Source: Actinomycetota bacterium
Lineage (GTDB): Bacteria > Actinomycetota > Geothermincolia > Fen-727 > JAQUKT01
Direction of reading: 5' to 3'
Assembly (NCBI GenBank): GCA_028718945.1
Contig: JAQUKT010000001.1
Location: 11,997-75,996 of the forward strand
Length of the DNA: 64,000 nt
Shown here: piece by piece, positions 1 through 64,000 of the stretch
Layout of the letters: the number at the start of each line of letters is the position of its first letter
Position numbering within the stretch: the first letter of the stretch is position 1
The notes under the pieces: generated by a model
What the model was told of the DNA's origin: nothing
Seen by the model: only the letters and a program-made list of their open reading frames with translations
The model's database searches: none
Program-made: the position numbers and the translations under genes

Positions 1-7
1 GCTTGCC

Positions 8-787
8 CTAATCCCCCCTGTTCCATGCAGTCATACGCAGCACACAGGCTAAAAAAAGCAAAACTCCAAAAGCAATCAAAACGAGTGATGATATCAGAGG
101 TCCAAAATAATCCTTGAAGCCAAGCCCACATCTGATAAGGTCGGTAGCATAGGAAACGGGACTGAACCAGGAAACTATCCTTGCCCAGTGAGGAAGTTCG
201 AAAATTGGAACAAATATTCCGCTCATGAACATCATGGGAAGCCGGATGAGATTCAAAAGAAGCATGACGTTCTGCGGCTGCTTTGAACCAAAAGTAGAAA
301 TCAGTGTTCCCATGTTCGCAATTGAAGCATTACCAATAAATATGCCTAAAAACAATACCCACGCATTTGAAACTCTCGAGCCGAAGAAAAGGATTCCCAA
401 TAAAAGGGGAACAACGGACATAATCAACCCAAAAACCACCGCAGATATTGTTTTGCCAAGAGCGAGCGCAGAAACGGAAACAGGCGCAAAAAGAATGCGC
501 TCGAAAGTCCTGTTAAGTCTTTCCCATGGCATGCTGAATGGACCAACAGTCGTGGTTGAGAAAAAAAGTGTCAGCGCAATCAATCCAGGAAACAGTGCAC
601 TTGCGTCAACATTTCTCCCAACCGTGAAAGCGAAAAATATGGCAACGGGAAAAAGTATCCCAAATATCAGAATCGCGGGTTTGAAGTAATAAATCTTCAT
701 GTCCTTGATCGCTATTGAAAAGGACTTCATAAGTTCACTAAGAACTCCAGGCTTTTGGGGGACTCCCGCATCAAGCGTGACTTCCAA
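8..787 (-). CDS. ABC-2 type transporter permease (polytopic membrane protein)
   Basis: 259-aa hydrophobic ORF with about 6 predicted TM segments. Its start overlaps the stop of the upstream ABC ATPase gene, the usual exporter operon layout. Confidence 0.6.
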   Translation of the reverse strand: MEVTLDAGVPQKPGVLSELMKSFSIAIKDMKIYYFKPAILIFGILFPVAIFFAFTVGRNVDASALFPGLIALTLFFSTTTVGPFSMPWERLNRTFERILFAPVSVSALALGKTISAVVFGLIMSVVPLLLGILFFGSRVSNAWVLFLGIFIGNASIANMGTLISTFGSKQPQNVMLLLNLIRLPMMFMSGIFVPIFELPHWARIVSWFSPVSYATDLIRCGLGFKDYFGPLISSLVLIAFGVLLFLACVLRMTAWNRGD

Positions 788-1742
788 AACTTGCCTCCCT
801 GTCTGTGAGTTTGACGAAAACGTCCTCCAGCGTGGGCTTGAGTGTATTCAAGCCACAAATCCTCAAGTCATTACTAAAAGCGAAATGAAACACGCACTCA
901 ATGGCTTCTTCTGGATCTCCCGTAAAAAGTTTATAGCTATCTTTCATTGGAACAATTTTATGAAAAGGCCCCAAGGAAACCAGTTGCCTTTGCTCATTCT
1001 CATCAAGAACTCTGTTGAACTCAACCTGAATAACCTGTGCCTCAGTAGCTTCCCTTCTAAGCCTCTCGGGAGTGTCAACTGCGATTATTCTGCCGCGGTC
1101 TATTACAGCTATCCTGTTGCAGAGCTCATTCGCCTCCTCCATATTGTGGGTGGTGAGAAAAAATGTGGTCCCATGATACTTGAGATTCCTGAGGAGTTCC
1201 CGAATTTCTCGCGATGAAGAAACATCTAAACCTGAAGTGGGTTCATCGAGAAAAACAACTCTTGGCGAATGAACGATCGACATGGCAATGGCAAGCCTCC
1301 TTTTCAACCCATAGGAAAGCTGCCCCGCCTTCTTTTCCGAGTATTCACTAAGCCCCATGGTTTCAAGCAGGTCCTGCATCCTGCTCATTCTTTCCTTCCT
1401 CCCAATTCCATAGAGCGAAGCCGTAAAGAGGATGTTGGCCGTAGTGGAAATCTCGGAGAATACATTCGATACATCAGGAACAATACCTACAATTGACTTG
1501 ACTTCGATTGAATTTCGAACTGAATCAAGCCCAAAAACCCTTGCCTCTCCGGATGAGGGGCGGGTGAGATTCAAGAAAAGCCGAATTGTCGTTGTTTTTC
1601 CAGCCCCGTTAGGACCAAGAAACCCGAAAATCTCACCCTCTTCTACGCTGAATGAAATCCCATCAACAGCGGTTACTGAACCGAAGCGCTTGGTAAGATT
1701 TAGAGCTTCGAGCGCTGGAGTTCCACTTTCCTTCTCTCTCAC
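771..1742 (-). CDS. ABC transporter ATP-binding protein (ABC-2 / DrrA-like)
   Basis: Walker A GPNGAGKTTT, ABC signature LSYGLKRRL, Walker B VVFLDEPTSGLD. Translationally coupled to the permease. Confidence 0.85.
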   Translation of the reverse strand: MREKESGTPALEALNLTKRFGSVTAVDGISFSVEEGEIFGFLGPNGAGKTTTIRLFLNLTRPSSGEARVFGLDSVRNSIEVKSIVGIVPDVSNVFSEISTTANILFTASLYGIGRKERMSRMQDLLETMGLSEYSEKKAGQLSYGLKRRLAIAMSIVHSPRVVFLDEPTSGLDVSSSREIRELLRNLKYHGTTFFLTTHNMEEANELCNRIAVIDRGRIIAVDTPERLRREATEAQVIQVEFNRVLDENEQRQLVSLGPFHKIVPMKDSYKLFTGDPEEAIECVFHFAFSNDLRICGLNTLKPTLEDVFVKLTDREASFGSHA

Positions 1743-2176
1743 TTCCCGCCTTTCCTAAGCCTTCCATATCTCTTCTGAAAATCAGCAAGAAGTTCGGACA
1801 AGCCATCAAGCCCGGAAGCCCACATATCAAGCGCCTCGTAACCGTCATCAGTGAGTGAATACACCTTTCGGGGTGGACCGGAAGTTGACTCCTCGAGAGA
1901 ACTCGTCATGAGTCCTTCCTCCTCCATAGATTTGAGCATTCTGTAAAGAACTGAAGGATCAGCGCAAAACCCCTTTGGCATGGATTCTCTAAAAGAACGG
2001 GCAATCTCATACCCATGAGAAGGCCCCTCAGCGAGGAAAAGCAAGATAAAGGCACGCGCAAGCCGGCGTGGAATCCCATCCGCGCAATCAGATACCAAGG
2101 CGTGTGAGCCTCGAGAGTGCCCGTGCGGATGCATACAAAATTTCTCATCCGATTTCTCGTTTTTGTACATATCCAA
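1739..2176 (-). CDS. PadR family transcriptional regulator
   Basis: 145 aa. Winged-helix region (HGYEIARSF...SVLYRMLKSMEEEGL) typical of PadR. First gene of a padR-ABC operon. Confidence 0.7.
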   Translation of the reverse strand: MDMYKNEKSDEKFCMHPHGHSRGSHALVSDCADGIPRRLARAFILLFLAEGPSHGYEIARSFRESMPKGFCADPSVLYRMLKSMEEEGLMTSSLEESTSGPPRKVYSLTDDGYEALDMWASGLDGLSELLADFQKRYGRLRKGGK

Positions 2177-2213
2177 TCACCCCCAACATGGTGTAGTGAT
2201 AGTATACTAATAG

Positions 2214-2226
2214 TGACAATTTGTCA
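2214..2226. promoter_or_regulatory. Palindrome TGACAA-T-TTGTCA immediately upstream of padR start; candidate PadR operator
   Basis: Inverted repeat seen directly in the sequence about 40 nt upstream of the padR ATG. PadR proteins typically autoregulate through such dyads. Confidence 0.3.
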
Positions 2227-2511
2227 ATAGCTTAAACTTCATTTCACCAAACAGAGCTGCACATTTAGAAATATTCCGTTTTCCAATGCCTACCGGCATT
2301 CCATGCGATACTTGAAGCAAAAATACTCAATCATGATATTCTATTCTTAGGAAAGCTTTCATGTCTCTTTTCAAGTCCGCCTCTTACATCCCATGCTCGT
2401 CATCCAAGTCAAAAGAAAGGCTTTGAAGATGCCAGCAACCATCTATGAATGAACCACTCGATCCTGTGTTATAATTCATTACGGATTTTCGCTCCTCATA
2501 GGACCTAATAG

Positions 2512-4140
2512 ATGAAAATGGATAACATCCCAATTGAAGATAGAAAAGCAATAGAACTGGGCATGAATCAGTTTGTTTATAGTGCCCTCGAAAATCTCAA
2601 GAAAAGGCGAGAGATAATAAACTTCCTCAACGTTTTTCCAGTTCCCGATGGAGACACCGGAACAAACATGTACGTTACCCTTCTTTCATGCTTCGAGGAG
2701 CTGAAAAACCGCAACGAACGCCCGATAAATGAACGCCTGAAGGGCATGCTTGATGGAGCAATCAAAGGTTCCCGGGGGAACTCAGGATTCATCCTCGCTC
2801 AATTCATTGAAGGGGCAATAAATGCTCTTGCTGACGGAGAATCAAAACCACTCTACGATGCAGCCCTCCTGACTGAATCAATAGAGCAGGGAGCAAAGGT
2901 TGCACGCGAATCGGTTCTTGAGCCCCTTGAAGGCACAATTCTGACTGTGCTTTCTGACATCGCCGCAAGTCTCAAAAGGGGGAAGCCTGAAAACATTTGT
3001 TTGCTTGTAAAGACAGCTCACGAAGAAGCATGCGAATCCCTCAGGCGAACACCGCTGATTCTAAAACCCCTTGCAGAAGCGGGAGTTGTTGATTCTGGTG
3101 GAGCAGGCATAGTTGCGATTCTTGAGGGTTTGATGGAAGCACTCGAATGCCCCTTTGAGTGCTTTGAGTGGAAAAGCTATGAGAAAATGGTGTCTCTACC
3201 ATCATACGATGGGCCAAAATGGGAAGTAGAATTCACGCTCGACATCAAGGCTGACAAAGCGAAGGCAAGAGCAAAACTCCTCGACGCCCTAAAGAAAACC
3301 GGTGAATCAGTGGTAGTCGCCGGCTCGAACCCTTTGAAGGTTCACGTCCACTGCGATCAACATGAGGAAATACTTTCTTTCGCGCGTACTCTCGGGAATA
3401 TCCGAGACCTGGATTTGCAAGAATTCCCTTCAAGAAAATCGTTCAACGAGGTGAAAACGAGCGCCCCCAATAAACTGGGCGTCATCGCTTTCTCCTGTGG
3501 GCCGGGGCTATCAAGTCTTTTCGCTGACCTCGGCTGTCAGGTGATTGAATCTCTGCCCGGGGCAAGACCGGGGACTTCGAAAATTCTTGAGAAAATAGGA
3601 CTTTTAGGATCTGAGTTCATTATCATTTTGCCAAATGACCCTGATTTGATTCCGTGCGCGATAAAAGCCGCCGAAATCTCACGTTCGCAGGGTCGCAATG
3701 TAGAACTAATTCCAACGAAGTCGCCAGTTCAGGCTATTTCTGCTCTCGATGAATTCACGGAAGGTGAAGAGATTTTTGAAATATTTGAAAAAATGAAGAG
3801 AGCTGCTTCAGAAACAGACTGGGGAATGGTTGCATGGGCAATAAGGAGTGTTCGCATCTTTGGTGTTTCAATAAAGGAAGGTGAATATTTCGGAGTTGCT
3901 TCCGGGAAACCTGTCGTATCGTCAAGTAAACTAACATACGCAGTCATCGAAACCTGCAAGAAAATTTACAGCGAAGGAAAGTGCGCGTCTTTTCTTTTCA
4001 TAAGTGGAGAAGAATTGTCAGAAAACATAAGTGAAGAAATAAGAGCAGAGATTGAAAACAATTTCCCTGGTGTCAATTCTGAGTGGCTCTACGGCGGTCA
4101 GCAGTATTATCCACTGCTGATTGGCGCTCGGAAAGCGTAG
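2512..4140 (+). CDS. fakA: DAK2 domain fatty-acid kinase subunit FakA (YloV-like)
   Basis: 542 aa. DAK2 signature DGDTGTNM near the N-terminus. The adjacent DegV gene completes the FakA/FakB pair. Confidence 0.75.
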   Translation: MKMDNIPIEDRKAIELGMNQFVYSALENLKKRREIINFLNVFPVPDGDTGTNMYVTLLSCFEELKNRNERPINERLKGMLDGAIKGSRGNSGFILAQFIEGAINALADGESKPLYDAALLTESIEQGAKVARESVLEPLEGTILTVLSDIAASLKRGKPENICLLVKTAHEEACESLRRTPLILKPLAEAGVVDSGGAGIVAILEGLMEALECPFECFEWKSYEKMVSLPSYDGPKWEVEFTLDIKADKAKARAKLLDALKKTGESVVVAGSNPLKVHVHCDQHEEILSFARTLGNIRDLDLQEFPSRKSFNEVKTSAPNKLGVIAFSCGPGLSSLFADLGCQVIESLPGARPGTSKILEKIGLLGSEFIIILPNDPDLIPCAIKAAEISRSQGRNVELIPTKSPVQAISALDEFTEGEEIFEIFEKMKRAASETDWGMVAWAIRSVRIFGVSIKEGEYFGVASGKPVVSSSKLTYAVIETCKKIYSEGKCASFLFISGEELSENISEEIRAEIENNFPGVNSEWLYGGQQYYPLLIGARKA

Positions 4141-4195
4141 ATAGTGATATTTCACACAGTCCATATTTTGAAAGTAACGCAAAAGGAGAGGTTGC

Positions 4196-5035
4196 ATGCA
4201 GAAAGTTGGCATCATAACCTGTAGTGGAGGATGCATTCCCCAGAGTTTTGTAGAGGAATATGCAATAGAGGTCATTCCTCTTACTCTGATTGTGAATGAA
4301 AATGTCTACAGGGACGGGCTCGATATATCAAAGGACGAAGTATATTCCGCATTGAAAAGGGACTTTTCCTCAGTCAGCACTTCCGCGCCATCTGTGGGCG
4401 AGTACGCTCAGGCATACAGGAAGATGCTTGAGCGCTTCAGTAAAGTCCTATGCATAACAATGTCCAAAGAACTGAGCCTTTCTTTCTCTTCTGCAGTCAA
4501 AGCAGCAGAAATGGAGAAGTCAGCCCAGGTGGAGGTGCTCGATTCCGAAACAGCAACAACAGGTCAAGGGCTCGTTGCAATGCACGCAGCCAGAGTCGCG
4601 AAAGAAGGTGCAGATCTACCAGAGGTCAGGAAGGAAGCGGAAAATGTCTCACAAAAAGTAATGGTCTTAGGAGTTCTCGACACGCTTTCCTACCTCAAAA
4701 AAAGTGGAAGAGCAAAATCAATCTCGGCACTAACTGCTGAAATGTTGAACATAAAGCCTGTCTTAATAGTCGAACATGGAGATGTGCACCTTTTCGCGAA
4801 AACAATCTCAAGGCAAAGAGGATTTGAAAGAGTTATGAAATCTATCCGCGAGTACTACGAGAAAAACGGTCCAATACACCTTGGTGTCTTCCACGCTATG
4901 GCAAGAGAGGAAGCCGACAAACTCGAAGAGCGAATAAGAAAGGAAGTTGAATGCATTGATCCCTTCATGGGGGAATTCACGCCTGTGTTGGGAAAGCACA
5001 CCGGACCGGGTATTGTTGGGGCAAGCTTCTATTGA
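4196..5035 (+). CDS. fakB: DegV family fatty-acid binding protein (FakB)
   Basis: 279 aa with DegV/EDD fold features. Immediately downstream of the DAK2 protein. Confidence 0.75.
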   Translation: MQKVGIITCSGGCIPQSFVEEYAIEVIPLTLIVNENVYRDGLDISKDEVYSALKRDFSSVSTSAPSVGEYAQAYRKMLERFSKVLCITMSKELSLSFSSAVKAAEMEKSAQVEVLDSETATTGQGLVAMHAARVAKEGADLPEVRKEAENVSQKVMVLGVLDTLSYLKKSGRAKSISALTAEMLNIKPVLIVEHGDVHLFAKTISRQRGFERVMKSIREYYEKNGPIHLGVFHAMAREEADKLEERIRKEVECIDPFMGEFTPVLGKHTGPGIVGASFY

Positions 5036-5047
5036 AATCGGCTTCTC

Positions 5048-5692
5048 TCATCCACATTGAGAGCGATACTCCCTGTCATCAATCAGTCTGGAAATGATGA
5101 CCTTCTTCTTCGGGACATACATGTTTTCACTCCCAACCTCAGGACTCCCCTTGAGCCTCCTTGCAAAACCAAGAACCATGGCACCAAAAGAAAAGAAAAT
5201 CCATGGAAATGGCTCGGGACGTAGAAGAGCCATCACAGGCCAGATAATCAGAGAAAACCCGTAGTACATTGCAAGGGTTCGGGTAAGCACTGCATATAGA
5301 TAGATTCCAAGAACAATAAAACTCTCCCAGGGAAGAAAAATTAGAAAAGCAGTAAGAGTAACCGCCATTCCTCTTCCGCCCTTGAATTTAGTGAATATAG
5401 ACCAGTTGTGCCCCACGATTACAGCGAGCGCGCCAAGAGACTGAACCATGAGGGGGAAACCAAGAATCCTGAAAACAGAAAGCACCAGCCCCATTTTCGC
5501 GCAATCGAGAAAAAATACCACCACTCCCGCTAATTTTCCCACCTCTTTGGTAACATTGCTGGCACCGAGATTGCCACTCCCAATTTTCCTCAAGTCCTTC
5601 CTGGAAATCATTTCGCCCGCAATGTAGGCGAAGGGAATGGAGCCAACAATATATGAAATTACTATTGAAATGACATACCCGACGAAACGCAA
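5048..5692 (-). CDS. plsY: Glycerol-3-phosphate acyltransferase PlsY
   Basis: 214-aa membrane protein with GSGNLGASNV motif. Uses the acyl-phosphate made by FakAB. Confidence 0.85.
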   Translation of the reverse strand: MRFVGYVISIVISYIVGSIPFAYIAGEMISRKDLRKIGSGNLGASNVTKEVGKLAGVVVFFLDCAKMGLVLSVFRILGFPLMVQSLGALAVIVGHNWSIFTKFKGGRGMAVTLTAFLIFLPWESFIVLGIYLYAVLTRTLAMYYGFSLIIWPVMALLRPEPFPWIFFSFGAMVLGFARRLKGSPEVGSENMYVPKKKVIISRLIDDREYRSQCG

Positions 5693-5784
5693 AAAACCTA
5701 CCCTTTCACGAACTTGAAACTACTCTGCTTTCCACCGAAGAGAATTCCCCTTCTGCCTCATTCATTTCCAATTCCCGGACTTTT

Positions 5785-6270
5785 TCATCGCCTGATGAAA
5801 ACTCCAGATTTTCCTCCCCTTTTTTCAATTAGTCTTATGTTTCGTATCTCTACCTGACGCTCAACAGACTTGCACATATCATAGAAAGCAAGCCCCGCAA
5901 CAGCCACGGAGGTAAGTGCCTCCATCTCGACACCTGTTTTCTCAGTTGCCGAAACCCTCGACACTATTCGCACTTTGTTTTCCTCATGATTCACCTCAAA
6001 ATCAACGTCTATGCTATCAATCCTTATAGGATGGCACAAAGGAATAAGTTCAGGTGTTTTTTTTGCCGCCATTACCCCCGCTATACGTGAAATAGAAAAA
6101 ACGTCTCCCTTTGGAAGTAATCCGTCAGTAATGAGTTCAAGTGTCTCTTGCGACATTGATACATAAGCCTCAGCAACCGCTTCTCTTCTGCTTTCATGTT
6201 TTTCCCCTATATCAACCATTTTTGCTTTCCCTTCCTTACCTATGTGAGTCAAACGGGGTTTCTCAGTCAT
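5785..6270 (-). CDS. moaC: Cyclic pyranopterin monophosphate synthase MoaC
   Basis: 161 aa. Conserved GDVFSISRIAGVMAAKKT...LCHP block. Confidence 0.9.
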   Translation of the reverse strand: MTEKPRLTHIGKEGKAKMVDIGEKHESRREAVAEAYVSMSQETLELITDGLLPKGDVFSISRIAGVMAAKKTPELIPLCHPIRIDSIDVDFEVNHEENKVRIVSRVSATEKTGVEMEALTSVAVAGLAFYDMCKSVERQVEIRNIRLIEKRGGKSGVFIRR

Positions 6271-6306
6271 TCTTAGACCTCCTAAAGAGTTTTCCTGTCT
6301 TCCAAA

Positions 6307-7284
6307 TTATCCACCAATTCTCGACATATGGTCATGAACATAAGCGCCAACTTCGGGTTTGAGATTCCGTTCTTTCATCTTCCGCTCGAGTTCCTTCCGA
6401 ATTACATCACGAATAGTTTCGACCTTTGCCCCTCCCCTTATCATACTTTTTATATCAACTCCATTTTCATCGAAAAGGCAGGTCTTGAGCCTTCCATCCG
6501 CGGTGACCCTTAGTCTGTTACACGTATCGCAGATATGACAACTCACAGGAGAGATCAAACCAATTGTTCCAGGAGCGCCCCTTATCCTGTAATACTTTGC
6601 AGGTCCCCATCCCTTTTCGAAATTGATAGGCTCAACTTTAGCGAAACTCTGAATTCTTTCGAGCACCACGCTCGATGGAATGTAATACGAGCCCTTCTCC
6701 CTGAAATATGGCATGTACTCTATGAAACGAACGTGAACCGGCATCTCAAGAGCAAGTTTTACAAATGGAAGAGGGTCATCATTGATTCCAGCAAGAACAA
6801 CCACGTTGATTTTCACCGGTTTCAAACCGACCTCGATTGCTTTTTTTATTCCAAGAAGCGGACGTGAAATATCACCAACTCTGGTTATCATGCGGTAAGT
6901 ATCCGGATCAAGCGAATCGAGGCTCACATTTACTCTGTTTACACCCGATTTTTTTAGTTCCGTCGCAAATTCCGCAAGAAGCACTCCATTCGTAGTAAGA
7001 GTCACACGAACCTTTGAGGAGAGAGAATCGAGTTTCTTCAAGAACTCGGTAGCACCCTTCCTTACAAGAGGCTCCCCTCCAGTAACCCTGATTTTCCTTA
7101 TTCCATTCTTTACGGCTACATCTGTGAAAAAAAGGAGCTCCTCGTAAGTGATTATGTCCTCATGCTTAAGAGGCGGAACACCTTTTTCTGGCATGCAATA
7201 GGTGCATCTCAAGTTACATCTATCGGTGATGGATAACCTCAGATAATCAACGCGCCTCTTCACCTGGCTTTTCTCATCTTCCAT
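6307..7284 (-). CDS. moaA: GTP 3',8-cyclase MoaA (radical SAM)
   Basis: CNLRCTYCMP radical-SAM cluster motif. 325 aa with MoaA C-terminal cysteines. Confidence 0.9.
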   Translation of the reverse strand: MEDEKSQVKRRVDYLRLSITDRCNLRCTYCMPEKGVPPLKHEDIITYEELLFFTDVAVKNGIRKIRVTGGEPLVRKGATEFLKKLDSLSSKVRVTLTTNGVLLAEFATELKKSGVNRVNVSLDSLDPDTYRMITRVGDISRPLLGIKKAIEVGLKPVKINVVVLAGINDDPLPFVKLALEMPVHVRFIEYMPYFREKGSYYIPSSVVLERIQSFAKVEPINFEKGWGPAKYYRIRGAPGTIGLISPVSCHICDTCNRLRVTADGRLKTCLFDENGVDIKSMIRGGAKVETIRDVIRKELERKMKERNLKPEVGAYVHDHMSRIGG

Positions 7285-7314
7285 CCATCTATTCCTTTTT
7301 TTCGCAGATCACCA

Positions 7315-9252
7315 TCAAAGGTCAATCGGAATAAACTCACCCGCCTGCTCTAAGTCATAACCACCCAGTCTATCAACCTCATTCTTGAACTCCTCACCTT
7401 TTATCTCACGACGTATGAGGTTGAAAGCCTCTGTCTCAGTGAAGGAGCGACGACCGAGCAAATCGTACCTCTCCTTTGAAACCGGAACAAAATCGAGACT
7501 AAGAGCCTTTGCAGATGCCATCGTCCCGAGCCCCGCATCCGCCGAATCGCTTTCAACAGCAGCAGCAACAGCCATGTGAGTGAAAACCTCCCTCTCATAT
7601 CCATTTATAGATGACGGCTTGATATTTTCCTTGAACAAGAGATAATCGAGAAGAATTCTCGTGCCGCTGCCACGCTGCCTGTTTATGAAAGACAGACCTT
7701 TCCCGGCAATATCTTTCAGGCTGTTGATATTCTTCGGATTTCCCTCTTTCACGATCAAACCCTGTGTCCTCCAGCAAAGGTTCATCAGAAAAAGCCGCTC
7801 GCTTGTTTGTTTCTCTTTTATGTAAGGAACGTTGAATTCGCCGCTTTTCGGGTCAAAAAGATGTATCCCCCCCATGTGGGCATAGCCGTCGATAACCGCG
7901 GCAATTCCACCAGCACTTCCAACGTTAACGGCAGAAAAAACAAGCCCATAATTGCGAAAAAGGAGACTTGAAAGAATGTCGAGGCCGTGGTCGTTGCTTC
8001 CAATCACCAAGACAACCCTTTCCGGATCAAACTGCTCGCCTTTCAGAAAAACCTCAACTTCATCCAGGCGCTCAATCCCTTCACAGCCTCTTTTGACGCG
8101 TATATATCCATCAGAGCGGACAAGTGACATCGATATGCCAGAACCCCTCGAAAGCGGAACGGCTATCAACTCCCCGGAAACCTCCCCAACCTTCACGCCG
8201 ATGAACTCATCGAAACCAGAACGCGAGGAAATTCTTCTTGCCACCTTTGCCCTTATTACCTTTTCCTTTTCTCTTCTCCTCCCAAGAAATTCGCGGAGCA
8301 AAGGCTTTAAGAATTCCTCGGCAGCACGCCAGTTCGCAACCGGGAAACCTGGCAGCCCGAGGACAGGTTTTCCACAGGCAACACCAAGAATGACGGGTTT
8401 GCCTGGCTTCATAGCAACCCCATGAATAGAAACTTTGCCAAACTCCTCAATTATTTTCTTTGTGAAATCTTCCCTTCCAGCGGAAGTTCCCGCATTGATT
8501 ATAACCGCGTCCGAACTTTCCAGCGCATTTTCAACAGCCCTCCTGATCTCATCCCAGTCATCCGGAACCAGTTTATTTCTCAATGGAAATCCGCCAAGGT
8601 GCTCAACCAAAGATAGGAGCGCCCATGAATTGCTCTCAATCACCTTTCCCTGCTCGAGCAAACATAGGTTCTCAACGAGTTCGGTCCCGGTTGGAATAAT
8701 TGCAACAATCGGCTTCCGCCTCACTGGAATTTTTTCAAGCCCCGAATTCAGAAGAGCTCCAACATCCTGTGCCCTTACCTGATGTCCTCCTGGAAGAACC
8801 ATTTCGCCGCGCGTAATGTCCTCACCAATTGGTCTTATGTTCTGCCACGGAACAGCGGGCTTGATTATCTCTATTGAGCCACTCTCCAGTTCATTGACAT
8901 CCTCAATCATTATGACAGCGTCAAACTCGGGGGGGACAGGCTCGCCAGTGTCGATATATTGAGCATTTCGCCCCAATTCAAAAACAGCCGGATTATCCTC
9001 GCTTGCCCCGAATGTCTCTTTTGCGCGGACCGCAACCCCATCCATCGCGGAGGAATTGAATGGAGGAGAGGAAATCAAGGCAAAAAGAGATTCTGCAGTT
9101 ATTCTCCCCACGGAGTTCCTTACATCCACAAACTCGGACTCGGTGGGAAAACACACACCTTCAAGCCTGCAAAGTGAAAGCCATCTGGAAAGCGCCTCTT
9201 CAAGGGGCGTATTTTCAAGAAAGATATTTCTACGCACAACCGCTCTCCTCAA
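7315..9252 (-). CDS. moeA: Molybdopterin molybdo/tungsto-transferase MoeA fused to C-terminal periplasmic-binding-protein-like domain
   Basis: N-terminal MoeA_N/MoCF (SAMDGVAV, GTSAGREDF) and MoeA_C regions, followed by a ~230-aa PBP-like domain. 645 aa in total. Confidence 0.8.
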   Translation of the reverse strand: MRRAVVRRNIFLENTPLEEALSRWLSLCRLEGVCFPTESEFVDVRNSVGRITAESLFALISSPPFNSSAMDGVAVRAKETFGASEDNPAVFELGRNAQYIDTGEPVPPEFDAVIMIEDVNELESGSIEIIKPAVPWQNIRPIGEDITRGEMVLPGGHQVRAQDVGALLNSGLEKIPVRRKPIVAIIPTGTELVENLCLLEQGKVIESNSWALLSLVEHLGGFPLRNKLVPDDWDEIRRAVENALESSDAVIINAGTSAGREDFTKKIIEEFGKVSIHGVAMKPGKPVILGVACGKPVLGLPGFPVANWRAAEEFLKPLLREFLGRRREKEKVIRAKVARRISSRSGFDEFIGVKVGEVSGELIAVPLSRGSGISMSLVRSDGYIRVKRGCEGIERLDEVEVFLKGEQFDPERVVLVIGSNDHGLDILSSLLFRNYGLVFSAVNVGSAGGIAAVIDGYAHMGGIHLFDPKSGEFNVPYIKEKQTSERLFLMNLCWRTQGLIVKEGNPKNINSLKDIAGKGLSFINRQRGSGTRILLDYLLFKENIKPSSINGYEREVFTHMAVAAAVESDSADAGLGTMASAKALSLDFVPVSKERYDLLGRRSFTETEAFNLIRREIKGEEFKNEVDRLGGYDLEQAGEFIPIDL

Positions 9253-10496
9253 TCAATCAATTCAACAATAACTTTTTGACCTTTTTCAATTCCTTCAGAT
9301 TCCTCCTTGATACGAACGAGCCCCACAGCCTTGGACAAAGTTCCTATGAGATTTGACTTCCCCGTAACCGGCTCCGCGTAAAGTCCTCCGTCTTCCCTTA
9401 AGTAAACAGGCACGAATTCCATTCTTCCGGTAATAGAAGAAATAGATTTTGTTATCACCGCCTCCACAGTCCTGGGAGGAAGTAGAAATGATTGATTTTC
9501 TCCTCTAAGTCTCAAAAGTACGGGCTTCACAAGCTCCCTCAGTACAATGAGAGCAGATGAAGGGTTCCCTGGAAGTCCGAATGCTGGCTTACCATCACAA
9601 ATCGCGGCAATCGTCGGTTTTCCGGGTTTCAGTTTGAGACCGTGAACGAGGATTCCTGGCTTGCCGAGCCTGGAAATAACCGTAGATGTTTCATCTTTCA
9701 TTCCCATGGAACTCCCGCCACTTATGAGGAGAACATCGCATGACGAAAGGGCAATTTCCGCAACTGTAAGAATTTTCTCGAGTTTATCCTCCACTATTCC
9801 AAAATGCTCAGACTCGCAACCATAGAACTCAACCTGAGCACAGAGAGCAGGCGTGTTGATATCCCTTATCTGCCCCACACCAGGCTCCTCTTCAGGCGGA
9901 ACAATTTCATCGCCTGTGGCAATGACGCCTACCCGTGGTTTCGAATAAACCTCCACCTCTGTTACGCCAAGCCCCGCCATTGCGCCAATGTGTGAGGGGT
10001 TGAGCGCTGTTCCGCGACTTATCAAAAGCTCTCCGCAAGAAACATCCCCATCGGCACGTACTATGTTCTCCCCAGGAGCAACTCCGCGTTTTACATCAAG
10101 CATTCCCCGAGAAAGTTCCGTATCCTCAACCATAACAACCGCATCAGCGCCATCAGGAATCATGCCGCCTGTGAATACTCTCATGGCTTTGCCTGACTCA
10201 ACCGATCTGGTGGGCATGCTTCCCATTGGAACTTCCCCGAAAAGTTCGAGGGGAACCGGCTGAGACTCCCCTGCTCCAACCACATCCGAAGAGCAGACCG
10301 CAAATCCATCCATCGCCGAACGCTCAAAACCAGGAAGATCTCTCTGGGCAATCAAGTCCCTTGCAAGAACTCTCTTCAAAGACTCCGAAAGCGAAACCTT
10401 CTCGGTTCTTGGTTCGAAATCTTTGAGTTCCGAAAAAATCAAATCAAGCGCTTCGGAAACCCCGATAAGTGAAAGGAAACTTTCTGGCATAGACAC
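9249..10496 (-). CDS. moeA: Molybdopterin molybdotransferase MoeA (second paralog)
   Basis: 415 aa. SAMDGFAV, GGSSMGMKD and MoeA_C features. Overlaps the upstream moeA-PBP gene by 4 nt. Confidence 0.85.
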   Translation of the reverse strand: MSMPESFLSLIGVSEALDLIFSELKDFEPRTEKVSLSESLKRVLARDLIAQRDLPGFERSAMDGFAVCSSDVVGAGESQPVPLELFGEVPMGSMPTRSVESGKAMRVFTGGMIPDGADAVVMVEDTELSRGMLDVKRGVAPGENIVRADGDVSCGELLISRGTALNPSHIGAMAGLGVTEVEVYSKPRVGVIATGDEIVPPEEEPGVGQIRDINTPALCAQVEFYGCESEHFGIVEDKLEKILTVAEIALSSCDVLLISGGSSMGMKDETSTVISRLGKPGILVHGLKLKPGKPTIAAICDGKPAFGLPGNPSSALIVLRELVKPVLLRLRGENQSFLLPPRTVEAVITKSISSITGRMEFVPVYLREDGGLYAEPVTGKSNLIGTLSKAVGLVRIKEESEGIEKGQKVIVELID

Positions 10497-11672
10497 TCAC
10501 CTTCTATTCTCTCTTAGTTCCTCTTTAGTTGTTGAATCTTCGCATTCCAGCACGTGAATCGCTGTTGCCTTGAAACTCGCGTATAGATTTTTTCCGGGTT
10601 TCATCCCTAATTCCTCAACAGAGCGCTTTGTGATTAGAGAAACAAGTGTAAAGGGGCAATCGAGAAAAACCCTGGTTGAGCTTCCCTGAAAATCAATCTC
10701 ATTTACAATTCCCGACACACAATTCCTGCTGCTCGAGTTGTGCCTGCTCTTCTCTGTCAAAAGTGTTATATCCTCCGGTCTCAAACCAAGTGTAACTCTT
10801 TGCGGGGGTTTGAGTGATTCCGCAACTTCAATCTGAACACCACCTACATCAACAATGCTCAATCCTTCTTTTGATTCCAAAACAATTCCCTCTAAGAGAT
10901 TCTCAAAACCAACGAATTGCGCCACGAATTTGTTCCTTGGCTTGAAAAAAATCTCACTCGTTCTACCGACCTGCTCTATTCTCCCCTTATCGAGTATGGC
11001 AATGCGGCTTCCCATTCTCGCCGCCTCAAACTGGTCATGGGTCACAAATATGGCAGTAATATTCTTCTTGCGAAAGAGCCTCCTCACATCTTCCTGCAAC
11101 TTCAATCTCAAGAGAGTATCAAGGTTCGCAAAGGGCTCATCTAAAAGGAGTAATTCCGGCTTCAAAACAAGAGCGCGAGCAAGAGCAACACGCTGTGCCT
11201 CACCGCCGGACAGAGTACGCGCATTTCTTTTCTCAAAACCTTGAAGACCAACGAGGTTTAGAACATCAGAGACTTCCGCCAAGCGCTCACTTAAAGGAAC
11301 ACGCCTTACTTTCAATCCATAGGCAACATTATCAAAGACACTTCCTCTGAACAGCATGGGATCCTGAAAAATCATAGTCATTCTTCTTGACGTCTCAATA
11401 CGCTCTTTTCCTTTCAGATTTTGAATCTCTTCCCCGAAGAAAAAAACTCTTCCCCTGGTGGGAGCTTCAAGCAGATTCAAAATCCTTAGCAAAACGCTTT
11501 TGCCCGCACCACTTGGACCAAGGACAACAAGAACCTCTCCCGTTTTTACAATAAGCGAACCAATATCGAGAACAACTCTTTCGCCATAACTTTTCAAAAG
11601 ATTTTCAACACGAACGGCGGGAATCTCTTGCTCACCCATGGATATAAGCTCCCGTAACACCCTCGCTTTCAA
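10497..11672 (-). CDS. Tungstate/molybdate ABC transporter ATP-binding protein (TupC/ModC-like, C-terminal TOBE domain)
   Basis: Walker A GPSGAGKS, signature LSGGEAQRVALARAL, Walker B LLLLDEP. C-terminal ~120-aa TOBE-like extension. Confidence 0.8.
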   Translation of the reverse strand: MKARVLRELISMGEQEIPAVRVENLLKSYGERVVLDIGSLIVKTGEVLVVLGPSGAGKSVLLRILNLLEAPTRGRVFFFGEEIQNLKGKERIETSRRMTMIFQDPMLFRGSVFDNVAYGLKVRRVPLSERLAEVSDVLNLVGLQGFEKRNARTLSGGEAQRVALARALVLKPELLLLDEPFANLDTLLRLKLQEDVRRLFRKKNITAIFVTHDQFEAARMGSRIAILDKGRIEQVGRTSEIFFKPRNKFVAQFVGFENLLEGIVLESKEGLSIVDVGGVQIEVAESLKPPQRVTLGLRPEDITLLTEKSRHNSSSRNCVSGIVNEIDFQGSSTRVFLDCPFTLVSLITKRSVEELGMKPGKNLYASFKATAIHVLECEDSTTKEELRENRR

Positions 11673-12273
11673 CTATGTCTCTTTCCTTTGTTGTCTGAAG
11701 TCGCGTGAAAAGAATATTTACTACTACGGCAATGAGTATAAGGACGAGACCCTCGGCAAGCGCGATGTCATAGTTCCCGATTCTCGTGCTCAAGACGATA
11801 TCAGTCGTAAGCATGCGCGTACTTCCCTTTATGTTCCCTCCAACCATCATGATCGCGCCCACCTCGGAAACGACACCACCAAATCCGCCAATGAGGGCAG
11901 CGACAACGCCAGAGCGCGCCTCACGAATTTTCATCAAAATCGCCTGAAATCTCGTGGCTCCCAGACTCTTCGCCTGCATGCCAATGCGACTGTCGAGCTC
12001 CTCGAGAGAAGCGTTCGTGAATCCGGCAATAATGGGCGCAGAAAGCACTACCTGAACAAGAATGAGCGCCGGAACTGTATATAAGAGATTCAGGAAGCCA
12101 AATGGTCCACTCCTCGAAAAAAGCAGGACAAAGAATACGCCCGCAACAACTGGAGGAAGACCCATGAAAGTATGGACTATTATCAATAGAGCTTTTTTTC
12201 CGGGAAACCTGAATTCAGCCAAAGCCATCCCGATTGGAATTCCAACAATCGCTCCAAACGCGGTAGCGGTCAT
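11632..12273 (-). CDS. Tungstate/molybdate ABC transporter permease (TupB/ModB-like)
   Basis: 213-aa membrane protein with an EAA-like loop. Overlaps the ATPase gene. Confidence 0.7.
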   Translation of the reverse strand: MTATAFGAIVGIPIGMALAEFRFPGKKALLIIVHTFMGLPPVVAGVFFVLLFSRSGPFGFLNLLYTVPALILVQVVLSAPIIAGFTNASLEELDSRIGMQAKSLGATRFQAILMKIREARSGVVAALIGGFGGVVSEVGAIMMVGGNIKGSTRMLTTDIVLSTRIGNYDIALAEGLVLILIAVVVNILFTRLQTTKERDIVESEGVTGAYIHG

Positions 12274-12390
12274 GTTGACAAGAAGAGTAATGCCGAGAAT
12301 TCCATAGAACTCGGGATCGAGCCTTATTATGAGTAAGAATGCTTCCTTAAAAGCCCTTAATATACTTTCCAGTTTTTCCTACCGCAACGC

Positions 12391-13265
12391 TTACAATTTG
12401 AGGCCGCCAAGTCCACGAGTTTGCTCCTTGGCACATGGGTGAAAAAGTTGAAATCCTTCTTTTTCGTATTTGCCGATGAGCTCCTGACCCTTTTCACCCG
12501 TAACGAACCAGGCGAACTCTCCTGCCCCCTCCGTATTGAGTTTGAGATCTGGAAATTCTTTGGGATTTACAACTATTACACTATACGGATTTACGAGAGA
12601 TTTATCTTTCTCGACAAGAATCTTGAGTTTAAGGGATTCACGCATGAAAATGAATGTCGCCCTGTCGCTTAGAGTGTAGCCCTGCTTTTCGGATGTCATC
12701 GCAAGAACTTCTCCCATTCCCTGTCCTGCCTCAACATACCAGGGCTTTCCATGGGGGTCTATTCCCGCTTCCTTCCACAGAGATAGTTCTTTCTTGTTGG
12801 TTCCCGAATCATCGGCGCGGCTCACGAATGTTACTCCCCTTAAGGCAATCTTTTTGAACGCTTCCACAGCATTCGTTCCTCCCTTTATATTAGCAGTGTC
12901 GCTCTTGGGTCCAACTATGACAAAGTCATTCCACATGATCTCAACCCTTTCCAGTCCATATCCTTTCTTTACGAATTCCTCCTCTGAGGACTTCGCGTGA
13001 ACAAGAAGAGCATCAGCATCGCCTTTCTCGCCCATCTTGAGAGCCTCGCCAGTCCCTACTGCAATAGTTCTTACTTTCACGTTGCAATCCTTTTCAAAGG
13101 CCGGTAGCAAAACATCCAGCAAGCCAGAATCCTGGACACTGGTCGTAGTGGCAAGAATAAGATTGCCCGGCTCTCCGCAACCAAAAAAAGAAGCGGAGAA
13201 AGGAATAGGAGAATAGCAAGAACAAAAACTGAACTCGACCTTTGCACTCTCTTTATTTTATACAT
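12391..13265 (-). CDS. tupA: Tungstate-binding lipoprotein TupA-like, reading frame interrupted at A7 homopolymer (13183-13189)
   Basis: Mature part carries the TupA-type ATTTSVQDSGLLDVLLPAFEK motif. An SD-preceded ATG at 13265 encodes signal peptide MYKIKRVQRSSSVFVLAILLFLSPLLF in a different frame. Adding one base to the homopolymer restores a ...LLFFGCGEPG lipobox fusion. Confidence 0.65.
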
Positions 13266-13575
13266 CCCTCCTCCTTCAAATGACAAAAGAAAATCTACAT
13301 TTTCTCAATGAAACTGACCACAATATAGAGCGCTCTTTCGGAGGTGGTCTTCTATCAAAAGTGCAGTAATTTCTTTGATTCAAACATAAAAAACCCGCCG
13401 TGCAAAAAGGCAGGTTTATCATCTTACCTCTCCTTTCCAAACACGGGAGGCACAACCGTTTCCAGTTGCACCCCATCGCCCTCGCGCCATTGCAGATGCT
13501 TTAGGCGCTTCAGGTCGGAGATATTTTCGTTAAACTAACAAAAACATGGAAAAATGTCAACAAACAAATCAAAGC

Positions 13576-13603
13576 GGGATCAGGTCTTGCAATGACACAT
13601 TTT
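13576..13603 (-). repeat. Copy of 28-nt repeat family (reverse orientation, C variant)
   Basis: GGGATCAGGTCTTGCAATGACACATTTT is the reverse complement of AAAATGTGTCATTGCAAGACCTGATCCC. It forms an inverted pair with the 14103-14130 copy. Confidence 0.7.
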
Positions 13604-14102
13604 CAATCCTTTTCTGCCCTTCCGCTTATTGAACAATCGCCAAGGGCAGCGTTTCCCACAATTATTTTTTCGAATTGACTTGCTCATTCCTTGTTTAGGA
13701 GAAACGGAAGCGGTTTGATCTACAAATCGAAAACGAAACATCAAACCCCGGATTATCGATATGTAGAGTAAAGCCCTATCACTTGTTGAGTAAACGGAAT
13801 AATCGACAAAGGATTGGACTGGAGTGAAATGGGAACTATTTCAAGAGATGGCTATGGCTCGCCCTTGAAGAGAAACCTATTCTACATCTATGAAAAGATG
13901 GGTTAGCCTCTTGGAAAGTTTCAACCCCTGAAAGCACTGCATGGAAGTAGGCTGCGTAAGAAAAGCACTTTTGACCTCATGGACTTTTTTGCCCCCACTT
14001 TCCTTTCAATCAGGCAACAGAACCCTCGAAATGCACGATGCAAGACTACGTTCTTCTCTTTTGGGCTGCTTTCAGCAAAGCAGACGACCGTGCTGGTTCA
14101 CT

Positions 14103-14130
14103 AAAATGTGTCATTGCAAGACCTGACCCC
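14103..14130 (+). repeat. Copy of 28-nt repeat family (forward, C variant)
   Basis: AAAATGTGTCATTGCAAGACCTGACCCC, directly 3' of the stop of the 14150-15238 gene. Confidence 0.7.
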
Positions 14131-14162
14131 ATTATCGGGGGTGACCCCATTATCGGGGGCGC
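14127..14162. repeat. 18-nt tandem duplication (CCCCATTATCGGGGGYGM x2) at the element end, overlapping the 3' end of the downstream gene
   Basis: Direct tandem repeat seen in the sequence. It produces the artefactual DPIIGGDPIIGG ORF on the plus strand. Confidence 0.6.
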
Positions 14163-15238
14163 ACTGGCTGGGGGGGTGCCTGAACCCTTATCGGCCAGGG
14201 GCGAAAAGAAATCAGAAAGGCTACGGCAGCCGCTATCGAAAAAACTATTAGCCAGTCCTTGGTGGGAAATTCATGCACAAAAGTCTCGAGCGCATTCTTG
14301 AAATTCTCAATTGTTGGAATGTTGATAATCCTTATGGCCGGGAACCAGACGGTAAGCATATACATAAGTATCCTGCCCGCACTAACGAAAATCATGGAAA
14401 GACCAAGAGCAATCCCTCCAAGGACAAAATTGAAGTGTCTTCCAGAACCAAGAACCACCGCAACGCCAACCACTATGCCAAGTGCCCAGCCGGTAATACC
14501 ATATTCTTTATGTGTCCACCATGCTATGCCCGCATAAGCACCGGAGCAAAGCGCGCCAGCGAGGGCTCCGTACAAAACCGATTTCAAATAAGACGGCTCG
14601 GGCGTTATTTCACCATCATACTCATCGGGCATCTGCATTGATACTATACCCTCACCGGGGATTCTCCTCTTTTTTCTTGGCGCATGCTTTCGTCTTGCTT
14701 CAACCCCCTCAAAAGGCTGTGTTGTGGGGAAACCTTCGGCGGTCAATACCGCCTTCTCTCTCATATCAACAGGAACCGCTCTTCTCTTTTCGCTTTCCGG
14801 AATAACCGGGGGGGCCTTCATAGGTGTTTCCCCAACTATTGCCGCTTGAGGGTGCTCCTTTGCAGACCTCCTTGCTCTTCTCCTGCCACCTTCAAGGTCG
14901 CCCCAGAACATGTCGGCTTCGAGGCTTTTTTCGGGAACACTTTCCATGGGTTTGGTTTCTTTCACAACAGGAACAGTTCCAGAAGGCTTCTCTATTGGCT
15001 TTCTTAAAGCCTTTTTCTCGACCTTCTTTTTCGCCTCTTCTTTGACCCCCGATGCATTTTCCTTCTTAGGCTTTTCCCTCACAACCATCCGGGCGGCAAT
15101 TTTTTCAAGTTCAAGCCTGTGGCATTCGGGGCAGTAGTTGGTGTCACGTGTTTCTATCACGCACTTCCTGCAGAAGTTCGCACCGCACGCCAAGCACGTA
15201 AGTTCAGCCTCGTTACCTGGATGCCATTTGCATTCCAA
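14150..15238 (-). CDS. Zinc-ribbon membrane protein (N-terminal CxxC zinc ribbon, Pro/Lys/Glu-rich linker, C-terminal 4-TM domain)
   Basis: N-terminal CKWHPG...CLACGANFCRKC...CPEC cysteine array, a low-complexity charged middle, and a hydrophobic C-terminal ~150 aa. Last gene of the sigma/repeat-protein block. Confidence 0.55.
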   Translation of the reverse strand: MECKWHPGNEAELTCLACGANFCRKCVIETRDTNYCPECHRLELEKIAARMVVREKPKKENASGVKEEAKKKVEKKALRKPIEKPSGTVPVVKETKPMESVPEKSLEADMFWGDLEGGRRRARRSAKEHPQAAIVGETPMKAPPVIPESEKRRAVPVDMREKAVLTAEGFPTTQPFEGVEARRKHAPRKKRRIPGEGIVSMQMPDEYDGEITPEPSYLKSVLYGALAGALCSGAYAGIAWWTHKEYGITGWALGIVVGVAVVLGSGRHFNFVLGGIALGLSMIFVSAGRILMYMLTVWFPAIRIINIPTIENFKNALETFVHEFPTKDWLIVFSIAAAVAFLISFRPWPIRVQAPPQPVRPR

Positions 15239-15473
15239 TTTCTATCCCCTTCACGAAAAGGCGCTATTCGATAGATGCTATCTATTATAAGACATTTCCA
15301 ATTCGCAAACCGTTGAAACGACACAGATACATACTCTCACCTCACCGCCGGAGAGCATGTTCTCCCACCACTTCTATCGAGTAAACTGCAAACTCGACCA
15401 AAATTGGGCTTTGAAGAATTTCACGGCAACAGAAATCTATACCGGATAAGAAAGACTTTGCGCCAAGGAATCA

Positions 15474-15502
15474 AAATGTGTTATTGCAAGACCTGACCCC
15501 AT
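15474..15502 (+). repeat. Solo copy of 28-nt repeat family (T variant)
   Basis: AAAATGTGTTATTGCAAGACCTGACCCCA, 4 nt after the stop codon of the 15507-18023 gene. Confidence 0.7.
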
Positions 15503-15506
15503 ACGC

Positions 15507-18023
15507 TCAAGGGTAAGGCTCGACAGCCGCACTTTTGAAAACACCGTAGCAGTCCGCCCGGTCAATTGGGAATTGTTTTTCGATCAAGGTTTTGAATGTA
15601 ACCCACCTCAACGCGCTTGCCGGATTGCTACCGGATGTATTCATGTTGAGCTGATCTACAAGCTTATGTAGGGCACCCAAACCGGGTTCGGTTCCAAGGG
15701 CAATCATCATCTGGCGAGAAGCTTCAAGTGCCTCGGGCGTTTTCATAGCATCTGCGATATTCTGCATTGCAGTGGGGTTATTCGCAAGCAGGTTAACAAT
15801 TGACATCACAAAGTTTCTTCCGTTAGTCGATTCAAGTATCGATGCAGTAGCCGCAGGATCCCCCTTGCCCATCAAATCACCTATGAAATCGGGGCAAGAG
15901 TTAACAATATTTGCGACTAATTGCGGGTCAATTCCGCCCTCCGCAACCGGTTTTACCAGGTCATATAACATTCCCTTGGGCCCGCCGGGTTCATAGCTCT
16001 TCTTGGTTGCCCTATTCATCGCTTCGTTCAGGGCACCAGCATCGAGATTTGCAATCAGGTTTGTGATAAACGTCTGGTTGTTGTTGATAATCGAGACGAC
16101 AAGGTTTGTGCTTATGCCAAAATCCGGGTCCATTAGTGCCTTCGTAAAATACTTCGTTGCCTCAGGCGATAAAGCCATCTGAGCCGGGTCCATGTTCTTG
16201 ATTACGCCAGAAATAAGCGCTTCTCCAGCATCCGTATTTATGGCGTTGCATAGAACAACGGGATTAAGGTTTGAAAGAAGCCCATCGATGAATGCTCCAT
16301 TGTTATTCACAATATATGCAACAGCCTTAGGGTCAAGAGCCTTCATCATCTTATCGGTGTTTTTCGGGTCTTGGGCGTTTACCACATTTGCTATGACCTT
16401 CGGATTGAGGAATGAGATGAGATTCGTGACAAACTCAATGTTGTTGTTAATGGCAACGGCAGTCCCGCTTGGGTCGAGTTTACCCATGAGTCTTGTAATG
16501 AATGTCTCATTGTTGTTAACCACACCCGCAATTACCTGAGGATTAAGCTTCGAAACCACATTTATCATGAAACTCGGGTCGCCATTCATACTTGAAGCCA
16601 GAGCATCGGCATCCAGTTTCCCTATCAACTTCGTGATAAACGCTCCATTGGCATTCACAACTCCAGCGATAACCGCCGGGTCGAGCCTTGCTAACATTCT
16701 GCTTGTCCACTCCCAGTTCTTGGCGCTCATCTCGTTTATTTTGTCTATATCGAGATACTTGAGAACACCCTTCAAGAATCCTGGATTTGCGTTTATTGCA
16801 ACAGCAGTTCCAGCCATACTCATGTTTCCCATCAAGCCCGACAGGAAAGCGCCATTTGCATTTACCGCATTTGCAATAGGCGTCGGATCAAGTTTTGCAA
16901 GGACCTGACACATCATCTCGGTATTGCTTGAAACTGCCCGTATGAGATCCGTGGAAAGATAACCGACAAGCGAACTTATGAATGGAGCCGAATTGTTCAA
17001 TATGCCCGCTATAACCCCGGGATCCAAATAACCTATCAACTTGGTCGTAAAATCGCTCGTTGTTCCTGTATTTTTCGCAAGTCCTGCAGGGTCCATCTTC
17101 GATATCAATCTCGTGAGAAATGCCTGATTGCTCCCGATTGTAGCAATGAACTCCGGACTTATGTTCATTGCGACATCGTATGTAAATTTATTTGTTTCAG
17201 GAGTTGACATCGAGAGCTGGTCGGGGTCCATATAGGACACAAGTTTCGTCAAAAACGCCTGATTTCCGTTTACCACTCCTGCAATAACTGACGGGTCGAG
17301 ATAACCCATAAGGTCCCGAATCATGTTCACATTACTTGCCATTCCAGCGCTCATACCTTCAGCGTCGATTTTTCCAAGGAGTTCAGTTATCCATGCTCCG
17401 TTGTTGTTGACAACCCCCGCTATTGTATCCGGACTCAGATATCCAACAAGCTCACTTGTAAATGTCGGGTCTGCATTCATGGCCTCAGCGGTAGTCGCGG
17501 GATCCGTATATCGAACAACCTCAACGAGGAAATCTCCATTTGCGTTTATCGCATCCGCGATAACTTTTGCGTTGAGATTTCCCACCAGAGAAGCGATGAA
17601 AGGCCCTGCCTTGTTTACGATTTCCGCGGTGATTTTCGGGTCCCCATTAGCCATCATTTCGTTTATGAACTTCTCGTTTTTATTTACAGCCTCAGCAATT
17701 ACCTTTCCATCGATGTAGCCCAGTAAATCCGAAATCCATTCGGGATTCTCGTTTACCGCGATTGCAGTTCCCTTGGGGTCTGAATACTTCATTACCTCAT
17801 TTATGAACTCAGGGTTATCATTTATCGCCTCGGCAACCGCCTTGACATCAAGAGAGCGAAGCATTGCAGCGGTTCCCTTGGGATTGCTGCTCATCTTTCC
17901 AATCATCTTACCAAGAGGGCTTCGGGTTGGAATGAAACCAACAGCGCCAACTGCCGCAAGTGCAACAACTACAATTAAGACCACCGCATTTACCAATGTT
18001 TGAATGCCCTTGTTATAGATCAT
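15507..18023 (-). CDS. Membrane-anchored 23-residue-repeat protein, paralog 1 (about 30 repeats, consensus LDPxVIAxAVNxNxxFIxxLIxx)
   Basis: N-terminal TM helix, conserved PLGKMIGKM segment, then periodic DPxVIAxxVNxN repeats across 838 aa. Low-complexity antisense ORFs occur throughout. Confidence 0.7.
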   Translation of the reverse strand: MIYNKGIQTLVNAVVLIVVVALAAVGAVGFIPTRSPLGKMIGKMSSNPKGTAAMLRSLDVKAVAEAINDNPEFINEVMKYSDPKGTAIAVNENPEWISDLLGYIDGKVIAEAVNKNEKFINEMMANGDPKITAEIVNKAGPFIASLVGNLNAKVIADAINANGDFLVEVVRYTDPATTAEAMNADPTFTSELVGYLSPDTIAGVVNNNGAWITELLGKIDAEGMSAGMASNVNMIRDLMGYLDPSVIAGVVNGNQAFLTKLVSYMDPDQLSMSTPETNKFTYDVAMNISPEFIATIGSNQAFLTRLISKMDPAGLAKNTGTTSDFTTKLIGYLDPGVIAGILNNSAPFISSLVGYLSTDLIRAVSSNTEMMCQVLAKLDPTPIANAVNANGAFLSGLMGNMSMAGTAVAINANPGFLKGVLKYLDIDKINEMSAKNWEWTSRMLARLDPAVIAGVVNANGAFITKLIGKLDADALASSMNGDPSFMINVVSKLNPQVIAGVVNNNETFITRLMGKLDPSGTAVAINNNIEFVTNLISFLNPKVIANVVNAQDPKNTDKMMKALDPKAVAYIVNNNGAFIDGLLSNLNPVVLCNAINTDAGEALISGVIKNMDPAQMALSPEATKYFTKALMDPDFGISTNLVVSIINNNQTFITNLIANLDAGALNEAMNRATKKSYEPGGPKGMLYDLVKPVAEGGIDPQLVANIVNSCPDFIGDLMGKGDPAATASILESTNGRNFVMSIVNLLANNPTAMQNIADAMKTPEALEASRQMMIALGTEPGLGALHKLVDQLNMNTSGSNPASALRWVTFKTLIEKQFPIDRADCYGVFKSAAVEPYP

Positions 18024-18064
18024 CTTTTAAGCTCCTGTGAACTTGTCAGTTCAATCCCTCCAAA

Positions 18065-20527
18065 TCAAAACGGACCCACTGGCTGACCAGCTGTCGTGCA
18101 AAGTCGAGCATCAACAATCTGGGTCCACCCCTCAATGTTAATCAAGCCCAAAAGCTGCAGCTGGCCAAAACTCCATATCTTCGTTATTGCATTGTCCTCG
18201 TGATGCCCGGTAGGTCCATGTATTACTTCCACTATGGTTTGTGGTGATATTCCGCCCGCGTTTTTGTTCAATAGCCCACTGATGAAGTTCCCGCTTTGTT
18301 CAAGTATGGGCGCTGTTCCATCCGGGTCCATACTTGCCATCAATGAACTTATGAAGTTTGTGATATCGGGTGCATCTTCAAGAATAGTCATGAGAATATT
18401 TGGGTCTATCCCTTGAGGAGGCGGAGCGAGCATCGCTTCCATCATTTCAGGATGCGCCCCCATCGCTTGAGCAAGAACATCGGTATCAAGATAACCAAGA
18501 AGTTTCTGAATCATCGGGATAACAGCCGGATTGTTGTTGAGGGTATCGGTGATGTCCGCGGTGTTTGAAAGCTCTGACATCTTAGCGATGAAATCTCCAT
18601 TTAGATTTATTGCGTTGGCTATGACAGCGGGATTCATATGACTCACCAAGTTTGAAATCCAGGTTGCGTTCGTATTCAATAGGTCTGCTATCATGTACGG
18701 GTCAAGGGCACCAGGTTGCAAGAGGCGCTCAACAAAATCGGTGTCGCTCATCTCAATTGAATTCGGATCTATACTTGCTATTACGCCCGTCAGAAATGCC
18801 TGATTGTTGTTTATTGCATAGGTTACTGTTTCTGGCTTTATCTCATGTAACAGACTGGTAATGAACTCCTTGTTCTCATTGATCATCTTTGCGGTTCCCT
18901 TTGGGTCCATTTTGTTCATCAGGTTCGTTATGAATGTCTGATTAGCGTTAACAACGCTTGCAATTACCGCCGGATCAAGATATTTGAGCATATCGCTCAT
19001 CATTTGCGGGTTTGCATTCACCGCGTTGGCAATAACAGTAGTGTTCAGGTTCTTGACCAGATTTGTAATGAATGTTCCATTGGAGTTTACAACCCCGGCT
19101 ATTACCGATGGATAAAGATACTTTGTTATATCAGATGCTGATCCAGTACTCGAATTCACCACAGCGGCAATGACAGCAGGGTCGAGCTTACTCACAAGAG
19201 CAGTCAAGAAATTACCCGACTGGTTGACGCTTTTTGCAGTTGCATCGACGGACATGAGCGGCATCATCTCTCCAATCCAGTTAGTATTAGAATTTACTAT
19301 TCCCGCTATGACCTTTGGGTCAAGCGCCGCAAGAGTTCCAGCCATCAAGTTACTCGTCGCATTCATCGCATTTGCTATCGCAACCGGATTGAGACGCGCT
19401 ATGACATCGGTCAAGAATTTCTCATTCTTCAAAACGGTTACCATCATGTCGGGGTCAGCGTTCCCGCTTGCGGCAACTATGAAATCGATGTTGTTGTTCA
19501 AAACGCTCGCAATAACTGTCGGGTCGAGTGAGTTTATCAAGCCAACCGCAAATCCCCCGATTTGATTCACGAGCCCTCCTATTGAAGCAGGAGAAAGCTT
19601 TTCCATCAACTTCGATGTTGAGGAAGTGTTGTTTACGACGGCGCTCAAAAGCTCAGGGGAAATATTTTCAAGCACGCCGCTAACGGTATTCGCGCTTCTA
19701 TTTACTATTCCCGCTATCACAACAGGGTCGAGTTTCTTTATCAAATTGATGCTCATCTGGGGGTCCTGGCTTGTTGCTCTTGCGATAATCTCTGGATTCA
19801 GTTTCCCCAATAGTTCAGTTATGAAGGGACCATTCTGGTTGACGATATCGGCAATCACATCGAGATTAATGTAGTTTATTACCTCTGAACTTGCGCTGGT
19901 ATTGGAGTTCATCAGGTTCGCTAAAACATCCGTTGATATAAGACCTACCGTCTCGCTGAGGAAAGCCTCGTTTCCGTTTACTGCGTCAGCAATTACCTTC
20001 GGGTCTATGTATGAGGTGACCTTATTCATGAACTCCGTATTGCCCACACCGCTTGTCGCTAATTTTTTCGCGTCAAGCTCACCAATCAGTTCTGTAATGA
20101 ACTTCCCGTTGGCATTTACCGCTCCGGCAATTACCTTCGGGTTCAAGTAATTGAGAAGCTCAACGACGAAATCCGTATTCGCATCCATGCCCTCACTCAT
20201 TGCGGAGGGGTCCATATAACTTATGAGCTCTGTAATCCACTTGCCATTCTTGTTTATAGCATCAGCAATAACTTTCGGGTCGAGAGCGGAAAGGGTTTTC
20301 GACATCATCGTCGGGTCCGCATTCATCGCGTTGGCAAGAACCTTCGGGTCAAGCTGCGAAAGTAAGCCGGATATCAAACCTTTCTGGCTTGCCATCTTTC
20401 CCATCAGCACGCTCAGAGGTGGATTCGAACTGGGTATCATCATGGTCACGCCCAAAATGAGCGATAGCAATAATGCCATAATTATTACTATATTTATAAG
20501 CCCTTGAACTCCTCTTGAAAGTAACAT
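18065..20527 (-). CDS. Membrane-anchored 23-residue-repeat protein, paralog 2
   Basis: 820 aa. Same architecture as paralog 1 (TM helix, PLSVLMGKM segment, repeats of exact 23-residue period). Confidence 0.7.
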   Translation of the reverse strand: MLLSRGVQGLINIVIIMALLLSLILGVTMMIPSSNPPLSVLMGKMASQKGLISGLLSQLDPKVLANAMNADPTMMSKTLSALDPKVIADAINKNGKWITELISYMDPSAMSEGMDANTDFVVELLNYLNPKVIAGAVNANGKFITELIGELDAKKLATSGVGNTEFMNKVTSYIDPKVIADAVNGNEAFLSETVGLISTDVLANLMNSNTSASSEVINYINLDVIADIVNQNGPFITELLGKLNPEIIARATSQDPQMSINLIKKLDPVVIAGIVNRSANTVSGVLENISPELLSAVVNNTSSTSKLMEKLSPASIGGLVNQIGGFAVGLINSLDPTVIASVLNNNIDFIVAASGNADPDMMVTVLKNEKFLTDVIARLNPVAIANAMNATSNLMAGTLAALDPKVIAGIVNSNTNWIGEMMPLMSVDATAKSVNQSGNFLTALVSKLDPAVIAAVVNSSTGSASDITKYLYPSVIAGVVNSNGTFITNLVKNLNTTVIANAVNANPQMMSDMLKYLDPAVIASVVNANQTFITNLMNKMDPKGTAKMINENKEFITSLLHEIKPETVTYAINNNQAFLTGVIASIDPNSIEMSDTDFVERLLQPGALDPYMIADLLNTNATWISNLVSHMNPAVIANAINLNGDFIAKMSELSNTADITDTLNNNPAVIPMIQKLLGYLDTDVLAQAMGAHPEMMEAMLAPPPQGIDPNILMTILEDAPDITNFISSLMASMDPDGTAPILEQSGNFISGLLNKNAGGISPQTIVEVIHGPTGHHEDNAITKIWSFGQLQLLGLINIEGWTQIVDARLCTTAGQPVGPF

Positions 20528-20581
20528 CCGAGTTTCCTCCGGTTATCCCTTCCTCCTGTCTTCCTCCTGTTAAAGTTTCCT

Positions 20582-23350
20582 CTAAAAACCTGGTGGCTTA
20601 GCCGTCGAAGAGTACTTCGTCCACAGATTCTCATCCATAGTAACCCACCCAATAAAAGTGTGAGCTTTTGCCGTCGTCGTAAGGCGCAAATTCTTCATTA
20701 GGGTTGGGTCATCCTCGAGCGTCGAGCACAGTACAATCGGGTCAAGTTTGGCAAGCAATTCGGGCAGAAGCTGCTGGTTCGAGTTTATTGCATCGGCAAT
20801 TACCCGCGGATCGAGATTCGCAAGCAACCGACCTGTCATCTCGGGATGCTTCCCCATCGCCTCAGCAAGAACAGCCGGGTCGAGGTAACCCGGACTTATA
20901 AGCGTTTTAATCAAATCCATGGTATTAGGTTGGTTAATAAGATCAGCCGTAATGCTCGGGTCACTGGTTCCCATGAACTCGGCAATGAAACTCCCGTTCG
21001 CGTTTATCGCATTTGCTACCACCTGAAGTGCGCTTGGATTAGCATCGAGCGCGGCAATTATCCTCCCCACAAAATCATTCGACCCCTGCTCGAGATGAAG
21101 TTCATGCTGCACATCCACCATTGCCTGTACATCGGTGCTTGCTATCATCTCACGAATAAACCCGGGATTTTCGTTTACAGCAGATGCAATCCTTTCGGGG
21201 TCGAGCCCTGAAATCAAATTCGAAAGGAATGCTTCGTTGTTGTTTACTGCCTCACCTATGACCTCGGCATCGAGGTTGTTCATCAAAGCAGTTGTGAAAG
21301 CGGTTGCTTCCTCACTTGCCCTGGTAAGAACAGCCGGGTCAAGGTATTTGATGACATTCTTCAAGAAAACCTTGTTCGCGTTTACCGCGGACGCTATCGC
21401 TGCCGGCGATAAGTATGGAAGCATCTTTGAGGTTGAATCGGGATTCGCGTTCATTGCGTTTGCAATTACCTGAGCGTTGAGATATTTCAAAAGATTTTTT
21501 ATGAACGTCGCGTTCGAGTTTATTATTGCCGCTGTAGTTGATGGGTCTCCTTTGCTCATTACTTTCGAAATGAATGGTCCATTCGAGTTTATGACACTTG
21601 CAAGCATGGCTGGATTCAGTTTCCCAACAAGAGCGGTTATGAAGGGTCCATTCTTGTTTACTATTTTCGCGGTAACTTGGGGGTCGCTCTTCGACATCAT
21701 CTTCTTCAAGAACTCGCCTGAATCGTTTACCACGCCAGCAATAACACTCGAGTCGAGATTGTCGAGAAGTTCCTTTGTCGAGTTTGGATTCGCACTCATT
21801 GCATCCGCAATCACCTTCGGATTCAGTTTTGGCAATAGGGAATTTATAAACGCGACATTCCGGTTGAGAATTGTTGCCGTTGCGGCAGGGTCCCCGGCAC
21901 TCATAACTTTTATGAGGAATTCCTGATTGTTGACTATCGATGCGACAAGGTCTGGCGATATTCCGCCAACAACCGCATAAACGAAATCCTCCTGTTGTTT
22001 GTCCATTGGCTTGGTCAGCTCAGCCGGGTCGAGATTCCTCACAAGTTCAGTCATGAACGCACCGTTTGCATTGAGCGCGCCGGCAATCGCAGCCGGGTTG
22101 AGCGCGCCAATTACCTTGAGCATGAATCCCTGGTTGTTTATGATATCCGCCATCACTGTCGGGTCTGCCGAGTTCACTACCTGAACGATAGTACTCACAT
22201 TTCCATTTATTATCCCTGCTATCACATTAACATTGAGATGAGAAACAAGCCTTGCTATCCAGTCTCCATTCGCATTCACCGCGTTCGCGATAGGAGTCGG
22301 ATCTGAGCTTCGCATCATTGCCATCAGGAAAGCTTCGTTCGAATTCACTACATTCGCTATCACGGTTGGATCAAGCCTTCCCAATAGAGCGCCAATGAAT
22401 GGACCATTGTTATTGACAATATATGCTGTTATCTTGGGGTCTGAATACTGCATCATCGCCTGAAGGAATGGACCGTTTTCATTCACAACATCAGCAACAA
22501 CAACAGGCGATATGTAGGAGATTAGATCAGTAATGAATTTGCCGTTCTCGTTTACTATATAGGCAATCACCTGTGGGTCGAGATATTTCATCAGGTCATT
22601 GCTCATTTCGGGATTTGCTGTTATTATCTCTGCAAGCATGGCTGGGTCGAGATTCCTGATAATATCTGCTATGAGTTTTCCATTTTTGTTTATCGGATAA
22701 GCCAAAGCTTTCGGCTCAAGCAGAGAAATAAGCTTCGTGCTCATCTCTGGATTCGCACCCATCGCATCAGCAATAACCTTTGCAGGAAGTGCGGAAATCA
22801 GTTCAGAAATAAATTCGGGGTTTTCATTCAGTGCCTTCGCCGTTGCCTTCGGATCTCCGCTTGTCATAATTCCCTCGAGGAGATATCTGTGATTCGCGAT
22901 TTCTCCGATCATTTTTCCCAAAGGAGTTTTATCTACCGGAACAATCGCGAATCCAGCAAATAGAATGGTGAAAAGAAGTCCTATTATCACCACAACATTC
23001 ACAAGTGTCTGAAGGTGTGGACCAAGTAGAAAGCCCCCTCCTGGTTGCGGCGCCCGTGCCTTTGCCCTGACCTGAGTAATTTCCGGCCTCGGAGCAACTT
23101 TGGGTGCAATCTGAACTTTTGCTTCGGCGCCAAGAGCGAGTACTTTCTGCCTGTACTCCTGCCTTGCGCGTGCCTGCATCGAAGGATGTTCGACAGAACT
23201 TATAGTTAGCGCTGTCTTGAGGATGAACTCTACCTCCGCTCTATCCTTTTGCTTAGCAAGGAGACTCTCGAGCTTTGTTCTATCCTTCGAAACTGCATCA
23301 AGAAGCTTATCAATCAGGTTGGCTGAACTATTGTCATCCAAGCTAACCAC
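20582..23350 (-). CDS. 23-residue-repeat protein, paralog 3, with ~130-aa cytoplasmic N-terminal domain and single TM (anti-sigma-factor-like architecture)
   Basis: 922 aa. Helical charged N-terminal domain, then TM (LVNVVVIIGLLFTILFAGFAIV), then PLGKMIGEI and the repeat array. Immediately downstream of the ECF sigma gene. Confidence 0.65.
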   Translation of the reverse strand: MVSLDDNSSANLIDKLLDAVSKDRTKLESLLAKQKDRAEVEFILKTALTISSVEHPSMQARARQEYRQKVLALGAEAKVQIAPKVAPRPEITQVRAKARAPQPGGGFLLGPHLQTLVNVVVIIGLLFTILFAGFAIVPVDKTPLGKMIGEIANHRYLLEGIMTSGDPKATAKALNENPEFISELISALPAKVIADAMGANPEMSTKLISLLEPKALAYPINKNGKLIADIIRNLDPAMLAEIITANPEMSNDLMKYLDPQVIAYIVNENGKFITDLISYISPVVVADVVNENGPFLQAMMQYSDPKITAYIVNNNGPFIGALLGRLDPTVIANVVNSNEAFLMAMMRSSDPTPIANAVNANGDWIARLVSHLNVNVIAGIINGNVSTIVQVVNSADPTVMADIINNQGFMLKVIGALNPAAIAGALNANGAFMTELVRNLDPAELTKPMDKQQEDFVYAVVGGISPDLVASIVNNQEFLIKVMSAGDPAATATILNRNVAFINSLLPKLNPKVIADAMSANPNSTKELLDNLDSSVIAGVVNDSGEFLKKMMSKSDPQVTAKIVNKNGPFITALVGKLNPAMLASVINSNGPFISKVMSKGDPSTTAAIINSNATFIKNLLKYLNAQVIANAMNANPDSTSKMLPYLSPAAIASAVNANKVFLKNVIKYLDPAVLTRASEEATAFTTALMNNLDAEVIGEAVNNNEAFLSNLISGLDPERIASAVNENPGFIREMIASTDVQAMVDVQHELHLEQGSNDFVGRIIAALDANPSALQVVANAINANGSFIAEFMGTSDPSITADLINQPNTMDLIKTLISPGYLDPAVLAEAMGKHPEMTGRLLANLDPRVIADAINSNQQLLPELLAKLDPIVLCSTLEDDPTLMKNLRLTTTAKAHTFIGWVTMDENLWTKYSSTAKPPGF

Positions 23351-23485
23351 TTCCTACCTCTCCACAAGCAAACCCAAAAAATTATCGCTCGAATAATAAT
23401 AACGATTTTGACTCTCAAAGGATACTGGTTTTCCTCAAAAAAGCGTGAAATTCACATGGGTAAATGGAACCGGCACGAAGTGAAA

Positions 23486-24052
23486 TCAGAGGAAACTTGA
23501 AGGACTCGACTGGGAAAGTATTCTGTTTAGGGCAAAAAGACCTCTTTTCTGAGTGGATTTGACTGCACCAACTGATACACCCATAATCTCTGCAATCTGA
23601 GCGTTAGAAAGATTATCGATAAACTTGAGAACTATTACTTCGCGCTGGTTGTGAGTGAGTCTTTGAAGGGCAAGATAGAGTCTTTCACTATCGAGGTCTG
23701 CCATTGCAGTTTCCATTGGATTGCCTTTCGCAGCAGGAGTAGGCGACTGCTCGTCAATAGGAACATTCTCCCTTCTTGACTCACTTCTGAAAAAATCAAC
23801 AGCGAGATTGTGCGCAATTCTGAAAAGCCATGACGAAAATGATACATCACGAGTCTCGTAGTATTGAATATTCTCGAACGCTTTCAAGAAGGTCTGTCCT
23901 GTAAGGTCCTGTGCGTCATTCTGATTTCCAACCTTGTAATAAATATATCTGAATATCTGATCAACATATTCATCGTAAAGCTCCCCAAATGCCTCCGGGT
24001 CGCGTTCTTTTGCTCTCTTCACAAGGTTTTGAATAGCGCTCTCTCTGGACAT
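23486..24052 (-). CDS. ECF-type RNA polymerase sigma-70 family factor
   Basis: 188 aa. Region 2 (DLTGQTFLKAFENI...WLFRIAHNLAVDFFR) and region 4 HTH (NAQIAEIMGVSVGAVKSTQKRG). Confidence 0.85.
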   Translation of the reverse strand: MSRESAIQNLVKRAKERDPEAFGELYDEYVDQIFRYIYYKVGNQNDAQDLTGQTFLKAFENIQYYETRDVSFSSWLFRIAHNLAVDFFRSESRRENVPIDEQSPTPAAKGNPMETAMADLDSERLYLALQRLTHNQREVIVLKFIDNLSNAQIAEIMGVSVGAVKSTQKRGLFALNRILSQSSPSSFL

Positions 24053-24317
24053 ACATGCTCCGTTCTACGAAAAAACTTATGCCCCTCCTGTCAGTCTATT
24101 TAACTTAAGTAAAAAAGCGTTAACCGAAGTATACTATACTTAAAAAAATTTTCAAATTTTTTTGTCAACACAAATGAATGGCACTCCCAATAAGCTGCAA
24201 ATAGTTCGCAACGGATGATACTCAAAAGTGTCAAATTTGAATATCACCCGACAAGAGCAGCTTTTACCTTAGAAAGGAGCTTGTTCCTTCCTCACGAAAC
24301 GAAGCCCATTGCTTTCC

Positions 24318-27300
24318 TCACCAGAGAGGAAACCCTATCACGTCATGCCCACCAGTCCAGCCATAGAAATCAAAATACATCGGTCGTTCGACGATTATTC
24401 CTTTATTATCTTCCCCGAGCGCAACCACTTTGGCGCCAGCATCCTTGCCCCAGCCAATAGAACCGTTCACATCAACCGTCACTCTTGCGTGACCGGGCAC
24501 AGCTAATTTCTGCTCCTTGTTCTCCCCACCGGTCAGCATGTAGGTTATTCTTACCTCGGCTTCCTTGTCACCCGGGTTCTGGATACTCAACCATTCCTGG
24601 AATCCTTGCATAGTTGTTCCCTCTGCAAAGTACCACTGAGAAGCAGTTGAATTTGCACCTATTACATCATGCCCCCCGGTTATGCCAACATAATCGAAGT
24701 AAATCGGGCGCTCGGCAATTATCGGCTGACTCGAGGTAATGCGCGCGGAAACATCATGCTCCCTTTCAACTGCACCATGAACATCTACTGTAACCCTGGA
24801 AGTCCCCAATACACTCAAGCTCTGAGCCTTGGTTTCACCAGTTTCAAGCATGTATGTAATCTTCACATCAGCCACATAGGTTCCAGGATTCAACAGGCAA
24901 ATCCATTCATCGAATCCCGAACGAGTGGTGCCCTCGGCAAAATACCAGGTCTCTGAAGGCGAAGTCGCGCCCATGCAGTCGTGTCCGCCAGTCCACATAT
25001 TTTTGTAGTTGAAATACATCGGTCGCTCGGCAACAATGCCTACATCCGAGGTAACCTTCGCGGCGCAATCAACTCCCGGTCCAAGGAACTGCTTGGCACT
25101 GATTGTTCTCCTCGACTTCGCAGGAACTTTAACGCCCTGAGCTCTTGTTCCTCCTCCGGTAAGCATATACTTGATTTCAACCGCCGCTTCATGTTCAGAA
25201 GGATTTTGGAGGCATATCCATTCCTCAAACTCGTCTCTGGTATTACCCTCAGCGAAATACCATTCTTTCGATGCACCAACAGCCCCCATGACATCGTGTC
25301 CGCCTGTCCATACTCCGTTATAGTTGAAATACATGGGTCGCTCGGCAACTATTTGTTTGTCAGAATCCACCCTTGCAGAAACATCCTTCTCTTTGCCAAC
25401 CACATCCTCCACGCGCACGGTCAGCCTGCTTTTAGCCGAGACCTCGAGCTCATGAGTCTGGTTGGGACCCTCCGAGAGCATGTAAGTGATGGTCACGCTT
25501 GCAGCAGTATCATTGGGGTTCATCAAGCAAATAAATTCCTGGAACCCCTGCCTCGTGGTCCCTTCTGCGAAGTAGAAAGTCTTGGGAAGAGTAACCGAAA
25601 ATTGGATTCCGTTCGATGTTCCAACTGGAGTTGTAATTGTCACATTACCCGTTTTTGCCCCCATAGGAACTTTTGCCCTTACGCTTGAATCAGACCATGA
25701 TTCCACATCAATGGCATCAACATTAGCGAACCTAACCTTGCTCGTGCCCTGCTCATCACCAAAGTTCTTCCCGCTCACAGTAACAGAGATTCCAGCAGGA
25801 CCGTTCAAAGGTGAAACCGATGAAATGTATGGACCTGCGGTGAACTGAACAGAATTGCTTTGCCCACTCGGCGTTGTAACTATTACTCCCCCGCTTGTCA
25901 CAGCCGCTGGAACTCTTGTCTCTATCTTCGTTTTCGACCAGGATTTTGCCTTTCCGGCATCCACACCCGCAAACGTTACCTTGCTCGAGCCCTGTGTCTC
26001 GCCGAAAGTGAATCCATTTATTGTGACAATCGTGGTTCCCGGTATCCCGCTCGATGGAGAAATAGATGTTATCTTTGGCAGAACCTTGAAGGATTTTTGG
26101 TTGCTTTCAACATCGTTGACAGTAACAATGACCGAGCCACTGGTTGCTTTTGCCGGAACACTTACAGTTATCTTAGTTGATGTCCAGCCTTCCACCTGAG
26201 CAGGTTCCCCATTGAATTTCACCGTGTTCGAACCCTTTGAAGCGCCAAACCCGGTTCCATTGATTGTTACGGAATCGCCAACTCTTCCTTCGGATGAACT
26301 CAACCAGTCGATAACCGGTGTAACGTTGAAGGGAATCAAATTGCTTTCTCCGTAAAGAGTCTGAACCTTCAATTGACCGCTTGTTGCATTCTCGGGAACA
26401 TTCACCACAATCCTGTTGTAGCCCCAGGTTGATGCGGTTCCAGAATCCACATTGTTGAAATATACCTTCCCATTTGCGCCCTGCACTTCCCCGAATCCAG
26501 AGCCATCTATGGTGACTGAATCCCCCACTTTTGCAGTTGTCGTTGAAGTTCCCGAAATCCAGGGGGTTATGCTCAAAACCGGGTCTTGCGTGCTTGCACT
26601 CGAGTTTCTCAAAACCCGAACAGGTCCAGTCCATGGCTGGAAAACCGCGGGGTCATCAGGAATCTTGAACTTGATATTTGTGTTATTCCATGAGACCATA
26701 AAGGCTTCCGGAACCATCTCGAGGCTCACATTTCCATCTTCATCCATCTTCTGCATTTTCACGCAGTTGTTAGGGTCATAAGGAAGTGGACTTGTCCCGA
26801 AATTCCCGCCATTTATCTCGATTTCATCACCGGTCTTGCCCGAGTCGGGTGAGAGTTTCTCAATCTTCGGGATGACATTGACATTCAATGGTGGTGCGCT
26901 CTCCTTTCCACCCGCTGTAACCGTCACTGGAACACCAATTCCTGGCTCTATATCAGGGGGAAGAGTGAACTTGATTTCCGTACGCGTCCAGGACGTGAAG
27001 CTCCCATCTGGAATCTGCCCGCCATTTACCTTTACATTGTTCGTATCGGTGCTTCTATTCCCTGAACCAGGGTCATTACCAAAACCGGTTCCGGTAATTG
27101 TAACCGCTGTTCCGTATGACATTTGCGTTGGGCTCACGTTAGTAATATTCGGAAGAACTGTAAAGGTAACACCATTTGAACTCCCCCCGTCATGAACAAC
27201 ATGAACATTTCCAGTAATGGCATTGTTCGGAACAACCGCTTTTATCTCGGTGCCGGTCCATGTATTAATTGATGCCTCCGTTTCACCACCAAAATATACA

Positions 27301-30300
27301 TGACCGTTCACGCTTGGCTGGCCCGCGCCGAAACTCGAGCCATTTATGGTTACCTCGGTGCCCGTTACCCCATTGCCTGGAACAAGTGGAGGAGTTATTA
27401 CCGGAGCGGCAAGGCTCTGGCTACAAACCTGAATTCTCCCAAAACTGCCGCATGAATATGCCTTTATCCTGTCAGTATCCCAGATGCTCGAGATGCCCAT
27501 AAGAGACCTGTTGACGCCCGTAGCGCTTTCAATTTCACCCCATGTTCCGCCTCCATTTGAAGTATAAAGCGCGCAGGCGGGCTCAGTTACAGCCGGGCTG
27601 GCTCCAACAATGAGGCCATTTCTTGTATCAGAATGCCCCGGGGCGCCAAAGGAAACTCCAAAAAGTTCATCGCTTACAGGACCTTCCTGAAAAACCCAGT
27701 TGTCTCCACCATCATCCGAGTACCAGATTGAGCCTCCTTCTCCAACTGCCCAGACATCGCTTTTACCGCCCATTGAGACATCATTGATTTTCACAGAGCC
27801 AGCGGGGGGATTTGCAGGAGTCTGCCAGGTTGCTCCTCCATCATCCGTCCACCTCACGCTTTCCGTGCTTCCCGCGGTTCCCCCAACCGCAACTCCACAT
27901 TCTTCGTCGAAGAAATCAACCGCTCTTAAATTCGCGGTTGGATTGCTCTCCTGTTCTGTCCATGTATCCCCTGAATCCGCGGAAATCCATATATGCCCGT
28001 TATCACCAACAGCCCATGCGTGAGTTGAATCTATGAAATCAACAGAGCTCAAATTATTTGAAACAGGCGGACTTGTTGCAGGTGACCATGTTTGACCGCC
28101 ATTGGAAGTTCTTCTGACAGTTGCGTTATCTCCAACCGCAATGCCTCGATAGACACCACCATCAAGATACATTGACACATCATTGAGATTCTTGTCTGTA
28201 ACGCTATCAGAGGGCATCCAGGTTGCCCCCGCGTCGGTCGTATAAAGAACAACTCCCTTTTCCCCGCAGGCAATTCCATTGTTTGCATCCGCAAATGACA
28301 TTCCATTGAGGTTATTCGCGGGGCCCTGAAGGAAGTTCCAGTTTGCGCCCTTATTCGTGCTACCAATTATCGTTCCATAATCCCCGGAAGAAAAGGCCCT
28401 TGAGAATGCTGATTCAAACCAGGAAGCGCGAAGATCGTTCCTGTTGAAACTCGACCCTGCGTCCCAGTTTGCTCCACCATCGCTCGTATAGTAAATATTA
28501 CCATCCGAGCCAACCGTTACTCCCTCGAAATTTGGTATAGCTCCATTGTAATCAATCGAGATATCCCTCAGGTTAACCGTTCCGGGAACAGCTCCCTGAG
28601 GATTCCAGGTTACACCGTCCCAGCATAGAACGGTTCCGGAATCTCCAGCCGCCCAGACATTATTCGAGTCATAGGCATCAATGCCATAAAGAGGAGGAAT
28701 CCCAGCAGCAAGCTCCTGATTGAAGGTTATGCCGCCATTTGTTGTGTGACAGATGATTCCTCTGGAAGAATCCTCGAAGCCAACCTCGAAGCCAACTGCG
28801 TAGAAATTGGAGGAATCAACAAAATCGGAAGCGAAAAGAGCGGAGGGAGATGGTATCTCGGAAATTGTATTCCACGTATTACCATCTGTGCTCCTTATTA
28901 TTGTCCTTACTTCTCCCACAGCCCAGCACTGATAGTTCACTCCATCATGAAGGGCAGAAACCGCGTTCAAACGATTGTTTGTCTGTGAGGTTTGCTCCGC
29001 CCAGTTATCGCCGTTATTGGTGCCCCCATATACCTTCCCACCATCCCCAACAACCCACGCGTAGTTATTCGTGGAATCTCCAAACTCAACTCCTCTCAAG
29101 TTATTGGCAGTTGAAGGAGGAGCCGCAGGGTCAGCCCAGTTCTGACCTCCGTTCGTGGAACGAATTACCCGTCCGTTTTCACCGCAGGCAATTCCTTGAG
29201 TTAATGAAACAATGTCAACACCAAAAAGGTCATCCGTATGCCCGCTCGAGGAGGCATTCCAGTTTGCTCCATTATTGTTTGTGAACCTTACGACGCCATT
29301 TGAACCAACTGTAGAGCCCGTATCATTTGAACCATTGTTACAAAGTGAAATTCCATAGAGGTCTTCAGTTGTCCCCGAAGTTTGCGTTTGAAACGCTACG
29401 TTATAGTGAAGTATGAATCCGGAGGAACCACAGAACCAGCCCTCGATAGCAGTAGGAAATGATATGTCATAAATTGTGTTCGTTGCTTGAAGGACGCTCA
29501 ATGTGTTCCATGTCGAGCCATCGGAAGTACTTATGACCAGCCGCCCGTCACCAACCGCGAATCCCGCAGGTCCTGAATACATCGAGATTCCCCTCAATTC
29601 AAGAGATGTCCCGCTCGTTTGTGGACCAACAGTTCCATTAAGATAGCGATAGAGCATCCCAGCCTGACCGCAAATCCATCCATTGCTCGAGTCGGTGAAA
29701 TCAAGAGCGAGGAAATCGTTTGTCGTTTTTTGAACCCCGGAATAAAGCGCCCATGAAGAACCCCCACTGTTTGTCCAAGCCATGAGCCTGCTCTCACCAG
29801 CAATGACTCCAGCACTCGCGTCCGTGAAATCAATCCCGTACAGGTTATTCGATGTCGGACTCGTTATTACTGACCATGTGCCATCCCTTCCTACGATGGT
29901 TCCATCTTGACCGCAGGCAAAAGCATTGTTCGAGGATACTGCGGAGACCGATTCGAGATTTTTCGTGGTGCTGGAATTCTCTTTTGTGAAAAGACCATTT
30001 CTCGCAAGATAAACAATTCCAGAATTTCCAACCACCCATCCGTATTTAGAAGCAGTATCAAAATCAATTCCGTTCAAGTTGTCCGTTCCCTCCAAGGATG
30101 AGATTTTCGTCCATCCTGGACCCGTTGAATCGTACTTCCACATCGTCCTGTTCATACCGGAAGCAAAAGCAAGTGAAGCACTTGAGAACGATATCCCCGT
30201 AAGGTCCCTTGTTCCCGAATCCATACTGACTGGAGAGCCAAATGATCCACCCGTGATGGGAACCCTGTAGCCCTCGGTTCCGCTTCCGCCAACCGCAAAG

Positions 30301-32774
30301 CCGTTACCGGACACGAGGTCTAAGTCGTAAAGATTTGGGGTTGGCGGTCCAACCTGAGCGGGAGCCTGCCATACACCAGCGAGAAGCTGAACATAATAAC
30401 CATTTGCACCAACCGCGTATCCATTCGCGGCATCGGAAAGATAAACGGAATTCAAATCGGGGGTTGGGGCTCCAACCTGAGCGGGAGCCTGCCATGCACC
30501 AGCGAGAAGCTGAACATAATAACCATTTGCACCAACCGCGTATCCATTCGTGGCATCGGAAAGATAAACGGAATTCAAATCGGGGGTTGGGGCTCCAACC
30601 TGAGCGGGAGCCTGCCATCCACTAAGGTATTGAATTGTAATTCCATTTTCACCGACTACATATCCATTGTTAGAATCCACGAAATAGACTGAATTTAATT
30701 TTTCAGAAGTCCACGCCGTGGTGTTGAACTCAATGGAATAATTAGTGCCATCATAATGAATAATCGTTCCTCCACTTCCTACCCAGTAAGCCGTGCCATC
30801 GGGGAGAGAAAAAACATCCTCGAGGTCAACGAGGCTCCAGTGGGGAGTAGCAGAAGAACCATCGAGGGTCTGCCATACAGTTCCTCCCTCTCCAACAGCC
30901 CAGCCAACATCCTTGTTGAGAAAATCTACGGAGAGAAGATTTGTGGCACCAGGGGTTGAAGCGGGATTTCTATCCGTCCACGTGGCAGTTGCGGGAATGT
31001 GAGTCGCCTGCCTTATATGACCACCATCTCCAACCCAAGTAATGTAATAAGTTCCAGGACTTCCGCTATCCTCGACGATTGAGACATCCCTGTTTGAGAA
31101 AGCGCCATCAGCAACAGGATTCCACACCGTCGCGCCGCCATCATTCGTCCAGACCGCCGCCCCATTCTGCCCGACAGCGAATACATAATTCGTTCCATCT
31201 CCCCCAACCTCAACCGCACGCAGGTTCTCTGGAGTTCCAGAATCCTGAGCTTTCCAGGTATTCCCATCTCTCTTTATGATTGCTCCGCCGCCACCAACAT
31301 AGTACTCGATGTCTGCATCGGGTTTTGCCACATCGTAAATGTCAAAGGGACCCCAGGTAGTGCCATTCCTCGTCTGCCAGATACCACCATCCCAAGCCGT
31401 AGCAAACCAGATTCCCGTTGTTTTAGAGAAAGAGACATCAGTGAAATTTGTGGTTCCAACTCCACTCGCATTTGTCCAGTTTGCCCCTCCGTTCGATGTG
31501 TATGCCAGAGTTCCGGAAAGTCCGGCAACATAGCCGCTCGCAGCGCTCTCGAACTCAACTCCAAGCAAATCCTGAGCAGGAGGTGGACCAACAGGGGTAG
31601 ACCATGCAGCAGGAGTGCCACCGGGTGGCGCGTCAGTTGTGTAGAAAAGAGCGCCTCCATCGCCACAAGCCCATACGAGATAATTTCCGCTTCCGCCTGA
31701 ATCATTGTAAACAAAAACATCATTGAGATTTGCAGCAAGTGCGGGACCCGCATTCCAATTAGAGCCACCATCTGTGGTATAAAGATTCACATTGTTTTCG
31801 CCAACAGCCCAGCCATAGTTCGCATTTATGAAATGAATGCCATTCAAATTACTTGTTGTGGTGCTATTCTGAACGGTCCATGAAGAGCCATCATAGAATA
31901 GGATTAGCCCGCGCTGTCCGGCAATCCAGGTGTGTGTTGAATCAAGAGAAAAAACGGCATTTGCCCCGAAATCAGAACTCCACGTGGTTCCCCCATCAAC
32001 AGTGTGAAGAATCGTTCCATCTTTTCCTCCAACCCAGGCTTCATCTTGAGATATCGCAAAAACGGAATTGAGTCTTTTCGTTGTCCCGCTTGCCTGAAGG
32101 CTCCAGGTTGTGCCCCCATCATTCGTCGCGATAATCACGCCGCCGTCCCCGACTGCCCATCCATTGTTAGAGTCAGCAAATGAGACATCGAGTAGGGCCA
32201 TGCTCGACCAGGATGCTCCTCCATCCACAGTCTTCATCACGATTGGCGACCAGGTCGAGGGCTTTTCTAAATCAAGCATATTCGCGCCAACCACTATGGC
32301 TTCAGTGTCGCTCGGCGCGAATACATCAAAGAAAACATTGGTGGTTTCTCCCATATAAACTATGTTCCATGTCCCAACACCAGTTGAATCCGTACACTTT
32401 GATATCAATCCCGAATCTCCAACTGCATAGCCAAGATTGGGACTGCGAAAGTAAACGCCACGAATTGTCAATAGATGAAGGAAAGGATCGTCGCCGACCC
32501 TTTGCCCCGTCCAGGTTGTACCACCATCAGTTGTATGCCAGCAATCGTAGAAGGTGGTTCCATCCAGTGATTGCTGCGGTTGTCCAACCGCCCAGCCCTC
32601 AACTCCGCCGGGCAAGAAGAAAATGTCTTCAAAATGGCTTTCAATAAGATCCTCCCTTTGAGGAGACCATGTGCCAGCAGCGGAAGCCGGAGAGAAAGAA
32701 AGCAAAGCCAGCAAAGAAGCACACAAGACCAAAGACAACAATGAAGTCCTTCTAAACCTTCTAAATACCTTCAA
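24318..32774 (-). CDS. Giant secreted protein (2818 aa): signal peptide, multiple Ycf48/BNR-type beta-propeller regions, 7 IPT/TIG domains, 4 C-terminal ~105-aa repeats of unknown family
   Basis: N-terminal signal peptide ending SPASAAG. Dozens of T/VDGGxTW Asp-box-like motifs. IPT-like P-x-I-x-x-S-P-x-x-G-x-x-G-T-x-V-T-I-x-G-x-x-F-G units. Four repeats starting WYFAEGTTRxGFxEWICLxNP and ending GGHDVxGA. Confidence 0.8.
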   Translation of the reverse strand: MKVFRRFRRTSLLSLVLCASLLALLSFSPASAAGTWSPQREDLIESHFEDIFFLPGGVEGWAVGQPQQSLDGTTFYDCWHTTDGGTTWTGQRVGDDPFLHLLTIRGVYFRSPNLGYAVGDSGLISKCTDSTGVGTWNIVYMGETTNVFFDVFAPSDTEAIVVGANMLDLEKPSTWSPIVMKTVDGGASWSSMALLDVSFADSNNGWAVGDGGVIIATNDGGTTWSLQASGTTKRLNSVFAISQDEAWVGGKDGTILHTVDGGTTWSSDFGANAVFSLDSTHTWIAGQRGLILFYDGSSWTVQNSTTTSNLNGIHFINANYGWAVGENNVNLYTTDGGSNWNAGPALAANLNDVFVYNDSGGSGNYLVWACGDGGALFYTTDAPPGGTPAAWSTPVGPPPAQDLLGVEFESAASGYVAGLSGTLAYTSNGGANWTNASGVGTTNFTDVSFSKTTGIWFATAWDGGIWQTRNGTTWGPFDIYDVAKPDADIEYYVGGGGAIIKRDGNTWKAQDSGTPENLRAVEVGGDGTNYVFAVGQNGAAVWTNDGGATVWNPVADGAFSNRDVSIVEDSGSPGTYYITWVGDGGHIRQATHIPATATWTDRNPASTPGATNLLSVDFLNKDVGWAVGEGGTVWQTLDGSSATPHWSLVDLEDVFSLPDGTAYWVGSGGTIIHYDGTNYSIEFNTTAWTSEKLNSVYFVDSNNGYVVGENGITIQYLSGWQAPAQVGAPTPDLNSVYLSDATNGYAVGANGYYVQLLAGAWQAPAQVGAPTPDLNSVYLSDAANGYAVGANGYYVQLLAGVWQAPAQVGPPTPNLYDLDLVSGNGFAVGGSGTEGYRVPITGGSFGSPVSMDSGTRDLTGISFSSASLAFASGMNRTMWKYDSTGPGWTKISSLEGTDNLNGIDFDTASKYGWVVGNSGIVYLARNGLFTKENSSTTKNLESVSAVSSNNAFACGQDGTIVGRDGTWSVITSPTSNNLYGIDFTDASAGVIAGESRLMAWTNSGGSSWALYSGVQKTTNDFLALDFTDSSNGWICGQAGMLYRYLNGTVGPQTSGTSLELRGISMYSGPAGFAVGDGRLVISTSDGSTWNTLSVLQATNTIYDISFPTAIEGWFCGSSGFILHYNVAFQTQTSGTTEDLYGISLCNNGSNDTGSTVGSNGVVRFTNNNGANWNASSSGHTDDLFGVDIVSLTQGIACGENGRVIRSTNGGQNWADPAAPPSTANNLRGVEFGDSTNNYAWVVGDGGKVYGGTNNGDNWAEQTSQTNNRLNAVSALHDGVNYQCWAVGEVRTIIRSTDGNTWNTISEIPSPSALFASDFVDSSNFYAVGFEVGFEDSSRGIICHTTNGGITFNQELAAGIPPLYGIDAYDSNNVWAAGDSGTVLCWDGVTWNPQGAVPGTVNLRDISIDYNGAIPNFEGVTVGSDGNIYYTSDGGANWDAGSSFNRNDLRASWFESAFSRAFSSGDYGTIIGSTNKGANWNFLQGPANNLNGMSFADANNGIACGEKGVVLYTTDAGATWMPSDSVTDKNLNDVSMYLDGGVYRGIAVGDNATVRRTSNGGQTWSPATSPPVSNNLSSVDFIDSTHAWAVGDNGHIWISADSGDTWTEQESNPTANLRAVDFFDEECGVAVGGTAGSTESVRWTDDGGATWQTPANPPAGSVKINDVSMGGKSDVWAVGEGGSIWYSDDGGDNWVFQEGPVSDELFGVSFGAPGHSDTRNGLIVGASPAVTEPACALYTSNGGGTWGEIESATGVNRSLMGISSIWDTDRIKAYSCGSFGRIQVCSQSLAAPVITPPLVPGNGVTGTEVTINGSSFGAGQPSVNGHVYFGGETEASINTWTGTEIKAVVPNNAITGNVHVVHDGGSSNGVTFTVLPNITNVSPTQMSYGTAVTITGTGFGNDPGSGNRSTDTNNVKVNGGQIPDGSFTSWTRTEIKFTLPPDIEPGIGVPVTVTAGGKESAPPLNVNVIPKIEKLSPDSGKTGDEIEINGGNFGTSPLPYDPNNCVKMQKMDEDGNVSLEMVPEAFMVSWNNTNIKFKIPDDPAVFQPWTGPVRVLRNSSASTQDPVLSITPWISGTSTTTAKVGDSVTIDGSGFGEVQGANGKVYFNNVDSGTASTWGYNRIVVNVPENATSGQLKVQTLYGESNLIPFNVTPVIDWLSSSEGRVGDSVTINGTGFGASKGSNTVKFNGEPAQVEGWTSTKITVSVPAKATSGSVIVTVNDVESNQKSFKVLPKITSISPSSGIPGTTIVTINGFTFGETQGSSKVTFAGVDAGKAKSWSKTKIETRVPAAVTSGGVIVTTPSGQSNSVQFTAGPYISSVSPLNGPAGISVTVSGKNFGDEQGTSKVRFANVDAIDVESWSDSSVRAKVPMGAKTGNVTITTPVGTSNGIQFSVTLPKTFYFAEGTTRQGFQEFICLMNPNDTAASVTITYMLSEGPNQTHELEVSAKSRLTVRVEDVVGKEKDVSARVDSDKQIVAERPMYFNYNGVWTGGHDVMGAVGASKEWYFAEGNTRDEFEEWICLQNPSEHEAAVEIKYMLTGGGTRAQGVKVPAKSRRTISAKQFLGPGVDCAAKVTSDVGIVAERPMYFNYKNMWTGGHDCMGATSPSETWYFAEGTTRSGFDEWICLLNPGTYVADVKITYMLETGETKAQSLSVLGTSRVTVDVHGAVEREHDVSARITSSQPIIAERPIYFDYVGITGGHDVIGANSTASQWYFAEGTTMQGFQEWLSIQNPGDKEAEVRITYMLTGGENKEQKLAVPGHARVTVDVNGSIGWGKDAGAKVVALGEDNKGIIVERPMYFDFYGWTGGHDVIGFPLW
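30346..30627. repeat. Near-identical 123-bp tandem repeat (2 full + 1 partial copy) inside the giant gene
   Basis: Copies start at 30346, 30469 and 30592 with only a handful of mismatches. Each encodes the 41-aa unit WQAPAQVGAPTPDLNSVYLSDATNGYAVGANGYYVQLLAGA in frame. Confidence 0.85.
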
Positions 32775-33316
32775 TTCCTTACCTCCCTTGACCTAAGCTG
32801 CCCCATGAAAACCCTTTAATAAAACCGCACCAGAAAGATTTTTTGAACCTTGAATTGTTTGTTACGAGGCACCCCAAAAATTGAAAATCAGCTTGCATAT
32901 CTCATCTTCACACTTCTTAAGAAATCCCCGAACCCTGCCAGTACCTAATTATATAACAATTATCTAATAAATATTACGAAAAACAATCCCTCACGGATAC
33001 CAAGCCCTGCTCCTTCGATTCCCAATCCCAAAAATGCCTGAAGGTAAAATTCAACTTTTGTTTATTTCGGTTCTCGTCAACAATACCTTTAATTTCGCAT
33101 ACGATTCAACCTGTCTCACTTCTAAGTTTAGTAATCAATCCAAATTGAATGACTTAGATTCAAAGACTTACGACAATTCAGTTTGACCAAAACAAAACAT
33201 CGTGTTATATTTGCTTGTATTGCTGATTCGCTCAGAAGATTTTTTCGAATCAGCGTGATTGTCACCCTGTATTGTTTCTAAACCTGTTTCGATATGAGAG
33301 GGTCTAAACAAAAACT

Positions 33317-34096
33317 GTGATTGAGTGCGAAAACAATTATAGAATCTCAAACATCAGGGGTAAGGTTATTTCATTCACGGGCGGGAAAGGTGGTGTTGGA
33401 ACCACTACAATTCTCGGGGAAATCGCCTACTTGTTTTTCAAACTTGGAACAGAAACAGCATGCGTTGATTTCGATATCCACAACGGAAGTCTTCACATGA
33501 AATTCGACATAACTCTCACAGACAGGATACACACGGTTTCTGACCTCATCCCGCTTGTTGGGGAACTCACGCCAAGAACTATTAGCAATGCGGTCTCAAG
33601 CACAACGAGGGGAGTAAGAATCCTTCCAAGGCCGGAATCGATCGAACAGGCATCTTTGTTATCATCATCGCACATTGAAGCGATGATAAAGTCATTTTCA
33701 TTAACATATCCTCTCGTGTTGATCGATACCCCCGCAGGAGCAAACCCGATAGCCGTTTCAACCTGCTCCGTATCGGATATAACCGTTCTAATAACGACTC
33801 CTGAGATACCATCAATCATAGGGACCAAAAGGCTTCTTGATACTTTTTCCTCTTCAAAAACGCCCTTTCCTCTATTAGTCGTAAACCGCTCTTTTGTCGG
33901 GAAAGACGCCCTCACTCTTGGTGAAATAGAGTCATTCCTGGGCATGCACACATCGGTCATCATTGCCGAAGACACTTTCAATACAAGGCGCCTGAGCGAG
34001 GAAGGGAGATTCCTTTCAGACGAAAAGACACCCGTTTCTCGCGGGATAAGAGCCCTCCTCAAAGAACTTTCATCCCTGCTCCAAATTCATTCATGA
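33317..34096 (+). CDS. tadZ: Tad pilus assembly ATPase-like protein TadZ/CpaE (MinD/ParA superfamily, ATPase domain only)
   Basis: Deviant Walker A GGKGGVGTTT. 259 aa with no receiver-like N-domain. Confidence 0.7.
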   Translation: MIECENNYRISNIRGKVISFTGGKGGVGTTTILGEIAYLFFKLGTETACVDFDIHNGSLHMKFDITLTDRIHTVSDLIPLVGELTPRTISNAVSSTTRGVRILPRPESIEQASLLSSSHIEAMIKSFSLTYPLVLIDTPAGANPIAVSTCSVSDITVLITTPEIPSIIGTKRLLDTFSSSKTPFPLLVVNRSFVGKDALTLGEIESFLGMHTSVIIAEDTFNTRRLSEEGRFLSDEKTPVSRGIRALLKELSSLLQIHS

Positions 34097-34186
34097 GTTA
34101 CGAAAATAATAGGTGACAAAACACCAATTGACACTCGCTTCAGTGGCTGCTAAAATTTTGCTTGTATTGCTTCTAAGGGAAGTTAA

Positions 34187-35401
34187 ATGGAAGAAACCGC
34201 AAAAGCAAAGTTCGCTCATTCTTTTAGCGCATCAACAAGAGAAGAAGTCCGCAAGAGAGTGCTCCTCGACTTATCAGCATCTGGCAAGAATTTTCATGAA
34301 AAAGAAGAAATCGAAAAAAGGGTAGAAACTGTCCTACTTTCAATGGGGCTTCTGCTTCCTTCAAGCCAGGTAGAAACGCTTTGTTGCGAACTTCATGATG
34401 AGCTCTTTGGAATGGGACCACTTGAGCCTTTCTTCAAAGACCCGGAAATCTCCGAAATCATGGTCAACGGCGCATCAAAAACATTCATTGAAAAAAGAGG
34501 AGTAATCGAACAGGCGAATATCAGATTTGAAAATGAGGCGAAAATCCTCGAACTCGTTCGGCGGGTGCTCGCTCCGCTGAACCTCAGGCTCGACGAGACC
34601 TCACCCATGGTGGACGCAAGGCTTCCGGATGGCTCCCGCCTGAACGCGATAATCCCCCCGCTCTGCCTGAATGGACCAACAGTAACCATCAGACGTTTCA
34701 GGGTTCAGTCATTCACCAAAAAAGAACTTGTCGAACTCGGAACTTTCCCATCCGAAATTGCATCTTTCCTGGAGAAAAGTGTCATAGAAAAAGCGAACAT
34801 TCTGATATCCGGCGGCACCTCGAGCGGAAAAACAACCCTCCTAAACGTTCTTTCATCCCTTATACCGAAACAGGAAAGACTAATAACAATCGAGGATGCC
34901 GCTGAGCTAAGGATTGAACATCCTCATGTGATATCCCTTGAAAGCAGACCGCCAAGCATCGAGGGAAAGGGTGAGATTACTGTTCGAGACCTTGTTAGAA
35001 ATGCCCTGCGAATGAGACCCGATAGGATAATAGTAGGAGAAGTAAGGGGTCCCGAAGCCTTGGATATGCTCCAGGCAATGAATACTGGTCACCCCGGTTC
35101 CCTTTCAACTGCTCATGCAAACTCACCGATTGACCTCGTAAGCAGACTCGAAACCATGGTTCTAACGTCGGGGGTCAACCTCAACATCGATGCGGTAAGA
35201 AGGCAAATTGCCTCCGCGCTCGACCTAATAATCCACATGGAGCGCCTGAGAGATGGAAGGCGCGTTGTTTCCGAAATAGTGCGGGTTTCTCAAGGAAGTG
35301 ATTCATCAGTGAGATTCGATCCGATTTTCCTTGACGCCAAAGGCAGGAATAGGAATGCAGAAGACGATTCCTCCACTCTCAGGAAGGAAAAAATCTTATG
35401 A
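34187..35401 (+). CDS. tadA: Tad secretion ATPase TadA/CpaF (VirB11 family)
   Basis: Walker [15 protein letters not shown], Asp box, Walker B, His box ([13 protein letters not shown]). 404 aa. Confidence 0.85.
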
Positions 35402-35476
35402 AAGAGCATAAGTTTGACTTCAATTGAAACGCAAGAATAGTTAGCAACTTTTTCGACTCTAACGAGAGGAGAGACT

Positions 35477-36409
35477 TTGAAAATCGTAATTTCATTTGTG
35501 TTCTTCCTCCTTGCTGTTTATTTCCTTGGAAGAAGGCAAATCATTGAAAGTCATGCAAAAGCGCGCTCAAGACTTACGAATCAACTCGGAAAAAGGAACG
35601 AGAAAAACAAAGCGTGGTATCTTCGAACAATAAATCTCCTGGTAGGCACTTTCCACAAGCATGCAGAGAAAAAGGGGGTCAAGAAGCTTTTTGAAGATTC
35701 GGGCCTTAAGTTTTCCTTCCGCACTTTCATCGTTACCTGGATTGCAATAATAATATTTGTGCCCTCATTTGCATTCGTGACGACAAGAAACATTCTCCTT
35801 TTTTTCATTGCTCTTTTTGCCTCCTACGGTGTCCCGTTGCGCGCTTTGAAGCACCTCGCGCAAAGAGAAAGGAGAAAAGCAAGAGAGCAATGTGAGAAGT
35901 TCGCCGGCGATATTGCTATCCATCTAAAATGCGGGGTACCGCTGAAAGATTCAGTAATGCTTTCCGCGAAAGGTACCTGTTCGCCTCTTTGCGACATGGT
36001 TGAAGAATTCGCGTCGAGAGTAAATCTTGGCGAAAGACCGGAGAGCGTTTTTCTTGAACTATCCGAACTACTCGAAGATGAGGACCTTATGTTAATCGCC
36101 CACTCAGCGATAATTTCAGCGGAAACAGGAGCCAACGCTCGCGAGGTGATGAACGCCATTGGTGAAGCTATCAGGGAAAGGGCAGCAATAAGAAGAGAGC
36201 TCCTTTCCCAAACCGTTCAGGCAAGAATGTCAAGCAAAATCGTCGCCGCACTTCCATTCCTCTTCCTAACAATAACAGCGGGCGTATCAGGTGAGGCAAT
36301 ATCAACTCTTTTTGGCACTCTCCCAGGTCTGATTATGGTTGCGGTCGGCATTTTGCTGGATGTTGTGGGCTTGCTATGGATGAGGAAAATACTAAATGTC
36401 AAGGTTTAG
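35477..36409 (+). CDS. tadB: Tad pilus inner-membrane platform protein TadB (T2SSF domain)
   Basis: 310-aa membrane protein with T2SSF-like topology, immediately downstream of tadA. Confidence 0.7.
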   Translation: MKIVISFVFFLLAVYFLGRRQIIESHAKARSRLTNQLGKRNEKNKAWYLRTINLLVGTFHKHAEKKGVKKLFEDSGLKFSFRTFIVTWIAIIIFVPSFAFVTTRNILLFFIALFASYGVPLRALKHLAQRERRKAREQCEKFAGDIAIHLKCGVPLKDSVMLSAKGTCSPLCDMVEEFASRVNLGERPESVFLELSELLEDEDLMLIAHSAIISAETGANAREVMNAIGEAIRERAAIRRELLSQTVQARMSSKIVAALPFLFLTITAGVSGEAISTLFGTLPGLIMVAVGILLDVVGLLWMRKILNVKV

Positions 36410-36412
36410 CAT

Positions 36413-37312
36413 GTGAGTTTAATAGTTCCCAACGAAAGGAGAAAAATGGAACTACTCGCCGGTTCAATGCTTTTTGCTTTGGCTCTCTTCTTTTTAGGCA
36501 AAGGGCTCTCAAGAAACGCGATAGCCGGAAAAAGACTGGAAAGGCTCCAGGGCAAAGAGAAAGTAAAGGAAGAGAAAAATCACAGAAAACTATCTTTCTG
36601 GGGAGTGATGGACGCTGTATCAAAGATTGTGCCAGAAAGAACAAGAAAAATGTTGATATATGATATTGAAATTCCAGAAGATGCGAAAAATCTGAGCACC
36701 AATCAGCTCCTTGGAATCAGAATAACTGCAATTGCAATCGTGCCACTTGTGACCCTGAGAATAGCGGGATTTGGAGTCGGAGGAATTCTTTTGTCCATTG
36801 CAAGTGGAATCTCATCATTTTTCGTCCCAAACATCATTATTAGGAAGAAAAGAAATGAGCATCTAAACAGAGCTAAAGCGGCTCTCCCTCAATCGGTGGA
36901 CCTGCTATATGCCTATGTCTTAGGAGGAAAAAATCTCCGTCAGGCATTCCAGGGAATGGCTAATTTTTCACCCGAACCACTTGGCCATTATCTGAAAGCT
37001 GCGTCAAGGGAAATCGAACTTGGCTCATCCCTCAAAGAAGCTTTCGAAAGGCTTGAAATCAATGTTCCCATTCCCGAACTATCAACTCTTCTCTCAAGCA
37101 TTTTGGAAGCGGAAAATAAGGGATTCTCTGTTTCCGACACCCTCTCAGTTCTTTCCCGTGAAATAAGGCTAAAAAGACGCGATGAATTACGGTCAAAAAT
37201 TTCAAAGGCTCCATTGAAACTCCTTGCCCCACTTGTTTTCTTGATCCTGCCAGCCTCAATTATCCTTACAGTAGGGCCAGTCTTTCTTGTAGCACTAAGG
37301 CGGGGCATTTGA
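36413..37312 (+). CDS. tadC: Tad pilus inner-membrane platform protein TadC (T2SSF domain)
   Basis: 299-aa paralogous membrane protein following tadB. Confidence 0.7.
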   Translation: MSLIVPNERRKMELLAGSMLFALALFFLGKGLSRNAIAGKRLERLQGKEKVKEEKNHRKLSFWGVMDAVSKIVPERTRKMLIYDIEIPEDAKNLSTNQLLGIRITAIAIVPLVTLRIAGFGVGGILLSIASGISSFFVPNIIIRKKRNEHLNRAKAALPQSVDLLYAYVLGGKNLRQAFQGMANFSPEPLGHYLKAASREIELGSSLKEAFERLEINVPIPELSTLLSSILEAENKGFSVSDTLSVLSREIRLKRRDELRSKISKAPLKLLAPLVFLILPASIILTVGPVFLVALRRGI

Positions 37313-37448
37313 TTCCTCTTTAAGAATGTCACATAGACAACATTGATAATAATTAACGGATAATAATCTTGACTAATCACTACCCTAATGCTATGCTTGT
37401 ATTGCTTGTTGTAATGTTCATTTGAAGTCAGGAAAGGAGGAGAATTCA

Positions 37449-37628
37449 ATGAACGAACTGGAAAGATTCCTCAGAGAAGAGGAAGCGCAAACAACAGCGG
37501 AGTATGCACTGGTAATCTTGGGCGCCGCAGCCGTTGCCGGGGTTCTTATTACCTGGGTTGGCGGTGGCGATACAATCAAGAAGTTTTTCAAGAAAATATT
37601 CGACAAACTCATTGAAGCAGTCGGGTAA
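37449..37628 (+). CDS. flp: Flp-family type IVb pilin
   Basis: SD GGAGG precedes ATG at 37449. The product MNELERFLREEEAQTTAEYALVILGAAAVAGVLI matches the Flp class-III leader plus TAEYALV core. Confidence 0.8.
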   Translation: MNELERFLREEEAQTTAEYALVILGAAAVAGVLITWVGGGDTIKKFFKKIFDKLIEAVG

Positions 37629-37630
37629 AG

Positions 37631-38143
37631 ATGCTCCAGTTAATATTGCTCATTGCCTTCAGCGGTGCCTCGATTTACTTCGACTTGAAATTTGGGCGGG
37701 TCCCCAATTTACTCTGTGGTGCTGGTCTTGCTACAGGACTCGCCCTATCGATTGCGACAAAAGGATTGAGCGGTCTTGAAGAAAGCATTATTGGTTCTGC
37801 TCTCGGCTTTGTAATCCTCATTATTCCATTTCTTCTGCACATGGTTGGCGGAGGCGACGTCAAATTTCTTTCCGCCGCGGGGGCAATCGTGGGTTGGAGA
37901 GCTCTATGGCCCTCCTTCCTTTTAGGCTCATTTATGGGAGGTGTAATAGCACTTCTTCTTATGGTATGGAAAGACCGGTCCTTGTTTCCCTTGAGAAAAA
38001 GAATTGTGCTCATCCTCAATGGAGTTTGGCATCAGCCTGAATCAATGAAGCAAACAACTCGTGTGCCATTGATTCCTTACGCACTGCCACTTTCGCTCGG
38101 GCTGCTCCTTTTCAATTCAATGTACAAGATAGTGGGAAGGTGA
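37631..38143 (+). CDS. tadV: Prepilin peptidase TadV/CpaA (A24 family)
   Basis: 170-aa polytopic membrane protein with conserved Asp-containing motifs (YFDLKFGRVPN...GGGDVKF). Confidence 0.75.
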   Translation: MLQLILLIAFSGASIYFDLKFGRVPNLLCGAGLATGLALSIATKGLSGLEESIIGSALGFVILIIPFLLHMVGGGDVKFLSAAGAIVGWRALWPSFLLGSFMGGVIALLLMVWKDRSLFPLRKRIVLILNGVWHQPESMKQTTRVPLIPYALPLSLGLLLFNSMYKIVGR

Positions 38144-38150
38144 CTAACTG

Positions 38151-38549
38151 ATGCTATTTCGCAGACTTGTTCGTCACTCGCGCGGCCAGGCTACAGTAGA
38201 GTTTGTGATGGTGCTTCCCGTGCTCCTGATTGTAATAGCCGCGGCGTTTCAGACTACCCTGGCATTGAACTGCTGTCTCATGGTTTCATCTGCCTCGAGA
38301 GAAGGAGCAAGAAGAGGCGCTGAGACAGGCGATTCTGAGGAAGCCAAAAACGCGGCTCTTGATGCAGCAAGCGGGCTCCCGGGGGAGAAACCAAACATCG
38401 ATGTTGATTTTCCCTACGGACACTCAAAGGGGCAACCAATCAGGGTGAGGGTAAGCCATAGGATGCCCATTTTAATTCCCGGGCTCGAACACATCATTCC
38501 AGAAGTCAGTTTCACAAAATCTACATCAATGTCGCTGGAAAGAGAGTAA
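38151..38549 (+). CDS. tadE: TadE-like pseudopilin
   Basis: N-terminal GQATVEFVMVLPVLLIVIAAAFQ TadE-type motif. 132 aa. Confidence 0.7.
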   Translation: MLFRRLVRHSRGQATVEFVMVLPVLLIVIAAAFQTTLALNCCLMVSSASREGARRGAETGDSEEAKNAALDAASGLPGEKPNIDVDFPYGHSKGQPIRVRVSHRMPILIPGLEHIIPEVSFTKSTSMSLERE

Positions 38550-38554
38550 ATGCA

Positions 38555-39382
38555 ATGTTTAAGCGGTTTATCAGAAAAGATGAAGGAAGCATTACGCCTG
38601 TTATGTTCTGCGCGCTTGCTCTTATCATTCTTCTATGCGTTTTCATAGCAGACTTCGGGATGTTTATCCTGACAATGCATAGAGCACAGGATGCCGCTGA
38701 TGCCGCTGCTCTTTCAGCCGTCCAGGAATCCTTTCCACTTTTCTCATCGGGCTCTAATCCCGAAACGGTTGCAAAAAGATATTCCCGTGAAAATGGTGCC
38801 TCGCTGGAAACGCTCGAGGTTTTTTCAGGAGGAACAAAGGCACAGGTTGAGGTATCGGTCAAGGTCAAATCGCTAATCCTTGAGAAGTTTGGAATCACGC
38901 CCGAAGAAGTCAGAGCAAAAGCGGCGGCGGAAGTTGATATGGAAGCACTTATCGCAAGCAATGATATATGGCTTGTTGACCCATCAATCATACGTGAGAT
39001 AGTTGCTTCGCTCGGACCTCTTTCAAATCACCAGTCCAGTGCAACGATGGTAGTCCTCCTTGCCCTTCAGCATCTTGGGGAACCCTATGTCTCTGGTGCC
39101 CAGGGTCCAAATAAGTTTGATTGCAGCGGTTTAGTCTATTATGTATATGCGCAAGTAGGAATTCGCCTGCCAAGAGTTACCTTTGACCAGGTTCGTGTCG
39201 GTAAAGCAGTATCCTTGGAAAATCTTGAGCCAGGAGACCTCGTCTTCTTCAGGAAAAACGGTCATGTGGGCATATACATAGGTGCTGGTCAGTTCATACA
39301 CGCGCCACGAACTGGAGATGTTGTCAAAATATCACCACTTTCAAAAAGAAAAGACATATCGGCTTGCCGAAGAATCATTTGA
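38555..39382 (+). CDS. TadG-like pilus assembly protein fused to C-terminal NlpC/P60 (C40) peptidoglycan endopeptidase domain
   Basis: N-terminal TM plus Tad motif (RAQDAADAAALSAVQ). C-terminal DCSGLVYYVYAQVG...GDLVFF...HVGIYIG...FIHAP Cys-His-His catalytic arrangement. Confidence 0.7.
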   Translation: MFKRFIRKDEGSITPVMFCALALIILLCVFIADFGMFILTMHRAQDAADAAALSAVQESFPLFSSGSNPETVAKRYSRENGASLETLEVFSGGTKAQVEVSVKVKSLILEKFGITPEEVRAKAAAEVDMEALIASNDIWLVDPSIIREIVASLGPLSNHQSSATMVVLLALQHLGEPYVSGAQGPNKFDCSGLVYYVYAQVGIRLPRVTFDQVRVGKAVSLENLEPGDLVFFRKNGHVGIYIGAGQFIHAPRTGDVVKISPLSKRKDISACRRII

Positions 39383-39402
39383 GAGCAAAAGTAAGCAGGC
39401 TT

Positions 39403-41100
39403 CTAAACAACAACCCTCAGTACTTCCTCTACTGAAGTTACCCCCTCCCTGCACTTCTCGAAGCCATCCATGCGCATTGTTTTCATGCCCTGCTCAACTG
39501 CAACCTTTTTGATATCGGCCGTGCTCGCTTCTTCGAGGGTGAGCTGCTCTATCTCAGCACTCGTAAGCATTATCTCAACAAGAGCAATCCTTCCTTTGTA
39601 ACCGGTCCCATTGCAACGAGGACATCCCCCCTTTTTCGGTCGGTAAAGAACGATATCCTCACCGTCATCACAGGGGAAACCCCATCTTTCGAGTAGTCCT
39701 CTCGACGGCTCGTATGGCTCCTTGCAGGCACAAAGTCTCCTGCCAAGCCTCTGAGCGAGGGTTGCCACAATTCCAGAGGCTGTGAGGAAGGGCTCAATTC
39801 CCATCTCTGTGAGCCGGGTAATAGCTCCCGGAGCATCATTGGTATGCAGGGTGCTGAAAACAAGGTGTCCTGTGAGCGCTGACTCAATTGCAATCTGAGC
39901 GGTCTCGAGGTCTCTAATCTCACCGATCATTATTATGTCCGGTGAAGTTCTCAAAATCGAACGCAGGGCATTTGCGAAAGTGAGACCCGCCTTGGTATTT
40001 ATCTGAATCTGGTTTATTCCTGAAAGTCTGTACTCGACCGGGTCCTCAACAGTAGTGATATTTTTTGTTTCATCATTCAAAACATTCAGAGTGGCATAAA
40101 GAGTCGTGGACTTCCCGCTACCAGTTGGACCGGTTACTAAGATTGCACCATTAGGTCTCCTGAACGAATTTTCATACTTTCCTAAAGTCTCGCCATCATA
40201 ACCCAAGTCTGAGAGCCTCAAAAGGATACTTGATTTGTCAAGGATTCGGAAGACTATCTTTTCGCCGAAAACTGTCGGAAGCACTGCCACGCGGAAATCT
40301 ATAGGCTTCCCGTCCACTACCCTTTCATAATGACCATCCTGTGGTATTCTTTTCTCGGCAATGTTCAAATCCGACATAATTTTCAGTCGAGAAGATAGGG
40401 CTGGAAATGTTTTGATTGGCAGGCTTTTCATATCGTGAAGAACACCATCAACCCTGTATCTGATAACCAACTCCTTTTCCTGGGGGTCGAAATGAATATC
40501 GCTTGCTCCGCTCTTTACTGCCTCACCAATCACAAAACTTACAAATCTCACTATAGGTGCATCATCCACCATGATGCCAAGTGCCTCTGCGATTTCGCTG
40601 TCGTCATAAGCTGTCTCCTCAGCTGATAGAATTTCCTGCACTTCTGTAGCTTCCCCTGCTTCCCTGTAGTATGTCCTGATAGCATCTTCGATATCGGTTT
40701 TGGTAGCCACTACGGGTTTAACAGGATGACCGGTATACATCTTTACATCATCCAGGGCAAACAAGTTTGTAGGATCAGCCATTGCCACAATGAGGATAGT
40801 GTCATCAAAAGCAATCGGTATAGTGAGGTACCTGCTCGCAATTTTCTCATCCAGAAGGGCAACAGCCGACATGTCAACGTGGTAGGACGAAAGGTCAATA
40901 AATTCAAGCCCTAAGTGATTCGCAATGACTTCCGTCATTTTCTCCTCTGTGATAAAGCCCATATCTATCAGATTTCGAGAAAGTGACTTGCCCGTTTCCT
41001 TTTTTCTTTCAAGAGCCTCAATTAGCTGTTCCTCGGCTACTACTCCTTCATCTATAAGGAACTGGGTAAGTGATTTTGATTTTTTCGCTGCTTTTGCCAA
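39403..41100 (-). CDS. Type IV pilus/T2SS assembly ATPase PilB/GspE family
   Basis: N-terminal GSPII_E_N-like domain, Walker A GPTGSGKSTTLYA, tetracysteine motif CxxC...CxxC, 565 aa. Confidence 0.85.
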   Translation of the reverse strand: MAKAAKKSKSLTQFLIDEGVVAEEQLIEALERKKETGKSLSRNLIDMGFITEEKMTEVIANHLGLEFIDLSSYHVDMSAVALLDEKIASRYLTIPIAFDDTILIVAMADPTNLFALDDVKMYTGHPVKPVVATKTDIEDAIRTYYREAGEATEVQEILSAEETAYDDSEIAEALGIMVDDAPIVRFVSFVIGEAVKSGASDIHFDPQEKELVIRYRVDGVLHDMKSLPIKTFPALSSRLKIMSDLNIAEKRIPQDGHYERVVDGKPIDFRVAVLPTVFGEKIVFRILDKSSILLRLSDLGYDGETLGKYENSFRRPNGAILVTGPTGSGKSTTLYATLNVLNDETKNITTVEDPVEYRLSGINQIQINTKAGLTFANALRSILRTSPDIIMIGEIRDLETAQIAIESALTGHLVFSTLHTNDAPGAITRLTEMGIEPFLTASGIVATLAQRLGRRLCACKEPYEPSRGLLERWGFPCDDGEDIVLYRPKKGGCPRCNGTGYKGRIALVEIMLTSAEIEQLTLEEASTADIKKVAVEQGMKTMRMDGFEKCREGVTSVEEVLRVVV

Positions 41101-41208
41101 CTTTAAACCCTCCTCATCTTGTTGGTCCGAAGTTGACCTTAAATTCTACATATCTGCTTAAATTATACGCCAAAAGAGCATGCAAAATCCTTTTGTATTC
41201 ACCTTGTC

Positions 41209-42711
41209 CTAATGGTCAAATCTTTTGTCAACCACATGAAGTTCTTTTGTCTCACTTCCGACTTTTAGCCGCTCGAGCATTTCCTCCATTGAAAGGAACT
41301 CAACCCTGTTTGGCTTTATATCGGCGCGCTCAAAAACCAACCTCTTGAGCTCTTCCGAAAGCACTTCAAATTCAGCATTTTCGCCCGGAACAACGTAAAC
41401 ATTCATTACGTCAACCTCGAATGGATCTCCACGAGCCTTGTCAATTTCAACCTGCCATTCCCTCACAGAAGGATGTTCGCTCAAGACCTCGCGAAAAGCA
41501 GAAACATTCACGAGGGTTCCTTTTATCTTTTTGAACAGTATTCCTTTAACTGCTCCCCCCCTCGATATATCACCAACTAATCTTGGAACTATCCTGCCAC
41601 ACATAGGGCAAGGCTCGTGAACTATTCCACCCTCTACAAAATCTCCGGTCCTGAATCTTAGAAGAACAGTTCCTTGACCTTCAAGACAACTATATACAAG
41701 TTCACCGCCCTCTCCATCTGGAAGCACCTCTCCTGTATCCGGGTCAACTATCTCAAGATAATCCATGTCGGGATAGGTGTGATAACCGGTATTTTCCGCG
41801 CCTTCGAGACACTCCGAGTAACTCTTCCGAGCCTCAGTAAACCCGAAAGCAGCAACAATCTTGAAATCCCTCGCGCCCATATCCTCGAGAAGAAGAGACA
41901 TCTTGTCTCTCATCCCCTCGGGAATTCTCTCCCCTGCTACAAGAACAATCTTAACAGAGGAGAAATCACAACGAGATTCCGCTGCGACGCGAAGTAAATG
42001 GTAAACATAAGATGGCATCCCAACGATGCCGGTTGCCCCCATGTTCTCAATAGCGGAAATTATTCTCGTTGTTCCAAGTATCCGACCCCCGCCAGCATGA
42101 ATTGAGAATACGCCTGAATCATCCAAAGCATTGGCGACCATCCAGAAACCAAGGTGGGGCGCGAAAGGCATCGCATTCACCACTCTGACTTCGGGATACC
42201 TGTACGCCTTACCAAATCCGCACAAATCGAGGATTCTTCTTCCCGCTTCATTCATCCTCAAAACATCATCACCTGCATAAGCAATCGGGGTTGGTAAAGC
42301 ACTGGTTCCAGCAGTGAACTGGATGTGAACCGGACCGAACTTCCTCCATAAACGATATTGCGGATAATACTCACCTCTTGTAAGCTTCGCGAGTCTGTTA
42401 CGAATGAGCGAAACCCCTTTGAGCTCTGTCACAGTTTGCTCGTCAGGCTGGAGGACAAAATCCTCCGGCCTTGCTGGATTCTCAGCAGTTGGCGCGAGGT
42501 CCTCCTTGCATGTGAATGGAAGCCTTCTCAAATCCTTCACTGTTCTTATTTCTTCCGGTTTCACTCCGTTTTCGTCAAACAACTTTCTGTAGAAAGGACT
42601 GTAAGGGTAAAGCTGTGTCCGGACAAAATAGGCAAGTTTCCGGTTCCTGTATTCTGCCTGCTCTTCAAAAGTCATTCTTTCCCAGTTTCTCGAAAAAATT
42701 TCTCTTGCCAC
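41209..42711 (-). CDS. Phenylacetate-CoA ligase-like adenylate-forming enzyme (PaaK / coenzyme F390 synthetase family)
   Basis: 500 aa. Adenylation-domain features and overall PaaK-like organisation. No specific substrate inferable. Confidence 0.55.
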   Translation of the reverse strand: MAREIFSRNWERMTFEEQAEYRNRKLAYFVRTQLYPYSPFYRKLFDENGVKPEEIRTVKDLRRLPFTCKEDLAPTAENPARPEDFVLQPDEQTVTELKGVSLIRNRLAKLTRGEYYPQYRLWRKFGPVHIQFTAGTSALPTPIAYAGDDVLRMNEAGRRILDLCGFGKAYRYPEVRVVNAMPFAPHLGFWMVANALDDSGVFSIHAGGGRILGTTRIISAIENMGATGIVGMPSYVYHLLRVAAESRCDFSSVKIVLVAGERIPEGMRDKMSLLLEDMGARDFKIVAAFGFTEARKSYSECLEGAENTGYHTYPDMDYLEIVDPDTGEVLPDGEGGELVYSCLEGQGTVLLRFRTGDFVEGGIVHEPCPMCGRIVPRLVGDISRGGAVKGILFKKIKGTLVNVSAFREVLSEHPSVREWQVEIDKARGDPFEVDVMNVYVVPGENAEFEVLSEELKRLVFERADIKPNRVEFLSMEEMLERLKVGSETKELHVVDKRFDH

Positions 42712-42896
42712 AAAATCACCTTCCGTTCAGTATTGTAACCTGCCAAATCTATTAGATACTATTTTAATTAACTCAGACAGAAATAACTAAGTGCTTGCGG
42801 TTGATAATTAGGTGATTTTATCTAATTTTGGATATGGAAAAACGACCAACACATGGTTATGTTATTATTCTTAGAACAAAAGAGGTATATGGGAAT

Positions 42897-43358
42897 ATGA
42901 AAAGGTTCTGCGTTCATGTAACGATATTTTCTACAGTGGTTTTTCTCCTTCTGGTAATGCAAGCAGGCTGTGGAGGAAAGCCCTCAAAGCCTTCAGTCCT
43001 CACATTCTCAAGCAAGGATTCAAAATCAGCCAAGGAATTCAAGCAAACCCTTGACAAGCTTAAGAAAAAATACGAAGGAAGAGTCGTTTTCATTGACTAT
43101 GACATGAAAAATACGAAGAACAAAAAAATCATCGAGAAGTATCATGTAACAATGGACCCCACTTACGTTGTGCTCAACGCAAAAGGCGAGGTAAAAGAGA
43201 CTTTTTTGGGAAAACCTTATGAAGAAATGCTCAGAGGCGCAATAGAAAGCTATATCCCGCACAAAGGAAAAAATGCGCCGCAAACATCTACTCCTTCAAT
43301 ATCAGTTCCCACCCCGCTGAGCACTGAGCCTATACCGGGCACCAAATCAACGCCTTAG
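42897..43358 (+). CDS. Thioredoxin-fold-like lipoprotein (no CxxC), hypothetical
   Basis: SD AGAGG precedes ATG at 42897. Lipobox LVMQAGCGG. Thioredoxin-like beta-alpha pattern (VVFIDYDM...YHVTMDPTYVVLNAKGE). Confidence 0.5.
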   Translation: MKRFCVHVTIFSTVVFLLLVMQAGCGGKPSKPSVLTFSSKDSKSAKEFKQTLDKLKKKYEGRVVFIDYDMKNTKNKKIIEKYHVTMDPTYVVLNAKGEVKETFLGKPYEEMLRGAIESYIPHKGKNAPQTSTPSISVPTPLSTEPIPGTKSTP

Positions 43359-43568
43359 GAATTTTCCTGAAAGATCAAATCTTTTCAAGGAGTGAAAAAT
43401 GCCTCATCGGGAAAGAGTAAACCCAAGTGATAAAAGAAAGCTTTTGGTCAATCTCACCATATCAGCAGTATTTCTTTCACTTTTTCTGTATGGTCTTCTC
43501 TCAGGCGGTTTTCATGAGGTATTCACAAATGGAATTCGAATTTGCCTTGACTGCATGGGCATAATCTG

Positions 43569-44462
43569 ATGCAAACTCGTCGCTATAGCCAGGTTCTTTC
43601 AACTTTAGCCGCAAACCCGTATATCGCATATTTCAAAACAAGGGTTATTTACCAGGGGAAGATCAAAGGGATTTGCTTCCCGGGTCTAAATTGTCATGCA
43701 TGCCCCCTTGCCATCTTCTCCTGCCCAATAGGAAGCCTCCAACACTCCATGGCAATCATGAGCCCTTCAGATAAACTGGCTCAAGTTAGCGGACAAAACC
43801 TCTCGGGGGGTTCTTCTTCACTTTCAGCATTTCTTTATGTGACCGGATTCATTGGTCTAATTGGCTCCATTGTGGGAAGGATACCATGTGGGTGGCTCTG
43901 CCCTTTTGGGTTTCTTCAGGACATTCTATATAAGATTCCCCTAAGAAAAATTCGCTTTCCGTCAAAAGTAAGATACCTAAAATACTTTTCCCTCTTTATC
44001 GTCGCGATGCTTATTCCATTCTTAACCGGAGTTCACTGGTTCTCGAGGCTCTGCCCGGCAGGGACGCTCGAGGGGCTTCTCCCCTTACGAGCCATACCTC
44101 CCTTCCCTTCCCTTCCCCCCGGCGGGTGGTTCGTCTGGCTCAAAATTTTTATTCTTGCTTTTATTATGCTCTGGTCAATTTTCACCTCCAGACCATTCTG
44201 CAGAGCAATCTGCCCTCTTGGAGCCGCACTCTCGCTTTTCAACCCGATAAGTCTTTATCGGATGGAAGTAAAAAGCGAAAGGTGTACGAATTGCGGAAAA
44301 TGCAAAAATGTTTGCCCCGTAGGTGTCGATGTAACCTTAGAGCCGAACTCACATGAGTGCATAAGATGCCTTACCTGCAAAAAAGAATGCCCGACCGGTG
44401 CAATCGATAGCGGTTTTCTTCTCTTGAAAACGAGAAAAAAGCAGGAGCAAAAAGCTAAATAA
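43569..44462 (+). CDS. Membrane-bound polyferredoxin (NapH/MauN-like 4Fe-4S protein)
   Basis: TM helices plus CxxCxxCxxxCP motifs (CTNCGKCKNVCPVG, CIRCLTCKKECPTG) and an N-terminal CHACPLAIFSCP. Confidence 0.65.
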   Translation: MQTRRYSQVLSTLAANPYIAYFKTRVIYQGKIKGICFPGLNCHACPLAIFSCPIGSLQHSMAIMSPSDKLAQVSGQNLSGGSSSLSAFLYVTGFIGLIGSIVGRIPCGWLCPFGFLQDILYKIPLRKIRFPSKVRYLKYFSLFIVAMLIPFLTGVHWFSRLCPAGTLEGLLPLRAIPPFPSLPPGGWFVWLKIFILAFIMLWSIFTSRPFCRAICPLGAALSLFNPISLYRMEVKSERCTNCGKCKNVCPVGVDVTLEPNSHECIRCLTCKKECPTGAIDSGFLLLKTRKKQEQKAK

Positions 44463-44511
44463 CAATAGAATTTCAGCTATCAGAAGAAAAAAGATCAATC
44501 ATATTCGCGCG

Positions 44512-44943
44512 CTACTTGAAAACGAACAGGTTCAGAAAAAGAAATACGAAAAACCCGACTGTAGCGCTGAAAACAAGCGATCCAATAGCTTTTCTCGTCC
44601 CCTCATTTATGCGAGTCATTACGAAGTCAAAGCCAAGCGCGGAAAATATCTCAAGCGCCCCAATTACAATCATCGGAATACAAATTATGCCCTTCCCGGG
44701 AAACCTATTCCACAACCAGACACCCATGAGCACAAGGAAAAAGCCCGAAAGGCAGAGCCCGAAGAATACCGTAAGCTGCTTCTTTGTATGGCAATTTCTT
44801 TTGCGTTGCAGCTCTTGCTGTTTTGCCTGCTTGTACTCAAAGGATTCACGAAAGGCTTTGTTTCTCTTTTCAAGTAAGCGTACGTATCCGGAAAAACCCC
44901 TCTTGAAAGTTTTAGATATCCTGTTTCCATTTGAACTGTTCAT
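44512..44943 (-). CDS. Small membrane protein (hypothetical), translationally coupled to upstream M23 gene
   Basis: 143 aa, basic N-terminus, 2-3 TM helices. ATGA overlap with the 44940-46580 gene. Confidence 0.45.
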   Translation of the reverse strand: MNSSNGNRISKTFKRGFSGYVRLLEKRNKAFRESFEYKQAKQQELQRKRNCHTKKQLTVFFGLCLSGFFLVLMGVWLWNRFPGKGIICIPMIVIGALEIFSALGFDFVMTRINEGTRKAIGSLVFSATVGFFVFLFLNLFVFK

Positions 44944-46580
44944 TCTATTACCTCCTTCGTTCCGACAACCTTTTCAGCACCTTCCTGAACTCCCGTTTTC
45001 ATTCCCCTGGATAAAATCTTGGAAGCGAGCCTTGATACAATTTCCTTCCCAAACCTTCCAAGTTTTTCTCTGAAGAAACGGAATTTAGACAAGAAGCCTC
45101 TAATCCCTTCACCGCCGAAAGCAAGAGAAAGAACTCCCATAAGAGCCCCTGTGGAAAACGCCGCGAAGCAATTAGCCCAAGTGACCGATGCTCCGCTCAA
45201 TTTACAGGCTGTTACGCTTACAATAACGCCAATTCCACCAGTTAGCCCAATGTGGGCAAGCCTTGTTGCGAATTTTATCCCCCCTTCTCTCATCAAGGTG
45301 ACCATACCCTCCTTCACAACCCTGCTTATTCCTCCCGAAAAGAAGCCTATGCAGGCAGCAATAGCAATTGAAGTCCAGCTTGGCCTGCTCCAGGTAATGC
45401 CGCACTTGAGTAGTTCAAATCCAAGAGAAAAAGACGCACTTTTCAGCCCCTCCTTCATGAACCCAAAAAGAGTGAGCTTTAAGAATCCCTGAGCAATCGC
45501 TCCAGAAAGAACCCCAACGCAAACAACGAATAATCCTGCCGAGGCGCCTGCCGTCAGGCCCGCGATGAAGCACGATAGGAAAATAGAGTTGCCGGGATGT
45601 GTTGCCGCAACATAAAAAGAAAAACCAATTGATGAAAGAGCAGCAACAGCAGCTGCTATCAGCGCAAATGTTGCGCTAACAGGAAGGAAAATCACCGCTA
45701 CGACAACTATACCTATTGCCACCACCGCAGCGCAAATTGCAGCAACCGTAGCCTGAACCCACCTGTTCCTCCAAACCCACAAGACTGCGGTTTTCGCTTT
45801 CCTTCCAACGAAACAAAGCCCGCTCCATATCCCCGAACCAGCAGCTTTGAGCCCCCTCAAACATAATGAACAACCGGAGCGGAGGGCATCATAAACCCCC
45901 TTGAAGGGACTCAAGCCCTTTGAGACAAAGGTCTTAAACCCATTCTTTATCCGGGTGAAGAAACCTGGACCACCACTTGAAGGCTCCGAACCGCCTACGG
46001 GATTCCTCACGGCTCTCTCGACAGGACACAACCTTATGAAGTCGCTTGCGTCTATTCCAGACATCAGGAGCCTTGGATCAATCGGAACACCATTCACAGA
46101 CGCGCTGAAATGAAGATGGCTTTGTGGACTGGAGTCGTCTCGTGTGCCGTAAACGGTCCCGATAACCTGACCGCGCCTAACCTTTTTGCCTTTCGAAACA
46201 TCTACGCGCTCGAGATCAAGATATGTTGTCTTTGCTCCACCGGAGTGCGCGATTGACACGAATCTTCCTCTCGGCAGTTCTCCTGTCCAGAGAACCTCTC
46301 CGTCGCCAGCCGATTTCACAGGAGTACCCTTTATGGCGGCAATATCAATGCCCTGGTGTCCACCCTCACCATAAGGTCCTGTTGGTTTCTCAAAGCCCCT
46401 GACTATTCGACCCCTCAAAGGCCATGAAAAGCCTGAAGGTGAAGCACTTGCGGGGACATTCGAGAACAAGAAAAGACAGGGAAGGGTAAGGAAAGCAAGC
46501 AAAATGCAAATTATTGTTTCGCGTTTTGTTTTACTAAAAATCATCTGAAAGTATCTTTCATGCTGGACTTTTCGCGGCAA
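44940..46580 (-). CDS. M23 family metallopeptidase fused to a C-terminal polytopic membrane domain
   Basis: Signal/TM, then M23 motifs (HQGIDIAA, GDGEV, HLHF), then about 300 aa of Gly/Ala-rich TM helices. Confidence 0.65.
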   Translation of the reverse strand: MPRKVQHERYFQMIFSKTKRETIICILLAFLTLPCLFLFSNVPASASPSGFSWPLRGRIVRGFEKPTGPYGEGGHQGIDIAAIKGTPVKSAGDGEVLWTGELPRGRFVSIAHSGGAKTTYLDLERVDVSKGKKVRRGQVIGTVYGTRDDSSPQSHLHFSASVNGVPIDPRLLMSGIDASDFIRLCPVERAVRNPVGGSEPSSGGPGFFTRIKNGFKTFVSKGLSPFKGVYDALRSGCSLCLRGLKAAGSGIWSGLCFVGRKAKTAVLWVWRNRWVQATVAAICAAVVAIGIVVVAVIFLPVSATFALIAAAVAALSSIGFSFYVAATHPGNSIFLSCFIAGLTAGASAGLFVVCVGVLSGAIAQGFLKLTLFGFMKEGLKSASFSLGFELLKCGITWSRPSWTSIAIAACIGFFSGGISRVVKEGMVTLMREGGIKFATRLAHIGLTGGIGVIVSVTACKLSGASVTWANCFAAFSTGALMGVLSLAFGGEGIRGFLSKFRFFREKLGRFGKEIVSRLASKILSRGMKTGVQEGAEKVVGTKEVIE

Positions 46581-46858
46581 AAACTATCTTAAGAAGCATA
46601 GCAAGCAAATTATAACCGACCAATTCAAGCAAGTCAACCAAAACCTACCTTTTTATCAAATTGAACAAAAAATTTCATCCGATAGAAGGATATTTTCATG
46701 AAAGGCTTTACTTCAAAGATTTTGTTTTCTATGATACTTGCCAAACCTGACGCAGGGCTCGGAATACCAGCATGGAAAAAACAAGGATTGCCTGTAATAG
46801 TACTCAAGGAATAAGTTTAATCTTGAATCGCATCTGAGGAATATGAAGAGGAGGAAAT

Positions 46859-48751
46859 TTGGACGCAAACTTGAAATACTTAGAACCGATAATGGAACAG
46901 GAACAATTCGACAAACTTGCTTGTCTGAACCAGCCGAAACTGTTCCAATTTGTCAGGGCAGCCTACGACATCTGCGAACCTGAACGTATATTCGTCTCAA
47001 CCGATTCCCAGAGTGACACCGAATATATACGAAGAATGGCGCTCGAGCTCAAAGAAGAACAAAAACTCAAGACCGCCGGGCACACCTGCCACTTCGATGG
47101 CCCCAAAGACCAAGGAAGAGATAAGGCTAACACCAGGTATCTCCTGCCTCCCGATATCCACTTGGGGAATCACATAAATTCGATGCCCCGCGAGGAAGGG
47201 CTCTCAGAGGTTCTGGACATATTCAGAGGCTCAATGAGAGGAAAAACAATGATAGTTCTTCTTTACTGCCTTGGACCATTGAATTCCATATTCGGCCAAC
47301 TCGCATGCCAGATAACAGACTCATTCTATGTTGCACACAGTGAAAATCTTCTTTATAGGCAGGGATATGAGGAGTTTAGAAGAGTATCGGGCAATGACCC
47401 GGAAATCTTTCGTTTCCTTCACTCAGCAGGCAGGCTTGAAAACGGCGTCTGCGCAGACATCGACAAAAGAAGAGTCTATATAGACCTCAAGACGAATACG
47501 GTTTACAGCGTGAACACTCAATACGGCGGAAATACAATGGGTCTCAAGAAACTCGCAATGCGCCTGGGAATATCAAAAAGCCTGCGTGAAGGATGGCTGA
47601 CGGAACACATGTTCATCGTTGGAGTTCATGGAAAAAATGAAAGGATAACCTACATAACTGGCGCCTACCCGAGCCTCTGCGGAAAAACTTCCACCGCGAT
47701 GCTTGAAGGTCAGACGATCGTTGGAGATGACATTGCGTACTTGAAGAAAATAAATGGTGAGGTGCACGCGGTAAATGTCGAGTGTGGCATATTCGGGATA
47801 ATTGAAGATGTAAACCCGCATGACGACCCTGCCATTTACAAAGCGCTTACGGAGCCCGGTGAGGTGATATTCTCAAATGTTCTTCTAAAAGATGGATATC
47901 CATACTGGACCGGAATGGGCAAGGAATTACCCAAAAGCGGAATAAACTACGCTGGTGAATGGTTCGAAGGCAAGAAAGACGGAAAGGGAAAAGAAATCAA
48001 ACCATCACATCCAAACGCGAGGTTCACCATCAGGCTCCAGGAACTCCCAAACTGCGACCCGAGACTCGATGATCCAGAGGGGTTGAAAATCGAGGCGATG
48101 ATTTTTGGTGGAAGAGACACGGACACCTCTGTTCCGGTTGAACAGGCTTTCAATTGGGCACACGGGGTAATTACAAAGGCTGCCTCACTCGAATCCGAAA
48201 CAACAGCCGCCACTTTGGGGCAGGAAGGCATAAGAGAATTCAATCCGATGTCAAACCTCGACTTCCTGGCTGCCTCTCTCGATACCTATATCCATAAATA
48301 CCTCGAGTTCGTAGAAGATCTATCTAACCCTCCCCTCATATTCTCGGTAAACTACTTCCTTACCGGAGAATCCGGAGAATACCTAACAGGGATGATGGAC
48401 AAAAAAGTCTGGATCCGCTGGGTAGAAGAGCGTGTTCATGGTGAGACTGGCGCTCTCCGCACCCCCACAGGACTAATCCCGCTTTACCACGACCTCAAGA
48501 GACTTTTCAATGACGCGCTTGGCAAAGAATACACCGAAGAGCAGTACCAGGAGCAGTTCATGCTCAGGATTCCACAGCTACTTTCAAAGATATCAAGGAT
48601 TGAGGAGATATATCGAAAAGAGTGGGGAATACCAGAAATCCTTTTTGCGACACTAAAAGAGCAGAGAGCAAGACTCGAAAATATGAGAAAAGAGTTTGGT
48701 GACTATATTTCGCCGCTCGTTTTGTCCCAAGCAAACATAGAGGGAAAGTGA
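46859..48751 (+). CDS. pckG: Phosphoenolpyruvate carboxykinase (GTP)
   Basis: 630 aa. Kinase-1a-like TGAYPSLCGKTSTAML and GGNTMGLKK blocks typical of GTP-dependent PEPCK. Confidence 0.8.
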   Translation: MDANLKYLEPIMEQEQFDKLACLNQPKLFQFVRAAYDICEPERIFVSTDSQSDTEYIRRMALELKEEQKLKTAGHTCHFDGPKDQGRDKANTRYLLPPDIHLGNHINSMPREEGLSEVLDIFRGSMRGKTMIVLLYCLGPLNSIFGQLACQITDSFYVAHSENLLYRQGYEEFRRVSGNDPEIFRFLHSAGRLENGVCADIDKRRVYIDLKTNTVYSVNTQYGGNTMGLKKLAMRLGISKSLREGWLTEHMFIVGVHGKNERITYITGAYPSLCGKTSTAMLEGQTIVGDDIAYLKKINGEVHAVNVECGIFGIIEDVNPHDDPAIYKALTEPGEVIFSNVLLKDGYPYWTGMGKELPKSGINYAGEWFEGKKDGKGKEIKPSHPNARFTIRLQELPNCDPRLDDPEGLKIEAMIFGGRDTDTSVPVEQAFNWAHGVITKAASLESETTAATLGQEGIREFNPMSNLDFLAASLDTYIHKYLEFVEDLSNPPLIFSVNYFLTGESGEYLTGMMDKKVWIRWVEERVHGETGALRTPTGLIPLYHDLKRLFNDALGKEYTEEQYQEQFMLRIPQLLSKISRIEEIYRKEWGIPEILFATLKEQRARLENMRKEFGDYISPLVLSQANIEGK

Positions 48752-48902
48752 GGGGTTTATCTTTGCCTTTGGAAGATTACCCATAGGTCAAACTCCTGCT
48801 TTCTGTTAGAAGCTCTAACGTCATCATTCACTCAGGCTAATGAATGGGTGTGCTTTCTGTGCTGCTTGGGAAACGGAAGACAATGCTCGATTAGTATCAT
48901 CT

Positions 48903-49664
48903 CTATGTTTTCTGCCAATTGGGCTGCTCAAGCGCTTTTAGCCATTGAAACAATATCTCAAGAACCCGCCCATCTCTTCTAAGACGGTGCCCTCCCCCTT
49001 GAAGAATCTTAAGTTCCTTGGGCGCACCAGCCATTTCGAAAAGCTCATATCCCTGCTCGACAGGAACAACCTCATCCTTTTCGCCATGAACAAAAAGCAA
49101 GGGGACAGGGCTTATTTTTGACACGAACGAAGTCGCATCATGGGAATCAATTTTTCTCTGCAAACCTGTTGAATCCAACGAAGCGTAATCATCGCGAATT
49201 ATTCCTGCAATTTTCGCACTCTCAATGAAACCAGAAAGCACCTCAGGCCTGAAAACATCTCCGAGCCTCGCTGGCGAAGCGAATGAAGCAACACCAAGTA
49301 AACCACCCTTGTTCGAAGCCGCATACCTCAATGAAAGCAAACCGCCAAATGAAAAACCCGCCATCACCCTTCGGTCAAAAAGTGAGGCGAAATTCATTAT
49401 CTCAATGAGGTCCTTGTACCATCCATCGGGGTCGAAACTTCCCTGTGAATCGCCCGTCCCGCGCATGTTCACAAAGAGAGCAGAATAACCCCCTTCATAT
49501 AAAGAGTCCGCAAGAGCATCGTAACCCGGGTCGCCAGGTTCTGATTTTGACAGCGGAATCCCGTGGCACAATACAACAAGTATTGATTCCTTTTTCTCAT
49601 GTTTCCAGATTTTACCCCGGAGTTTGAGCCCTTCCGATTCGATTGTTACTTTCTTCCCCTTCAA
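48903..49664 (-). CDS. Alpha/beta hydrolase (dienelactone hydrolase / esterase-like)
   Basis: GFSFGG nucleophile elbow plus HGxxD and Asp/His arrangement. 253 aa. Confidence 0.6.
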   Translation of the reverse strand: MKGKKVTIESEGLKLRGKIWKHEKKESILVVLCHGIPLSKSEPGDPGYDALADSLYEGGYSALFVNMRGTGDSQGSFDPDGWYKDLIEIMNFASLFDRRVMAGFSFGGLLSLRYAASNKGGLLGVASFASPARLGDVFRPEVLSGFIESAKIAGIIRDDYASLDSTGLQRKIDSHDATSFVSKISPVPLLFVHGEKDEVVPVEQGYELFEMAGAPKELKILQGGGHRLRRDGRVLEILFQWLKALEQPNWQKT

Positions 49665-49766
49665 GCTAACCTCAAAAGTGCACCTGATTACTATGAAACC
49701 CCAAAATACCTTTTTCTATATTATTATTTGAAAAAACTACTTGTAAGTAAAATAAGGCGAGGGAAA

Positions 49767-50915
49767 TTGAAAAAAGTTGCAATAGTTCGCTGTGAGAACT
49801 ACGACCCCGAACTCCTGAGACAAAAAACTAAGGAGGCATTTGAGCTACTTGGAGGAGCGAAAAACCTCGTTTCCCCCGAGGAGACTGTCTTCGTCAAGGT
49901 CAACGCCCTTGCTTCCTCTCCACCTGAAGAAGCCGTTGTGACCCACCCGGAACTCGCAAGAGCCGTCATCGAAGAACTTCTGAAAGTAACTCAAAAAGTC
50001 ATTATTGGTGACAGCCCCTCGGGTCCGTTCACACCATCTACCTTGAAGCGAATTTACAAAGGGTGCGGGTATGAGAAAATCGCACACGAAACCGGGGCTT
50101 CTCTTTCCTTTGATACAAGTGTCGAACAGGTAGAAGTCCCCGAAGGCAACGCGATAAAATCCGTATCACTCTGCAGGGCGATAAATGAAGCTGACCGCGT
50201 TGTTTCAATCTCAAAATGGAAAACCCACATGCTCACCGGAATAACCGGAGCAATAAAGAATATGTTTGGTGCAGTTGCGGGAATGAATAAAATTACATAT
50301 CACTCCCGCTTCAGCAGAGAAGAAGATTTTTCAGAGCTCCTTGTTGATGTTCTCCTCGCGAAGCCTCCCGATATCCACATTGTTGACGCAATCGTGGGAA
50401 TGGATGGAAACGGACCAAGAAGAGGGAACCTGAAACAAATGGGAATAATCGCAGCAGGGACCTGTGCCTTCGCACTTGACGCGGTAATGATGCGCCTCAT
50501 CAATCATGACATTAGCGAAAACAAACCACTTTTAGCAGCAATGAGGAGGGGTTTTCTCGACCCTGACCTTGAAGATGTGGAAATTCTCGGCGAAGACCCA
50601 AACTCCCTTGTGATAAACGACTTCATGATGCCGGACAAGAAGCAACTAAGTTCAAGGATCCCTTCTCCTCTCATGGATATCTTTGGAAGATGGCTTGCGC
50701 TCAATCCAAGACCAATCTTAGAAAATTGCACCTCCTGTGGCAAGTGCGTCGAGTCGTGCCCGGCAAAAGCAATCGAAATTGAAGGAAAATGCGCCAAAAT
50801 CAATCAAAAAAAGTGCATCAGGTGTTACTGCTGTCAGGAAATATGCGACTCAGAAGCAATCGAACTGAAAAAGCCTTTTATTTTCAAAATAGCAAGCAAA
50901 ATCGCAGGCGGATAG
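49767..50915 (+). CDS. DUF362 domain protein with C-terminal 2x[4Fe-4S] ferredoxin domain
   Basis: Probable TTG start at 49767 preceded by GGCGAGGG. The ATG at 49599 given in the ORF track would overlap the convergent hydrolase gene. C-terminal CTSCGKCVESCP / CIRCYCCQEICD. Confidence 0.6.
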   Translation: MKKVAIVRCENYDPELLRQKTKEAFELLGGAKNLVSPEETVFVKVNALASSPPEEAVVTHPELARAVIEELLKVTQKVIIGDSPSGPFTPSTLKRIYKGCGYEKIAHETGASLSFDTSVEQVEVPEGNAIKSVSLCRAINEADRVVSISKWKTHMLTGITGAIKNMFGAVAGMNKITYHSRFSREEDFSELLVDVLLAKPPDIHIVDAIVGMDGNGPRRGNLKQMGIIAAGTCAFALDAVMMRLINHDISENKPLLAAMRRGFLDPDLEDVEILGEDPNSLVINDFMMPDKKQLSSRIPSPLMDIFGRWLALNPRPILENCTSCGKCVESCPAKAIEIEGKCAKINQKKCIRCYCCQEICDSEAIELKKPFIFKIASKIAGG

Positions 50916-50919
50916 TCAA

Positions 50920-51735
50920 TCAAATAGGAGCCTCGATGGAAACTGGCTCGTTGAAATCAGAGAACTCTACATTGATGAAAACCTTCAGGATTTTCATTCC
51001 TAACTCCTTTATCTTCCCCGAAAAACTCATCTTTGTCTTCTCGAGGAAGAAAGTTTTTTCTTGAATCCAAACTTCCATTTTTGCTTTTGTTCCCTTGAAC
51101 AAGGAAGCATCGACGCCGGGCACCTTTACCCTTCCCACGTACTTTTCCATATCTACGAAAAACTCGAGATGATACCTGCCATCCTTGCGATCAACAAGTC
51201 TCAAATTCTCCGTGTATCGAAGATAGGAAGCAGCATCCACCGGAACAAAAACTCCGGCGGAGTCCGATTCGTCCTTCTCCGTCCAGCGCAAGGACCCGGA
51301 AGGTTTGACATAGGTTTTCTTGCCAATCTTTATTTCCTCGGTTGTCTTCCCACCGGTGGTGCTTTTCATCTGCATGCTCTCAGGAGCCTTGAAAAAGCCC
51401 TCAGACCTCGAACTGACCGATGTTATTACATCTCCCTCAGGCTCGGAAATGTTTATGTCGAGAAGAATCTCAATGTGCGACGATTCCATTTTCTTCTGCG
51501 AACGAATCGTTTTTTCGACTATGTTCTCAGGGTTAGAAAGAAGCTGTTCCCCGCAGCCAGTGAACTCAAGCAAAAGAAACGCGAGAAGAAGAAAAACGAG
51601 AAAAGGAAACTGGAAGACTCGCGTTAGTTCCCTTTGCTTCTTCTGAAGATTCCGATAACCTCGCATATTCCCAATTCTCTCTAAGCCTAACAAAAAATTG
51701 CTGAAGCCCGGGACAATCCTCTTCAACTCATCCAC
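50920..51735 (-). CDS. Hypothetical lipoprotein
   Basis: Signal peptide with lipobox LEFTGCGEQ. 271 aa, no recognisable catalytic motif. Confidence 0.45.
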   Translation of the reverse strand: MDELKRIVPGFSNFLLGLERIGNMRGYRNLQKKQRELTRVFQFPFLVFLLLAFLLLEFTGCGEQLLSNPENIVEKTIRSQKKMESSHIEILLDINISEPEGDVITSVSSRSEGFFKAPESMQMKSTTGGKTTEEIKIGKKTYVKPSGSLRWTEKDESDSAGVFVPVDAASYLRYTENLRLVDRKDGRYHLEFFVDMEKYVGRVKVPGVDASLFKGTKAKMEVWIQEKTFFLEKTKMSFSGKIKELGMKILKVFINVEFSDFNEPVSIEAPI

Positions 51736-51954
51736 ATTTAGCAGGCTGATTGAGGTCGAGTTTCCGCTTACCGCACTGCCGCCTCAACATATTCCCTAAC
51801 AGCACTGTACTGGCTGGCCTCGCGTCTCAGATAAGCGGATGAAAGAGCCGCCCTTCGACAAGAAAGCGCAATGACATTGGTAAAGGGGGAACCAACATCT
51901 ATTCCAAGAAAAGCTTCGTGTCCACCCATTTACTCACCCATGACATAGACCGAA

Positions 51955-53325
51955 CTACTCGATTATCTTTCTGTCCTCTTCGGCCGGATTCTCGAACTTC
52001 GAGTAAGACCCCATCCAGAGAAGTTCAAAGTGCCCGGTTCTGCCATTTCGATGCTTGGCAACATTTATCTCTGCGATACCCTTGAGGTCTTGATTTCTCG
52101 GGTCATCCACCTCGGGACGATAGATTAGAACAACCACGTCAGCATTTTGCTCAATTCCACCGGATTCCTTGAGATCCTCGAGGCTTGGCTCCTTTTTCGC
52201 TCCCTGAGCAGGTCTTCTGAGCTGAGATACCGCAATAAGCGGAACTTCAAGCTCCATTGCGATTACCTTGAGGTCTCGTGCAATTCGCGAAACATCCTGG
52301 GCTCGGTTCTCTGGCTTGGAACCATACATGAGTTGAATGTAATCAACTATGATTAGCCCGATGTTCTCTTTCGCTTTCCACTGCCTTGCAATCGTGCGCA
52401 TTTCCATGAGCTTGATATCGCCCGTATCGTCAATGAAAATCGGCGCGTTCGATAGAGTCCCACACGCGTGTACAATTTTTTCCACTTCTCTGTCGATCAA
52501 ATCACCGGTTCGATACTTAACCGAGTCAATGCGTGATTCCCCGAGAAGAAGTCTTTCAGCAATGTCAGTCTTGTTCATCTCGAGAGAAAATATGAGAACG
52601 CCTATTCCTTCATGAACAGCAGCGTGGTGTGCGATGTTCAGCGCAAAACTCGTCTTTCCCATAGACGTTCTACCGCCTATGATTATGAGATTTGATGGTT
52701 GAAGTCCGCAGGTTATGTAATCAAGGTCATAGAAACCAGTTGGAACGCCAGTAATCCGGGAACCCTTCTGCTGCGCCTCTGTCATCCTCTCGAAACTCTT
52801 TACCAAAGGGTCTTTGATATGGCTTATTCCTTCCCTTCTGAGCCGCTTGCCAAGTTCAAAAAGAGAGGATTCCGCTCTATCATAGAGAATTTCCGCTTCA
52901 TCTGATGTCTCGTATCCCATCGCAGCAACCCGATATCCGAGGTCTATCAGATTGCGACGAAGAGATGCCTGCCGGACAATTTCAGCGTAATGCCTCGCGC
53001 TGTGAGGATTCGGCGTGTGGTCAACAAGCATGTGTATGTAAGCCTTGTCACCAACCTCTTCAAGGATGCCACGCTTTTCGAGTTCCTCTGCTAAAACAAC
53101 CGGGTCTGTAACTGAACCCTTCGCGTAGAGCTCGACTAACACCTGAAATATCTTTCTGTGTGCATCCTTGTAGAAGTCCTCTGGAACAAGCAATTCCTGA
53201 GCAATTGCCACAGCCTGGTGTGAATATATCATTGAGCCGAGAACAGACTCCTCGGCATCGAGGTTATGGGGAGGCACGCGGTCAAAATTTGCTGCTTCAG
53301 CCGGCATTTGCACCTCAAGCCTCAC
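51955..53325 (-). CDS. dnaB: Replicative DNA helicase DnaB
   Basis: Walker A GGRTSMGKTSFALN, DnaB N-terminal domain. 456 aa, downstream of rplI. Confidence 0.9.
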   Translation of the reverse strand: MRLEVQMPAEAANFDRVPPHNLDAEESVLGSMIYSHQAVAIAQELLVPEDFYKDAHRKIFQVLVELYAKGSVTDPVVLAEELEKRGILEEVGDKAYIHMLVDHTPNPHSARHYAEIVRQASLRRNLIDLGYRVAAMGYETSDEAEILYDRAESSLFELGKRLRREGISHIKDPLVKSFERMTEAQQKGSRITGVPTGFYDLDYITCGLQPSNLIIIGGRTSMGKTSFALNIAHHAAVHEGIGVLIFSLEMNKTDIAERLLLGESRIDSVKYRTGDLIDREVEKIVHACGTLSNAPIFIDDTGDIKLMEMRTIARQWKAKENIGLIIVDYIQLMYGSKPENRAQDVSRIARDLKVIAMELEVPLIAVSQLRRPAQGAKKEPSLEDLKESGGIEQNADVVVLIYRPEVDDPRNQDLKGIAEINVAKHRNGRTGHFELLWMGSYSKFENPAEEDRKIIE

Positions 53326-53355
53326 CGCCTTTTTCTTTCCTGTCTAATACGCTTT

Positions 53356-53910
53356 TCAAGTCTCATTCTCTTTTTCCGACACTGCCTCTGTTTCGGAAGG
53401 TAGTTGTTCTGCTTCAACCTCGACCGGTTCCAAGGATTCCTCGGGAACAAAGCCCTCACACTCGACTAAAAGTTCCACCTGAAAATCGACATCAGGGTGG
53501 AGCCTCACCCGCGCTGAATAAGTCCCCACCGAGCGAATTTTTTCGTCAAGAAAAATCTTGTGACGGTCGATTTCCTCACCTAAAAGATCTGTCATCAACT
53601 CTGCTATATGCCTGTTCGTAACCGACCCGAAAAGCTTTCCCGTTTGAGAACACCTTACTTTGATCTTCAGGGGAAGCGAAGCCTTTATTCTTTCAGCAAT
53701 AGCCTCGTATTCTTGCCTTTGTTGCAGCGCCTTTTTCTCCAGAGCCTTTTTTCTCTCCTCGATTTCCTTCAAGCGCCCGCGCTCTACGGCCACCGCAAGA
53801 CCCTTTGGTATGAGGAAGTTTCGAGCATAACCACCCTTTACTTCCACAACCTCACCCATGCGGCCGAGATTTTCCATGTCCTGAACTAAGAGAACCCTCA
53901 AAATTCTCAC
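53356..53910 (-). CDS. rplI: 50S ribosomal protein L9 (with acidic C-terminal extension)
   Basis: MRILRVLLVQDMENLGRMGEVVEVKGGYARNFLIPKGLA N-domain. Extended Glu-rich tail (184 aa). Confidence 0.85.
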   Translation of the reverse strand: MRILRVLLVQDMENLGRMGEVVEVKGGYARNFLIPKGLAVAVERGRLKEIEERKKALEKKALQQRQEYEAIAERIKASLPLKIKVRCSQTGKLFGSVTNRHIAELMTDLLGEEIDRHKIFLDEKIRSVGTYSARVRLHPDVDFQVELLVECEGFVPEESLEPVEVEAEQLPSETEAVSEKENET

Positions 53911-53922
53911 CCCTCTTCAAGG

Positions 53923-54159
53923 TTACTTTCGAGGATAAGGAAGAAGCGCCATCTCTCTTGCGTTCTTTATCGCATTGGCAAGTTCTGATTGGTGAGAAGT
54001 GCACACTCCGGTCACGCGCCTTGGTCTTATCTTTCCTTTATCGGAAATGAAACGGCGAAGAGTAGGAATGTCTTTATAGTCTATGTATTCTATTTTTTCC
54101 TTGCAGAAATAACAGTACCTTTTCCTTTGCCTTCTAACATACCCGGTTTTCTCGTTCAA
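53923..54159 (-). CDS. rpsR: 30S ribosomal protein S18
   Basis: 78 aa. Conserved [31 protein letters not shown]. Confidence 0.9.
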
Positions 54160-54201
54160 CTTAAGCGAACACTCCCCTCAACACTCCTTAGACAAAAATC
54201 C

Positions 54202-54651
54202 CTAAAGCGGCAGGTAACCTCCCTCATCTCCCCCTTCAATCGGAGGGATATCTATATTATCCATTTCCCCGGCTATGCCTGCCGCGCCCTCGAATGCCCT
54301 TTCGTTAGGTGCCTCTCCGGCTCTCGGCAGAAATTGGACATTCTGGGCATTTACCTCAACCGCATACCTTTTCTGCCCGTCCTGAGTTTCCCATGTTCTT
54401 GACCGCAATTGACCATCAATGGCAACCGCGCGCCCCTTTCTCAAGTACTGATAACTTGTTTCCGCCTGCCTTCCAAAAACACTTATGTTGAAAAAATCCA
54501 CTCCCTCGACACGCTCCCCCTGCTCATTCGTGTAGGGCAAGCGGTTCACAGCAATGCCGAATCTCGTAACTTTTTTCCCAGAAGGCGTCATTCGCATCTC
54601 TGGGTCCCTCGTGAGATTCCCCACCAAGACAACCCTGTTAACCGAAGCCAT
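54202..54651 (-). CDS. ssb: Single-stranded DNA-binding protein
   Basis: OB-fold N-terminus MASVNRVVLVGNLTRDPEMRMTPSGKKVTRFGIAVNR. Gly-rich acidic tail. Confidence 0.9.
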   Translation of the reverse strand: MASVNRVVLVGNLTRDPEMRMTPSGKKVTRFGIAVNRLPYTNEQGERVEGVDFFNISVFGRQAETSYQYLRKGRAVAIDGQLRSRTWETQDGQKRYAVEVNAQNVQFLPRAGEAPNERAFEGAAGIAGEMDNIDIPPIEGGDEGGYLPL

Positions 54652-54655
54652 CCAC

Positions 54656-54946
54656 TTACTCCTTCTTCAAAACAAGCGTCTTCACGCGTAAAATTTCATC
54701 CCTCATACCAGCAGAACGCTCGAGTTCCGGAACTATCTCAGTTCCTGCCATAAACTTTAACACAGCGTAATGACCGTTATCCTGACGTTTTATGGGATAC
54801 TCGAGTTTTCTGGTCCCCCACATATCAATTCCGGTAACCTTCCCGCCGTGCTTATTGATTAGCACTTCCATCTCGCTCAGGACAGCTTTTGCCTGCTCAT
54901 CTGTAAGGCTCGGACTTAAAATGAACAAAGATTCGTAACTTCGCAA
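54656..54946 (-). CDS. rpsF: 30S ribosomal protein S6
   Basis: MRSYESLFILSPSL...KVTGIDMWGTRKLEYPI, 96 aa. Confidence 0.9.
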   Translation of the reverse strand: MRSYESLFILSPSLTDEQAKAVLSEMEVLINKHGGKVTGIDMWGTRKLEYPIKRQDNGHYAVLKFMAGTEIVPELERSAGMRDEILRVKTLVLKKE

Positions 54947-55238
54947 GAACAGCCTCCATTCAAAAAATGATATTCAAAAAAACGAAAAATCTCGCTTAAG
55001 CGTGCTGCATATTATAGCACCCGATTTCAGGGCAAGCAAACAAGGTTGGAAAAGCCTAATTTTCTTTGAAAACCACAAATTATTTGTCAATTTCCCAAAA
55101 AAGTAACATAAACCTTCGGAATGTCATTGGCAGATTCTTGTTGGATATTCTGATTGAAAATGCAAGCCGTATTATGATTTTGTCGCAGCATTATGATAAA
55201 TTTATTCTTGGTAGCTTTGCTCATGAACGGAGAGCAAG

Positions 55239-55502
55239 TTGAAACTAAAAAACGTTATGGAAGACCTCGTTGCGGAGTACGTTGATGAGGCAATTTCAAA
55301 CGATAACGACTTCTGCAAATGCGAGCGGTGCCGTCTTGACGTAATCGCGCTTGCCCTCAACAAACTCAAGCCAAAATATGTTGTCACAGAGAAAGGATAC
55401 GCTTACGCGCGCCTTGGCGAACTTCAGGCTCAGTTCCGAACAGATATGATTGTCGCAGTCAAAAAGGCGATGGACATCGTCAAGAAAAAAGCACGCCATT
55501 GA
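55239..55502 (+). CDS. comFB: ComFB-family late competence development protein
   Basis: 87 aa with the 4-Cys pattern (CKCERC...) and LVAEYVDEAI N-terminus typical of ComFB. Confidence 0.6.
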   Translation: MKLKNVMEDLVAEYVDEAISNDNDFCKCERCRLDVIALALNKLKPKYVVTEKGYAYARLGELQAQFRTDMIVAVKKAMDIVKKKARH

Positions 55503-56719
55503 GAGCCGGAAAAAGCGGTGAAAACTTGAATCCACATGAGAGCGAAACTCCAAAGCCTTTTAGATTTGAGTTCTGCAAAGAATGTGGTACGTGTTTCTCC
55601 CTTTGTCCCGTACTCTCCTTTCCCATAGAAAAGGCACAGGGCGAAATCAGAAAAGTCAAGTTTGGAGGAAGTTCCCCGGTTCTCTCAAAATGTACTGGCT
55701 GCATGGATTGCGACTTTTTCTGCCCTGAAGGAGCAAACCCGGCAGAACTAATCCTTTCAAGGTGGAGAAATATCAACCTCGAACGGAATCCCCTAATTCG
55801 CGCCAACTATTTTCTCCCTCATTCGAGACCAAACTTCAGAAGTTATGTAATCGAGCGGATGGGAAAACGCGAGAGGAAAATAATTGAATCCTGGAAGGAC
55901 ATGTCTCCCTCGAAACATATTTGTTATCCAGGCTGCAATATGATTGCAACCCCGCTTCTAACCCAAACAAAAGTGCTCGAGAAACTTGACATAAGAGGAA
56001 GCCTCGATGTCTGCTGCGGGGAGATGTACTGGCGAATGGGTCTTTTTGATGATGTTCGGACTTGCGCGGAAAAAACAACGAAATTTTTCCAGACACTAAA
56101 GGCAGAAAAGGTAACGATACTCTGCACGGCAGGCTATTATATGTTCACAGAGGTGCTCCCACATTTCGGAGGGGGATATCCATTCGAGATTGAATCGTAT
56201 CTCGAATTTCTTGACCGAGAAATTAGTGCCAGCGAAATAGAATTCCAGAGAACTCTCCCCATGAAAGTCACCATCCAAGAATCATGTTATGGCAAGCAAT
56301 TCGGGCATGAGTATATGGATATTCCAAGAAAAATTCTCAAAAGCGCCGGATGCCAGATTGTCGAGATGGAAAATTCGGGTGAAAAAATGCTCTGCTGCGG
56401 AATTGGAGCGGGCTTCAGCCCGGCAAGCGCCTACGACCCAATCAGAATGACACTCGCGGCTATGAGAGTACTGAGGCAAGCAAGAAAGACTGGAGCGGAT
56501 GCCTTGGTGGTGTATTGCTCTGGATGCCTTCAGATGCTCTCAACCGCACGGATTCTCTTGCCGCAAAGCCCGCCAATCTACCACATCCTGGAAATCATCG
56601 AGCTTGCAACAGGAGGAAATCCGGAGAAATCCTCACGAAAGTCAGGTTTTACCATGCTATCCGGCGTGGTGAGAAATCAGTTTCCTCTCCTGCTGAGCCG
56701 AAAGCGGCTTCCAGTTTGA
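55499..56719 (+). CDS. (Fe-S)-binding oxidoreductase subunit, GlcF/GlpC/HdrD family (2x 4Fe-4S + 2 CCG domains)
   Basis: CKECGTCFSLCP and CTGCMDCDFFCP ferredoxin motifs, then two CCG cysteine-rich domains (CCGEMYW, MLCCGIGAGF). Confidence 0.7.
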   Translation: MRAGKSGENLNPHESETPKPFRFEFCKECGTCFSLCPVLSFPIEKAQGEIRKVKFGGSSPVLSKCTGCMDCDFFCPEGANPAELILSRWRNINLERNPLIRANYFLPHSRPNFRSYVIERMGKRERKIIESWKDMSPSKHICYPGCNMIATPLLTQTKVLEKLDIRGSLDVCCGEMYWRMGLFDDVRTCAEKTTKFFQTLKAEKVTILCTAGYYMFTEVLPHFGGGYPFEIESYLEFLDREISASEIEFQRTLPMKVTIQESCYGKQFGHEYMDIPRKILKSAGCQIVEMENSGEKMLCCGIGAGFSPASAYDPIRMTLAAMRVLRQARKTGADALVVYCSGCLQMLSTARILLPQSPPIYHILEIIELATGGNPEKSSRKSGFTMLSGVVRNQFPLLLSRKRLPV

Positions 56720-57186
56720 GGATACATGGTAGAATGCAGCCCGTTTGACACATCAAAAGAAAACTACGGTGGGAAATAGGGACTCTCGGTAAGGGTTCAA
56801 GAAAGACAAAGATGCTTGATTAGTATATTTCAAGAGCAAGGGCTGTGCTTCTCCTCATTGCCCGCCTGGCATCGGATTTCACGGGGGCACGCTCAGAAGG
56901 CACCGTTTATGGTTTTTCAGTCAATAATTTGACCCCTTCTTGAAAACAATCAAATAACAGATGAAAAATTCAAAACATATCTTCTGTCATTGACAAAAAC
57001 GAAAAACTGTATTCTTTTATAAGAAGAACAATTCAAGTTCGCGTGAAGTATCGAGGAAGGAGGTCAAGTTGAAGAGATTTATGGTTCCGCGCGTAGCGCA
57101 CTGCGGCGAGGGTTGTTTATTGTAGTCCCGGGCAAGACGAAAAACTACCCATCGAGCGCTTGCCAGGAAGTTTCTTCCTGGCTTTT

Positions 57187-58338
57187 TTATGAAAGAATCC
57201 TCGTCGCAAGGTTCCACAGAAAACCGCGCACTATTTCTATGTTTGAAATATCGATGTTTTCAATCGTATCGGTTCCCCAGTGCCAGTTTGGAAGATTTCC
57301 CTCATCATCGAATGCCATTATGCTCATTGCGTGATATCCCCTTACGAGCGCCGGTGTTGCATCAGTTGAAAGAAGCCTGTATGAGGAGCGCCACATAGGA
57401 TAGCCTTTCTCTTTGATTACCTTTTCAGAAAGCCAAAGTAAAACTGAATCTGAATCATGCCCGATGAGCATGCCCTCCCTTTTGATATAGCAAAGATGGC
57501 CTTCCCCAAGATTGTCAAGATTTATTATTTTCGCATCCTTAAGCCGGCTACCATGCTTTTTCAAAAATTCAATCATTCCGGCAGTGCCGACCTCCTCAGC
57601 ACCAGTCGCAACGAACATTATCCCGGGAAGCCTTGATTCAGACTCGCTCAGCTTATCCATGAGCGCAAGCATGGCAACCACACCGCTCCCGTTGTCGTTT
57701 GCCCCAGGCGTGAAGTCCATTCTTATCTCCCTGTGTGCGAGGTTGACAAATGGAACAATAAGAAATGCCCCCAAGGCAGCTGCTGCAATCCAGAGACCAA
57801 AGTTCGCCTCTCCCTCAAGAATTCGAAGAGCCATATTCACCGCCGAGAGCAAACCAACTCCTATGATTCCGCCTATCATAAGGGAAAAGGAAATCCTGAA
57901 ATTCTTCACCAGTTTTGGATGGAATGAAAGTGCCGCTTTTGCACTGTCGTAGTGAGCAACAACAACCATGCTCACTTTTCCGTCTGAATCTGGAATCTCT
58001 CCGATGACATTCCGGCTCAAGCGATGAGGAAAAACTTTTGAGATTACGGGAATCGTCTCGAGGTCAATTGCAAAAAGGACAGCGTTGAGAAAAGCAATAG
58101 GGGCAGTATAAAGGACAAACCATTTTGAAAGAAAAGCGCACGAAATAGAAATAAAAAGATAAAACATGTAAAGATAGGAATAGGTATCAATCGTGAAGAA
58201 CTCCTGGGTTTTTGTGTCAAGCCCTCTCTCTTCGAATCTTTCCCTTATGTATCTCGCAGCTCTTGCTTCGGCAGGGCTCGAGGCTCCCCTCGGACCTATC
58301 TCAACCGTCAACTTCAAAAAGTCTTCCCGGATTCCCAT
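57187..58338 (-). CDS. M28-family metallopeptidase with membrane-spanning insert
   Basis: HYDS, NDNGSG and TGAEEVG zinc-ligand blocks. Two to four hydrophobic helices are inserted between them. Confidence 0.55.
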   Translation of the reverse strand: MGIREDFLKLTVEIGPRGASSPAEARAARYIRERFEERGLDTKTQEFFTIDTYSYLYMFYLFISISCAFLSKWFVLYTAPIAFLNAVLFAIDLETIPVISKVFPHRLSRNVIGEIPDSDGKVSMVVVAHYDSAKAALSFHPKLVKNFRISFSLMIGGIIGVGLLSAVNMALRILEGEANFGLWIAAAALGAFLIVPFVNLAHREIRMDFTPGANDNGSGVVAMLALMDKLSESESRLPGIMFVATGAEEVGTAGMIEFLKKHGSRLKDAKIINLDNLGEGHLCYIKREGMLIGHDSDSVLLWLSEKVIKEKGYPMWRSSYRLLSTDATPALVRGYHAMSIMAFDDEGNLPNWHWGTDTIENIDISNIEIVRGFLWNLATRILS

Positions 58339-58379
58339 CCCGATTTACCACCTTTGCTTCCACCAAGAATGGCAAGAAT

Positions 58380-58460
58380 GGGGTCAGGTCTTGCAATAAC
58401 ACATTCACTCATTATACACAAGGCAAGCGAAGAAATGTGTTATTGCAAGACCTGACCCCA
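58380..58460. repeat. Perfect 27-nt inverted repeat (two T-variant copies of the repeat family) with 28-nt spacer; stem-loop
   Basis: Left arm 58380-58405 is the exact reverse complement of right arm 58435-58460. It overlaps the last ~17 codons of the 58412-60088 gene. Confidence 0.85.
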
Positions 58461-60088
58461 TTTACCAACCAGCGAGAAACCTCGTCAAGCACATTTGTCT
58501 CAACTTTCGGGTGTGACATATATGGTTTCGAACCAGCTTCATCTATCATGTTCCCAAACCAGTGGTCAAGTCCATCAAAAGTGATAATCTTACTTTCAAA
58601 TCCTTTCCGCTTCTCCAGTGCTTCCATGAGCTCCCTGGCCTCCTCAACTGGAACAATTCTGTCGCTTGCGCCTGCCACGACCAAAACCGGAACTTCAAGG
58701 AGCTCAAGCGTTTGCAGGGTATCATGCTCCATGTGAGAGCGCATCCAACCGAGGAAAGGTTTGTGCTTGCCTATCGTTATTTTATCTACTGAACTTTCCA
58801 CCAGGCTTACGAGGTAATTGACCCATTCCCACTTTGATTCAAACTCTTCCTTCCCCAAATTTTCAGTTTTTCTTTCTTCATCAAGCATCCTCAAGAAAGT
58901 GTCAGGAAAATAAGGAGCGGATGGGGTGGCGATAAGGACACATGCTTGAATGTAGGGATTCGAGGACGCGGCAGCAGATGCAGAAATACCGCCTTCCCCG
59001 TAGCCAACAATACCAATTCTCTCAATATCAATATCTCCTCTCATCACCAAATAGTCAATCTTGGAATGGATATCCTGAACCTCTGTTTCGAGAGTATAGT
59101 ACCTGTAGTTTCCCTCGCTATCCGCTACGCCACGCCTGTCGCAGCTGAGAACCGCGAATCCCTCTTTTGCAAGTCTGTTCGCAAGTTGAGACAAAAAACC
59201 GCATCCAGTTCTATCCTGTGGTCCCTCATCTCCAACAAGAACAACTGCTTTGTATGGAGGTTTTCCGCGAGGGATCAGAAGAGAGCCTGCGAGTTCAATC
59301 CCATCAATGCTTGTTATCCTCACATCGAGGATTCTCCTTGCCCTCAAGGGATATGGCTTTGAAGCAGGTCTTCCGGGCCAGCCCTTTTTGAAAACCAGCC
59401 CCGTGCATCTGTCGCGTACCTCTACTATTTCGCCATTCCCATCGAATTTCAAAAGATAATTTATGCCGCTCGAGACAACTGCTACGGTTCGGTTTTTGGT
59501 CATTGTCGCAAAGGTCTCATAGAGCGACTTCCCTTGAGAAGGAATCATGGTCACCAGACGCAATTCCTTGCAATGAGACTCGAGTAATCTATCAAGCAGA
59601 ATCTGAAGAGAGCAAACGGATCCTCGCTCGAGAGGAAAAAAGTTCATTCCCGGATCAAAACCTGAAACATCCTCAAATGTCTGTAAGTCATCTCTAAAGT
59701 AGTTGTAACGTCCGATATCCGTTCTATCCAAACTTGCGCTGAAAATAGGACCACCTCTATCGTGCCCGCCGTAATATGCCAGCAAATATCCATTTTTCGA
59801 AATTTTTACCTCTTGCTCAAGAGTTGTCTCAAAATCGAGAAACGGGCGCCTGGTGGTGCTTTTATATATCACAAAATCATCATGTTCTTCCTTCCAGAAG
59901 CGCTCGCTTCCTATGACCTCATCGTTCTCGAGTATCGAATACCCCCTCACCGATATGCAGCCCTGAAGAAATGGAAAGAAAAGCGTGAAAAGCGAAACCG
60001 CAAGAACAATGGAAAAAGCGCGAAGTAGGCTATTTCTCTTTTTGCTTTTTGTTCGCCAAGACCTCTTTTGTCCCATCCTGTCCATCAT
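58412..60088 (-). CDS. S9/S15-like alpha/beta-hydrolase peptidase (dipeptidyl-aminopeptidase/acyl-aminoacyl peptidase-like)
   Basis: 558 aa. GYGEGG nucleophile motif with a C-terminal alpha/beta-hydrolase fold preceded by a beta-rich N-domain. The C-terminus is read from the inverted-repeat element. Confidence 0.6.
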   Translation of the reverse strand: MMDRMGQKRSWRTKSKKRNSLLRAFSIVLAVSLFTLFFPFLQGCISVRGYSILENDEVIGSERFWKEEHDDFVIYKSTTRRPFLDFETTLEQEVKISKNGYLLAYYGGHDRGGPIFSASLDRTDIGRYNYFRDDLQTFEDVSGFDPGMNFFPLERGSVCSLQILLDRLLESHCKELRLVTMIPSQGKSLYETFATMTKNRTVAVVSSGINYLLKFDGNGEIVEVRDRCTGLVFKKGWPGRPASKPYPLRARRILDVRITSIDGIELAGSLLIPRGKPPYKAVVLVGDEGPQDRTGCGFLSQLANRLAKEGFAVLSCDRRGVADSEGNYRYYTLETEVQDIHSKIDYLVMRGDIDIERIGIVGYGEGGISASAAASSNPYIQACVLIATPSAPYFPDTFLRMLDEERKTENLGKEEFESKWEWVNYLVSLVESSVDKITIGKHKPFLGWMRSHMEHDTLQTLELLEVPVLVVAGASDRIVPVEEARELMEALEKRKGFESKIITFDGLDHWFGNMIDEAGSKPYMSHPKVETNVLDEVSRWLVNGVRSCNNTFLRLPCV

Positions 60089-60654
60089 TCGAAGAATCCT
60101 CTTGATACTTCTTCACCCCTTCCGGAAACATTCATATTTTCGCATTGGAATTTGAAGCCCTCCTTGCTCGATAAATCACAAAAATCCTCTTCCTCAACAC
60201 TCATCCCGTAGTGATGCGCCACAATCCCCCCAATATTGCGAATGAGCGAAGCCTCTTTGAATCCCCTTTTGAGATCGCTGTGTATATCGTGCTTAGGAAC
60301 ATAGTTCTTCATTCCTTTCCAGCGAAGCCTGCTCTTCAGCCTCAAGAAAAGGTGCAGGGGAAAGAGCTCATGGTTTAAGGAAGGGCGTGCATCGATGTAT
60401 TCCATCAAAAGCCCTATTGCTCGAAGTTTCACGAGGCCAAAGGGAATCGGCGAGAGCTTTTCATAGATATCATTCACGCTCCTTTCGTCACTTTCGGCAA
60501 TCTTCAAGCAGGAACCCTTTGGAATTACTTTTTGCCTCAGGTCCTCGAGCTTCAAACGTAACAAGAAAGTTGCCAGGACGACGCCACTGATTACTCCAGC
60601 AATGAAGAGAAGGCAGAGGAAAAGCCGTTTCAGAAACAGGAAAACCCTTCTCAT
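60085..60654 (-). CDS. Hypothetical membrane-anchored protein
   Basis: 189 aa, single N-terminal TM. Overlaps the downstream gene by 4 nt. Confidence 0.4.
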   Translation of the reverse strand: MRRVFLFLKRLFLCLLFIAGVISGVVLATFLLRLKLEDLRQKVIPKGSCLKIAESDERSVNDIYEKLSPIPFGLVKLRAIGLLMEYIDARPSLNHELFPLHLFLRLKSRLRWKGMKNYVPKHDIHSDLKRGFKEASLIRNIGGIVAHHYGMSVEEEDFCDLSSKEGFKFQCENMNVSGRGEEVSRGFFE

Positions 60655-60759
60655 CTCACCGTCACCTTCTCATTACTCAGGTTCTACAATCATACCATCA
60701 AATAAGATGACACTTTTTCAAGCGATATTCAGGAAACAAAACTTTTTCTTGACCGGAAC

Positions 60760-62193
60760 TCAAAGCGAAAGGGCTTTGAGAAGAATTTTGCGCGCAATTG
60801 GGGCTGCAACCCTTCCGCCTTCCCCTGCGTTTTCAACAACAACCGAGATGGCCACCTTCGGCTCTATTGCAGGGGCAAAACAAATGAACCAGGAATGGGG
60901 TTTTGCGCCTTCAACTTCAGCCGTTCCGGTTTTCCCCGCCACATCGACACCCTCGATTTGAGCCGCAGTCCCAGTTCCCTTTTCCACAACATCAACCATC
61001 ATTTCTTCAAGTGTCTCGGCCGTTTCGGTGCTTATTGGTTCAAGCCACTTCTTGGGCGTAACCTGCTCAATTATCTTCCCGTTGTAGTCCTGGATTTCGT
61101 TCATAAGGAATGGCTTCATTATCACACCATTATTCGCCACCGCACACGCGACAAGAGCCATCTCAAGCGGTGTCGCAAGGTCATCTCCCTGACCAAAAGC
61201 GCTTGATGCAAGCGCGACCTTATCCATATCACTCGGCCGGTCAATCCTGCTATCAGCCACCGGTAGCTCGAATAAAATCTTTTGATTGAAACCGAAAAGT
61301 TCCGCAAAGTGAACCAGAACCTCTCCTCCGAGCCTCAATCCAACTTGAGCGAAAGTGATGTTGCATGAAACAGTTAGCGCTCTTCTGAAGTTGAGCCTTC
61401 CATGAGTCGTTCTGCCGTAGTCATAAATCGTGTATCCATGAACAGGGAGCTTGCCATTACAGGTGAATTCCGTTTCCGGTCGGGCAATTCCCGTCTCAAG
61501 AGCGGCAGCCGCCGTTATGACCTTGAAAGATGAGCCCGGTGGATAAAGCCCTTGAGTTGCCCTGTTCACCAAAGGATGCGTCTGGTCCTGCGTTAGATTC
61601 CCCCATGGGGTTTCTGTATCCCGACCGGGAAGAGGAATCACCACATTCGGGTCATACGTGGGGCTTGTTACCATTGCAAGAACTGCACCAGTTTTCGGGT
61701 CAATCACAACAGCCGCGCCTCTTCGACCCTCAAGTGCATCACTTGCTACCCTCTGCAGCCTCGAGTCAACCGTGAGCACTATCGAATTACCTTTCTTGCT
61801 CGCGCTGACAAGCCTGTTCAGCAAATTCGTGAAGGTTAGTTTTGAGCCCCTCCCCAAAAGTTCGTCGTTGAATCTTTCTTCAAGACCGGTGCGACCGTAC
61901 TTCCAGGAATCGTATCCCGTGATATCAGCAAAAAGTGAACCAGCTGGGTATTCTCTCTGATACCGATAAGGTGAGCTGCCCGCACCGACTTGCACGCATC
62001 TCGCTATCACCTGTTCGTCCGCGGTGATTATCTCTCCTCTTTGAATCCCGTATTCTTCTATTAGCCTCCTTTTGTTGAACGCATTGCCGCTTATCTCCTT
62101 AGCGCCAAATACCTGCACCCAGCTCAAGTTTACGACCACCATAAGAAGCAAAGCAATCAGAACTACGCAAAGTATTTTAATCTGCCTGTTCAA
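60760..62193 (-). CDS. Class B penicillin-binding protein (PbpA/PBP2-type transpeptidase)
   Basis: SxxK (SSFKVITAAAAL), SxN and KTG (KTGTAE) motifs. 477 aa with a short N-domain as in PbpA. Confidence 0.85.
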   Translation of the reverse strand: MNRQIKILCVVLIALLLMVVVNLSWVQVFGAKEISGNAFNKRRLIEEYGIQRGEIITADEQVIARCVQVGAGSSPYRYQREYPAGSLFADITGYDSWKYGRTGLEERFNDELLGRGSKLTFTNLLNRLVSASKKGNSIVLTVDSRLQRVASDALEGRRGAAVVIDPKTGAVLAMVTSPTYDPNVVIPLPGRDTETPWGNLTQDQTHPLVNRATQGLYPPGSSFKVITAAAALETGIARPETEFTCNGKLPVHGYTIYDYGRTTHGRLNFRRALTVSCNITFAQVGLRLGGEVLVHFAELFGFNQKILFELPVADSRIDRPSDMDKVALASSAFGQGDDLATPLEMALVACAVANNGVIMKPFLMNEIQDYNGKIIEQVTPKKWLEPISTETAETLEEMMVDVVEKGTGTAAQIEGVDVAGKTGTAEVEGAKPHSWFICFAPAIEPKVAISVVVENAGEGGRVAAPIARKILLKALSL

Positions 62194-63437
62194 CGCCTCG
62201 CCTCCTCTATTACTGACGAACTTCTCCTTGAGGCTCTATGCGAAATAACCAGAAGGAAAGCAAGGATGATAAAGTTTGCAAGAAGCGAGCTTCCACCATA
62301 ACTCACGAAAGGCAGAGTTATTCCTGTCAGTGGTATAAGCCTCGTTACCCCACCCATAATCAAAAACGATTGAATGCCCACAATACTTGTAAGACCTACT
62401 GAAAGTAGTTTGCCAAAATCATCGGGACATGAAAGGGAGATTTTCACCCCTCTCGCGACGAAAAGAAGATAAAGGATTACTACCGAAGCAGCACCCAAGA
62501 GGCCAAGCTCCTCACCCAAAGCGCTGAAGATGAAATCGGTTGTTACCGAGGGTATCAAAGTCGGATGACCAAGACCAAGGCCAGAGCCGGATACTCCTCC
62601 GGAGGAGAGCGCAAAGAGTGACTGTGAAATTTGATAAGACTGGTTTTCTATAGTTGCAGGGTTGAATGGGTCGAGCCATGTGCAAACCCGGGTGCGAACA
62701 TGGCCAAACCCAAGATAGCAAATATACGCGCCGAGAACAAAAAGGAGAAGGCCAAATACCACGTATGTCTTTCTACCCGTCGCGACAAAAAGCATCGCGA
62801 TGAAAATGCTGAAGAAAAGCAGTGAGGAGCCGAGGTCTTTCTGAAATATCATCATAAGAACGGAGATTCCCCACATCATAAGAAGTGGAACAAAATATTT
62901 GATTTCGGGAACCGTGATACCAAAAACCCTGTGAGTGCTTATCGAGAGCAGTTCTCTTTTCTCGGCGAAAAAAGCAGCCAGAAATATGACCAGCAGAACC
63001 TTTGCAAGTTCAGATGGCTGGAAGCTCAGCGGCCCAATTTTGAGCCAGAGCCTCGCTCCGTTGACCTCTTTTCCAATAATCATCGTTGATGAAAGCAGCG
63101 CAATCGCAATCAGCCCAAGTGAGTATTTGTACTGGGCAAGGAATTCGTAATTCTTGAAAAAAAGAATCACGAGAACAAATGAAAGGGCTGCGACAACAAT
63201 CCAGAGAGTCTGCTCGAGGGCAAGTTCAGGCTCGAGCCTTTCTATCAAAAGAACACCGATCATGGTGAGCGCTGCTGAAAGGGGAAGAACAATACTATCG
63301 GCAAGTGGAATCAGGAATCTCACCGCCAGATGAAGCACGATAAAAACGAAAGCAACAATTCCCGGGTAGATGAACCCGCGCGGCGAGATATGCCCATCGC
63401 GAGCAAGTTGAACTGAGGCAATCCCAAAGGCAAGCAA
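62190..63437 (-). CDS. SEDS-family peptidoglycan glycosyltransferase RodA/FtsW
   Basis: 415 aa with 10 TM helices and conserved SEDS motifs. Overlaps the downstream PBP gene. Confidence 0.85.
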   Translation of the reverse strand: MLAFGIASVQLARDGHISPRGFIYPGIVAFVFIVLHLAVRFLIPLADSIVLPLSAALTMIGVLLIERLEPELALEQTLWIVVAALSFVLVILFFKNYEFLAQYKYSLGLIAIALLSSTMIIGKEVNGARLWLKIGPLSFQPSELAKVLLVIFLAAFFAEKRELLSISTHRVFGITVPEIKYFVPLLMMWGISVLMMIFQKDLGSSLLFFSIFIAMLFVATGRKTYVVFGLLLFVLGAYICYLGFGHVRTRVCTWLDPFNPATIENQSYQISQSLFALSSGGVSGSGLGLGHPTLIPSVTTDFIFSALGEELGLLGAASVVILYLLFVARGVKISLSCPDDFGKLLSVGLTSIVGIQSFLIMGGVTRLIPLTGITLPFVSYGGSSLLANFIILAFLLVISHRASRRSSSVIEEARR

Positions 63438-63486
63438 TAACGCCAGAAAGACAATGAAAATAAGCTCCCTGTTTCGACCCCTGATG

Positions 63487-63984
63487 TCAAACCTCCTTGA
63501 ATCCGGCGGAGGAGACCACTTCTATCCTTACCTTCGAGCCCCTTCCAACCCTCACACCATAACCGGGTTTCTGACTCGTAACGGTCTCTGGCTCAACGTT
63601 CCTAAGTTGAATCAGTTCGGGCACGGGAACGAGACCTGCATTCTCGAGTTTCTCGAGCGCCTCATCGAGTTTCATTCCCAAAACACGTGGAACGATAACG
63701 GACCTCGTTTCCGCAAGCTTTTCGAGGTCTCTCATCGTTTCCTCGGCATCCTTTTGAGACTGCGCCTCGAGATTTCCCTTTACTTTCTCGCGCATCGAAT
63801 TCGGGAGAAACGAGATTTTCATTTCAGAAATGCTCTCAACTCTCGAAAGCCCCCAGAAAGGAAACCCGTGGTAAAGGGCAATTTCCCCATCCTTTTCACC
63901 AACAAAATAAGTCGTCTCATGAAGGTAATAAACTACCCCTAAAACAAGACCTATGAAGACAATTATTCCAAGGAGAATAGCCAC
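63487..63984 (-). CDS. Small membrane-anchored PASTA-domain protein
   Basis: N-terminal TM plus C-terminal PASTA-like unit (VPRVLGMKLDEALEKLENAGL...VRVGRGSKVRIEV). No kinase domain. Confidence 0.55.
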   Translation of the reverse strand: MAILLGIIVFIGLVLGVVYYLHETTYFVGEKDGEIALYHGFPFWGLSRVESISEMKISFLPNSMREKVKGNLEAQSQKDAEETMRDLEKLAETRSVIVPRVLGMKLDEALEKLENAGLVPVPELIQLRNVEPETVTSQKPGYGVRVGRGSKVRIEVVSSAGFKEV

Positions 63985-64000
63985 TAATCTTAAGATTCGC

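Follow-up and report, generated by a model that had tools for sequence, protein, structure and literature searches.

Organisation of the sigma factor gene cluster

Within the 64-kb stretch of DNA analysed here (the window), the gene of an ECF sigma factor is followed by three large paralogous genes, named A, B and C, and by the gene of a protein named D (Table 1). The order of the giant secreted protein gene and the sigma gene is also found in two other loci (L001 and L002). D is the variable last gene of the cluster, and its product gave only weak Pfam matches (zf-B_box/DUF7564). A D protein with the zinc finger is present in L016, L018 and L019 and one without it in L003, L004 and L008, and in L012 and L020 another gene lies in its place.

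Table 1. Position of the genes and of the observed or predicted features of the cluster in the window
Feature	Position	Strand	Description
Giant secreted protein	24318..32774	(-)	2818 aa; PSII_BNR x8, TIG x6, DUF5719 x3 (Pfam); directly upstream of the sigma gene
Sigma gene promoter/leader, conserved	24085..24160	(-)	Alignment of 12 upstream regions
ECF sigma factor gene, BldN clade	23486..24052	(-)	188 aa; Sigma70_r2 and Sigma70_r4_2 (Pfam)
ECF-type promoter of the A-B-C operon (predicted)	23401..23428	(-)	-35 CCAGTATCC (GTATC 23425-23421), 16-nt spacer, -10 CGTT (23404-23401)
Gene A (A922)	20582-23350	(-)	922 aa; GTG start
N-terminal domain of A, candidate anti-sigma domain	23117..23341	(-)	A residues 4-78; conserved 75-aa cytoplasmic four-helix domain
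Linker of A	23018..23116	(-)	A residues 79-111, ~33 aa; Ala/Pro/Lys-rich, variable (alignment); pLDDT < 50, predicted disordered
TM helix of A	22937..23017	(-)	A residues 112-138; hydropathy; AF2 helix 112-135
23-residue repeat solenoid of A, extracytoplasmic	20696..22858	(-)	A residues about 165-885; ~31-33 copies
Non-repeat C-terminal tail of A	20585..20695	(-)	A residues 886-922; pLDDT < 50
Paralog B	18065..20527	(-)	820 aa; TM helix, then 23-residue repeats; without the N-terminal domain
Paralog C	15507..18023	(-)	838 aa; TM helix, then 23-residue repeats; without the N-terminal domain
Protein D	14150..15238	(-)	362 aa; B-box zinc finger at the N-terminus, then a charged linker and ~4 C-terminal TM helices

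The sigma factor consists of the sigma2 and sigma4 domains only, with Pfam matches to Sigma70_r2, r4_2 and r4. Among the NCBIfam models TIGR02952 ('BldN family') ranks first with 176 bits, against 108 bits for the runner-up, and the closest relative of the sigma factor in the PDB is Streptomyces BldN (6dxo_A, E 1.2e-29). TIGR02952 is likewise, by a wide margin, the best model for the sigma factor of locus L091 (168 bits) and for the Kribbella BldN orthologue (183 bits). As 176 bits lies below the curated equivalog cut-off of 206.45 bits, which the Kribbella protein does not reach either, the window sigma factor is regarded as a member of the BldN clade and not as an equivalog. Its orthologues form ~95 clusters with 67-78% identity in MAGs of the Geothermincolia/Anoxymicrobium type.

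The leader of the sigma gene contains a sigma70-like TTGAAA-16-TATACT sequence (promoter scan match 24155-24128), followed in most orthologous loci by a palindrome-like element, AAGTTAAC-N6-TTAACTT. All of the 12 sigma-A intergenic regions contain the motif GTATC-N16-CGTT, whose spacer is 16 nt long without exception; the copy between sigma and A is the sole match of the motif on both strands of the window, and it is absent from the sigma gene's own upstream region. It resembles the TCGTAACC-N17-CGTT sequence (CGTAAC-N17-CGTT) found upstream of the Kribbella rsbN-like gene in ~59 loci, the standard for this comparison being the Kribbella intergenic alignment and not the published BldN promoter consensus. 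No Rfam family was detected in the sigma leader or in the sigma-A intergenic region. Gene A is preceded by a Shine-Dalgarno sequence (GGAGAGG/AAGGTAGG) that is kept in 12 loci. Read in frame from the sigma gene through the intergenic region into A, the sequence contains 3 stops.

The three paralogs and their repeats

A, B and C each contain a single strongly hydrophobic segment; in A it spans residues ~112-139 and in the other two residues ~6-31. It had been proposed in the preliminary description that only the sigma-adjacent paralog carries a cytoplasmic segment before its TM helix, and this holds true: B and C begin at the helix, and the intergenic gaps of 54 nt before B and 41 nt before C leave no space for an N-terminal extension. 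The segment itself is real, with a length of ~111 residues and not ~130, the earlier figure having counted in the TM helix. It is not an artefact of gene calling, since the orthologues keep its amino-acid sequence, with 40-60% identity. The TM helix with Gln114 and Asn118 and a juxtamembrane IPxxxPLG motif are common to the three proteins; among 13 family members N118, P138 and P143 never vary, and Q114 is nearly invariant (at least 90%). In A, 4 K/R residues lie before the helix and 2 after it.

Self-identity peaks at lags of 23, 46, 69, 92 and 115 residues in A, B and C confirm the periodicity proposed earlier for ~780 aa of A; 783 residues follow the TM helix, of which the last ~37 are not repeats. 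This tail ends in an aromatic/Pro-rich ..KPPGF sequence, and the C-termini of the homologues are similarly rich in Pro and aromatic residues. The repeat consensus, xLDPxVIAxAVNxNGxFIxxLxx, corresponds to a helix-turn-helix unit. Searches of A, B and C against Pfam and NCBIfam identified no family of note; weak matches to HTH_69, MgtE_N and XopAD fall inside the repeats, and the repeats do not match the HEAT/ARM models. They would resemble the alpha-solenoids of ARM/HEAT and designed helical-repeat proteins in that antiparallel helix pairs are stacked into a long solenoid, but their unit has 23 residues instead of ~40. If this model-based reading is correct, the 23-residue repeat represents a new family without a Pfam model, forming an extracytoplasmic alpha-solenoid.

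The family is always present as three tandem paralogs. B and C each form one clean orthogroup across loci, and no one-to-one orthology was obtained between A, B and C and genes 1, 2 and 3 of the triads that lack a sigma gene.

The N-terminal domain of A and its relatives

The AF2 model of the N-terminal domain (pLDDT 81) comprises helices at residues 8-22, 24-32, 37-52 and 60-79. In the last helix R63, Y66, Q68, K69, L71 and A72 are invariant. The sigma factor has orthologues (70-78% identity) in 12 independent loci, and in every one of them the next gene downstream bears the domain, at a sigma-to-A distance of 110-270 nt; this count covers all loci with an orthologous sigma gene and enough downstream DNA (the window, L001/2, L003/4, L008/9, L011, L012, L014, L015, L016, L018, L019 and L020). 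The three sigma-less triads of the repeat family (L005/6, L007 and L010) are all without it, and an N-terminal extension is excluded there by stop codons that lie in frame immediately before the genes. Among the repeat proteins, the domain is thus found only where a sigma gene adjoins.

A profile search with the domain in 1.84 billion proteins yielded only 17 matches, among them P0142, P0146 and P0147. When every ORF of 90 loci was searched with a local HMM of the domain, the matches were limited to proteins of the A type and to the DUF5667 protein of L091/L092; the sigma partners of Kribbella, Magasanikbacteria and Dehalococcoidia were not matched. Orphan soluble proteins resembling the domain occur away from sigma genes.

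In P0142, P0146 and P0147, N-modules arranged in tandem are combined with a TM helix and DUF5667. The module is found, independently of A, on such further proteins encoded beside sigma genes. Profile comparison of the N-terminal domain with the N-modules of DUF5667 proteins (hhalign Prob 97.7%, E 1.7e-12) indicates that it is homologous to the N-terminal modules of these membrane proteins. P0146 and P0142 are encoded 7 nt and 5 nt downstream of ECF sigma genes whose products have 39-43% identity with the sigma factor of the window. These proteins thus share with A a homologous cytoplasmic N-module, a single TM helix and a gene directly after that of a BldN-clade ECF sigma factor. They differ from it by 2-6 tandem copies of the module, a DUF5667 ectodomain and Pro/Thr-rich tails, whereas A922 has one copy and no Pfam match to DUF5667 (PF18915). 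No publication on DUF5667 was found in a literature search.

The positional counterparts of RsbN in Kribbella also carry DUF5667, and a PDB search with the Kribbella counterpart did not retrieve RsbN. In Streptomyces venezuelae, RsbN binds sigma-BldN by a class III anti-sigma domain (PDB 6C03/6DXO) composed of three helices, the third of which (alpha3) is clamped between sigma2 and sigma4 (PMC6101532). A922 fits the description of RsbN (PMC6101532): its gene lies beside that of a BldN-clade sigma factor, and a single TM helix separates about 110-120 aa of cytoplasmic N-terminus from an ectodomain. The sequence similarity between RsbN and the N-terminal domain of A is marginal, and the latter has four predicted helices instead of three. 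The ectodomain of A has ~780 aa of 23-residue alpha-solenoid repeats, against a ~270-aa domain in RsbN (DUF5667 in the Kribbella counterparts). Unlike RsbN, A is accompanied by two putatively co-transcribed paralogs without an anti-sigma domain, and its host belongs to a non-mycelial, deep-branching lineage of the Actinomycetota and not to Streptomyces.

A candidate anti-sigma factor of the RsbN-like kind

From these sequence comparisons we consider A922 to be probably the membrane-anchored anti-sigma factor that is cognate to the BldN-type ECF sigma factor of the same cluster. Of the anti-sigma interpretation given in the preliminary description, the layout, the adjacency to the sigma gene and the co-occurrence of domain and sigma factor support the general idea, but not the classic kind of factor; A922 would probably be of the rare RsbN-like kind. 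The best reading is that the outer domain of A is a new alpha-solenoid placed on a BldN/RsbN-like pair, with two paralogs lacking an anti-sigma domain co-expressed.

An alternative that we hold to be unlikely is that the N-terminal domain does not bind the sigma factor. A, B and C would then be the structural output of its regulon, as the chaplins are an output of BldN, the domain would be a cytoplasmic adaptor, for example one that helps to assemble, localise or secrete an envelope complex of A, B and C, and the real anti-sigma factor would be encoded elsewhere or not exist. The predicted ECF-type promoter of A-B-C, the triads of other lineages functioning without any sigma factor, the orphan soluble proteins and the non-specific fold matches of the domain are in line with it. 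However, it leaves unexplained why the domain is present exactly where a sigma gene adjoins, and why the same module is found on unrelated DUF5667 proteins translationally coupled to sigma factors of the same clade, and the cluster holds no other conserved anti-sigma candidate.

It is still less likely that A922 bears a divergent class I domain of the RseA/RsiW/RskA type. The membrane anti-sigma factors of class I (RseA, RsiW, RskA, RslA; zf-HC2) share with A a common general logic, i.e. a cytoplasmic sigma-binding domain (a candidate one in A), one TM helix, an extracytoplasmic sensing domain and a gene beside that of an ECF sigma factor. The ASD, RskA and zf-HC2 models, a comparison with which the preliminary description had suggested, gave no match: Pfam and NCBIfam searches with the N-terminus of A or with the domain alone gave no match at E<=1, sequence searches of the PDB with the domain and its profiles gave chance-level matches only, and Foldseek returned no PDB structure below E 7. 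The domain gave no match to the class I fold (a three-helix bundle plus a fourth helix; RseA, RsiW, ChrR, RskA), and residues 1-111 of A contain no Cys and no HxxxCxxC motif.

Finally, anti-sigma domains that bind zinc are well known, and D, which combines a cytoplasmic Cys/His zinc finger with TM helices in the same cluster, could be the real anti-sigma factor by virtue of a zinc-binding cytoplasmic domain and a membrane anchor, but this very improbable candidate was rejected because D is not conserved across loci, its finger being missing in L003, L004 and L008 and the whole protein replaced in L012 and L020 while the sigma factor is unchanged; furthermore, its B-box differs from the HxxxCxxC ZAS motif and it lies four genes from the sigma gene.

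If A922 is an RsbN-like anti-sigma factor, its N-terminal domain would bind the sigma2 and sigma4 domains, as the class III domain of RsbN does, and tether the sigma factor at the membrane. Once freed, the sigma factor would act at the intergenic promoter and transcribe A-B-C(-D), and therefore its own inhibitor together with two paralogs lacking the anti-sigma domain. Such negative feedback would parallel the case of rsbN, whose transcription depends on BldN. The three paralogs are likely to associate in the envelope, given their common TM helix with conserved Gln/Asn and the conservation of the triads, and the assembly state of the alpha-solenoid, or a bound ligand, may decide whether A holds or frees the sigma factor, proteolysis of A being one conceivable route. 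The triad of repeat proteins may be the older unit, the first member of which would have gained an anti-sigma domain in the Geothermincolia-type lineage.

We know of only one member of the class III anti-sigma class, RsbN, reported as confined to Streptomyces. A wider reading, which we advance only tentatively, is that the RsbN-type domain is not specific to Streptomyces. It would be the N-module of a broad and so far unrecognised family whose members are the partners of BldN-clade sigma factors, covering the DUF5667 proteins (in Chloroflexota-like and other bacteria) as well as the repeat proteins described here. In the present cluster the domain would have been joined to one subunit of an envelope assembly in which three membrane-anchored paralogs form alpha-solenoids from a 23-residue repeat not described before. 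The cell would sense the assembly or occupancy state of this surface structure and feed it back on the transcription of the structure's own genes. Such an assembly checkpoint would be analogous to that of FlgM and sigma-28, but would operate at the cell envelope, in actinobacteria of an uncultured lineage.

As the organisms are uncultured, these proposals are testable mainly by heterologous expression. If correct, they would extend a one-member anti-sigma class to deep-branching Actinomycetota and link it to the uncharacterised DUF5667 family, providing a handle for annotating many 'hypothetical' partners of ECF sigma factors. Since both sigma-linked and sigma-less triads exist, the family would also constitute a natural experiment on the grafting of a sigma/anti-sigma switch onto a pre-existing envelope complex.

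Organisation of the cluster and of its repeat proteins

The ECF sigma factor gene is followed by the genes of three paralogous repeat proteins, A (also called A922), B and C, and by that of protein D, past which the window contains molybdate-transport and MoeA genes. D has a B-box-type zinc finger (CxxH..CxxC..CxxC..CxxCH) at its N-terminus, then a long charged linker and, towards the C-terminus, about four TM helices; its homologues close the cluster in several of the comparison loci from other genomes (numbered L001 to L095), some of them without the zinc finger, and the gene is absent at some loci. Directly upstream of the sigma gene lies the gene of a giant protein containing internal near-identical repeats, and this gene order is repeated in L001 and L002. 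Tad-pilus genes run divergently from the giant gene and the cluster, and Tad/Flp-pilus neighbours also adjoin the sigma gene in L004 and L008.

Coordinates of the cluster, its neighbours and selected elements within the window
Feature	Position	Strand	Remarks
Tad/Flp-pilus genes	33317-37312	plus	TadZ/CpaE-like ATPase, TadA, two TadB/C T2SSF proteins
Giant secreted protein, 2818 aa	24318-32774	minus	PSII_BNR x8, TIG x6, DUF5719 x3
Sigma-gene upstream region	24085-24160	minus	sigma70-like promoter and palindrome-like element
ECF sigma factor, 188 aa	23486-24052	minus	
A, 922 aa	20582-23350	minus	
A922 residues 114-143	~22922-23011		Gln114/Asn118 and IPxxxPLG; equivalent region in B and C
B, 820 aa	18065-20527	minus	
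C, 838 aa	15507-18023	minus	
D, 362 aa	14150-15238	minus	B-box zinc finger and TM helices

A, B and C each contain a single strongly hydrophobic segment (residues 112-139 in A, 6-31 in B and C) and are sharply periodic at 23 residues: self-identity peaks at lags 23, 46, 69, 92 and 115, and the repeat has the consensus xLDPxVIAxAVNxNGxFIxxLxx. In the full-length model of A, residues 79-111 form a disordered linker and 112-135 the TM helix; paired helices of approximately 10 residues then follow without interruption (pLDDT 70-90), so that the repeat region is a predicted alpha-solenoid to which each 23-residue repeat contributes one helix-turn-helix. Four K/R residues flank the TM helix on its N-terminal side versus two on its C-terminal side, and export of a charged N-terminus of 111 residues that lacks a signal sequence is improbable. 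The most likely topology is therefore N-in, which would make the solenoid extracytoplasmic. Polar residues inside the membrane often promote association between TM helices. As Asn118 is invariant and Gln114 nearly invariant, with a juxtamembrane IPxxxPLG motif next to them (13/13 family members aligned), the sequences suggest that the paralogs associate via their TM helices.

The C-termini of A, B, C and their homologues are short Pro/aromatic motifs (..KPPGF, ..PVGPF, ..VEPYP, ..SFAPW, ..YPYPW; e.g. window 20585-20620), preceded by some 40 aa that lie outside the repeats and were modelled with low confidence. They may constitute a sorting or interaction signal.

A conserved N-terminal domain that co-occurs with the sigma gene

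The preliminary description attributed to the sigma-adjacent paralog an extra N-terminal segment of about 130 aa. Its existence was confirmed: A starts at a GTG codon with a good Shine-Dalgarno sequence ahead of it, and orthologues conserve both this start context and the residues of the extension. With a small correction, the segment measures about 111 residues ahead of the TM helix. It consists of a conserved 75-residue domain (residues 4-78; N-dom) and a variable Ala/Pro/Lys-rich linker. When modelled alone from an alignment of 21 sequences, N-dom was predicted to form four helices (8-22, 24-32, 37-52 and 60-79; mean pLDDT 81, pTM 0.50). It matched no Pfam or NCBIfam model and no PDB sequence. 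Its sequence contains no cysteine, which rules out a zinc-binding ZAS domain.

A profile search of 1.84 billion proteins returned only 17 N-dom representatives. The repeat family is likewise rare, a word-seeded search having found 10 homologues. The sigma factor is common, with about 95 clusters at 67-78% identity in MAGs labelled Geothermincolia, Anoxymicrobium or 'Actinomycetota bacterium', and the window sigma is identical to that of an NCBI MAG. At every locus with enough downstream sequence (the window, L001/2, L003/4, L008/9, L011, L012, L014, L015, L016, L018, L019 and L020), an N-dom-bearing A-type gene lies 110-270 nt downstream of the orthologous sigma gene, usually followed by B and C. 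In L014, an Anoxymicrobiaceae MAG, the sigma-linked gene encodes a single longer A-type protein (10731-13844, 1037 aa), its gene directly followed by modA, with no B or C. Three loci, L005/6, L010 and L007, contain a triad from the same repeat family with no sigma gene in view, although the L007 contig stops 454 nt upstream of the triad and may have had one. All members of these triads lack N-dom, and no extension can have been missed, as stop codons lie in frame a short way upstream. The sigma-linked clade resolves cleanly into A, B and C orthogroups, and the sigma-less clade has three orthogroups of its own. The triad is thus the unit that is conserved, and the presence of N-dom follows that of the sigma factor.

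In L005/6 the sigma-less triad is preceded by a different DUF5719 protein, a Peptidase_S8. As DUF5719 proteins lie beside both kinds of triads, these surface proteins may be functionally linked to them.

The profile search also matched three long proteins, P0142, P0146 and P0147, composed of two to six tandem N-dom-like modules, a TM helix and a DUF5667 domain. Profile-profile comparison aligned N-dom with these modules over 73 columns (Prob 97.7%, E 1.7e-12). ECF sigma genes directly precede P0146 (7 nt gap) and P0142 (5 nt gap), their products being 39-43% identical to the window sigma; for the one scanned, from L091, TIGR02952 ('BldN family') outscored all other models by a wide margin, as it did for the window sigma. 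Two unrelated kinds of single-pass membrane proteins, both encoded right after sigma factors of one clade, therefore share this cytoplasmic module at their N-terminus, which is the strongest argument that the module would be the sigma-binding part.

Two small soluble proteins of 81 and 97 aa (L093:2643-2888 and L095:1910-2203) comprise little beyond an N-dom-like domain. They adjoin no sigma gene, their neighbours being GreA/nitroreductase and RRM/peptidase S9.

Relation to BldN/RsbN and promoter organisation

Among solved structures, Streptomyces venezuelae BldN (6dxo_A, E 1.2e-29) is closest to the window sigma, followed by SigW (9e-24). The adjoining gene, rsbN, encodes the BldN anti-sigma factor, with a cytoplasmic N-terminus of 117 residues, comparable to the stretch ahead of the TM helix in A, a TM helix (118-139) and an ectodomain of 272 residues; RsbN grips BldN through three helices, defines class III, and was published as lacking similarity to other anti-sigma factors or any known protein (PMC6101532). 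A separate promoter, dependent on BldN, drives rsbN, and divergence is much faster among RsbN-like proteins than in BldN (PMC4255298).

Scanning genomes with the window sigma also gave about 60 Kribbella loci (L023-L090), whose sigma shares 74% identity with BldN over sigma2. The gene downstream of this BldN orthologue encodes a 390-408 aa protein of RsbN layout, with hydrophobic or basic residues at several published RsbN contact positions (A11, F14, V18, I46, V50, R63, L64, L65, A68) and a DUF5667 domain in its ectodomain (Pfam E 7e-12). Its N-terminus aligned with the modules of the DUF5667 proteins (hhalign E 5e-4, a score reached by 0/200 column-shuffled controls) and weakly resembled N-dom itself (P 0.049, 4/200 shuffled controls). 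These links are individually weak; in combination they speak for N-dom as a divergent RsbN-type domain and a candidate member of class III.

Between the sigma gene and A lies CCGTATCT-N15-CGTT, i.e. GTATC and CGTT separated by 16 nt, approximately 50-75 nt upstream of the GTG, with invariant spacing in 12/12 loci. This is the sole such site in the 64-kb window, where about 0.7 matches are expected by chance, so that conservation, not enrichment, is the promoter evidence. At the equivalent place in the Kribbella bldN-rsbN region, TCGTAACC-N17-CGTT is perfectly conserved. An ECF sigma factor of BldN-like specificity thus appears to act directly on the A-B-C operon, just as BldN acts on rsbN.

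The motif is absent ahead of the sigma gene itself, which has a sigma70-like promoter (TTGAAA-16-TATACT, conserved -10 TATAGTATACT). After the -10, most orthologous loci contain the palindrome AAGTTAAC-N6-TTAACTT, less perfect in the window, and then a conserved GATAACTGAAGGCAC stretch. The palindrome-like element matched no Rfam family and looks like an operator for some repressor. No terminator-like site was found between the sigma gene and A, making read-through into A possible.

Alternative readings and proposed regulatory circuit

N-dom could also be an adaptor unrelated to sigma binding, A-B-C being merely the regulon of the sigma factor. The separate A-B-C promoter and the two orphan soluble proteins agree with this reading, which leaves unexplained both the strict co-occurrence of N-dom with the sigma factor and the parallel with the DUF5667 proteins. 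A divergent class I domain is possible, but neither model nor fold searches support it, nor did any Pfam or NCBIfam model bear out the classic anti-sigma domain proposed in the preliminary description. Protein D is disfavoured as the anti-sigma factor, as several loci that retain the sigma factor lack either the D zinc finger or the entire gene.

We favour a regulatory circuit in which the sigma factor would be expressed from its housekeeping-type, probably repressor-controlled promoter and captured at the membrane by A922 via N-dom. Once released, it would transcribe A-B-C, possibly with D, so that its inhibitor would be replenished and B and C made alongside. The ectodomains of A, B and C probably build a joint envelope structure, the state or ligand of which would govern sigma release. 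The circuit builds on the observed anatomy, co-occurrence, module homology and promoter conservation; sigma binding, the release signal and hetero-oligomerisation are inferred. The sigma factor and A thus form a credible candidate sigma/anti-sigma pair of the BldN/RsbN type, computationally well supported, with a novel, very large predicted alpha-solenoid ectodomain and two accompanying paralogs devoid of an anti-sigma domain.

What the first reader, a model, noticed from the sequence alone, without database searches (positions are those of the whole stretch)
24318..32774. 2818-aa secreted multi-propeller/IPT protein with four copies of an unassigned C-terminal ~105-aa domain, encoded immediately upstream of the sigma gene
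The protein combines several Ycf48/BNR-like beta-propeller regions (dozens of DGGxTW motifs), seven IPT/TIG domains, and four tandem ~105-aa repeats that I cannot place in a known family. Each of those repeats begins W-Y-F-A-E-G-T-T-R-x-G-F-x-E-W-I-C-L-x-N-P, has ITYML in the middle and ends GGHD-V-x-G-A. The gene is the first in the 18.6-kb unidirectional block and ends 265 nt before the ECF sigma gene. It may be the surface component whose status is monitored by the sigma/anti-sigma-like system, or an adhesin or polysaccharide-binding protein.
Basis: partly seen in the sequence, partly recalled or inferred. Interest (0 to 1): 0.6.

Follow-up and report, generated by a model that had tools for sequence, protein, structure and literature searches.

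The report
Giant surface protein with ASRAH anchor
This is a real 2818-residue secreted protein of an uncultured actinobacterium, and its four "unassigned" C-terminal repeats belong to a domain described in 2009 (ASRAH, Pfam DUF5719/ASRT) that most likely fastens the protein to the cell wall, so the finding is largely explained.

Summary
The ORF (24318..32774, minus strand, 2818 aa) and its anatomy are confirmed. It has a signal peptide, about 40 Ycf48/BNR-type blades (roughly six 7-bladed propellers), seven IPT/TIG domains and four tandem 104-105-aa repeats.

The tetrad is a mobile module found in more than 6000 protein clusters. Its partners include SpoIID, amidase, deacetylase, M23, proteases and propellers, which fits a non-covalent wall anchor. 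There is no LPXTG motif and no C-terminal membrane helix.

The order Tad pilus operon, giant protein, ECF sigma, three membrane helical-repeat proteins recurs in all six orthologous loci examined. The sigma is BldN-like. The motif GTATC-N16/17-CGTW precedes both the anti-sigma-like gene (6/6 loci) and the giant gene (4/6), so the gene is probably a target of this sigma.

Verdict: a new member of a known kind, of modest interest.

The parts
24318..32774 (-). Gene for the 2818-aa secreted protein, TTG start, stop codon at 24318-24320
   Evidence: It matches NCBI protein P0121 (2818 aa, 100% over the 2393 residues queried), 'MAG: DUF5719 family protein [Actinomycetota bacterium]'.
32782..32786 (-). 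Shine-Dalgarno GGAGG, 7 nt before the TTG start
   Evidence: Read directly from the sequence.
32679..32774 (-). Signal peptide, aa 1-32 (KVFRRFRR, a hydrophobic core, then ASA|AG)
   Evidence: It is the only hydrophobic 19-mer stretch in the protein. The cleavage site was judged by eye; no predictor was run.
27510..32600 (-). Ycf48/BNR-type beta-propeller array, aa 59-1755: about 40 blades, roughly six 7-bladed propellers
   Evidence: PSII_BNR E 2.5e-65 with 9 stretches, plus Sortilin-Vps10. A blade HMM gives 40 units. The AF2 model of aa 33-1230 is all-beta with pLDDT 86.6. Foldseek finds only generic multi-propeller proteins.
30337..30622 (-). Near-identical 123-nt tandem duplication (2.3 copies, 96% matches), equal to 41-aa blade units in the third propeller
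   Evidence: The repeated peptide QAPAQVGAPTPDLNSVYLSDA.NGYAVGANGYYVQLLAG.W is visible.
25587..27407 (-). Seven IPT/TIG domains, aa about 1790-2396 (stalk)
   Evidence: TIG E 5.2e-48 with 7 stretches. Sequence shown.
25263..25577 (-). ASRAH repeat 1, aa 2400-2504
   Evidence: On its own it scores DUF5719 36.7 bits and ASRT 24.1 bits.
24948..25262 (-). ASRAH repeat 2, aa 2505-2609
24636..24947 (-). ASRAH repeat 3, aa 2610-2713
24321..24635 (-). ASRAH repeat 4, aa 2714-2818; the protein ends ...GGHDVIGFPLW with no sorting signal
32974..33000 (-). Candidate ECF-type promoter of the giant gene, GTATC-N17-CGTAA, about 200 nt upstream of the start
   Evidence: It is one of only two hits to GTATCN{15,18}CGTWA in the 64-kb window, where 0.20 are expected. 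Related motifs lie upstream of the orthologs in L001, L002 and L005.
24211..24255 (-). 15-bp hairpin 60-100 nt after the stop codon (dG -19.3 kcal/mol), a possible terminator
   Evidence: A strong hairpin occupies the same place in all five orthologous loci. None has a clear T-tail.
24095..24155 (-). The sigma gene's own promoter-like region: TTGAAA-16-TATACT, followed by (G)TTAAC-like repeats spaced about 11 nt apart
   Evidence: The block TATAGTATACT-N3-GTTAAC-N5-TTAACT-N3-GATAACT is conserved in the 6 loci.
23486..24052 (-). ECF sigma factor (188 aa), BldN-like
   Evidence: Pfam Sigma70_r2/r4_2. Best NCBIfam hit is the BldN family TIGR02952 at 176 bits, below the 206 cut-off. Best PDB hit is 6DXO_A, named in the PDB table only as an ECF-subfamily sigma factor and taken to be sigma-BldN from the RsbN-BldN structure paper PMC6101532, at E 1.2e-29.
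23400..23425 (-). ECF-type promoter GTATC-N16-CGTTA in front of the anti-sigma-like gene
   Evidence: GTATC-N16-CGTT is invariant in 6/6 loci, 46-76 nt before the start codon.
20582..23350 (-). 922-aa membrane protein: a 105-aa cytoplasmic N-terminus, one TM (aa 107-141) and a long ectodomain of about 22-aa helical repeats. Candidate anti-sigma factor.
   Evidence: The N-terminal extension is present only in sigma-linked loci (5/5) and absent in sigma-less loci (0/3). Its topology equals that of RsbN (PMC6101532).
15507..20527 (-). Two paralogs (820 and 838 aa) with an N-terminal TM and the same helical repeats. The gaps of 54 and 41 nt suggest one operon with the 922-aa gene.
33183..39382 (+). 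Divergent Tad/Flp pilus operon: conserved TTGACC-17-TATATT promoter, ParA/CpaE-like, CpaF, TadB, TadC, A24 peptidase, TadE, TadG-NlpC/P60
   Evidence: The same neighbour is present in all six orthologous loci.

Best explanation
The gene encodes a giant (about 300 kDa) cell-surface protein of an uncultured Actinomycetota bacterium. After Sec export and signal-peptide removal, the four C-terminal ASRAH domains fold into one compact pseudo-tetramer. This tetramer binds a glycan of the cell wall (peptidoglycan or a wall-associated polymer) and holds the protein on the cell non-covalently, much as SLH triads do in other Gram-positives. Seven IPT/TIG domains form a stalk that projects about six Ycf48/BNR-type beta-propellers outward as the ligand-binding or adhesive part. 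The gene is its own transcription unit and is probably transcribed from an ECF-type promoter recognised by the adjacent BldN-like sigma factor. That sigma is held in check by the downstream membrane protein, which has an RsbN-like topology.

Shown: domain identities, the fold, the tetrad organisation, the promiscuity of the module, conserved synteny, and the shared promoter motif.

Inferred: wall binding, the stalk/head geometry, the adhesive role, and sigma dependence.
For: Domain identity:
- DUF5719 97 bits and ASRT 44.8 bits.
- TM1070 is found by sequence at E 0.0014.
- AF2 tetrad model has pLDDT 96.8 and pTM 0.94.
- The superfamily hallmarks from PMC2739507 are present: Trp at strand 1 in 3 of 4 repeats, the invariant Asn in 4 of 4, and a tetrad arrangement.

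Anchor role:
- The module occurs in 6483 cluster representatives.
- 77 of 87 sampled proteins have exactly 4 repeats, and the tetrad is C-terminal in 62.
- 29 of the 120 best hits carry peptidoglycan-acting domains: SpoIID 6, Amidase_3 7, Polysacc_deac_1 10, M23 6.
- Other cargos are unrelated secreted domains: S8, beta-lactamase, PHB esterase, NHL, FG-GAP, Big_13, ice-binding, metallophosphatase.
- There is no LPXTG and no C-terminal TM.

Regulation:
- The sigma is adjacent in 6/6 orthologous loci.
- GTATC-N16-CGTT is invariant before the anti-sigma-like gene. The same motif lies before the giant gene in the window and in L001, L002 and L005. The strict pattern occurs only at these two places in the 64-kb window, against 0.2 expected.
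- The sigma's best structural relative is 6DXO chain A, the sigma-BldN of the RsbN-BldN complex (PMC6101532). Its regulon in Streptomyces is surface-sheath proteins, and its anti-sigma gene has its own BldN-dependent promoter (PMC6101532, PMC4255298).
Against: - No ASRAH tetrad has been shown experimentally to bind cell wall. The role rests on a 2009 prediction and on domain fusions.
- The ligand-contacting His of TM1070 is not conserved here (Q/E/D/Q), although the Cys is conserved in repeats 1-3.
- The promoter motif was not found upstream of the orthologs in L003 and L004, and the PWM matches in the others are individually weak (P about 0.05).
- The window's copy has a 17-nt spacer and CGTA rather than 16 nt and CGTT.
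- The sigma scores below NCBIfam's BldN cut-off (176 vs 206).
- The propellers give no specific functional match, so 'adhesin' is a guess from architecture.
- Conserved synteny among related MAGs could partly reflect shared ancestry.
Confidence: 0.6

Rival explanations
1. The ASRAH tetrad is a substrate-targeting carbohydrate-binding module. The protein is a released or loosely attached binder, or a non-catalytic scaffold, for an environmental polysaccharide, and it is not anchored to its own wall.
For: - ASRAH domains are predicted sugar binders (PMC2739507).
- BNR/Ycf48-type propellers resemble GH74 xyloglucanases (5JWZ).
- Some tetrad proteins carry pectate-lyase-like or PHB-esterase domains.
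Against: - The same tetrad is fused to enzymes whose only substrate is the cell's own peptidoglycan (SpoIID, Amidase_3, M23).
- It is also fused to non-carbohydrate enzymes such as S8 protease, beta-lactamase-fold proteins and metallophosphatase.
- Many proteins consist of a signal peptide plus the tetrad alone (19 of 87).
- No glycoside-hydrolase catalytic domain is present in the giant protein.
Confidence: 0.15
2. One reading: the giant protein is the extracytoplasmic component whose state is sensed by the anti-sigma-like 922-aa protein. Loss or unfolding of the giant protein, or ligand binding by it, would release the sigma.
For: - Adjacency to the sigma is conserved in 6/6 loci.
- The anti-sigma-like protein has a very large ectodomain.
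- In sigma-less relatives, an ASRAH-tetrad protein (an S8 subtilase) still sits directly upstream of the three helical-repeat paralogs. This hints at a physical or functional link between tetrad proteins and these membrane proteins.
Against: - There is no direct evidence of an interaction.
- The cargo differs completely between lineages (propellers vs protease).
- The giant gene has its own hairpin and its own promoter-like motif, which fits 'target gene' at least as well as 'sensed component'.
- The sigma-less configuration comes from one lineage only. L007 and L008 share aroA synteny, so they are not independent.
Confidence: 0.15
3. The protein is a structural coat or S-layer-like component, and the propellers tile the surface rather than bind external ligands.
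For: - Its size, Gly/Ser/Thr-rich composition and single copy in the window.
- A weak sub-threshold hit to S-layer protein Slr4 (E 0.0012).
- The N-terminal region is relatively well conserved among orthologs (44-65%).
- The pTM of 0.74 for four propellers suggests a fixed inter-propeller arrangement.
- BldN-type sigmas drive surface-sheath proteins in Streptomyces (PMC6101532).
Against: - No S-layer family reaches its threshold.
- There is no evidence of self-assembly.
- A 2818-aa protein with a seven-TIG stalk is more typical of adhesins than of lattice proteins.
Confidence: 0.1

Closest known systems
ASRAH superfamily, secreted 'tetrad' family (de Souza, Iyer & Aravind 2009, PMC2739507)
   Same: The repeats are about 105-aa eight-stranded beta-sandwiches related to ASRT/TM1070. 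They occur four in tandem in a secreted protein. The strand-1 Trp and strand-2 Asn hallmarks are present. Amidase_3-fused tetrads are 41-46% identical to this one.
   Different: The paper describes this family as 'always fused to an amidase' and as mainly found in Chloroflexi. Here the cargo is six propellers plus seven TIG domains in an Actinomycetota MAG, and the module has dozens of other cargos.
Pfam DUF5719 (PF18986), the actinobacterial lipoprotein with an ASRAH dyad
   Same: This is the best Pfam match (97 bits). Each repeat aligns to profile positions of about 53-156. NCBI names the protein 'DUF5719 family protein'.
   Different: Only the ASRAH core of the 319-position profile is matched. 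There is a tetrad instead of a dyad. There is no lipobox Cys after the signal peptide. The family-specific N- and C-terminal extensions and the WhiB/glycosyltransferase neighbourhood are absent.
TM1070 (PDB 1NC7) and Anabaena sensory rhodopsin transducer (PDB 2II7-2IIA; Pfam ASRT PF07100)
   Different: Those proteins are small, single-domain and cytoplasmic. The ligand-contact His is replaced here. This family has its own invariant motifs (YFAEG, ERPMYF, GGHD). This protein is extracellular.
SLH-domain triads and CWB2 triads of Gram-positive surface proteins (functional analogy, from general knowledge)
   Same: Each is a fixed small number of tandem domains forming one pseudo-symmetric wall-binding unit. 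Each is placed at either end of many unrelated secreted cargos, including wall hydrolases and giant surface proteins.
   Different: The fold is unrelated. Binding to a wall polymer is experimentally established for SLH and CWB2 but not for ASRAH.
Sigma-BldN / RsbN of Streptomyces venezuelae (PDB 6DXO; PMC6101532, PMC4255298)
   Same: The adjacent sigma's best PDB and NCBIfam matches are BldN. The downstream gene encodes a protein with about 105 cytoplasmic residues, one TM and a large ectodomain, like RsbN (117 aa, TM 118-139). That gene has its own conserved ECF-type promoter, as rsbN does. The sigma gene itself has a different, housekeeping-like promoter with operator-like repeats. The BldN regulon consists of surface proteins.
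   Different: The score is below NCBIfam's BldN cut-off. The 922-aa protein has no detectable sequence similarity to RsbN. Its ectodomain is a roughly 780-aa helical-repeat array with two extra paralogs. The candidate target is a giant propeller protein, not chaplins or rodlins.
Ycf48/BNR (Asp-box) seven-bladed propellers and multi-propeller surface proteins
   Same: PSII_BNR and Sortilin-Vps10 profile hits, SxDxGxTW-like motifs, and about 42-aa blades.
   Different: There are six propellers in one chain. There is no photosystem context, no glycosidase active site could be identified, and no specific structural neighbour was found.

Membership tests
ASRAH superfamily (PMC2739507) | Eight-stranded beta-sandwich with the TM1070/ASRT topology | tested here: met
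ASRAH superfamily (PMC2739507) | A conserved Trp after a polar residue at the start of strand 1, and a nearly invariant Asn at the end of strand 2 | tested here: met
   E/T/Q-W-YFAEG is present in repeats 2-4, with Phe in repeat 1. The Asn of the '..CL.NP' motif is present in 4 of 4 repeats and invariant in three of the four repeats across 37 homologs. It aligns to N32 of TM1070.
ASRAH superfamily (PMC2739507) | Significant sequence-profile match to ASRT/DUF1362 or its relatives | tested here: met
   ASRT PF07100 scores 44.8 bits against a cut-off of 25, and DUF5719 scores 97 bits against 26.2. phmmer to 1NC7 gives E 0.0014.
ASRAH secreted tetrad family ('family 2', PMC2739507) | Four tandem ASRAH domains in a secreted protein | tested here: met
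   There are four repeats and an N-terminal signal peptide. 77 of 87 sampled homologs also have exactly four.
ASRAH secreted tetrad family ('family 2', PMC2739507) | Fusion to an N-acetylmuramoyl-L-alanine amidase domain ('always', as originally defined) | tested here: not met
   There is no amidase domain in this protein. Amidase_3-fused tetrads exist among close homologs at 41-46% identity, so the original definition appears too narrow.
DUF5719 actinobacterial lipoprotein ('family 3', PMC2739507; Pfam PF18986) | An ASRAH dyad flanked by family-specific N- and C-terminal extensions | tested here: not met
   Only profile positions of about 52-239 of 319 are matched, and each repeat maps to about 53-156. 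The arrangement is a tetrad, not a dyad.
DUF5719 actinobacterial lipoprotein ('family 3', PMC2739507; Pfam PF18986) | A lipobox Cys after the signal peptide, and a WhiB / glycosyltransferase / inactive zincin neighbourhood | tested here: not met
   The signal peptide ends in ASA|AG with no lipobox. The neighbours are an ECF sigma, helical-repeat membrane proteins and Tad genes.
Sortase-anchored (LPXTG) surface proteins | C-terminal LPXTG, followed by a hydrophobic segment and a basic tail | tested here: not met
   There is no LPXTG-like motif near the C-terminus and no hydrophobic segment apart from the signal peptide.
Non-covalent cell-wall-binding modules (functional class) | Demonstrated binding to peptidoglycan or a secondary wall polymer | not testable with these tools
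   Only contextual evidence is available: fusions to SpoIID, Amidase_3, PgdA-type deacetylase and M23 in 29 of 120 homologs, and use with many unrelated cargos.
BldN family ECF sigma (NCBIfam TIGR02952), for the neighbouring sigma | Score above the curated equivalog cut-off | tested here: not met
   The score is 176.3 bits against a cut-off of 206.45, although this is the best-scoring family. The best PDB hit is 6DXO_A, taken to be BldN from PMC6101532, at E 1.2e-29.
ECF sigma regulon membership of the giant gene | A promoter with the same -35/-10 motif as the sigma-dependent anti-sigma promoter | tested here: inconclusive
   GTATC-N16-CGTT occurs in 6/6 anti-sigma-like promoters. GTATC-N17-CGTAA lies upstream of the giant gene in the window, and the strict pattern has only these 2 hits in the window against 0.2 expected. 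Related sites occur in L001, L002 and L005 but not in L003 or L004. No transcription data are available.

The most novel reading that the evidence does not exclude
The ASRAH tetrad is the general, cargo-independent cell-wall display module of a deep-branching group of Actinomycetota (Geothermincolia-like MAGs and relatives), playing the part that SLH or CWB2 triads play elsewhere. This giant propeller protein would be the main output of a BldN/RsbN-like surface-remodelling switch, in which the anti-sigma factor arose by fusing a sigma-binding N-terminus onto one of three ancient helical-repeat envelope proteins. Those proteins are themselves linked to ASRAH-tetrad proteins (shown here) and to Tad pili (seen in two lineages).
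Probability: 0.3. Interest if true: 0.55.

Novelty: new member of a known kind. Interest (0 to 1): 0.3.

Why it matters
For the scan, this finding can be closed. The 'unassigned' domain has a name, solved structures of relatives, a Pfam model and a published functional prediction, and the protein is already in NCBI under that name.

Three things remain of some value:
1. The ASRAH tetrad is far more widespread and promiscuous than the 2009 description said ('always fused to an amidase'). It occurs in more than 6000 clusters and with many cargos. It is therefore a good but still untested candidate for a major wall-anchoring module in uncultured Actinomycetota.
2. There is a concrete, testable regulatory hypothesis. 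A BldN-like ECF sigma with a sharply conserved GTATC-N16-CGTT promoter would drive both its RsbN-like anti-sigma operon and the giant surface protein.
3. The anti-sigma factor appears to be a fusion onto a helical-repeat envelope protein family, based on presence or absence across lineages.

Tried and rejected
- An exact-sequence look-up of the sigma protein found nothing on record.
- The genome-contig scan with the 922-aa protein returned only 2 loci.
- The third homolog search, with an L007 paralog, gave only 11 hits because of the low-complexity repeats.
- The afdb50 fold library was not available, so no full-tetrad structural neighbours could be listed.
- A first candidate motif upstream of the giant gene (ATCAAGAA-N14-TGCCGATA) is present in L002, L004 and L005. 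It is absent from the window and from the sigma promoters, so it was dropped as the shared element.
- A PWM trained on the six anti-sigma promoters missed the window's site, because that site has CGTA and a 17-nt spacer. The site was found by pattern search instead.
- The N-terminus of the 922-aa protein shows no sequence similarity to RsbN or to any PDB chain.
- No LPXTG, SLH, LysM or other anchoring domain was found.
- The fold search of the four-propeller model gave only generic multi-propeller hits such as LRP2, DDB1, GH74 and BT4663.
- No other ASRAH-containing ORF exists in the window.
- No paper mentions DUF5719, and only the 2009 paper uses 'ASRAH' in this sense.
Full report
**Observation.** The window holds an uninterrupted ORF at 24318..32774 on the minus strand. 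It is 2818 codons long and starts at TTG. GGAGG lies 7 nt upstream of the start. NCBI's protein for this locus has the same length and is 100% identical over the 2393 residues queried (P0121, 'MAG: DUF5719 family protein [Actinomycetota bacterium]', on a 98.7-kb contig). The N-terminus (KVFRRFRR, a hydrophobic core, then ASA|AG) is the only hydrophobic stretch in the protein. There is no LPXTG motif and no C-terminal membrane helix.

Pfam reports PSII_BNR (E 2.5e-65, 9 stretches), Sortilin-Vps10 and TIG (E 5e-48, 7 stretches). A blade profile built from the protein itself finds 40 blade units between aa 59 and 1755, which corresponds to about six seven-bladed propellers. The strict DGGxTW-type motif occurs 13 times and a loose form 22 times, not 'dozens'. 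An AF2 model of aa 33-1230 is all-beta with pLDDT 86.6 and pTM 0.74. It resembles only generic multi-propeller proteins.

The four C-terminal repeats lie at aa 2400-2504, 2505-2609, 2610-2713 and 2714-2818. They are 48-54% identical to each other and are unique to this gene within the window.

**What the C-terminal repeats are.** They are not unassigned. The last 440 residues score 97 bits against Pfam DUF5719 (cut-off 26.2) and 44.8 bits against ASRT (cut-off 25). A plain sequence search of the PDB finds TM1070 (1NC7) at E 0.0014, aligning the E, C and N of its strand-2 signature.

This is the ASRAH superfamily defined by de Souza, Iyer and Aravind in 2009 (PMC2739507). That paper describes the following:
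- solo cytoplasmic ASRT-like proteins that form tetramers;
- a secreted family with four tandem domains fused to N-acetylmuramoyl-L-alanine amidase in Chloroflexi;
- an actinobacterial lipoprotein family with two domains, which is now Pfam DUF5719.

The paper predicts sugar or peptidoglycan binding. Its hallmarks are the Trp at the start of strand 1 and the invariant Asn at the end of strand 2. Both are present here, except that repeat 1 has Phe instead of Trp.

The protein does not fit the DUF5719 lipoprotein family proper. Only the ASRAH core of that profile is matched, the arrangement is a tetrad rather than a dyad, and there is no lipobox and no WhiB/glycosyltransferase neighbourhood. It fits the 'tetrad' family except for the amidase.

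**How the module is used elsewhere.** A word-indexed search found 2342 homologous proteins. An exhaustive HMMER search found 6483 cluster representatives, 2812 of them below 1e-30.

Of the 120 best hits, 29 carry domains that act on peptidoglycan: SpoIID 6, Amidase_3 7, Polysacc_deac_1 10 and Peptidase_M23 6. Another 19 carry TIG domains (domain names checked). The tetrad can sit N-terminal (amidase and deacetylase fusions) or C-terminal (SpoIID and beta-lactamase-fold fusions).

Fifty larger representatives add these partners: Big_13, NHL, other propellers, S8 protease, PGA_cap, ice-binding-like, metallophosphatase and pectate-lyase-like domains. Of 87 sampled proteins, 77 have exactly four repeats, 62 have them at the C-terminus, and 19 are little more than a signal peptide plus the tetrad.

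Source names point to Actinomycetota MAGs, including Geothermincolia and 'Candidatus Solincola'. A fixed-number, position-independent, cargo-independent module that also rides on the cell's own wall hydrolases is the signature of a wall-targeting or anchoring unit. That role is inferred, not shown.

**Neighbourhood.** Twelve proteins share the full architecture, at 2562-2896 aa and 35-60% identity. In all six loci examined the gene order is the same:
- a divergent Tad pilus operon (ParA/CpaE-like, CpaF, TadB, TadC, Flp, A24 peptidase, TadE, TadG-NlpC/P60);
- the giant gene;
- a 188-192-aa ECF sigma;
- a protein of about 920 aa, followed wherever the contig extends (three loci, as in the window) by two further paralogs of about 840-860 aa.

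The window has the same order. Identity to the window is 74-77% for the sigma, 63-70% for CpaF, 55-73% for the tetrad and 34-59% for the propellers.

The three large downstream proteins are paralogs. Each has one membrane helix and a long array of about 22-aa helical repeats (LDPxVIAxAVNxNGxF). The first paralog has an extra 105-aa cytoplasmic N-terminus. That extension is present in every sigma-linked locus (5/5). It is absent from all three paralogs in the sigma-less loci L007, L008 and L010. This is the pattern expected if the extension is the sigma-binding domain.

The sigma's best NCBIfam family is BldN (176 bits, below the 206 cut-off). Its best PDB relative is chain A of 6DXO, named there only as an ECF-subfamily sigma factor, which I take to be the sigma-BldN of the RsbN-BldN complex described in PMC6101532 (E 1.2e-29). 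RsbN has a 117-aa cytoplasmic part, one TM helix and an ectodomain, and BldN drives surface-sheath proteins (PMC6101532). The 922-aa protein has the same topology but no detectable sequence similarity to RsbN.

**Transcription signals.** A strong hairpin follows the giant gene's stop codon in every locus (window 24211-24255, dG -19.3).

The sigma gene has its own sigma-70-like element (TTGAAA-16-TATACT). This sits inside a block conserved in all six loci: TATAGTATACT, followed by (G)TTAAC-like repeats about 11 nt apart.

The intergenic region between the sigma and the 922-aa gene contains GTATC-N16-CGTT(T/A)A in 6/6 loci, 46-76 nt before the start codon. This parallels rsbN, which has its own BldN-dependent promoter (PMC4255298).

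The strict pattern GTATCN{15,18}CGTWA occurs only twice in the whole window, against 0.20 expected; 1 of 100 shuffles reached 2 matches. One hit is that promoter. The other is at 32974-33000, on the sense strand, about 200 nt upstream of the giant gene. A relaxed pattern adds two hits that lie inside ORFs on the opposite strand and are presumably chance.

Related sites precede the orthologs in L001, L002 and L005 but not in L003 or L004. None precedes the sigma gene itself. I read this as moderate evidence that the giant gene is a target of the adjacent sigma.

**A wider link.** In a more distant lineage (L007 and L008, where the paralogs are about 30% identical to those in the window), the three helical-repeat genes have no sigma. 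They are still immediately preceded by a secreted ASRAH-tetrad protein, there an S8 subtilase with a Big_7 domain. In L009 the repeat proteins sit beside a Tad operon and a PQQ-type propeller protein, with no ASRAH gene. These are few and partly non-independent observations. They suggest that the helical-repeat proteins, tetrad-bearing surface proteins and Tad pili form a recurrent envelope gene set, onto which the sigma/anti-sigma pair was added in the lineage of the window.

**Most likely mechanism (confidence about 0.6).**
1. The protein is exported by Sec.
2. The C-terminal pseudo-tetramer attaches non-covalently to a wall glycan.
3. The seven TIG domains act as a stalk.
4. The six propellers act as the exposed binding surface.
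5. Expression comes from an ECF-type promoter controlled by the BldN-like sigma and its RsbN-like membrane anti-sigma.

**Novelty.** The domain families, the tetrad organisation and the predicted sugar or wall binding are all published, and the protein is already annotated under that name. The non-amidase cargo, the breadth of the module's use and the conserved sigma-linked neighbourhood extend the published picture rather than overturn it. I rate this as a new member of a known kind, with interest 0.3.

Noticed in passing
window 15507-23350 (-): Three paralogous proteins of 922, 820 and 838 aa have one TM helix and a roughly 780-aa array of about 22-aa helical repeats (LDPxVIAxAVNxNGxF). No Pfam or NCBIfam family matches them. 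Only the first has a 105-aa cytoplasmic N-terminus, and only in loci that also have the ECF sigma.
   Followed up: partly
window 24095-24138 (-), and the equivalent sites in L001-L005: A block upstream of the sigma gene is conserved at the DNA level in all six loci: TATAGTATACT-N3-GTTAAC-N5-TTAACT-N3-GATAACT. It has three TTAAC-like half-sites about 11 nt apart, just downstream of the -10 element, and looks like an operator for an unidentified regulator.
   Followed up: partly
window 30337-30622: A 123-nt tandem repeat (2.3 copies, 96% identical) lies inside the third propeller and duplicates a 41-aa blade unit. It could be a recent expansion, a variable region or an assembly collapse point.
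   Followed up: no
window 33183-33211 (+) and 33317-39382 (+): The divergent Tad/Flp pilus operon has a TTGACC-17-TATATT promoter with an extended TG, conserved in all six loci. Its last gene fuses a TadE/G-like pseudopilin N-terminus to an NlpC/P60 peptidoglycan hydrolase domain.
   Followed up: partly
L007 839-3664 and L008 3570-6464: In sigma-less relatives, an S8 subtilase-Big_7-ASRAH tetrad protein lies between aroA and the three helical-repeat paralogs. This is the same position that the giant protein occupies in the window's lineage.
   Followed up: partly
L002 16435-19671: An IS605/IS607-type pair (OrfB/TnpB-like plus a serine resolvase) and a Mutator-family transposase are inserted between the sigma gene and the anti-sigma-like gene. 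They separate the two without disrupting the GTATC-N16-CGTT promoter.
   Followed up: no
L003 2498-4684: A 728-aa protein is inserted within the Tad operon of one ortholog locus. It combines ECF sigma regions 2 and 4, a zf-HC2 anti-sigma motif, Big_7 and Tricorn_N-like domains.
   Followed up: no
window 14150-15238 (-): The last gene of the block encodes a 362-aa protein with an N-terminal B-box/zinc-ribbon-like Cys cluster, a long charged linker and 3-4 C-terminal TM helices. No homolog was found in the other loci at E<1e-5.
   Followed up: no
window 5048-13122 (-): Directly downstream lies an unrelated molybdenum cluster: ModA-like PBP, permease, a ModC-like ATPase with a TOBE domain, two MoeA genes (one fused to a PBP-like domain) and MoaA. 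The 'unidirectional block' is therefore not one functional unit.
   Followed up: partly
L009 1-12235: In a more distant lineage, helical-repeat proteins of the same family sit next to a Tad operon and a PQQ-type beta-propeller protein, with no ASRAH gene. This hints that the link to Tad pili is older than the link to ASRAH proteins.
   Followed up: no

What the first reader, a model, noticed from the sequence alone, without database searches (positions are those of the whole stretch)
30346..30627. Near-perfect 123-bp in-frame tandem repeats inside the giant gene
Two full copies and one partial copy are almost identical at the DNA level, and flanking copies are more diverged. Each unit encodes a 41-aa segment (WQAPAQVGAPTPDLNSVYLSDATNGYAVGANGYYVQLLAGA). 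DNA identity this high implies very recent duplication or ongoing recombination. Copy number could vary between strains (length polymorphism of the surface protein), and the array is a likely assembly-collapse site.
Basis: seen in the sequence. Interest (0 to 1): 0.5.

Follow-up and report, generated by a model that had tools for sequence, protein, structure and literature searches.

The report
Near-identical propeller blades, one apparently missing
Two adjacent 41-residue blades of a beta-propeller in a giant secreted actinobacterial protein were recently made almost identical by recombination within the gene, and this copy has one blade fewer than all nine relatives examined, which points to a short-read assembly collapse or a very recent deletion rather than a freely variable repeat.

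Summary
A 123-bp, in-frame tandem array lies at 30337-30622. It has two full units that differ at 2 of 123 nt, plus a 40-nt partial third unit. It sits inside a 2818-aa gene on the minus strand (24318-32774).

Each unit encodes one four-stranded blade of a Ycf48/BNR-type beta-propeller. The array is not a new expansion. All nine full-length orthologues examined (34-62% identity) carry three such blades plus a distinct terminal blade at this position. This window carries only two plus the terminal blade.

Blade totals are 42 (6x7) in those orthologues, 35 (5x7) in two shorter relatives, and 41 here. An AlphaFold model of the six-blade segment superposes on six blades of seven-bladed propellers, not on six-bladed ones.

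In several lineages the units resemble each other more within a genome than between genomes, while other lineages keep diverged units. This indicates recurrent, lineage-specific homogenisation by gene conversion or unequal crossover.

The near-identity is therefore recent recombination within the gene. The count of two is most likely a collapsed third unit in this short-read MAG. A real, very recent deletion is the alternative, and I could not separate the two without reads. The phenomenon is known, so interest is modest.

The parts
24318..32774 (-). Giant gene, 2818 aa. It is identical to NCBI MDD5747461.1, 'DUF5719 family protein', from an Actinomycetota MAG. Order of parts: signal peptide, 41 Ycf48/BNR-type blades, IPT/TIG domains, four DUF5719/ASRT-like repeats.
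   Evidence: ORF list and translation. Pfam: PSII_BNR 221 bits, TIG 161 bits, DUF5719 87 bits. Identity to P0001 and its accession.
32676..32774 (-). Probable Sec signal peptide, aa 1-33 (basic N-region, hydrophobic core, ...SPASA|AG).
   Evidence: Read by eye from the translation. A32, A33 and W36 are invariant across orthologues. No signal-peptide predictor was run.
27405..32669 (-). Beta-propeller region, aa ~36-1790, with 41 blades of ~41 aa. The nine full-length orthologues with the array have 42 blades.
   Evidence: A blade HMM tiles the region (39 hits plus 2 weak blades). The only gap of 8 or more columns in the query row of alignment A1 is the one-blade gap after aa 800. AlphaFold model of aa 420-1140: pLDDT 86, 17 four-stranded blades.
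30087..30833 (-). Third propeller as present in the window, aa ~648-896, six blades: B15, B16, U1, U2, T, B20. Orthologues have seven at this position.
30618..30713 (-). Upstream sister blade B16, aa 688-719. This is the more diverged flanking copy.
   Evidence: 66-69% DNA identity to U1 and U2, the next-highest values among 820 blade pairs.
30495..30617 (-). Unit 1 (U1), aa 720-760: WQAPAQVGAPTPDLNSVYLSDATNGYAVGANGYYVQLLAGA. One blade.
   Evidence: secondary structure.
30372..30494 (-). Unit 2 (U2), aa 761-801. It matches U1 at 121 of 123 nt.
30243..30371 (-). Terminal blade T, aa 802-844 (NLYDL...GYRVPI type, conserved in all orthologues). Its first ~36 nt (30336-30371) form the 'partial third copy'.
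30337..30622 (.). Extent of the near-identical DNA: 2 x 123 nt plus 40 nt.
25590..27404 (-). IPT/TIG domain region, aa ~1791-2395.
   Evidence: Pfam TIG, 6 stretches.
24321..25589 (-). Four ~105-aa 'WYFAEG...ERPMYF' repeats (DUF5719 / ASRT-like), aa ~2396-2818.
   Evidence: Pfam DUF5719 and ASRT. Direct-repeat families spaced 312-324 nt. Weak match to PDB 1NC7 (TM1070).

Best explanation
The repeat is part of an old, family-conserved set of sister blades in the third Ycf48/BNR-type seven-bladed propeller of a giant secreted protein. In the family this set is three 'W..P.QVG..NP.LN...G.AVG..GYY.QL.AG' blades followed by a terminal 'NLYDL...GYRVPI' blade.

Each blade-coding unit begins with the same ~12-codon box. 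This box gives adjacent units a stretch of DNA homology. RecA-type gene conversion or unequal crossover between neighbouring units repeatedly homogenises them (concerted evolution). In this genome the last such event was very recent: 2 differences in 123 nt and no synonymous differences.

The window shows two units where every orthologue has three. Blade number in the family goes in sevens, and the six-blade segment is modelled as a seven-fold ring with one blade missing. I therefore think the true gene most likely has a third, near-identical unit that the short-read MAG assembly collapsed.

Shown: the repeat, its blade identity, the 3+1 family pattern, the within-genome homogenisation in several lineages, and the one-blade deficit. 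Inferred: the recombination mechanism and the collapse.
For: - **Repeat and blade identity.** Repeat limits and differences. One unit equals one four-stranded blade.
- **Family pattern.** All nine full-length orthologues examined carry 3 units plus the terminal blade at this position. The window has a 41-aa gap there. That gap is the only gap of 8 or more columns in the whole 2818-aa alignment with eight of them.
- **Blade totals.** 41 here, 42 = 6x7 in those orthologues, and 35 = 5x7 in P0011/P0012, which lack exactly seven blades including the array.
- **Concerted evolution.** Within-genome unit identity is 95% aa here, 83-88% in P0002, 88% for units 1 and 3 of P0003, 86% in P0005 and 81% in P0010. 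For the window and P0002 the best match in any other genome is only 62-68%; in P0003, P0005 and P0010 the best between-genome matches are 74-83%, so the within-genome excess there is small. P0004, P0007, P0008 and P0009 keep diverged units, and positional orthology is seen for some of them (P7.3~P9.3 72%).
- **DNA level.** The array is 3.1 copies at 90% in L002, 3.3 copies at 82% in L003, and not detectable in L004.
- **Assembly risk.** The longest exact repeat is 67 nt. To my knowledge this exceeds the k = 55 commonly used by metaSPAdes for 150-bp reads. A third unit identical to U1 or U2 would form an unresolvable loop.
Against: - No reads or depth are available, so the collapse is not shown.
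- The contig is continuous and resolves two SNP-distinguished units. A k = 141 assembler would more likely break at an unresolved loop than collapse it silently.
- Near-identical repeats are also the ideal substrate for a real unequal-crossover deletion.
- The AlphaFold geometry is driven by an alignment of seven-bladed orthologues. It cannot prove that the six-blade form fails to close.
- The assignment of blades to propellers (phase) is counted from the termini, not seen in coordinates.
Confidence: 0.55

Rival explanations
1. The two-unit array is real. After homogenisation to three near-identical units, an unequal crossover deleted one unit in this population. The third propeller is left with six blades: an open six-of-seven ring, a re-closed six-bladed ring, or a locally defective domain in an otherwise intact protein.
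For: - Near-identical tandem units are the best substrate for such deletions (established knowledge of RecA-dependent and slippage deletions).
- The assembly distinguishes the two units by two SNPs and is continuous through the array.
- The ORF is intact over 2818 aa.
- Identical blades can assemble with different blade numbers (Afanasieva et al. 2019, PMC6805158).
Against: - All nine orthologues keep 3+1, and family blade totals are multiples of seven. This argues for selection against loss of a blade.
- This reading needs two recent events (homogenisation and deletion). The collapse reading needs one event plus a common artefact.
- The model keeps seven-fold geometry with a gap.
Confidence: 0.33
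2. Recent tandem duplication that added a blade.
For: Two near-identical adjacent units with a shared 40-nt box at the boundaries look like a fresh duplication.
Against: The family state is three units plus the terminal blade, and the window has fewer, not more. A duplication is only possible as a re-expansion after an earlier contraction to one unit. That would have passed through a five-blade state.
Confidence: 0.04
3. Contingency-type locus: copy number of the repeat varies freely between cells or strains to change the length or antigenicity of a surface protein, as in repeat-bearing Gram-positive adhesins.
For: In-frame, near-identical repeats in a secreted giant protein next to a Tad pilus locus.
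Against: - The units are blades of a closed ring, not beads on a stalk.
- The count is constant (3+1) in nine orthologues from independent assemblies.
- Two records of the P0002 species are identical through the array, though they may not be independent.
Confidence: 0.06

Closest known systems
Recently amplified or highly repetitive beta-propellers (Chaudhuri, Soding & Lupas 2008; Afanasieva et al. 2019, PMC6805158; Pereira & Lupas 2022, PMC9218822; PDB 2YMU)
   Same: - Adjacent blades are near-identical at protein and DNA level and arose by recent events within the gene.
- The protein is bacterial, from Actinomycetota.
- The Asp-box superfamily (Sortilin-, PSII- and SGL-like propellers) is one of the groups in which such propellers were catalogued.
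- 2YMU is among the top structural matches.
   Different: - Here only two (in relatives, three) of the seven blades are homogenised, inside an old and otherwise differentiated propeller.
- The blade set is conserved across a family and is re-homogenised independently in several lineages. It was not amplified once from a single blade.
- The propeller as a whole would not pass the >60% median blade identity criterion of that survey.
Ycf48 / HCF136 photosystem II assembly factor (Pfam PF14870; PDB 2XBG, 5OJR)
   Same: Same blade type and seven-fold propeller geometry. It is the best Pfam and NCBIfam sequence match and the top Foldseek match.
   Different: - This is a 2818-aa secreted protein with six tandem propellers, from MAGs labelled only Actinomycetota/Geothermincolia.
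- The NCBIfam Ycf48 equivalog score is below its cut-off (218 vs 326 bits).
- The repeated blades lack the SxDxGxTW Asp-box.
- A role in PSII is not expected.
Variable-number tandem-repeat surface proteins of Gram-positive bacteria (e.g. alpha C/Rib, SasG/Aap). Comparison from my own knowledge.
   Same: In-frame, near-identical DNA repeats in a large secreted protein. Recombination between repeats changes or homogenises them.
   Different: Those repeats are independently folding modules in a stalk, so any copy number is tolerated and strains differ widely. Here the repeat is a blade of a closed ring and the count is fixed at 3+1 across the family.
Sec13 / Seh1 open six-blade propellers completed in trans. 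That they are open six-blade propellers is from my own knowledge.
   Same: Six blades arranged with seven-fold geometry, which is what the model of the window's third propeller looks like.
   Different: There is no evidence here for a partner that donates a blade. The resemblance may only reflect a missing unit in the assembly.

Membership tests
Ycf48/PSII_BNR-type (Asp-box superfamily) beta-propeller | Significant match to the family profile (Pfam PF14870) | tested here: met
   221 bits against a cut-off of 27, in 8 stretches. The NCBIfam Ycf48 equivalog is below its cut-off (218 vs 326), so this is the same fold family, not an orthologue.
Ycf48/PSII_BNR-type (Asp-box superfamily) beta-propeller | Four-stranded blades arranged in a seven-bladed ring | tested here: inconclusive
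   The blades and seven-fold geometry are modelled with high confidence, and the best matches are Ycf48 and other seven-bladed propellers. However, only six blades are present in this propeller in the window. No coordinates were available to inspect ring closure.
Ycf48/PSII_BNR-type (Asp-box superfamily) beta-propeller | SxDxGxTW Asp-box in the blades | tested here: not met
   The motif is present in many other blades of the protein (e.g. TTDGGTTW, NDGGTTW). It is absent from U1, U2 and T, which have ...QLLAGAW... at that place.
Highly repetitive / recently amplified beta-propellers (Pereira & Lupas 2022) | Median blade-blade identity within the propeller above 60% | tested here: not met
   U1/U2 are 95% identical in aa, but U vs T is ~50%. 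At DNA level U vs B16 is 66-69% and other blade pairs average ~48%. Only a sub-array is homogenised.
Highly repetitive / recently amplified beta-propellers (Pereira & Lupas 2022) | Near-identity also at the DNA level, indicating a recent event | tested here: met
   121 of 123 nt match and there are no synonymous differences.
Variable-number tandem-repeat (contingency) surface protein | Copy number differs among strains or close relatives | not testable with these tools
   No close relative was found: the next protein is 62% identical, and none turned up in the GTDB representatives or the JGI metagenomes. Among nine orthologues the count is constant at 3+1.
Variable-number tandem-repeat (contingency) surface protein | Repeat units are independent modules, so any number is tolerated | tested here: not met
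   Each unit is one blade of a ring. Family blade totals are 42 and 35, both multiples of seven.
DUF5719 family (the name given by NCBI) | Match to PF18986 above its cut-off | tested here: met
   87 bits against 26.2, in 3 stretches in the C-terminal 420 aa. The function of the family is unknown, and no paper in the library mentions it.

The most novel reading that the evidence does not exclude
The two-unit allele is real. This organism would then carry, in a conserved giant Tad-locus-associated secreted protein, a propeller that has just lost a blade through recombination between homogenised sister blades. That would be a natural snapshot of blade-number change: an open six-of-seven ring, a re-closed six-blade ring, or a population polymorphic for 2 and 3 units. 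It would show that concerted evolution inside a propeller makes blade number evolvable in vivo.
Probability: 0.3. Interest if true: 0.5.

Novelty: new member of a known kind. Interest (0 to 1): 0.28.

Why it matters
**Practical.** The deposited protein (MDD5747461.1) may lack one 41-residue blade. The site is a concrete example of how near-identical blade repeats can be under-counted in short-read MAGs. Comparison with orthologues (3+1 units, blade totals in sevens) gives a reference-free way to flag such errors.

**Biological.** The family shows repeated, lineage-specific homogenisation of three sister blades inside an otherwise old propeller while their number is held constant. This is a clear case of concerted evolution under a structural constraint. 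If the two-unit form is real, it is a rare natural intermediate of blade-number change.

**Limits.** None of this bears on a long-standing open question, and the function of the protein stays unknown.

Tried and rejected
- **Exact look-up of the window protein.** Nothing was on record, so the assembler name and coverage could not be read from a contig title. The neighbouring CpaF is found only on a 2.9-kb Logan contig of SRR22315506.
- **Search for strain-level relatives.**
  - The whole-protein search gave the identical protein and then 62% identity.
  - A 260-aa query over the array returned only unrelated 167-453-aa Ycf48-like proteins and not even the source protein. That tool seems to return proteins of similar length only.
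  - The GTDB species-representative scan gave 42% at best.
  - The JGI metagenome scan with the single protein gave nothing.
  - The scan with the alignment gave only a locus 100% identical to L002 over 3638 bp, plus the contig of P0008.
- **Counting blades with a home-made blade HMM across orthologues.** The result was noisy (33-44 hits per protein). I replaced it with tiling of the query plus the gap inventory of the alignment.
- **Foldseek of the 721-aa model.** It only said 'tandem propellers' and gave no domain limits.
- **Function of the C-terminal repeats and the neighbouring large ORFs.** I found only DUF5719/ASRT and a weak 1NC7 match. No NCBIfam family matched the neighbours and there is no literature.
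- **Rejected readings.** An added blade by duplication, and a free contingency VNTR (see rivals).
Full report
**1. The observation**

Tandem Repeats Finder finds one outstanding array in the window: 30337-30622, period 123, 2.3 copies, 96% matches, no indels, score 537. The repeat finder gives the same picture: two 123-nt copies at 97% and a third 40-nt copy at 93%.

The array lies in the largest ORF of the window, 24318-32774 on the minus strand, 2818 aa. In coding orientation the units are:
- U1, aa 720-760 (30495-30617)
- U2, aa 761-801 (30372-30494)

They differ at 2 of 123 nt. Both changes are non-synonymous (T742A, A760V).

The 'partial copy' is the first ~36-40 nt of the next blade (aa 802-813). 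The rest of that blade matches the units at about chance level without gaps. At offset 123 the exact runs are 25, 54 and 67 nt.

Against all 820 pairs of blade-coding segments in this gene (48.2 +/- 3.9% DNA identity), the U1/U2 pair is at 97%. The next best pairs are the upstream blade B16 against U1 and U2, at 69% and 66%.

**2. What the units are**

Pfam assigns the N-terminal ~1800 aa to PSII_BNR/Ycf48 (221 bits, 8 stretches) with a Sortilin-Vps10 overlap. Six IPT/TIG stretches follow, then DUF5719/ASRT-like repeats at the C-terminus. The N-terminus reads as a Sec signal peptide (by eye). There is no recognisable C-terminal anchor.

An AlphaFold model of aa 420-1140, built with nine orthologues in the alignment, has pLDDT 86 and pTM 0.83. 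It consists of 17 consecutive four-stranded blades, and each 41-aa unit is one blade. Its Foldseek matches are double propellers.

A blade HMM tiles aa 47-1790 without leftover space, giving 41 blades. U1, U2 and the following blade T lack the SxDxGxTW Asp-box that many other blades of the protein carry.

**3. The family and the key comparison**

The protein is identical to NCBI MDD5747461.1 ('DUF5719 family protein', Actinomycetota MAG). Full-length orthologues of 2841-2896 aa exist at 34-62% identity. They come from ENA, NCBI, JGI and Logan assemblies, and one is labelled Candidatus Geothermincolia.

The neighbourhood is conserved in the window and in loci L002, L003 and L004. A Tad/Flp pilus locus is transcribed divergently. 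Downstream lie an ECF sigma factor and large ORFs of ~920 and ~840 aa with no family assignment.

In the alignment of the window protein with eight orthologues, the only gap of 8 or more columns in the window's row over the entire protein lies after aa 800. All eight orthologues have 40-43 residues there.

Cutting the region into units shows that every one of nine orthologues (P0002-P0010) has three 'W..P.QVG..NP.LN..L....G.AVG..GYY.QL.AG' blades. These are followed by a distinct terminal blade ('NLYDL...GYRVPI'). The window has two plus the terminal blade.

So the array is an old, conserved feature. The window is one unit short rather than one unit long.

**4. Blade arithmetic and structure**

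| Protein(s) | Blades | Source |
|---|---|---|
| Nine full-length orthologues | 42 = 6x7 | |
| P0011 and P0012 (2562 and 2606 aa) | 35 = 5x7; they lack exactly seven blades, including the array | |
| Window protein | 41 | |

Counting from either end places the array in the third propeller. In orthologues this is B15, B16, U1, U2, U3, T, B20.

An AlphaFold model of the window's six-blade version (aa 638-897) is confident (pLDDT 90.8, pTM 0.87). Its best Foldseek matches are Ycf48 structures (2XBG, 5OJR, 5OJP) and other seven-bladed propellers, with TMq of 0.60-0.76.

I read this as seven-fold geometry with one blade missing. Two caveats apply. The alignment of seven-bladed orthologues biases the model, and I could not inspect the coordinates.

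**5. Concerted evolution**

| Genome | Within-genome unit identity (aa) | Best match in another genome (aa) |
|---|---|---|
| Window | 95% | 62-64% |
| P0002 | 83-88% | 63-68% |
| P0003 (units 1 and 3) | 88% | 79% |
| P0005 | 86% | 79-83% |
| P0010 (units 2 and 3) | 81% | 74-83% |

The within-genome excess is large for the window and P0002 and small or absent for individual units of P0003, P0005 and P0010.

In P0004, P0007, P0008 and P0009 the units are diverged (39-59% within a genome). Positional orthology is still visible for some of them, for example P7.3~P9.3 at 72%.

At the DNA level:
- Window: 98% between U1 and U2.
- P0002 locus (L002): 83-89% between units; TRF reports 3.1 copies at 90%.
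- P0003 locus (L003): 92% between units 1 and 3; TRF reports 3.3 copies at 82%, period 129.
- P0004 locus (L004): 66-70% between units; TRF finds nothing.

P0003 and P0005 are 70% identical overall and nearly identical in the blades flanking the array. Their positionally equivalent units are only 77-83% identical.

The simplest reading is recurrent, lineage-specific gene conversion or unequal crossover among adjacent units. The conserved ~12-codon box at the start of every unit and of T would supply the homology. The number of units is kept at three, presumably because the ring needs seven blades. The mechanism itself is inferred, not shown.

**6. Why two units here**

Two explanations remain.

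(a) The true gene has three near-identical units and the short-read MAG assembly collapsed one. The longest exact repeat is 67 nt. To my knowledge this exceeds the largest default k of metaSPAdes for 150-bp reads. A third unit identical to U1 or U2 would create a loop that assemblers usually traverse the minimum number of times.

(b) A real unequal-crossover deletion occurred after homogenisation.

Arguments for (a):
- The family's fixed 3+1 pattern and its multiples of seven.
- It needs only one biological event plus a common artefact.
- The six-blade segment is modelled as an incomplete seven-fold ring.

Arguments for (b):
- The contig is continuous through the array.
- The assembly resolves two SNP-distinguished units.
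- Near-identical repeats are themselves prone to deletion.

I put about 0.55 on (a) and about 0.33 on (b). No reads, depth or close relatives were available to decide between them.

**7.

- 'Ongoing recombination' is supported.
- 'Likely assembly-collapse site' gains independent support.
- 'Very recent duplication', in the sense of a gained copy, is contradicted by the orthologues.
- 'Copy number could vary between strains' is not supported as free variation, because the count is constant in nine orthologues and the unit is a blade of a closed ring. It could not be tested at strain level.

**8. Relation to what is known**

Near-identical blades produced by recent events within a gene are a documented phenomenon in bacterial propellers. 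The Asp-box superfamily and Actinobacteria are both represented among the catalogued cases (Pereira & Lupas 2022, PMC9218822; Afanasieva et al. 2019, PMC6805158).

This case differs in three ways. Only a sub-array of an old, differentiated propeller is homogenised. This happens repeatedly and independently across a family. The count is conserved throughout. It would not meet that survey's whole-propeller criterion of >60% median blade identity.

The protein belongs to the Ycf48 fold family but is not a Ycf48 orthologue. Its function is unknown. Its conserved position next to a Tad pilus locus and an ECF sigma factor suggests an extracellular role, but that is only an inference.

**9. Verdict**

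The repeat is real and correctly described, and it is explained as recently homogenised sister blades. The new information is that the window is one blade short of its family. This most likely marks an assembly collapse or, less likely, a fresh deletion. It is a new member of a known kind, and interest is modest (0.28).

Noticed in passing
window 33317-39382 (+): A complete Tad/Flp pilus locus is transcribed divergently from the giant gene. It comprises a CpaE-like ATPase, CpaF, TadB, TadC, a 68-aa Flp-like pilin (37422-37628), an A24 prepilin peptidase, a TadE-like protein, and a TadG-like protein fused to NlpC/P60. The same arrangement is seen next to the orthologues in L002 and L004, and partly in L003.
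   Followed up: partly
window 15507-24052 (-): An ECF sigma factor (23486-24052) is followed by three large ORFs of 922, 820 and 838 aa. They have no Pfam or NCBIfam family, only sub-threshold HTH_69 hits. Equivalents of ~920 and ~840 aa follow the orthologous giant genes in L002-L004, so this is a conserved gene set of unknown function.
   Followed up: partly
P0011 and P0012 (JGI proteins, 2562 and 2606 aa): Two more distant orthologues lack exactly seven blades, that is one whole propeller including the repeat array. This shows that whole propellers are gained or lost as modules in this family.
   Followed up: partly
L003 16435-19671: In one orthologous locus, an IS605-type TnpB (OrfB), an IS607-type resolvase and a Mutator-family transposase are inserted between the ECF sigma gene and the 926-aa gene.
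   Followed up: no
window 24321-25589 (-): The C-terminus of the giant protein is itself four diverged ~105-aa repeats ('WYFAEG...ERPMYF...GGHDV'), annotated DUF5719/ASRT-like. DNA repeat families are spaced 312-324 nt. There is a weak sequence match to PDB 1NC7 (TM1070).
   Followed up: partly
window 14124-14159: A perfect 18-bp x 2 tandem repeat (TGACCCCATTATCGGGGG) lies just upstream, in + coordinates, of the ORF 14150-15238 (-). It was not examined.
   Followed up: no
window 7315-13122 (-): A molybdenum-related cluster: two MoeA homologues (one fused to a PBP_like domain), an ABC ATPase with TOBE domains, and a ModA-like periplasmic binding protein.
   Followed up: no

Follow-up and report, generated by a model that had tools for sequence, protein, structure and literature searches.

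A 13-nt motif, TGCTTGTATTGCT, here called the Tad box, lies on the core promoters of tadZ, tadA and flp in a Tad pilus locus, and is kept across an uncultured actinobacterial lineage and restricted to it. We propose that it is the operator of a lineage-specific regulator, probably a repressor, of a regulon of pilus and cell-wall-hydrolase genes, and we give this combined reading a probability of about 0.6. The DNA analysed (the window) is a stretch of 64 kb from a MAG of an uncultured member of the Actinomycetota.

Position of the box in the window

The window contains three exact matches to TGCTTGTATTGCT, all on the plus strand (33212-33224, 34159-34171 and 37394-37406), while 100 dinucleotide-preserving shuffles contain none, so that none is expected by chance. 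This bears out the original prediction that perfect copies mark the 5' ends of tadZ, tadA and flp. The distances it gave to the genes also hold, and the edges of the copies needed to be moved by 1-3 nt: there are 92 nt between the end of the motif and the GTG of tadZ (33317), 15 nt to the ATG of tadA (34187) and 42 nt to the ATG of flp (37449). The promoters, motif copies and genes of the locus are as follows.

33183-33188, plus strand: -35 of P_tadZ (TTGACC), followed by a 17-nt spacer and a TG-extended -10 (TATATT) at 33206-33211; consensus scan, 10/12 with TG
33212..33224, plus strand: motif copy 1, TGCTTGTATTGCT, exact match, directly 3' of the P_tadZ -10 and spanning the predicted start site
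33317-34096, plus strand: tadZ, ParA/MinD-like (Pfam)
34128-34133, plus strand: -35 of P_tadA (TTGACA), followed by a 17-nt spacer and a TG-extended -10 (TAAAAT) at 34151-34156; consensus scan, 11/12 with TG
34159..34171, plus strand: motif copy 2, TGCTTGTATTGCT, exact match, 2 bases 3' of the P_tadA -10
34187-35401, plus strand: tadA/cpaF, CpaF/TadA (Pfam)
35477-36409, plus strand: tadB, T2SSF (Pfam)
36413-37312, plus strand: tadC, T2SSF (Pfam)
37369-37374, plus strand: -35 of P_flp (TTGACT), followed by a 17-nt spacer and a TG-extended -10 (TATGCT) at 37392-37397; consensus scan, 9/12 with TG
37394..37411, plus strand: motif copy 3 with an extra unit, TGCTTGTAT-TGCTTGTTG, exact match and sequence reading
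37449-37628, plus strand: flp, DUF4244/Flp pilin (Pfam, NCBIfam)
37631-38143, plus strand: prepilin peptidase (tadV), A24 (Pfam, NCBIfam)
38151-38549, plus strand: tadE (Pfam, NCBIfam)
38555-39382, plus strand: tadG-NlpC/P60 fusion (Pfam, NCBIfam)

A consensus scan places every exact copy against or over the -10 of a near-consensus sigma-70-type promoter, TTGACn-17-TGnTAnnnT. P_tadA, which sits in the gap between tadZ and tadA, is the top sigma-70 match within 30-42 kb, and together with P_tadZ it makes up the two best matches in 12 kb. The box itself consists of tandem 9-bp units, TGCTTGnnn-TGCT. At flp there are two and a half TGCTTGnnn units, the first overlapping the -10 and the second starting 5 nt 3' of it, as in the closest relative, L082; the direct repeat of the half-site that had been predicted here is the second TGCTTGT, at 37403-37409. 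A repeat finder returns the copies as a discrete 15-nt family (D4) whose flanks are unrelated, and the copies are therefore not a duplicated cassette.

A degenerate fourth copy lies outside the Tad locus, at the gene for a secreted peptidase.

46637-46632, minus strand: -35 of P_M23 (TTGACT), followed by a 17-nt spacer and a -10 (TATAAT) at 46614-46609; sequence reading
46619..46631, minus strand: spacer copy TGCTTGAATTGGT, 2-mismatch match, directly 3' of the P_M23 -35 hexamer
46595..46607, minus strand: degenerate copy 4, TGCTTGCTATGCT, 3-mismatch match, PWM score 16.9
44940..46580, minus strand: secreted M23 peptidoglycan endopeptidase (Pfam PF01551, 1.2e-23; NCBIfam; sequence), with a likely start at the ATG at 46544

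Copy 4 begins one base 3' of the P_M23 -10, in the same layout as the Tad copies, with the spacer copy TGCTTGAATTGGT 24 nt upstream of it. Neither this copy nor the contact of every copy with a sigma-70-like -10 had been remarked on in the original prediction.

P_tadZ, P_tadA, P_flp and P_M23 all have the hexamers and the 17 +/- 1 bp spacing of housekeeping sigma-70/SigA promoters. Judged by their sequence, the core promoters are ordinary ones of this type, with no special locus-specific promoter class. The suggestion of locus-specific promoters thus stands in so far as three separate promoters inside the Tad locus are marked, and falls in so far as the box is also found at the M23 gene and, in relatives, at a cpaB-like gene. 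It had further been suggested that the motif allows high flp transcription relative to the machinery genes. This is not supported: tadZ, tadA and flp all have the same box on their promoters, which argues for co-regulation and not for differential expression; any excess of flp would stem from flp having its own promoter. The predicted regulon would comprise tadZ, tadA-tadB-tadC, flp-tadV-tadE-tadG(P60) and the M23 endopeptidase, 7 kb away.

Conservation and specificity of the box

Eight syntenic Tad loci were retrieved through the TadA protein, and hence independently of the motif. Their TadA proteins are 57-70% identical, and they come from both AT-rich and GC-rich genomes. Far from being absent from these orthologous loci, the box follows the -10 of the flp promoter in all eight and that of the tadA promoter in seven (the exception, L172, has a weak spacer-type copy only) and upstream of tadZ in five (L082, L084, L085, L087 and L169), and the flanks and spacers have diverged around it. 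That its position is kept at TadA identities down to 57%, and at strongly different GC contents, requires purifying selection.

This conservation bears on the idea that the copies are sites for recombination or phase variation, or functionless relics of promoter duplication. Site-specific inversion is frequent at the pilus loci of other bacteria, and duplication of a promoter cassette can yield short exact direct repeats. We nevertheless find either origin scarcely credible, since the relic would have no cassette around it and would have to have escaped the divergence of its surroundings, while the three Tad copies are direct, not inverted, with no promoter flanked by them. There is no recombinase gene among the neighbouring genes, and an invertible-promoter switch like fimS was rejected on these grounds, the copies being direct repeats within promoters.

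A metagenome scan for the whole architecture of promoter and box gave 80 matches, and in about 46 of these the gene that follows is tadZ, tadA, flp, cpaB-like or M23. Most of these promoters were picked by a pattern that fixes the architecture, so that independent evidence comes only from the bases that the pattern leaves free, from the identity of the genes and from the loci found through a protein. In the logo of 48 non-redundant promoters, two such free positions are conserved all the same: an A stands at position 7 in 42, and a T precedes the motif in 31. The 5' half (tTGCTT) is the most conserved part, the information content drops to about 0 directly after base 13, and the same sigma-70 -35 and -10 elements are seen. 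In metagenomes, 9 non-redundant promoters of M23 orthologues have the box, which in relatives also marks a stand-alone cpaB-like gene.

The box is also specific. A PWM scan found 2 marginal matches in about 925 kb around distant TadA genes, compared with 19 in 125 kb of this lineage. Within the lineage loci it is not a common sequence unrelated to pilus genes: 80 of the 106 unique sites immediately precede tadZ, tadA, flp, cpaB or M23 genes.

A second copy is found in 38/48 of the non-redundant promoters, compared with 0/48 for a downstream control window of equal size. Its start is 5' of the main copy, at a distance of about 25 bp (in the spacer) or about 33 bp (over the -35). In most relatives a second copy fills the -35/-10 spacer or overlaps the -35; two loci (L170 and L171) have two perfect copies, one on each side of the -10, and tadA of L138 has three units. 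The three Tad promoters of the window have a single copy each, and a clamp made from two sites is therefore not universal.

A putative operator and its alternatives

Among the possibilities raised in the original prediction, a regulator binding site explains these data best: the box is kept in orthologous loci, and pilus genes are strongly enriched 3' of the architecture in metagenomes. It is conserved at orthologous promoters with diverged flanks, it marks a coherent gene set and is rare elsewhere, and it has an internal repeat symmetry that suits an oligomeric binder. We are fairly confident that it is a DNA operator bound by a protein. In the mechanism that we propose, the box would be built into the core of near-consensus housekeeping (sigma-70/SigA-type) promoters, where it begins one base 3' of the -10 and spans roughly -5 to +8 relative to the predicted start of transcription. 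The boxes would be bound head-to-tail by a sequence-specific DNA-binding protein that is peculiar to the lineage and encoded away from the locus, and this protein, when present on both sides of the -10, would block either RNA polymerase binding or open-complex formation. Four transcription units (tadZ; tadA-tadB-tadC; flp-tadV-tadE-tadG(P60); the M23 endopeptidase) would in this way come under one switch, joined by the cpaB-like gene in relatives. That the protein represses is suggested by the geometry, and we favour this sign somewhat over activation: the promoters match the consensus so closely that an activator should be unnecessary, and the spacer and +1 are places where repressors typically bind.

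With transcription predicted to begin 6-9 nt 3' of the -10, and thus within the box, the mRNAs of the regulon would share the 5'-terminal sequence GUAUUGCU, the 3' half of the motif. An RNA-binding protein, small RNA or RNase could recognise it and control stability or translation. A CTCTCC tract resembling an anti-Shine-Dalgarno sequence comes after the box in GC-rich relatives (23/48 leaders, compared with 1.9% of background windows), and predicted folds often pair it with the SD, making RNA-level control of these leaders plausible. As an account of the box itself, action on the RNA is nonetheless highly unlikely. No plausible start would place the 5' half, the most conserved part, within the transcript; nothing is conserved past base 13, which leaves no shared structure; and full copies lie within the -35/-10 spacer, which is not transcribed, so that recognition is at the DNA level. 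Rfam has no match within 32-38 kb or near 46.6 kb, the leaders in the window are no more stably folded than shuffled sequence (z = -0.7 to +1.3), and a cis-regulatory RNA or riboswitch leader was rejected. The sole Rfam match in the window is a Moco riboswitch at 13414-13532.

The gap between the -10 and the box is 1 nt in 10/16 promoters of the window and four syntenic loci (L082, L084, L085 and L087), and in 45/48 promoters of the logo, a set largely selected with that gap. With a place so nearly fixed, the box could alternatively be read together with, or by, RNA polymerase. It would then be a positive or intrinsic promoter element that boosts or times expression, seen by the holoenzyme as an unusual discriminator or initially transcribed region or through a lineage-specific sigma or RNAP-associated factor, or else bound by an activator that contacts the polymerase from a downstream or spacer position. 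Throughout the clade, the Tad locus is syntenic with a BldN-like ECF sigma factor that has anti-sigma-like neighbours, which fits such an element. We consider it unlikely, however, because the -35, the 17-bp spacer and the TG-extended -10 are already near the housekeeping consensus, leaving extra recognition unneeded, because other strong sigma-70-like promoters in the window have no box (for example 5' of rpsF, at about 55039 on the minus strand), and because the offset varies (-4/+5 at flp in the window, +5 at flp in L082). ECF sigmas, moreover, are without regions 1.2 and 3, and their promoters are bipartite and of other sequence, with a -35 (..AAC) and a -10 (CGT..) about 16-17 bp apart and no extended -10. 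A promoter dependent on the BldN-like factor was rejected, as there is no conserved partner element 16-17 bp 3' of the box (information content about 0) and TG-extended sigma-70 elements are present instead. It is quite unlikely that the TGCTTGnnn units flanking the -10 form a new core-promoter module, read by a lineage-specific RNAP-associated factor or an unusual sigma-domain protein. If they did, there would be a dedicated promoter class for pilus and cell-wall remodelling in deep-branching uncultured Actinomycetota (Geothermincolia and relatives), into which the syntenic pair of BldN-like ECF sigma and anti-sigma would feed.

Genes for a cognate regulator were sought near the boxes. In the window and the loci examined, no transcription-factor gene is conserved adjoining the Tad, M23 or cpaB loci, and in the loci studied cpaB, tadZ and M23 have no HTH gene beside them. 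There is no AbrB/MraZ-like ORF in the window or any Tad locus examined, and no CtsR- or MraZ-type regulator gene in the window.

Relation to known systems and significance

As a motif the Tad box is new, and its kind is a familiar one. CtsR operators, at the clp genes of Firmicutes, are tandem heptad direct repeats overlapping the -35, -10 or +1. Like the proposed Tad operator they are non-palindromic, occupy the core or the start site of strong sigma-A promoters and define a small regulon of their own; they differ in sequence and period (GGTCAAA-NAN-GGTCAAA, 10 bp against 9 bp for the Tad box) and in controlling proteases rather than a pilus and a cell-wall hydrolase. MraZ and regulators of the AbrB superfamily also recognise short repeated units in tandem, the MraZ-type repeat being TGGGN with a 10-bp period. 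A CtsR- or MraZ-type operator was rejected, since the repeat sequence and the 9-bp period differ and the regulator gene is absent from the window; the likeness is functional only. A pattern scan also found a 9-bp tandem TGCTTGGnA directly 3' of the -10 at two VapB(AbrB-type)-VapC toxin-antitoxin loci (L140 and L165), where the selecting pattern fixed both motif and position, so that these serve as an analogy only.

The proposed control of several separate Tad/Flp-locus promoters by one DNA-binding regulator, including a dedicated pilin promoter, is shared with PprB, which controls the tad/flp locus of Pseudomonas aeruginosa, and CtrA, which controls pilA/cpa in Caulobacter. These are, however, activators whose binding sites, unrelated in sequence, are at the -35 or farther upstream, whereas the Tad box is found within a consensus core promoter and just 3' of it, in a monoderm actinobacterium. 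In the Tad-like competence pilus locus of Micrococcus luteus, the HTH_17 protein Mlut_14660 adjoins cpaB/cpaE, and a dedicated DNA-binding repressor was proposed, with no binding motif given (PMC8467076). That system is likewise an actinobacterial Tad-type pilus with a stand-alone cpaB-like gene in its gene set; it differs in its HTH gene next to cpaB/cpaE, where the loci studied here have none.

To our knowledge, the regulation of Tad/Flp pili in monoderms, and in Actinomycetota particularly, is largely undescribed. These pili drive adhesion, biofilm formation and, in Micrococcus, DNA uptake. The box offers a sequence-defined handle on their control in a lineage known from metagenomes only, and could be used as bait to find the regulator (DNA-affinity methods, DAP-seq). 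The regulon that it defines, with three pilus units, the M23 endopeptidase and a cpaB-like gene, implies that cell-wall remodelling is co-expressed with pilus assembly, and tandem direct repeats on both sides of a -10 would be a natural and compact way to build a strong promoter that can be switched tightly. Annotation also profits from the box, which points out true promoters and wrongly called start codons, for example that of tadA in L085.

Boxed promoters of the Tad locus

Pfam confirmed the gene calls at the Tad locus, the principal ones being as follows.

Genes of the Tad locus identified by Pfam
33317-34096, TadZ, ParA/MinD-like
34187-35401, CpaF/TadA
35477-36409, TadB
36413-37312, TadC
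37449-37628, Flp pilin, DUF4244

The locus also contains, again by Pfam, an A24 prepilin peptidase, TadE and a TadG-NlpC/P60 fusion. The 13-mer TGCTTGTATTGCT, here called the Tad box, has exactly three copies in the window of 64 kb, all of them on the + strand, and none of 100 dinucleotide-preserving shuffles of the window held even one copy. This bears out the original prediction of three exact motif copies that are improbable by chance. The distances proposed there from motif to tadZ, tadA and flp are right, and the extra TGCTTGT claimed at flp is indeed present in the sequence.

A repeat finder isolates the copies as a discrete 15-nt family with unrelated flanks, which marks a short element rather than the duplication of a cassette. 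It could be supposed that the box is a recombination site or the relic of a duplication, but the unrelated flanks speak against this rival too, as do the direct-repeat form of the copies, the lack of a recombinase nearby and the depth of conservation. With a period of 9 bp (TGCTTGnnn-TGCT), the box repeats in tandem and in direct orientation and is not a palindrome; the site at flp extends to two and a half 9-bp units.

A consensus scan shows that each of the three copies is embedded in a sigma-70-type promoter with a TG extension, and the tadA and tadZ promoters are the top two consensus matches in 12 kb. A relaxed motif search found a further, minus-strand box cluster near 46.6 kb. This boxed promoter lies upstream of the gene for a secreted M23 peptidoglycan endopeptidase, and has an architecture like that of tadZ, tadA and flp, with one degenerate box a base past the -10 and a second in the spacer.

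Box copies and boxed promoters in the window
33212-33224, + strand, exact box copy, tadZ promoter: TTGACC-17-TATATT (10/12 to consensus), ending at 33211, directly before the box
34159-34171, + strand, exact box copy, tadA promoter: TTGACA-17-TAAAAT (11/12 to consensus), ending at 34156, two bases before the box
37394-37406, + strand, exact box copy, flp promoter: TTGACT-17-TATGCT, with the -10 at 37392-37397 overlapping the box
near 46.6 kb, - strand, M23 promoter: TTGACT-TGCTTGAATTGGT-cggt-TATAAT-t-TGCTTGCTATGCT

The pilus has links to two peptidoglycan hydrolases, the box-bearing M23 peptidase (44940-46580, -) and the TadG-like pseudopilin with its fused NlpC/P60 domain (38555-39382, +), a fusion that is kept in all relatives. 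The gene next after that of the M23 peptidase encodes a 143-aa membrane protein (44512-44943). It is worth adding that the tadZ leader starts with a hairpin with a 9-bp stem (GCUGAUUCG...CGAAUCAGC; 33222-33254, +), the 5' arm of which overlaps the last three box bases; taken as a whole, the leader has no significant fold (z = -0.7).

Conservation and specificity of the Tad box

The TadA of the window matches, without any difference, a protein of an NCBI MAG labelled Actinomycetota. No TadA above about 60% identity was found among GTDB representative genomes, and the exact 13-mer is absent from 80 loci around TadA genes of these representatives. Given that no close orthologue exists there, relatives were reached through a large protein collection. 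Eight syntenic loci (TadA 57-70% identity; handles L082/L083, L084, L085/L086, L087/L088, L169, L170, L171 and L172) were retrieved by protein, independently of the motif; L169 is from Candidatus Geothermincolia. They have their gene order in common, and often also the flanking genes, namely those for a giant BNR/TIG protein, a BldN-like ECF sigma, a PilB-MshEN ATPase and an AMP-binding enzyme.

At flp, all eight loci have the box just past the promoter -10; at tadA, seven have it there, the exception being L172, which has only a weak spacer-type copy. Upstream of tadZ it is present in five of the eight. Its position is kept in AT-rich and GC-rich genomes, with the spacers and flanks diverged. 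In L170 and L171, the most distant loci, the -10 stands between two perfect copies, as in TTGAC-TGCTTGTATTGCTT-gcca-TATAA-TGCTTGTATTGCTT; these double boxes are found at tadA and flp, tadZ has no box at all, and a block for biotin carboxylase, oxaloacetate decarboxylase, BioY and BirA lies between tadC and flp. In another locus, L138, three consecutive 9-bp units (TGCTTGATT-TGCTTGATT-TGCTTCTCC) follow the -10 upstream of tadA, so the number of units can expand. The annotated tadA ATG of L085 (7001) and L086 (4274) falls within the Tad box (TAGGAT-t-ATGCTTGTATTGCT), and for that reason the start codon is almost certainly mis-called.

A logo of 48 non-redundant promoters shows preferences at positions left free by the search pattern: A at box position 7 (42/48), T at position 6 (31/48) and T at the base before the box (31/48). 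Information content falls to about zero right past box base 13. The gap from -10 to box is 1 nt in 45 of the 48, a set largely selected by the pattern, and in 10 of 16 promoters from the window, L082, L084, L085 and L087. A second copy lies upstream in 38 of the 48, starting about 25 bp (in the spacer) or about 33 bp (over the -35) away; an equal-sized downstream window contains one in 0/48.

In 125 kb (the window and four syntenic loci) a PWM built from 15 sites gave 19 matches; the 925 kb surrounding distant TadA genes gave two marginal ones, both outside promoter context. A metagenome scan for the whole architecture, TTGACN{17,19}TANNATNTGCTTGNNNTGCT, matched at least 80 stretches. Blastx and ORF inspection placed about 46 of the 80 listed matches upstream of tadZ, tadA, flp-tadV, cpaB/rcpC-like or M23 genes, with 9-10 cases among the matches listed of an M23 orthologous to that of the window. 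The remaining 34 or so of the 80 listed are chance matches in coding sequence, too short to classify or without assignment; off-target examples among them are an Fe-S protein gene, a eukaryotic retroelement and sites within coding regions. Across the lineage loci as a whole the PWM marks 106 unique sites, of which 80 are directly upstream of the tadZ, tadA, flp, cpaB or M23 classes; 40 of these sites lie outside the selection by the scan pattern, and their layout is unchanged. In the searchable literature the 13-mer is absent except in unrelated PCR primers. On comparative grounds it is well supported that the Tad box is a previously undescribed putative regulon motif of uncultured Actinomycetota.

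Mode of action

Full copies lie in the untranscribed spacer, and in the main copy the half that is conserved best lies upstream of any plausible transcription start, which means that recognition must be at the DNA level. A role for the box in RNA is very unlikely: the region has no Rfam match, and the leaders in the window fold no better than shuffled sequence.

In GC-rich relatives, 23 of the 48 non-redundant leaders have an anti-Shine-Dalgarno-like CTCTCC/CCTCTCC tract 2-40 nt after the box, the tract being found in 1.9% of background windows. Leaders of flp (10/14) and M23 (7/9) have it most often, and it occurs in L084, L085, L090, L098, L104, L125, L127, L142, L154, L172 and others; it is absent from the four leaders of the window. 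Several predicted folds pair it with the Shine-Dalgarno sequence, which suggests a further, translational layer.

The core promoters are near the housekeeping-sigma consensus and should therefore be intrinsically strong, and the spacer interior and the +1 region are classical places for a repressor to bind. Together these features favour an operator for a repressing regulator. We put the probability that the Tad box is a protein-bound DNA operator at about three in four, and for the bound protein we lean, rather less firmly, towards a repressor. A sequence-specific regulator would bind the box units head-to-tail and repress four transcription units together (tadZ, tadABC, flp-tadV-tadE-tadG and M23), with cpaB joining the set in relatives. 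Because the M23 endopeptidase appears to be co-regulated and NlpC/P60 is fused to TadG, this suggests that peptidoglycan remodelling may be coupled to pilus assembly in this monoderm lineage.

The main alternative is that the box is an intrinsic or positive promoter element, a reading that gains from the tight phasing of box to -10 and from the synteny of the BldN-like ECF sigma with the Tad locus, but is countered by other strong promoters in the window that lack a box, by the varying offset at flp and by the lack of an ECF-style partner element. An ECF/BldN promoter as such is rejected, the bipartite partner element being absent from the logo. As an operator, the Tad box would act in the manner of the direct-repeat operators that overlap promoters and serve CtsR or MraZ-type regulators, and it resembles in its logic PprB in Pseudomonas, where one regulator governs several tad promoters. 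In sequence and regulator it matches none of CtsR, MraZ-type proteins and PprB.

Candidate regulators and neighbouring genes

Pfam and NCBIfam searches of essentially all window ORFs, with a small-ORF survey of the gaps, found no conserved co-localised DNA-binding gene, and ORF clustering over 42 lineage loci found no conserved neighbouring one. Recurrent small-ORF "families" proved to be antisense artefacts of flp and repeat proteins.

The only regulator-type ORFs in the window
1739-2176, - strand, PadR-like regulator beside an ABC-2 transporter, with no link to the box
23486-24052, - strand, BldN-like ECF sigma (TIGR02952 at 176 bits, below the 206 cutoff)
55239-55502, + strand, small ComFB-like ORF adjoining the rpsF-ssb-rpsR-rplI-dnaB cluster, with no link to the box

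The sigma gene is followed by those of three large proteins (block 15507-24052, -), two of which cluster as paralogues (820 and 922 aa). Both gave weak HTH_69 matches, probably spurious because the 922-aa protein, the sole one translated, has a TM segment, repeats of about 30 aa and an anti-sigma-like look. Throughout the clade, L084, L085, L087 and L172 included, the sigma gene and the repeat-protein family keep their synteny with the Tad locus; the block may form a sigma/anti-sigma module with a link to surface structures.

MshEN is a c-di-GMP-binding fold in other systems. Here it forms part of a PilB-type ATPase (39403-41100, -), convergent to the Tad operon and conserved beside it together with the AMP-binding enzyme (41209-42711); the ATPase gene has no Tad box.

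In M. luteus, an HTH_17 protein encoded next to cpaB was proposed as repressor (PMC8467076), whereas the cpaB neighbourhoods here contain no DNA-binding gene, the neighbours being ThiF, a small membrane protein and an LCP enzyme. VapB(AbrB-type)-VapC(PIN) toxin-antitoxin loci were found in other organisms (L140, 60-120; L165, 1431-1500; also L132), and in L140 and L165 a 9-bp tandem TGCTTGGnA lies directly past a sigma-70 -10. The L165 pair sits as an insertion between leuA and leuC. The tandem hints that AbrB-superfamily proteins might read such 9-bp repeats, by analogy only since both matches were selected by the scan pattern itself. An AbrB/VapB-type regulator has no homologue in the window or any Tad locus.

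Divergent from tadZ is the gene for a giant 2818-aa protein with BNR, IPT/TIG and DUF5719 domains (24318-32774, -), the position of which is conserved in the closest relatives (L082 and L169). One possibility is a surface adhesin with ties to the pilus locus; there is no Tad box on its side of the intergenic region. Elsewhere in the window, a Moco (molybdenum cofactor) riboswitch (13414-13532, -; 67 bits, E = 5e-14) lies upstream of a molybdate-type ABC transporter (12391-13122, 11632-12273 and 10497-11672) and moeA, moaA and moaC.
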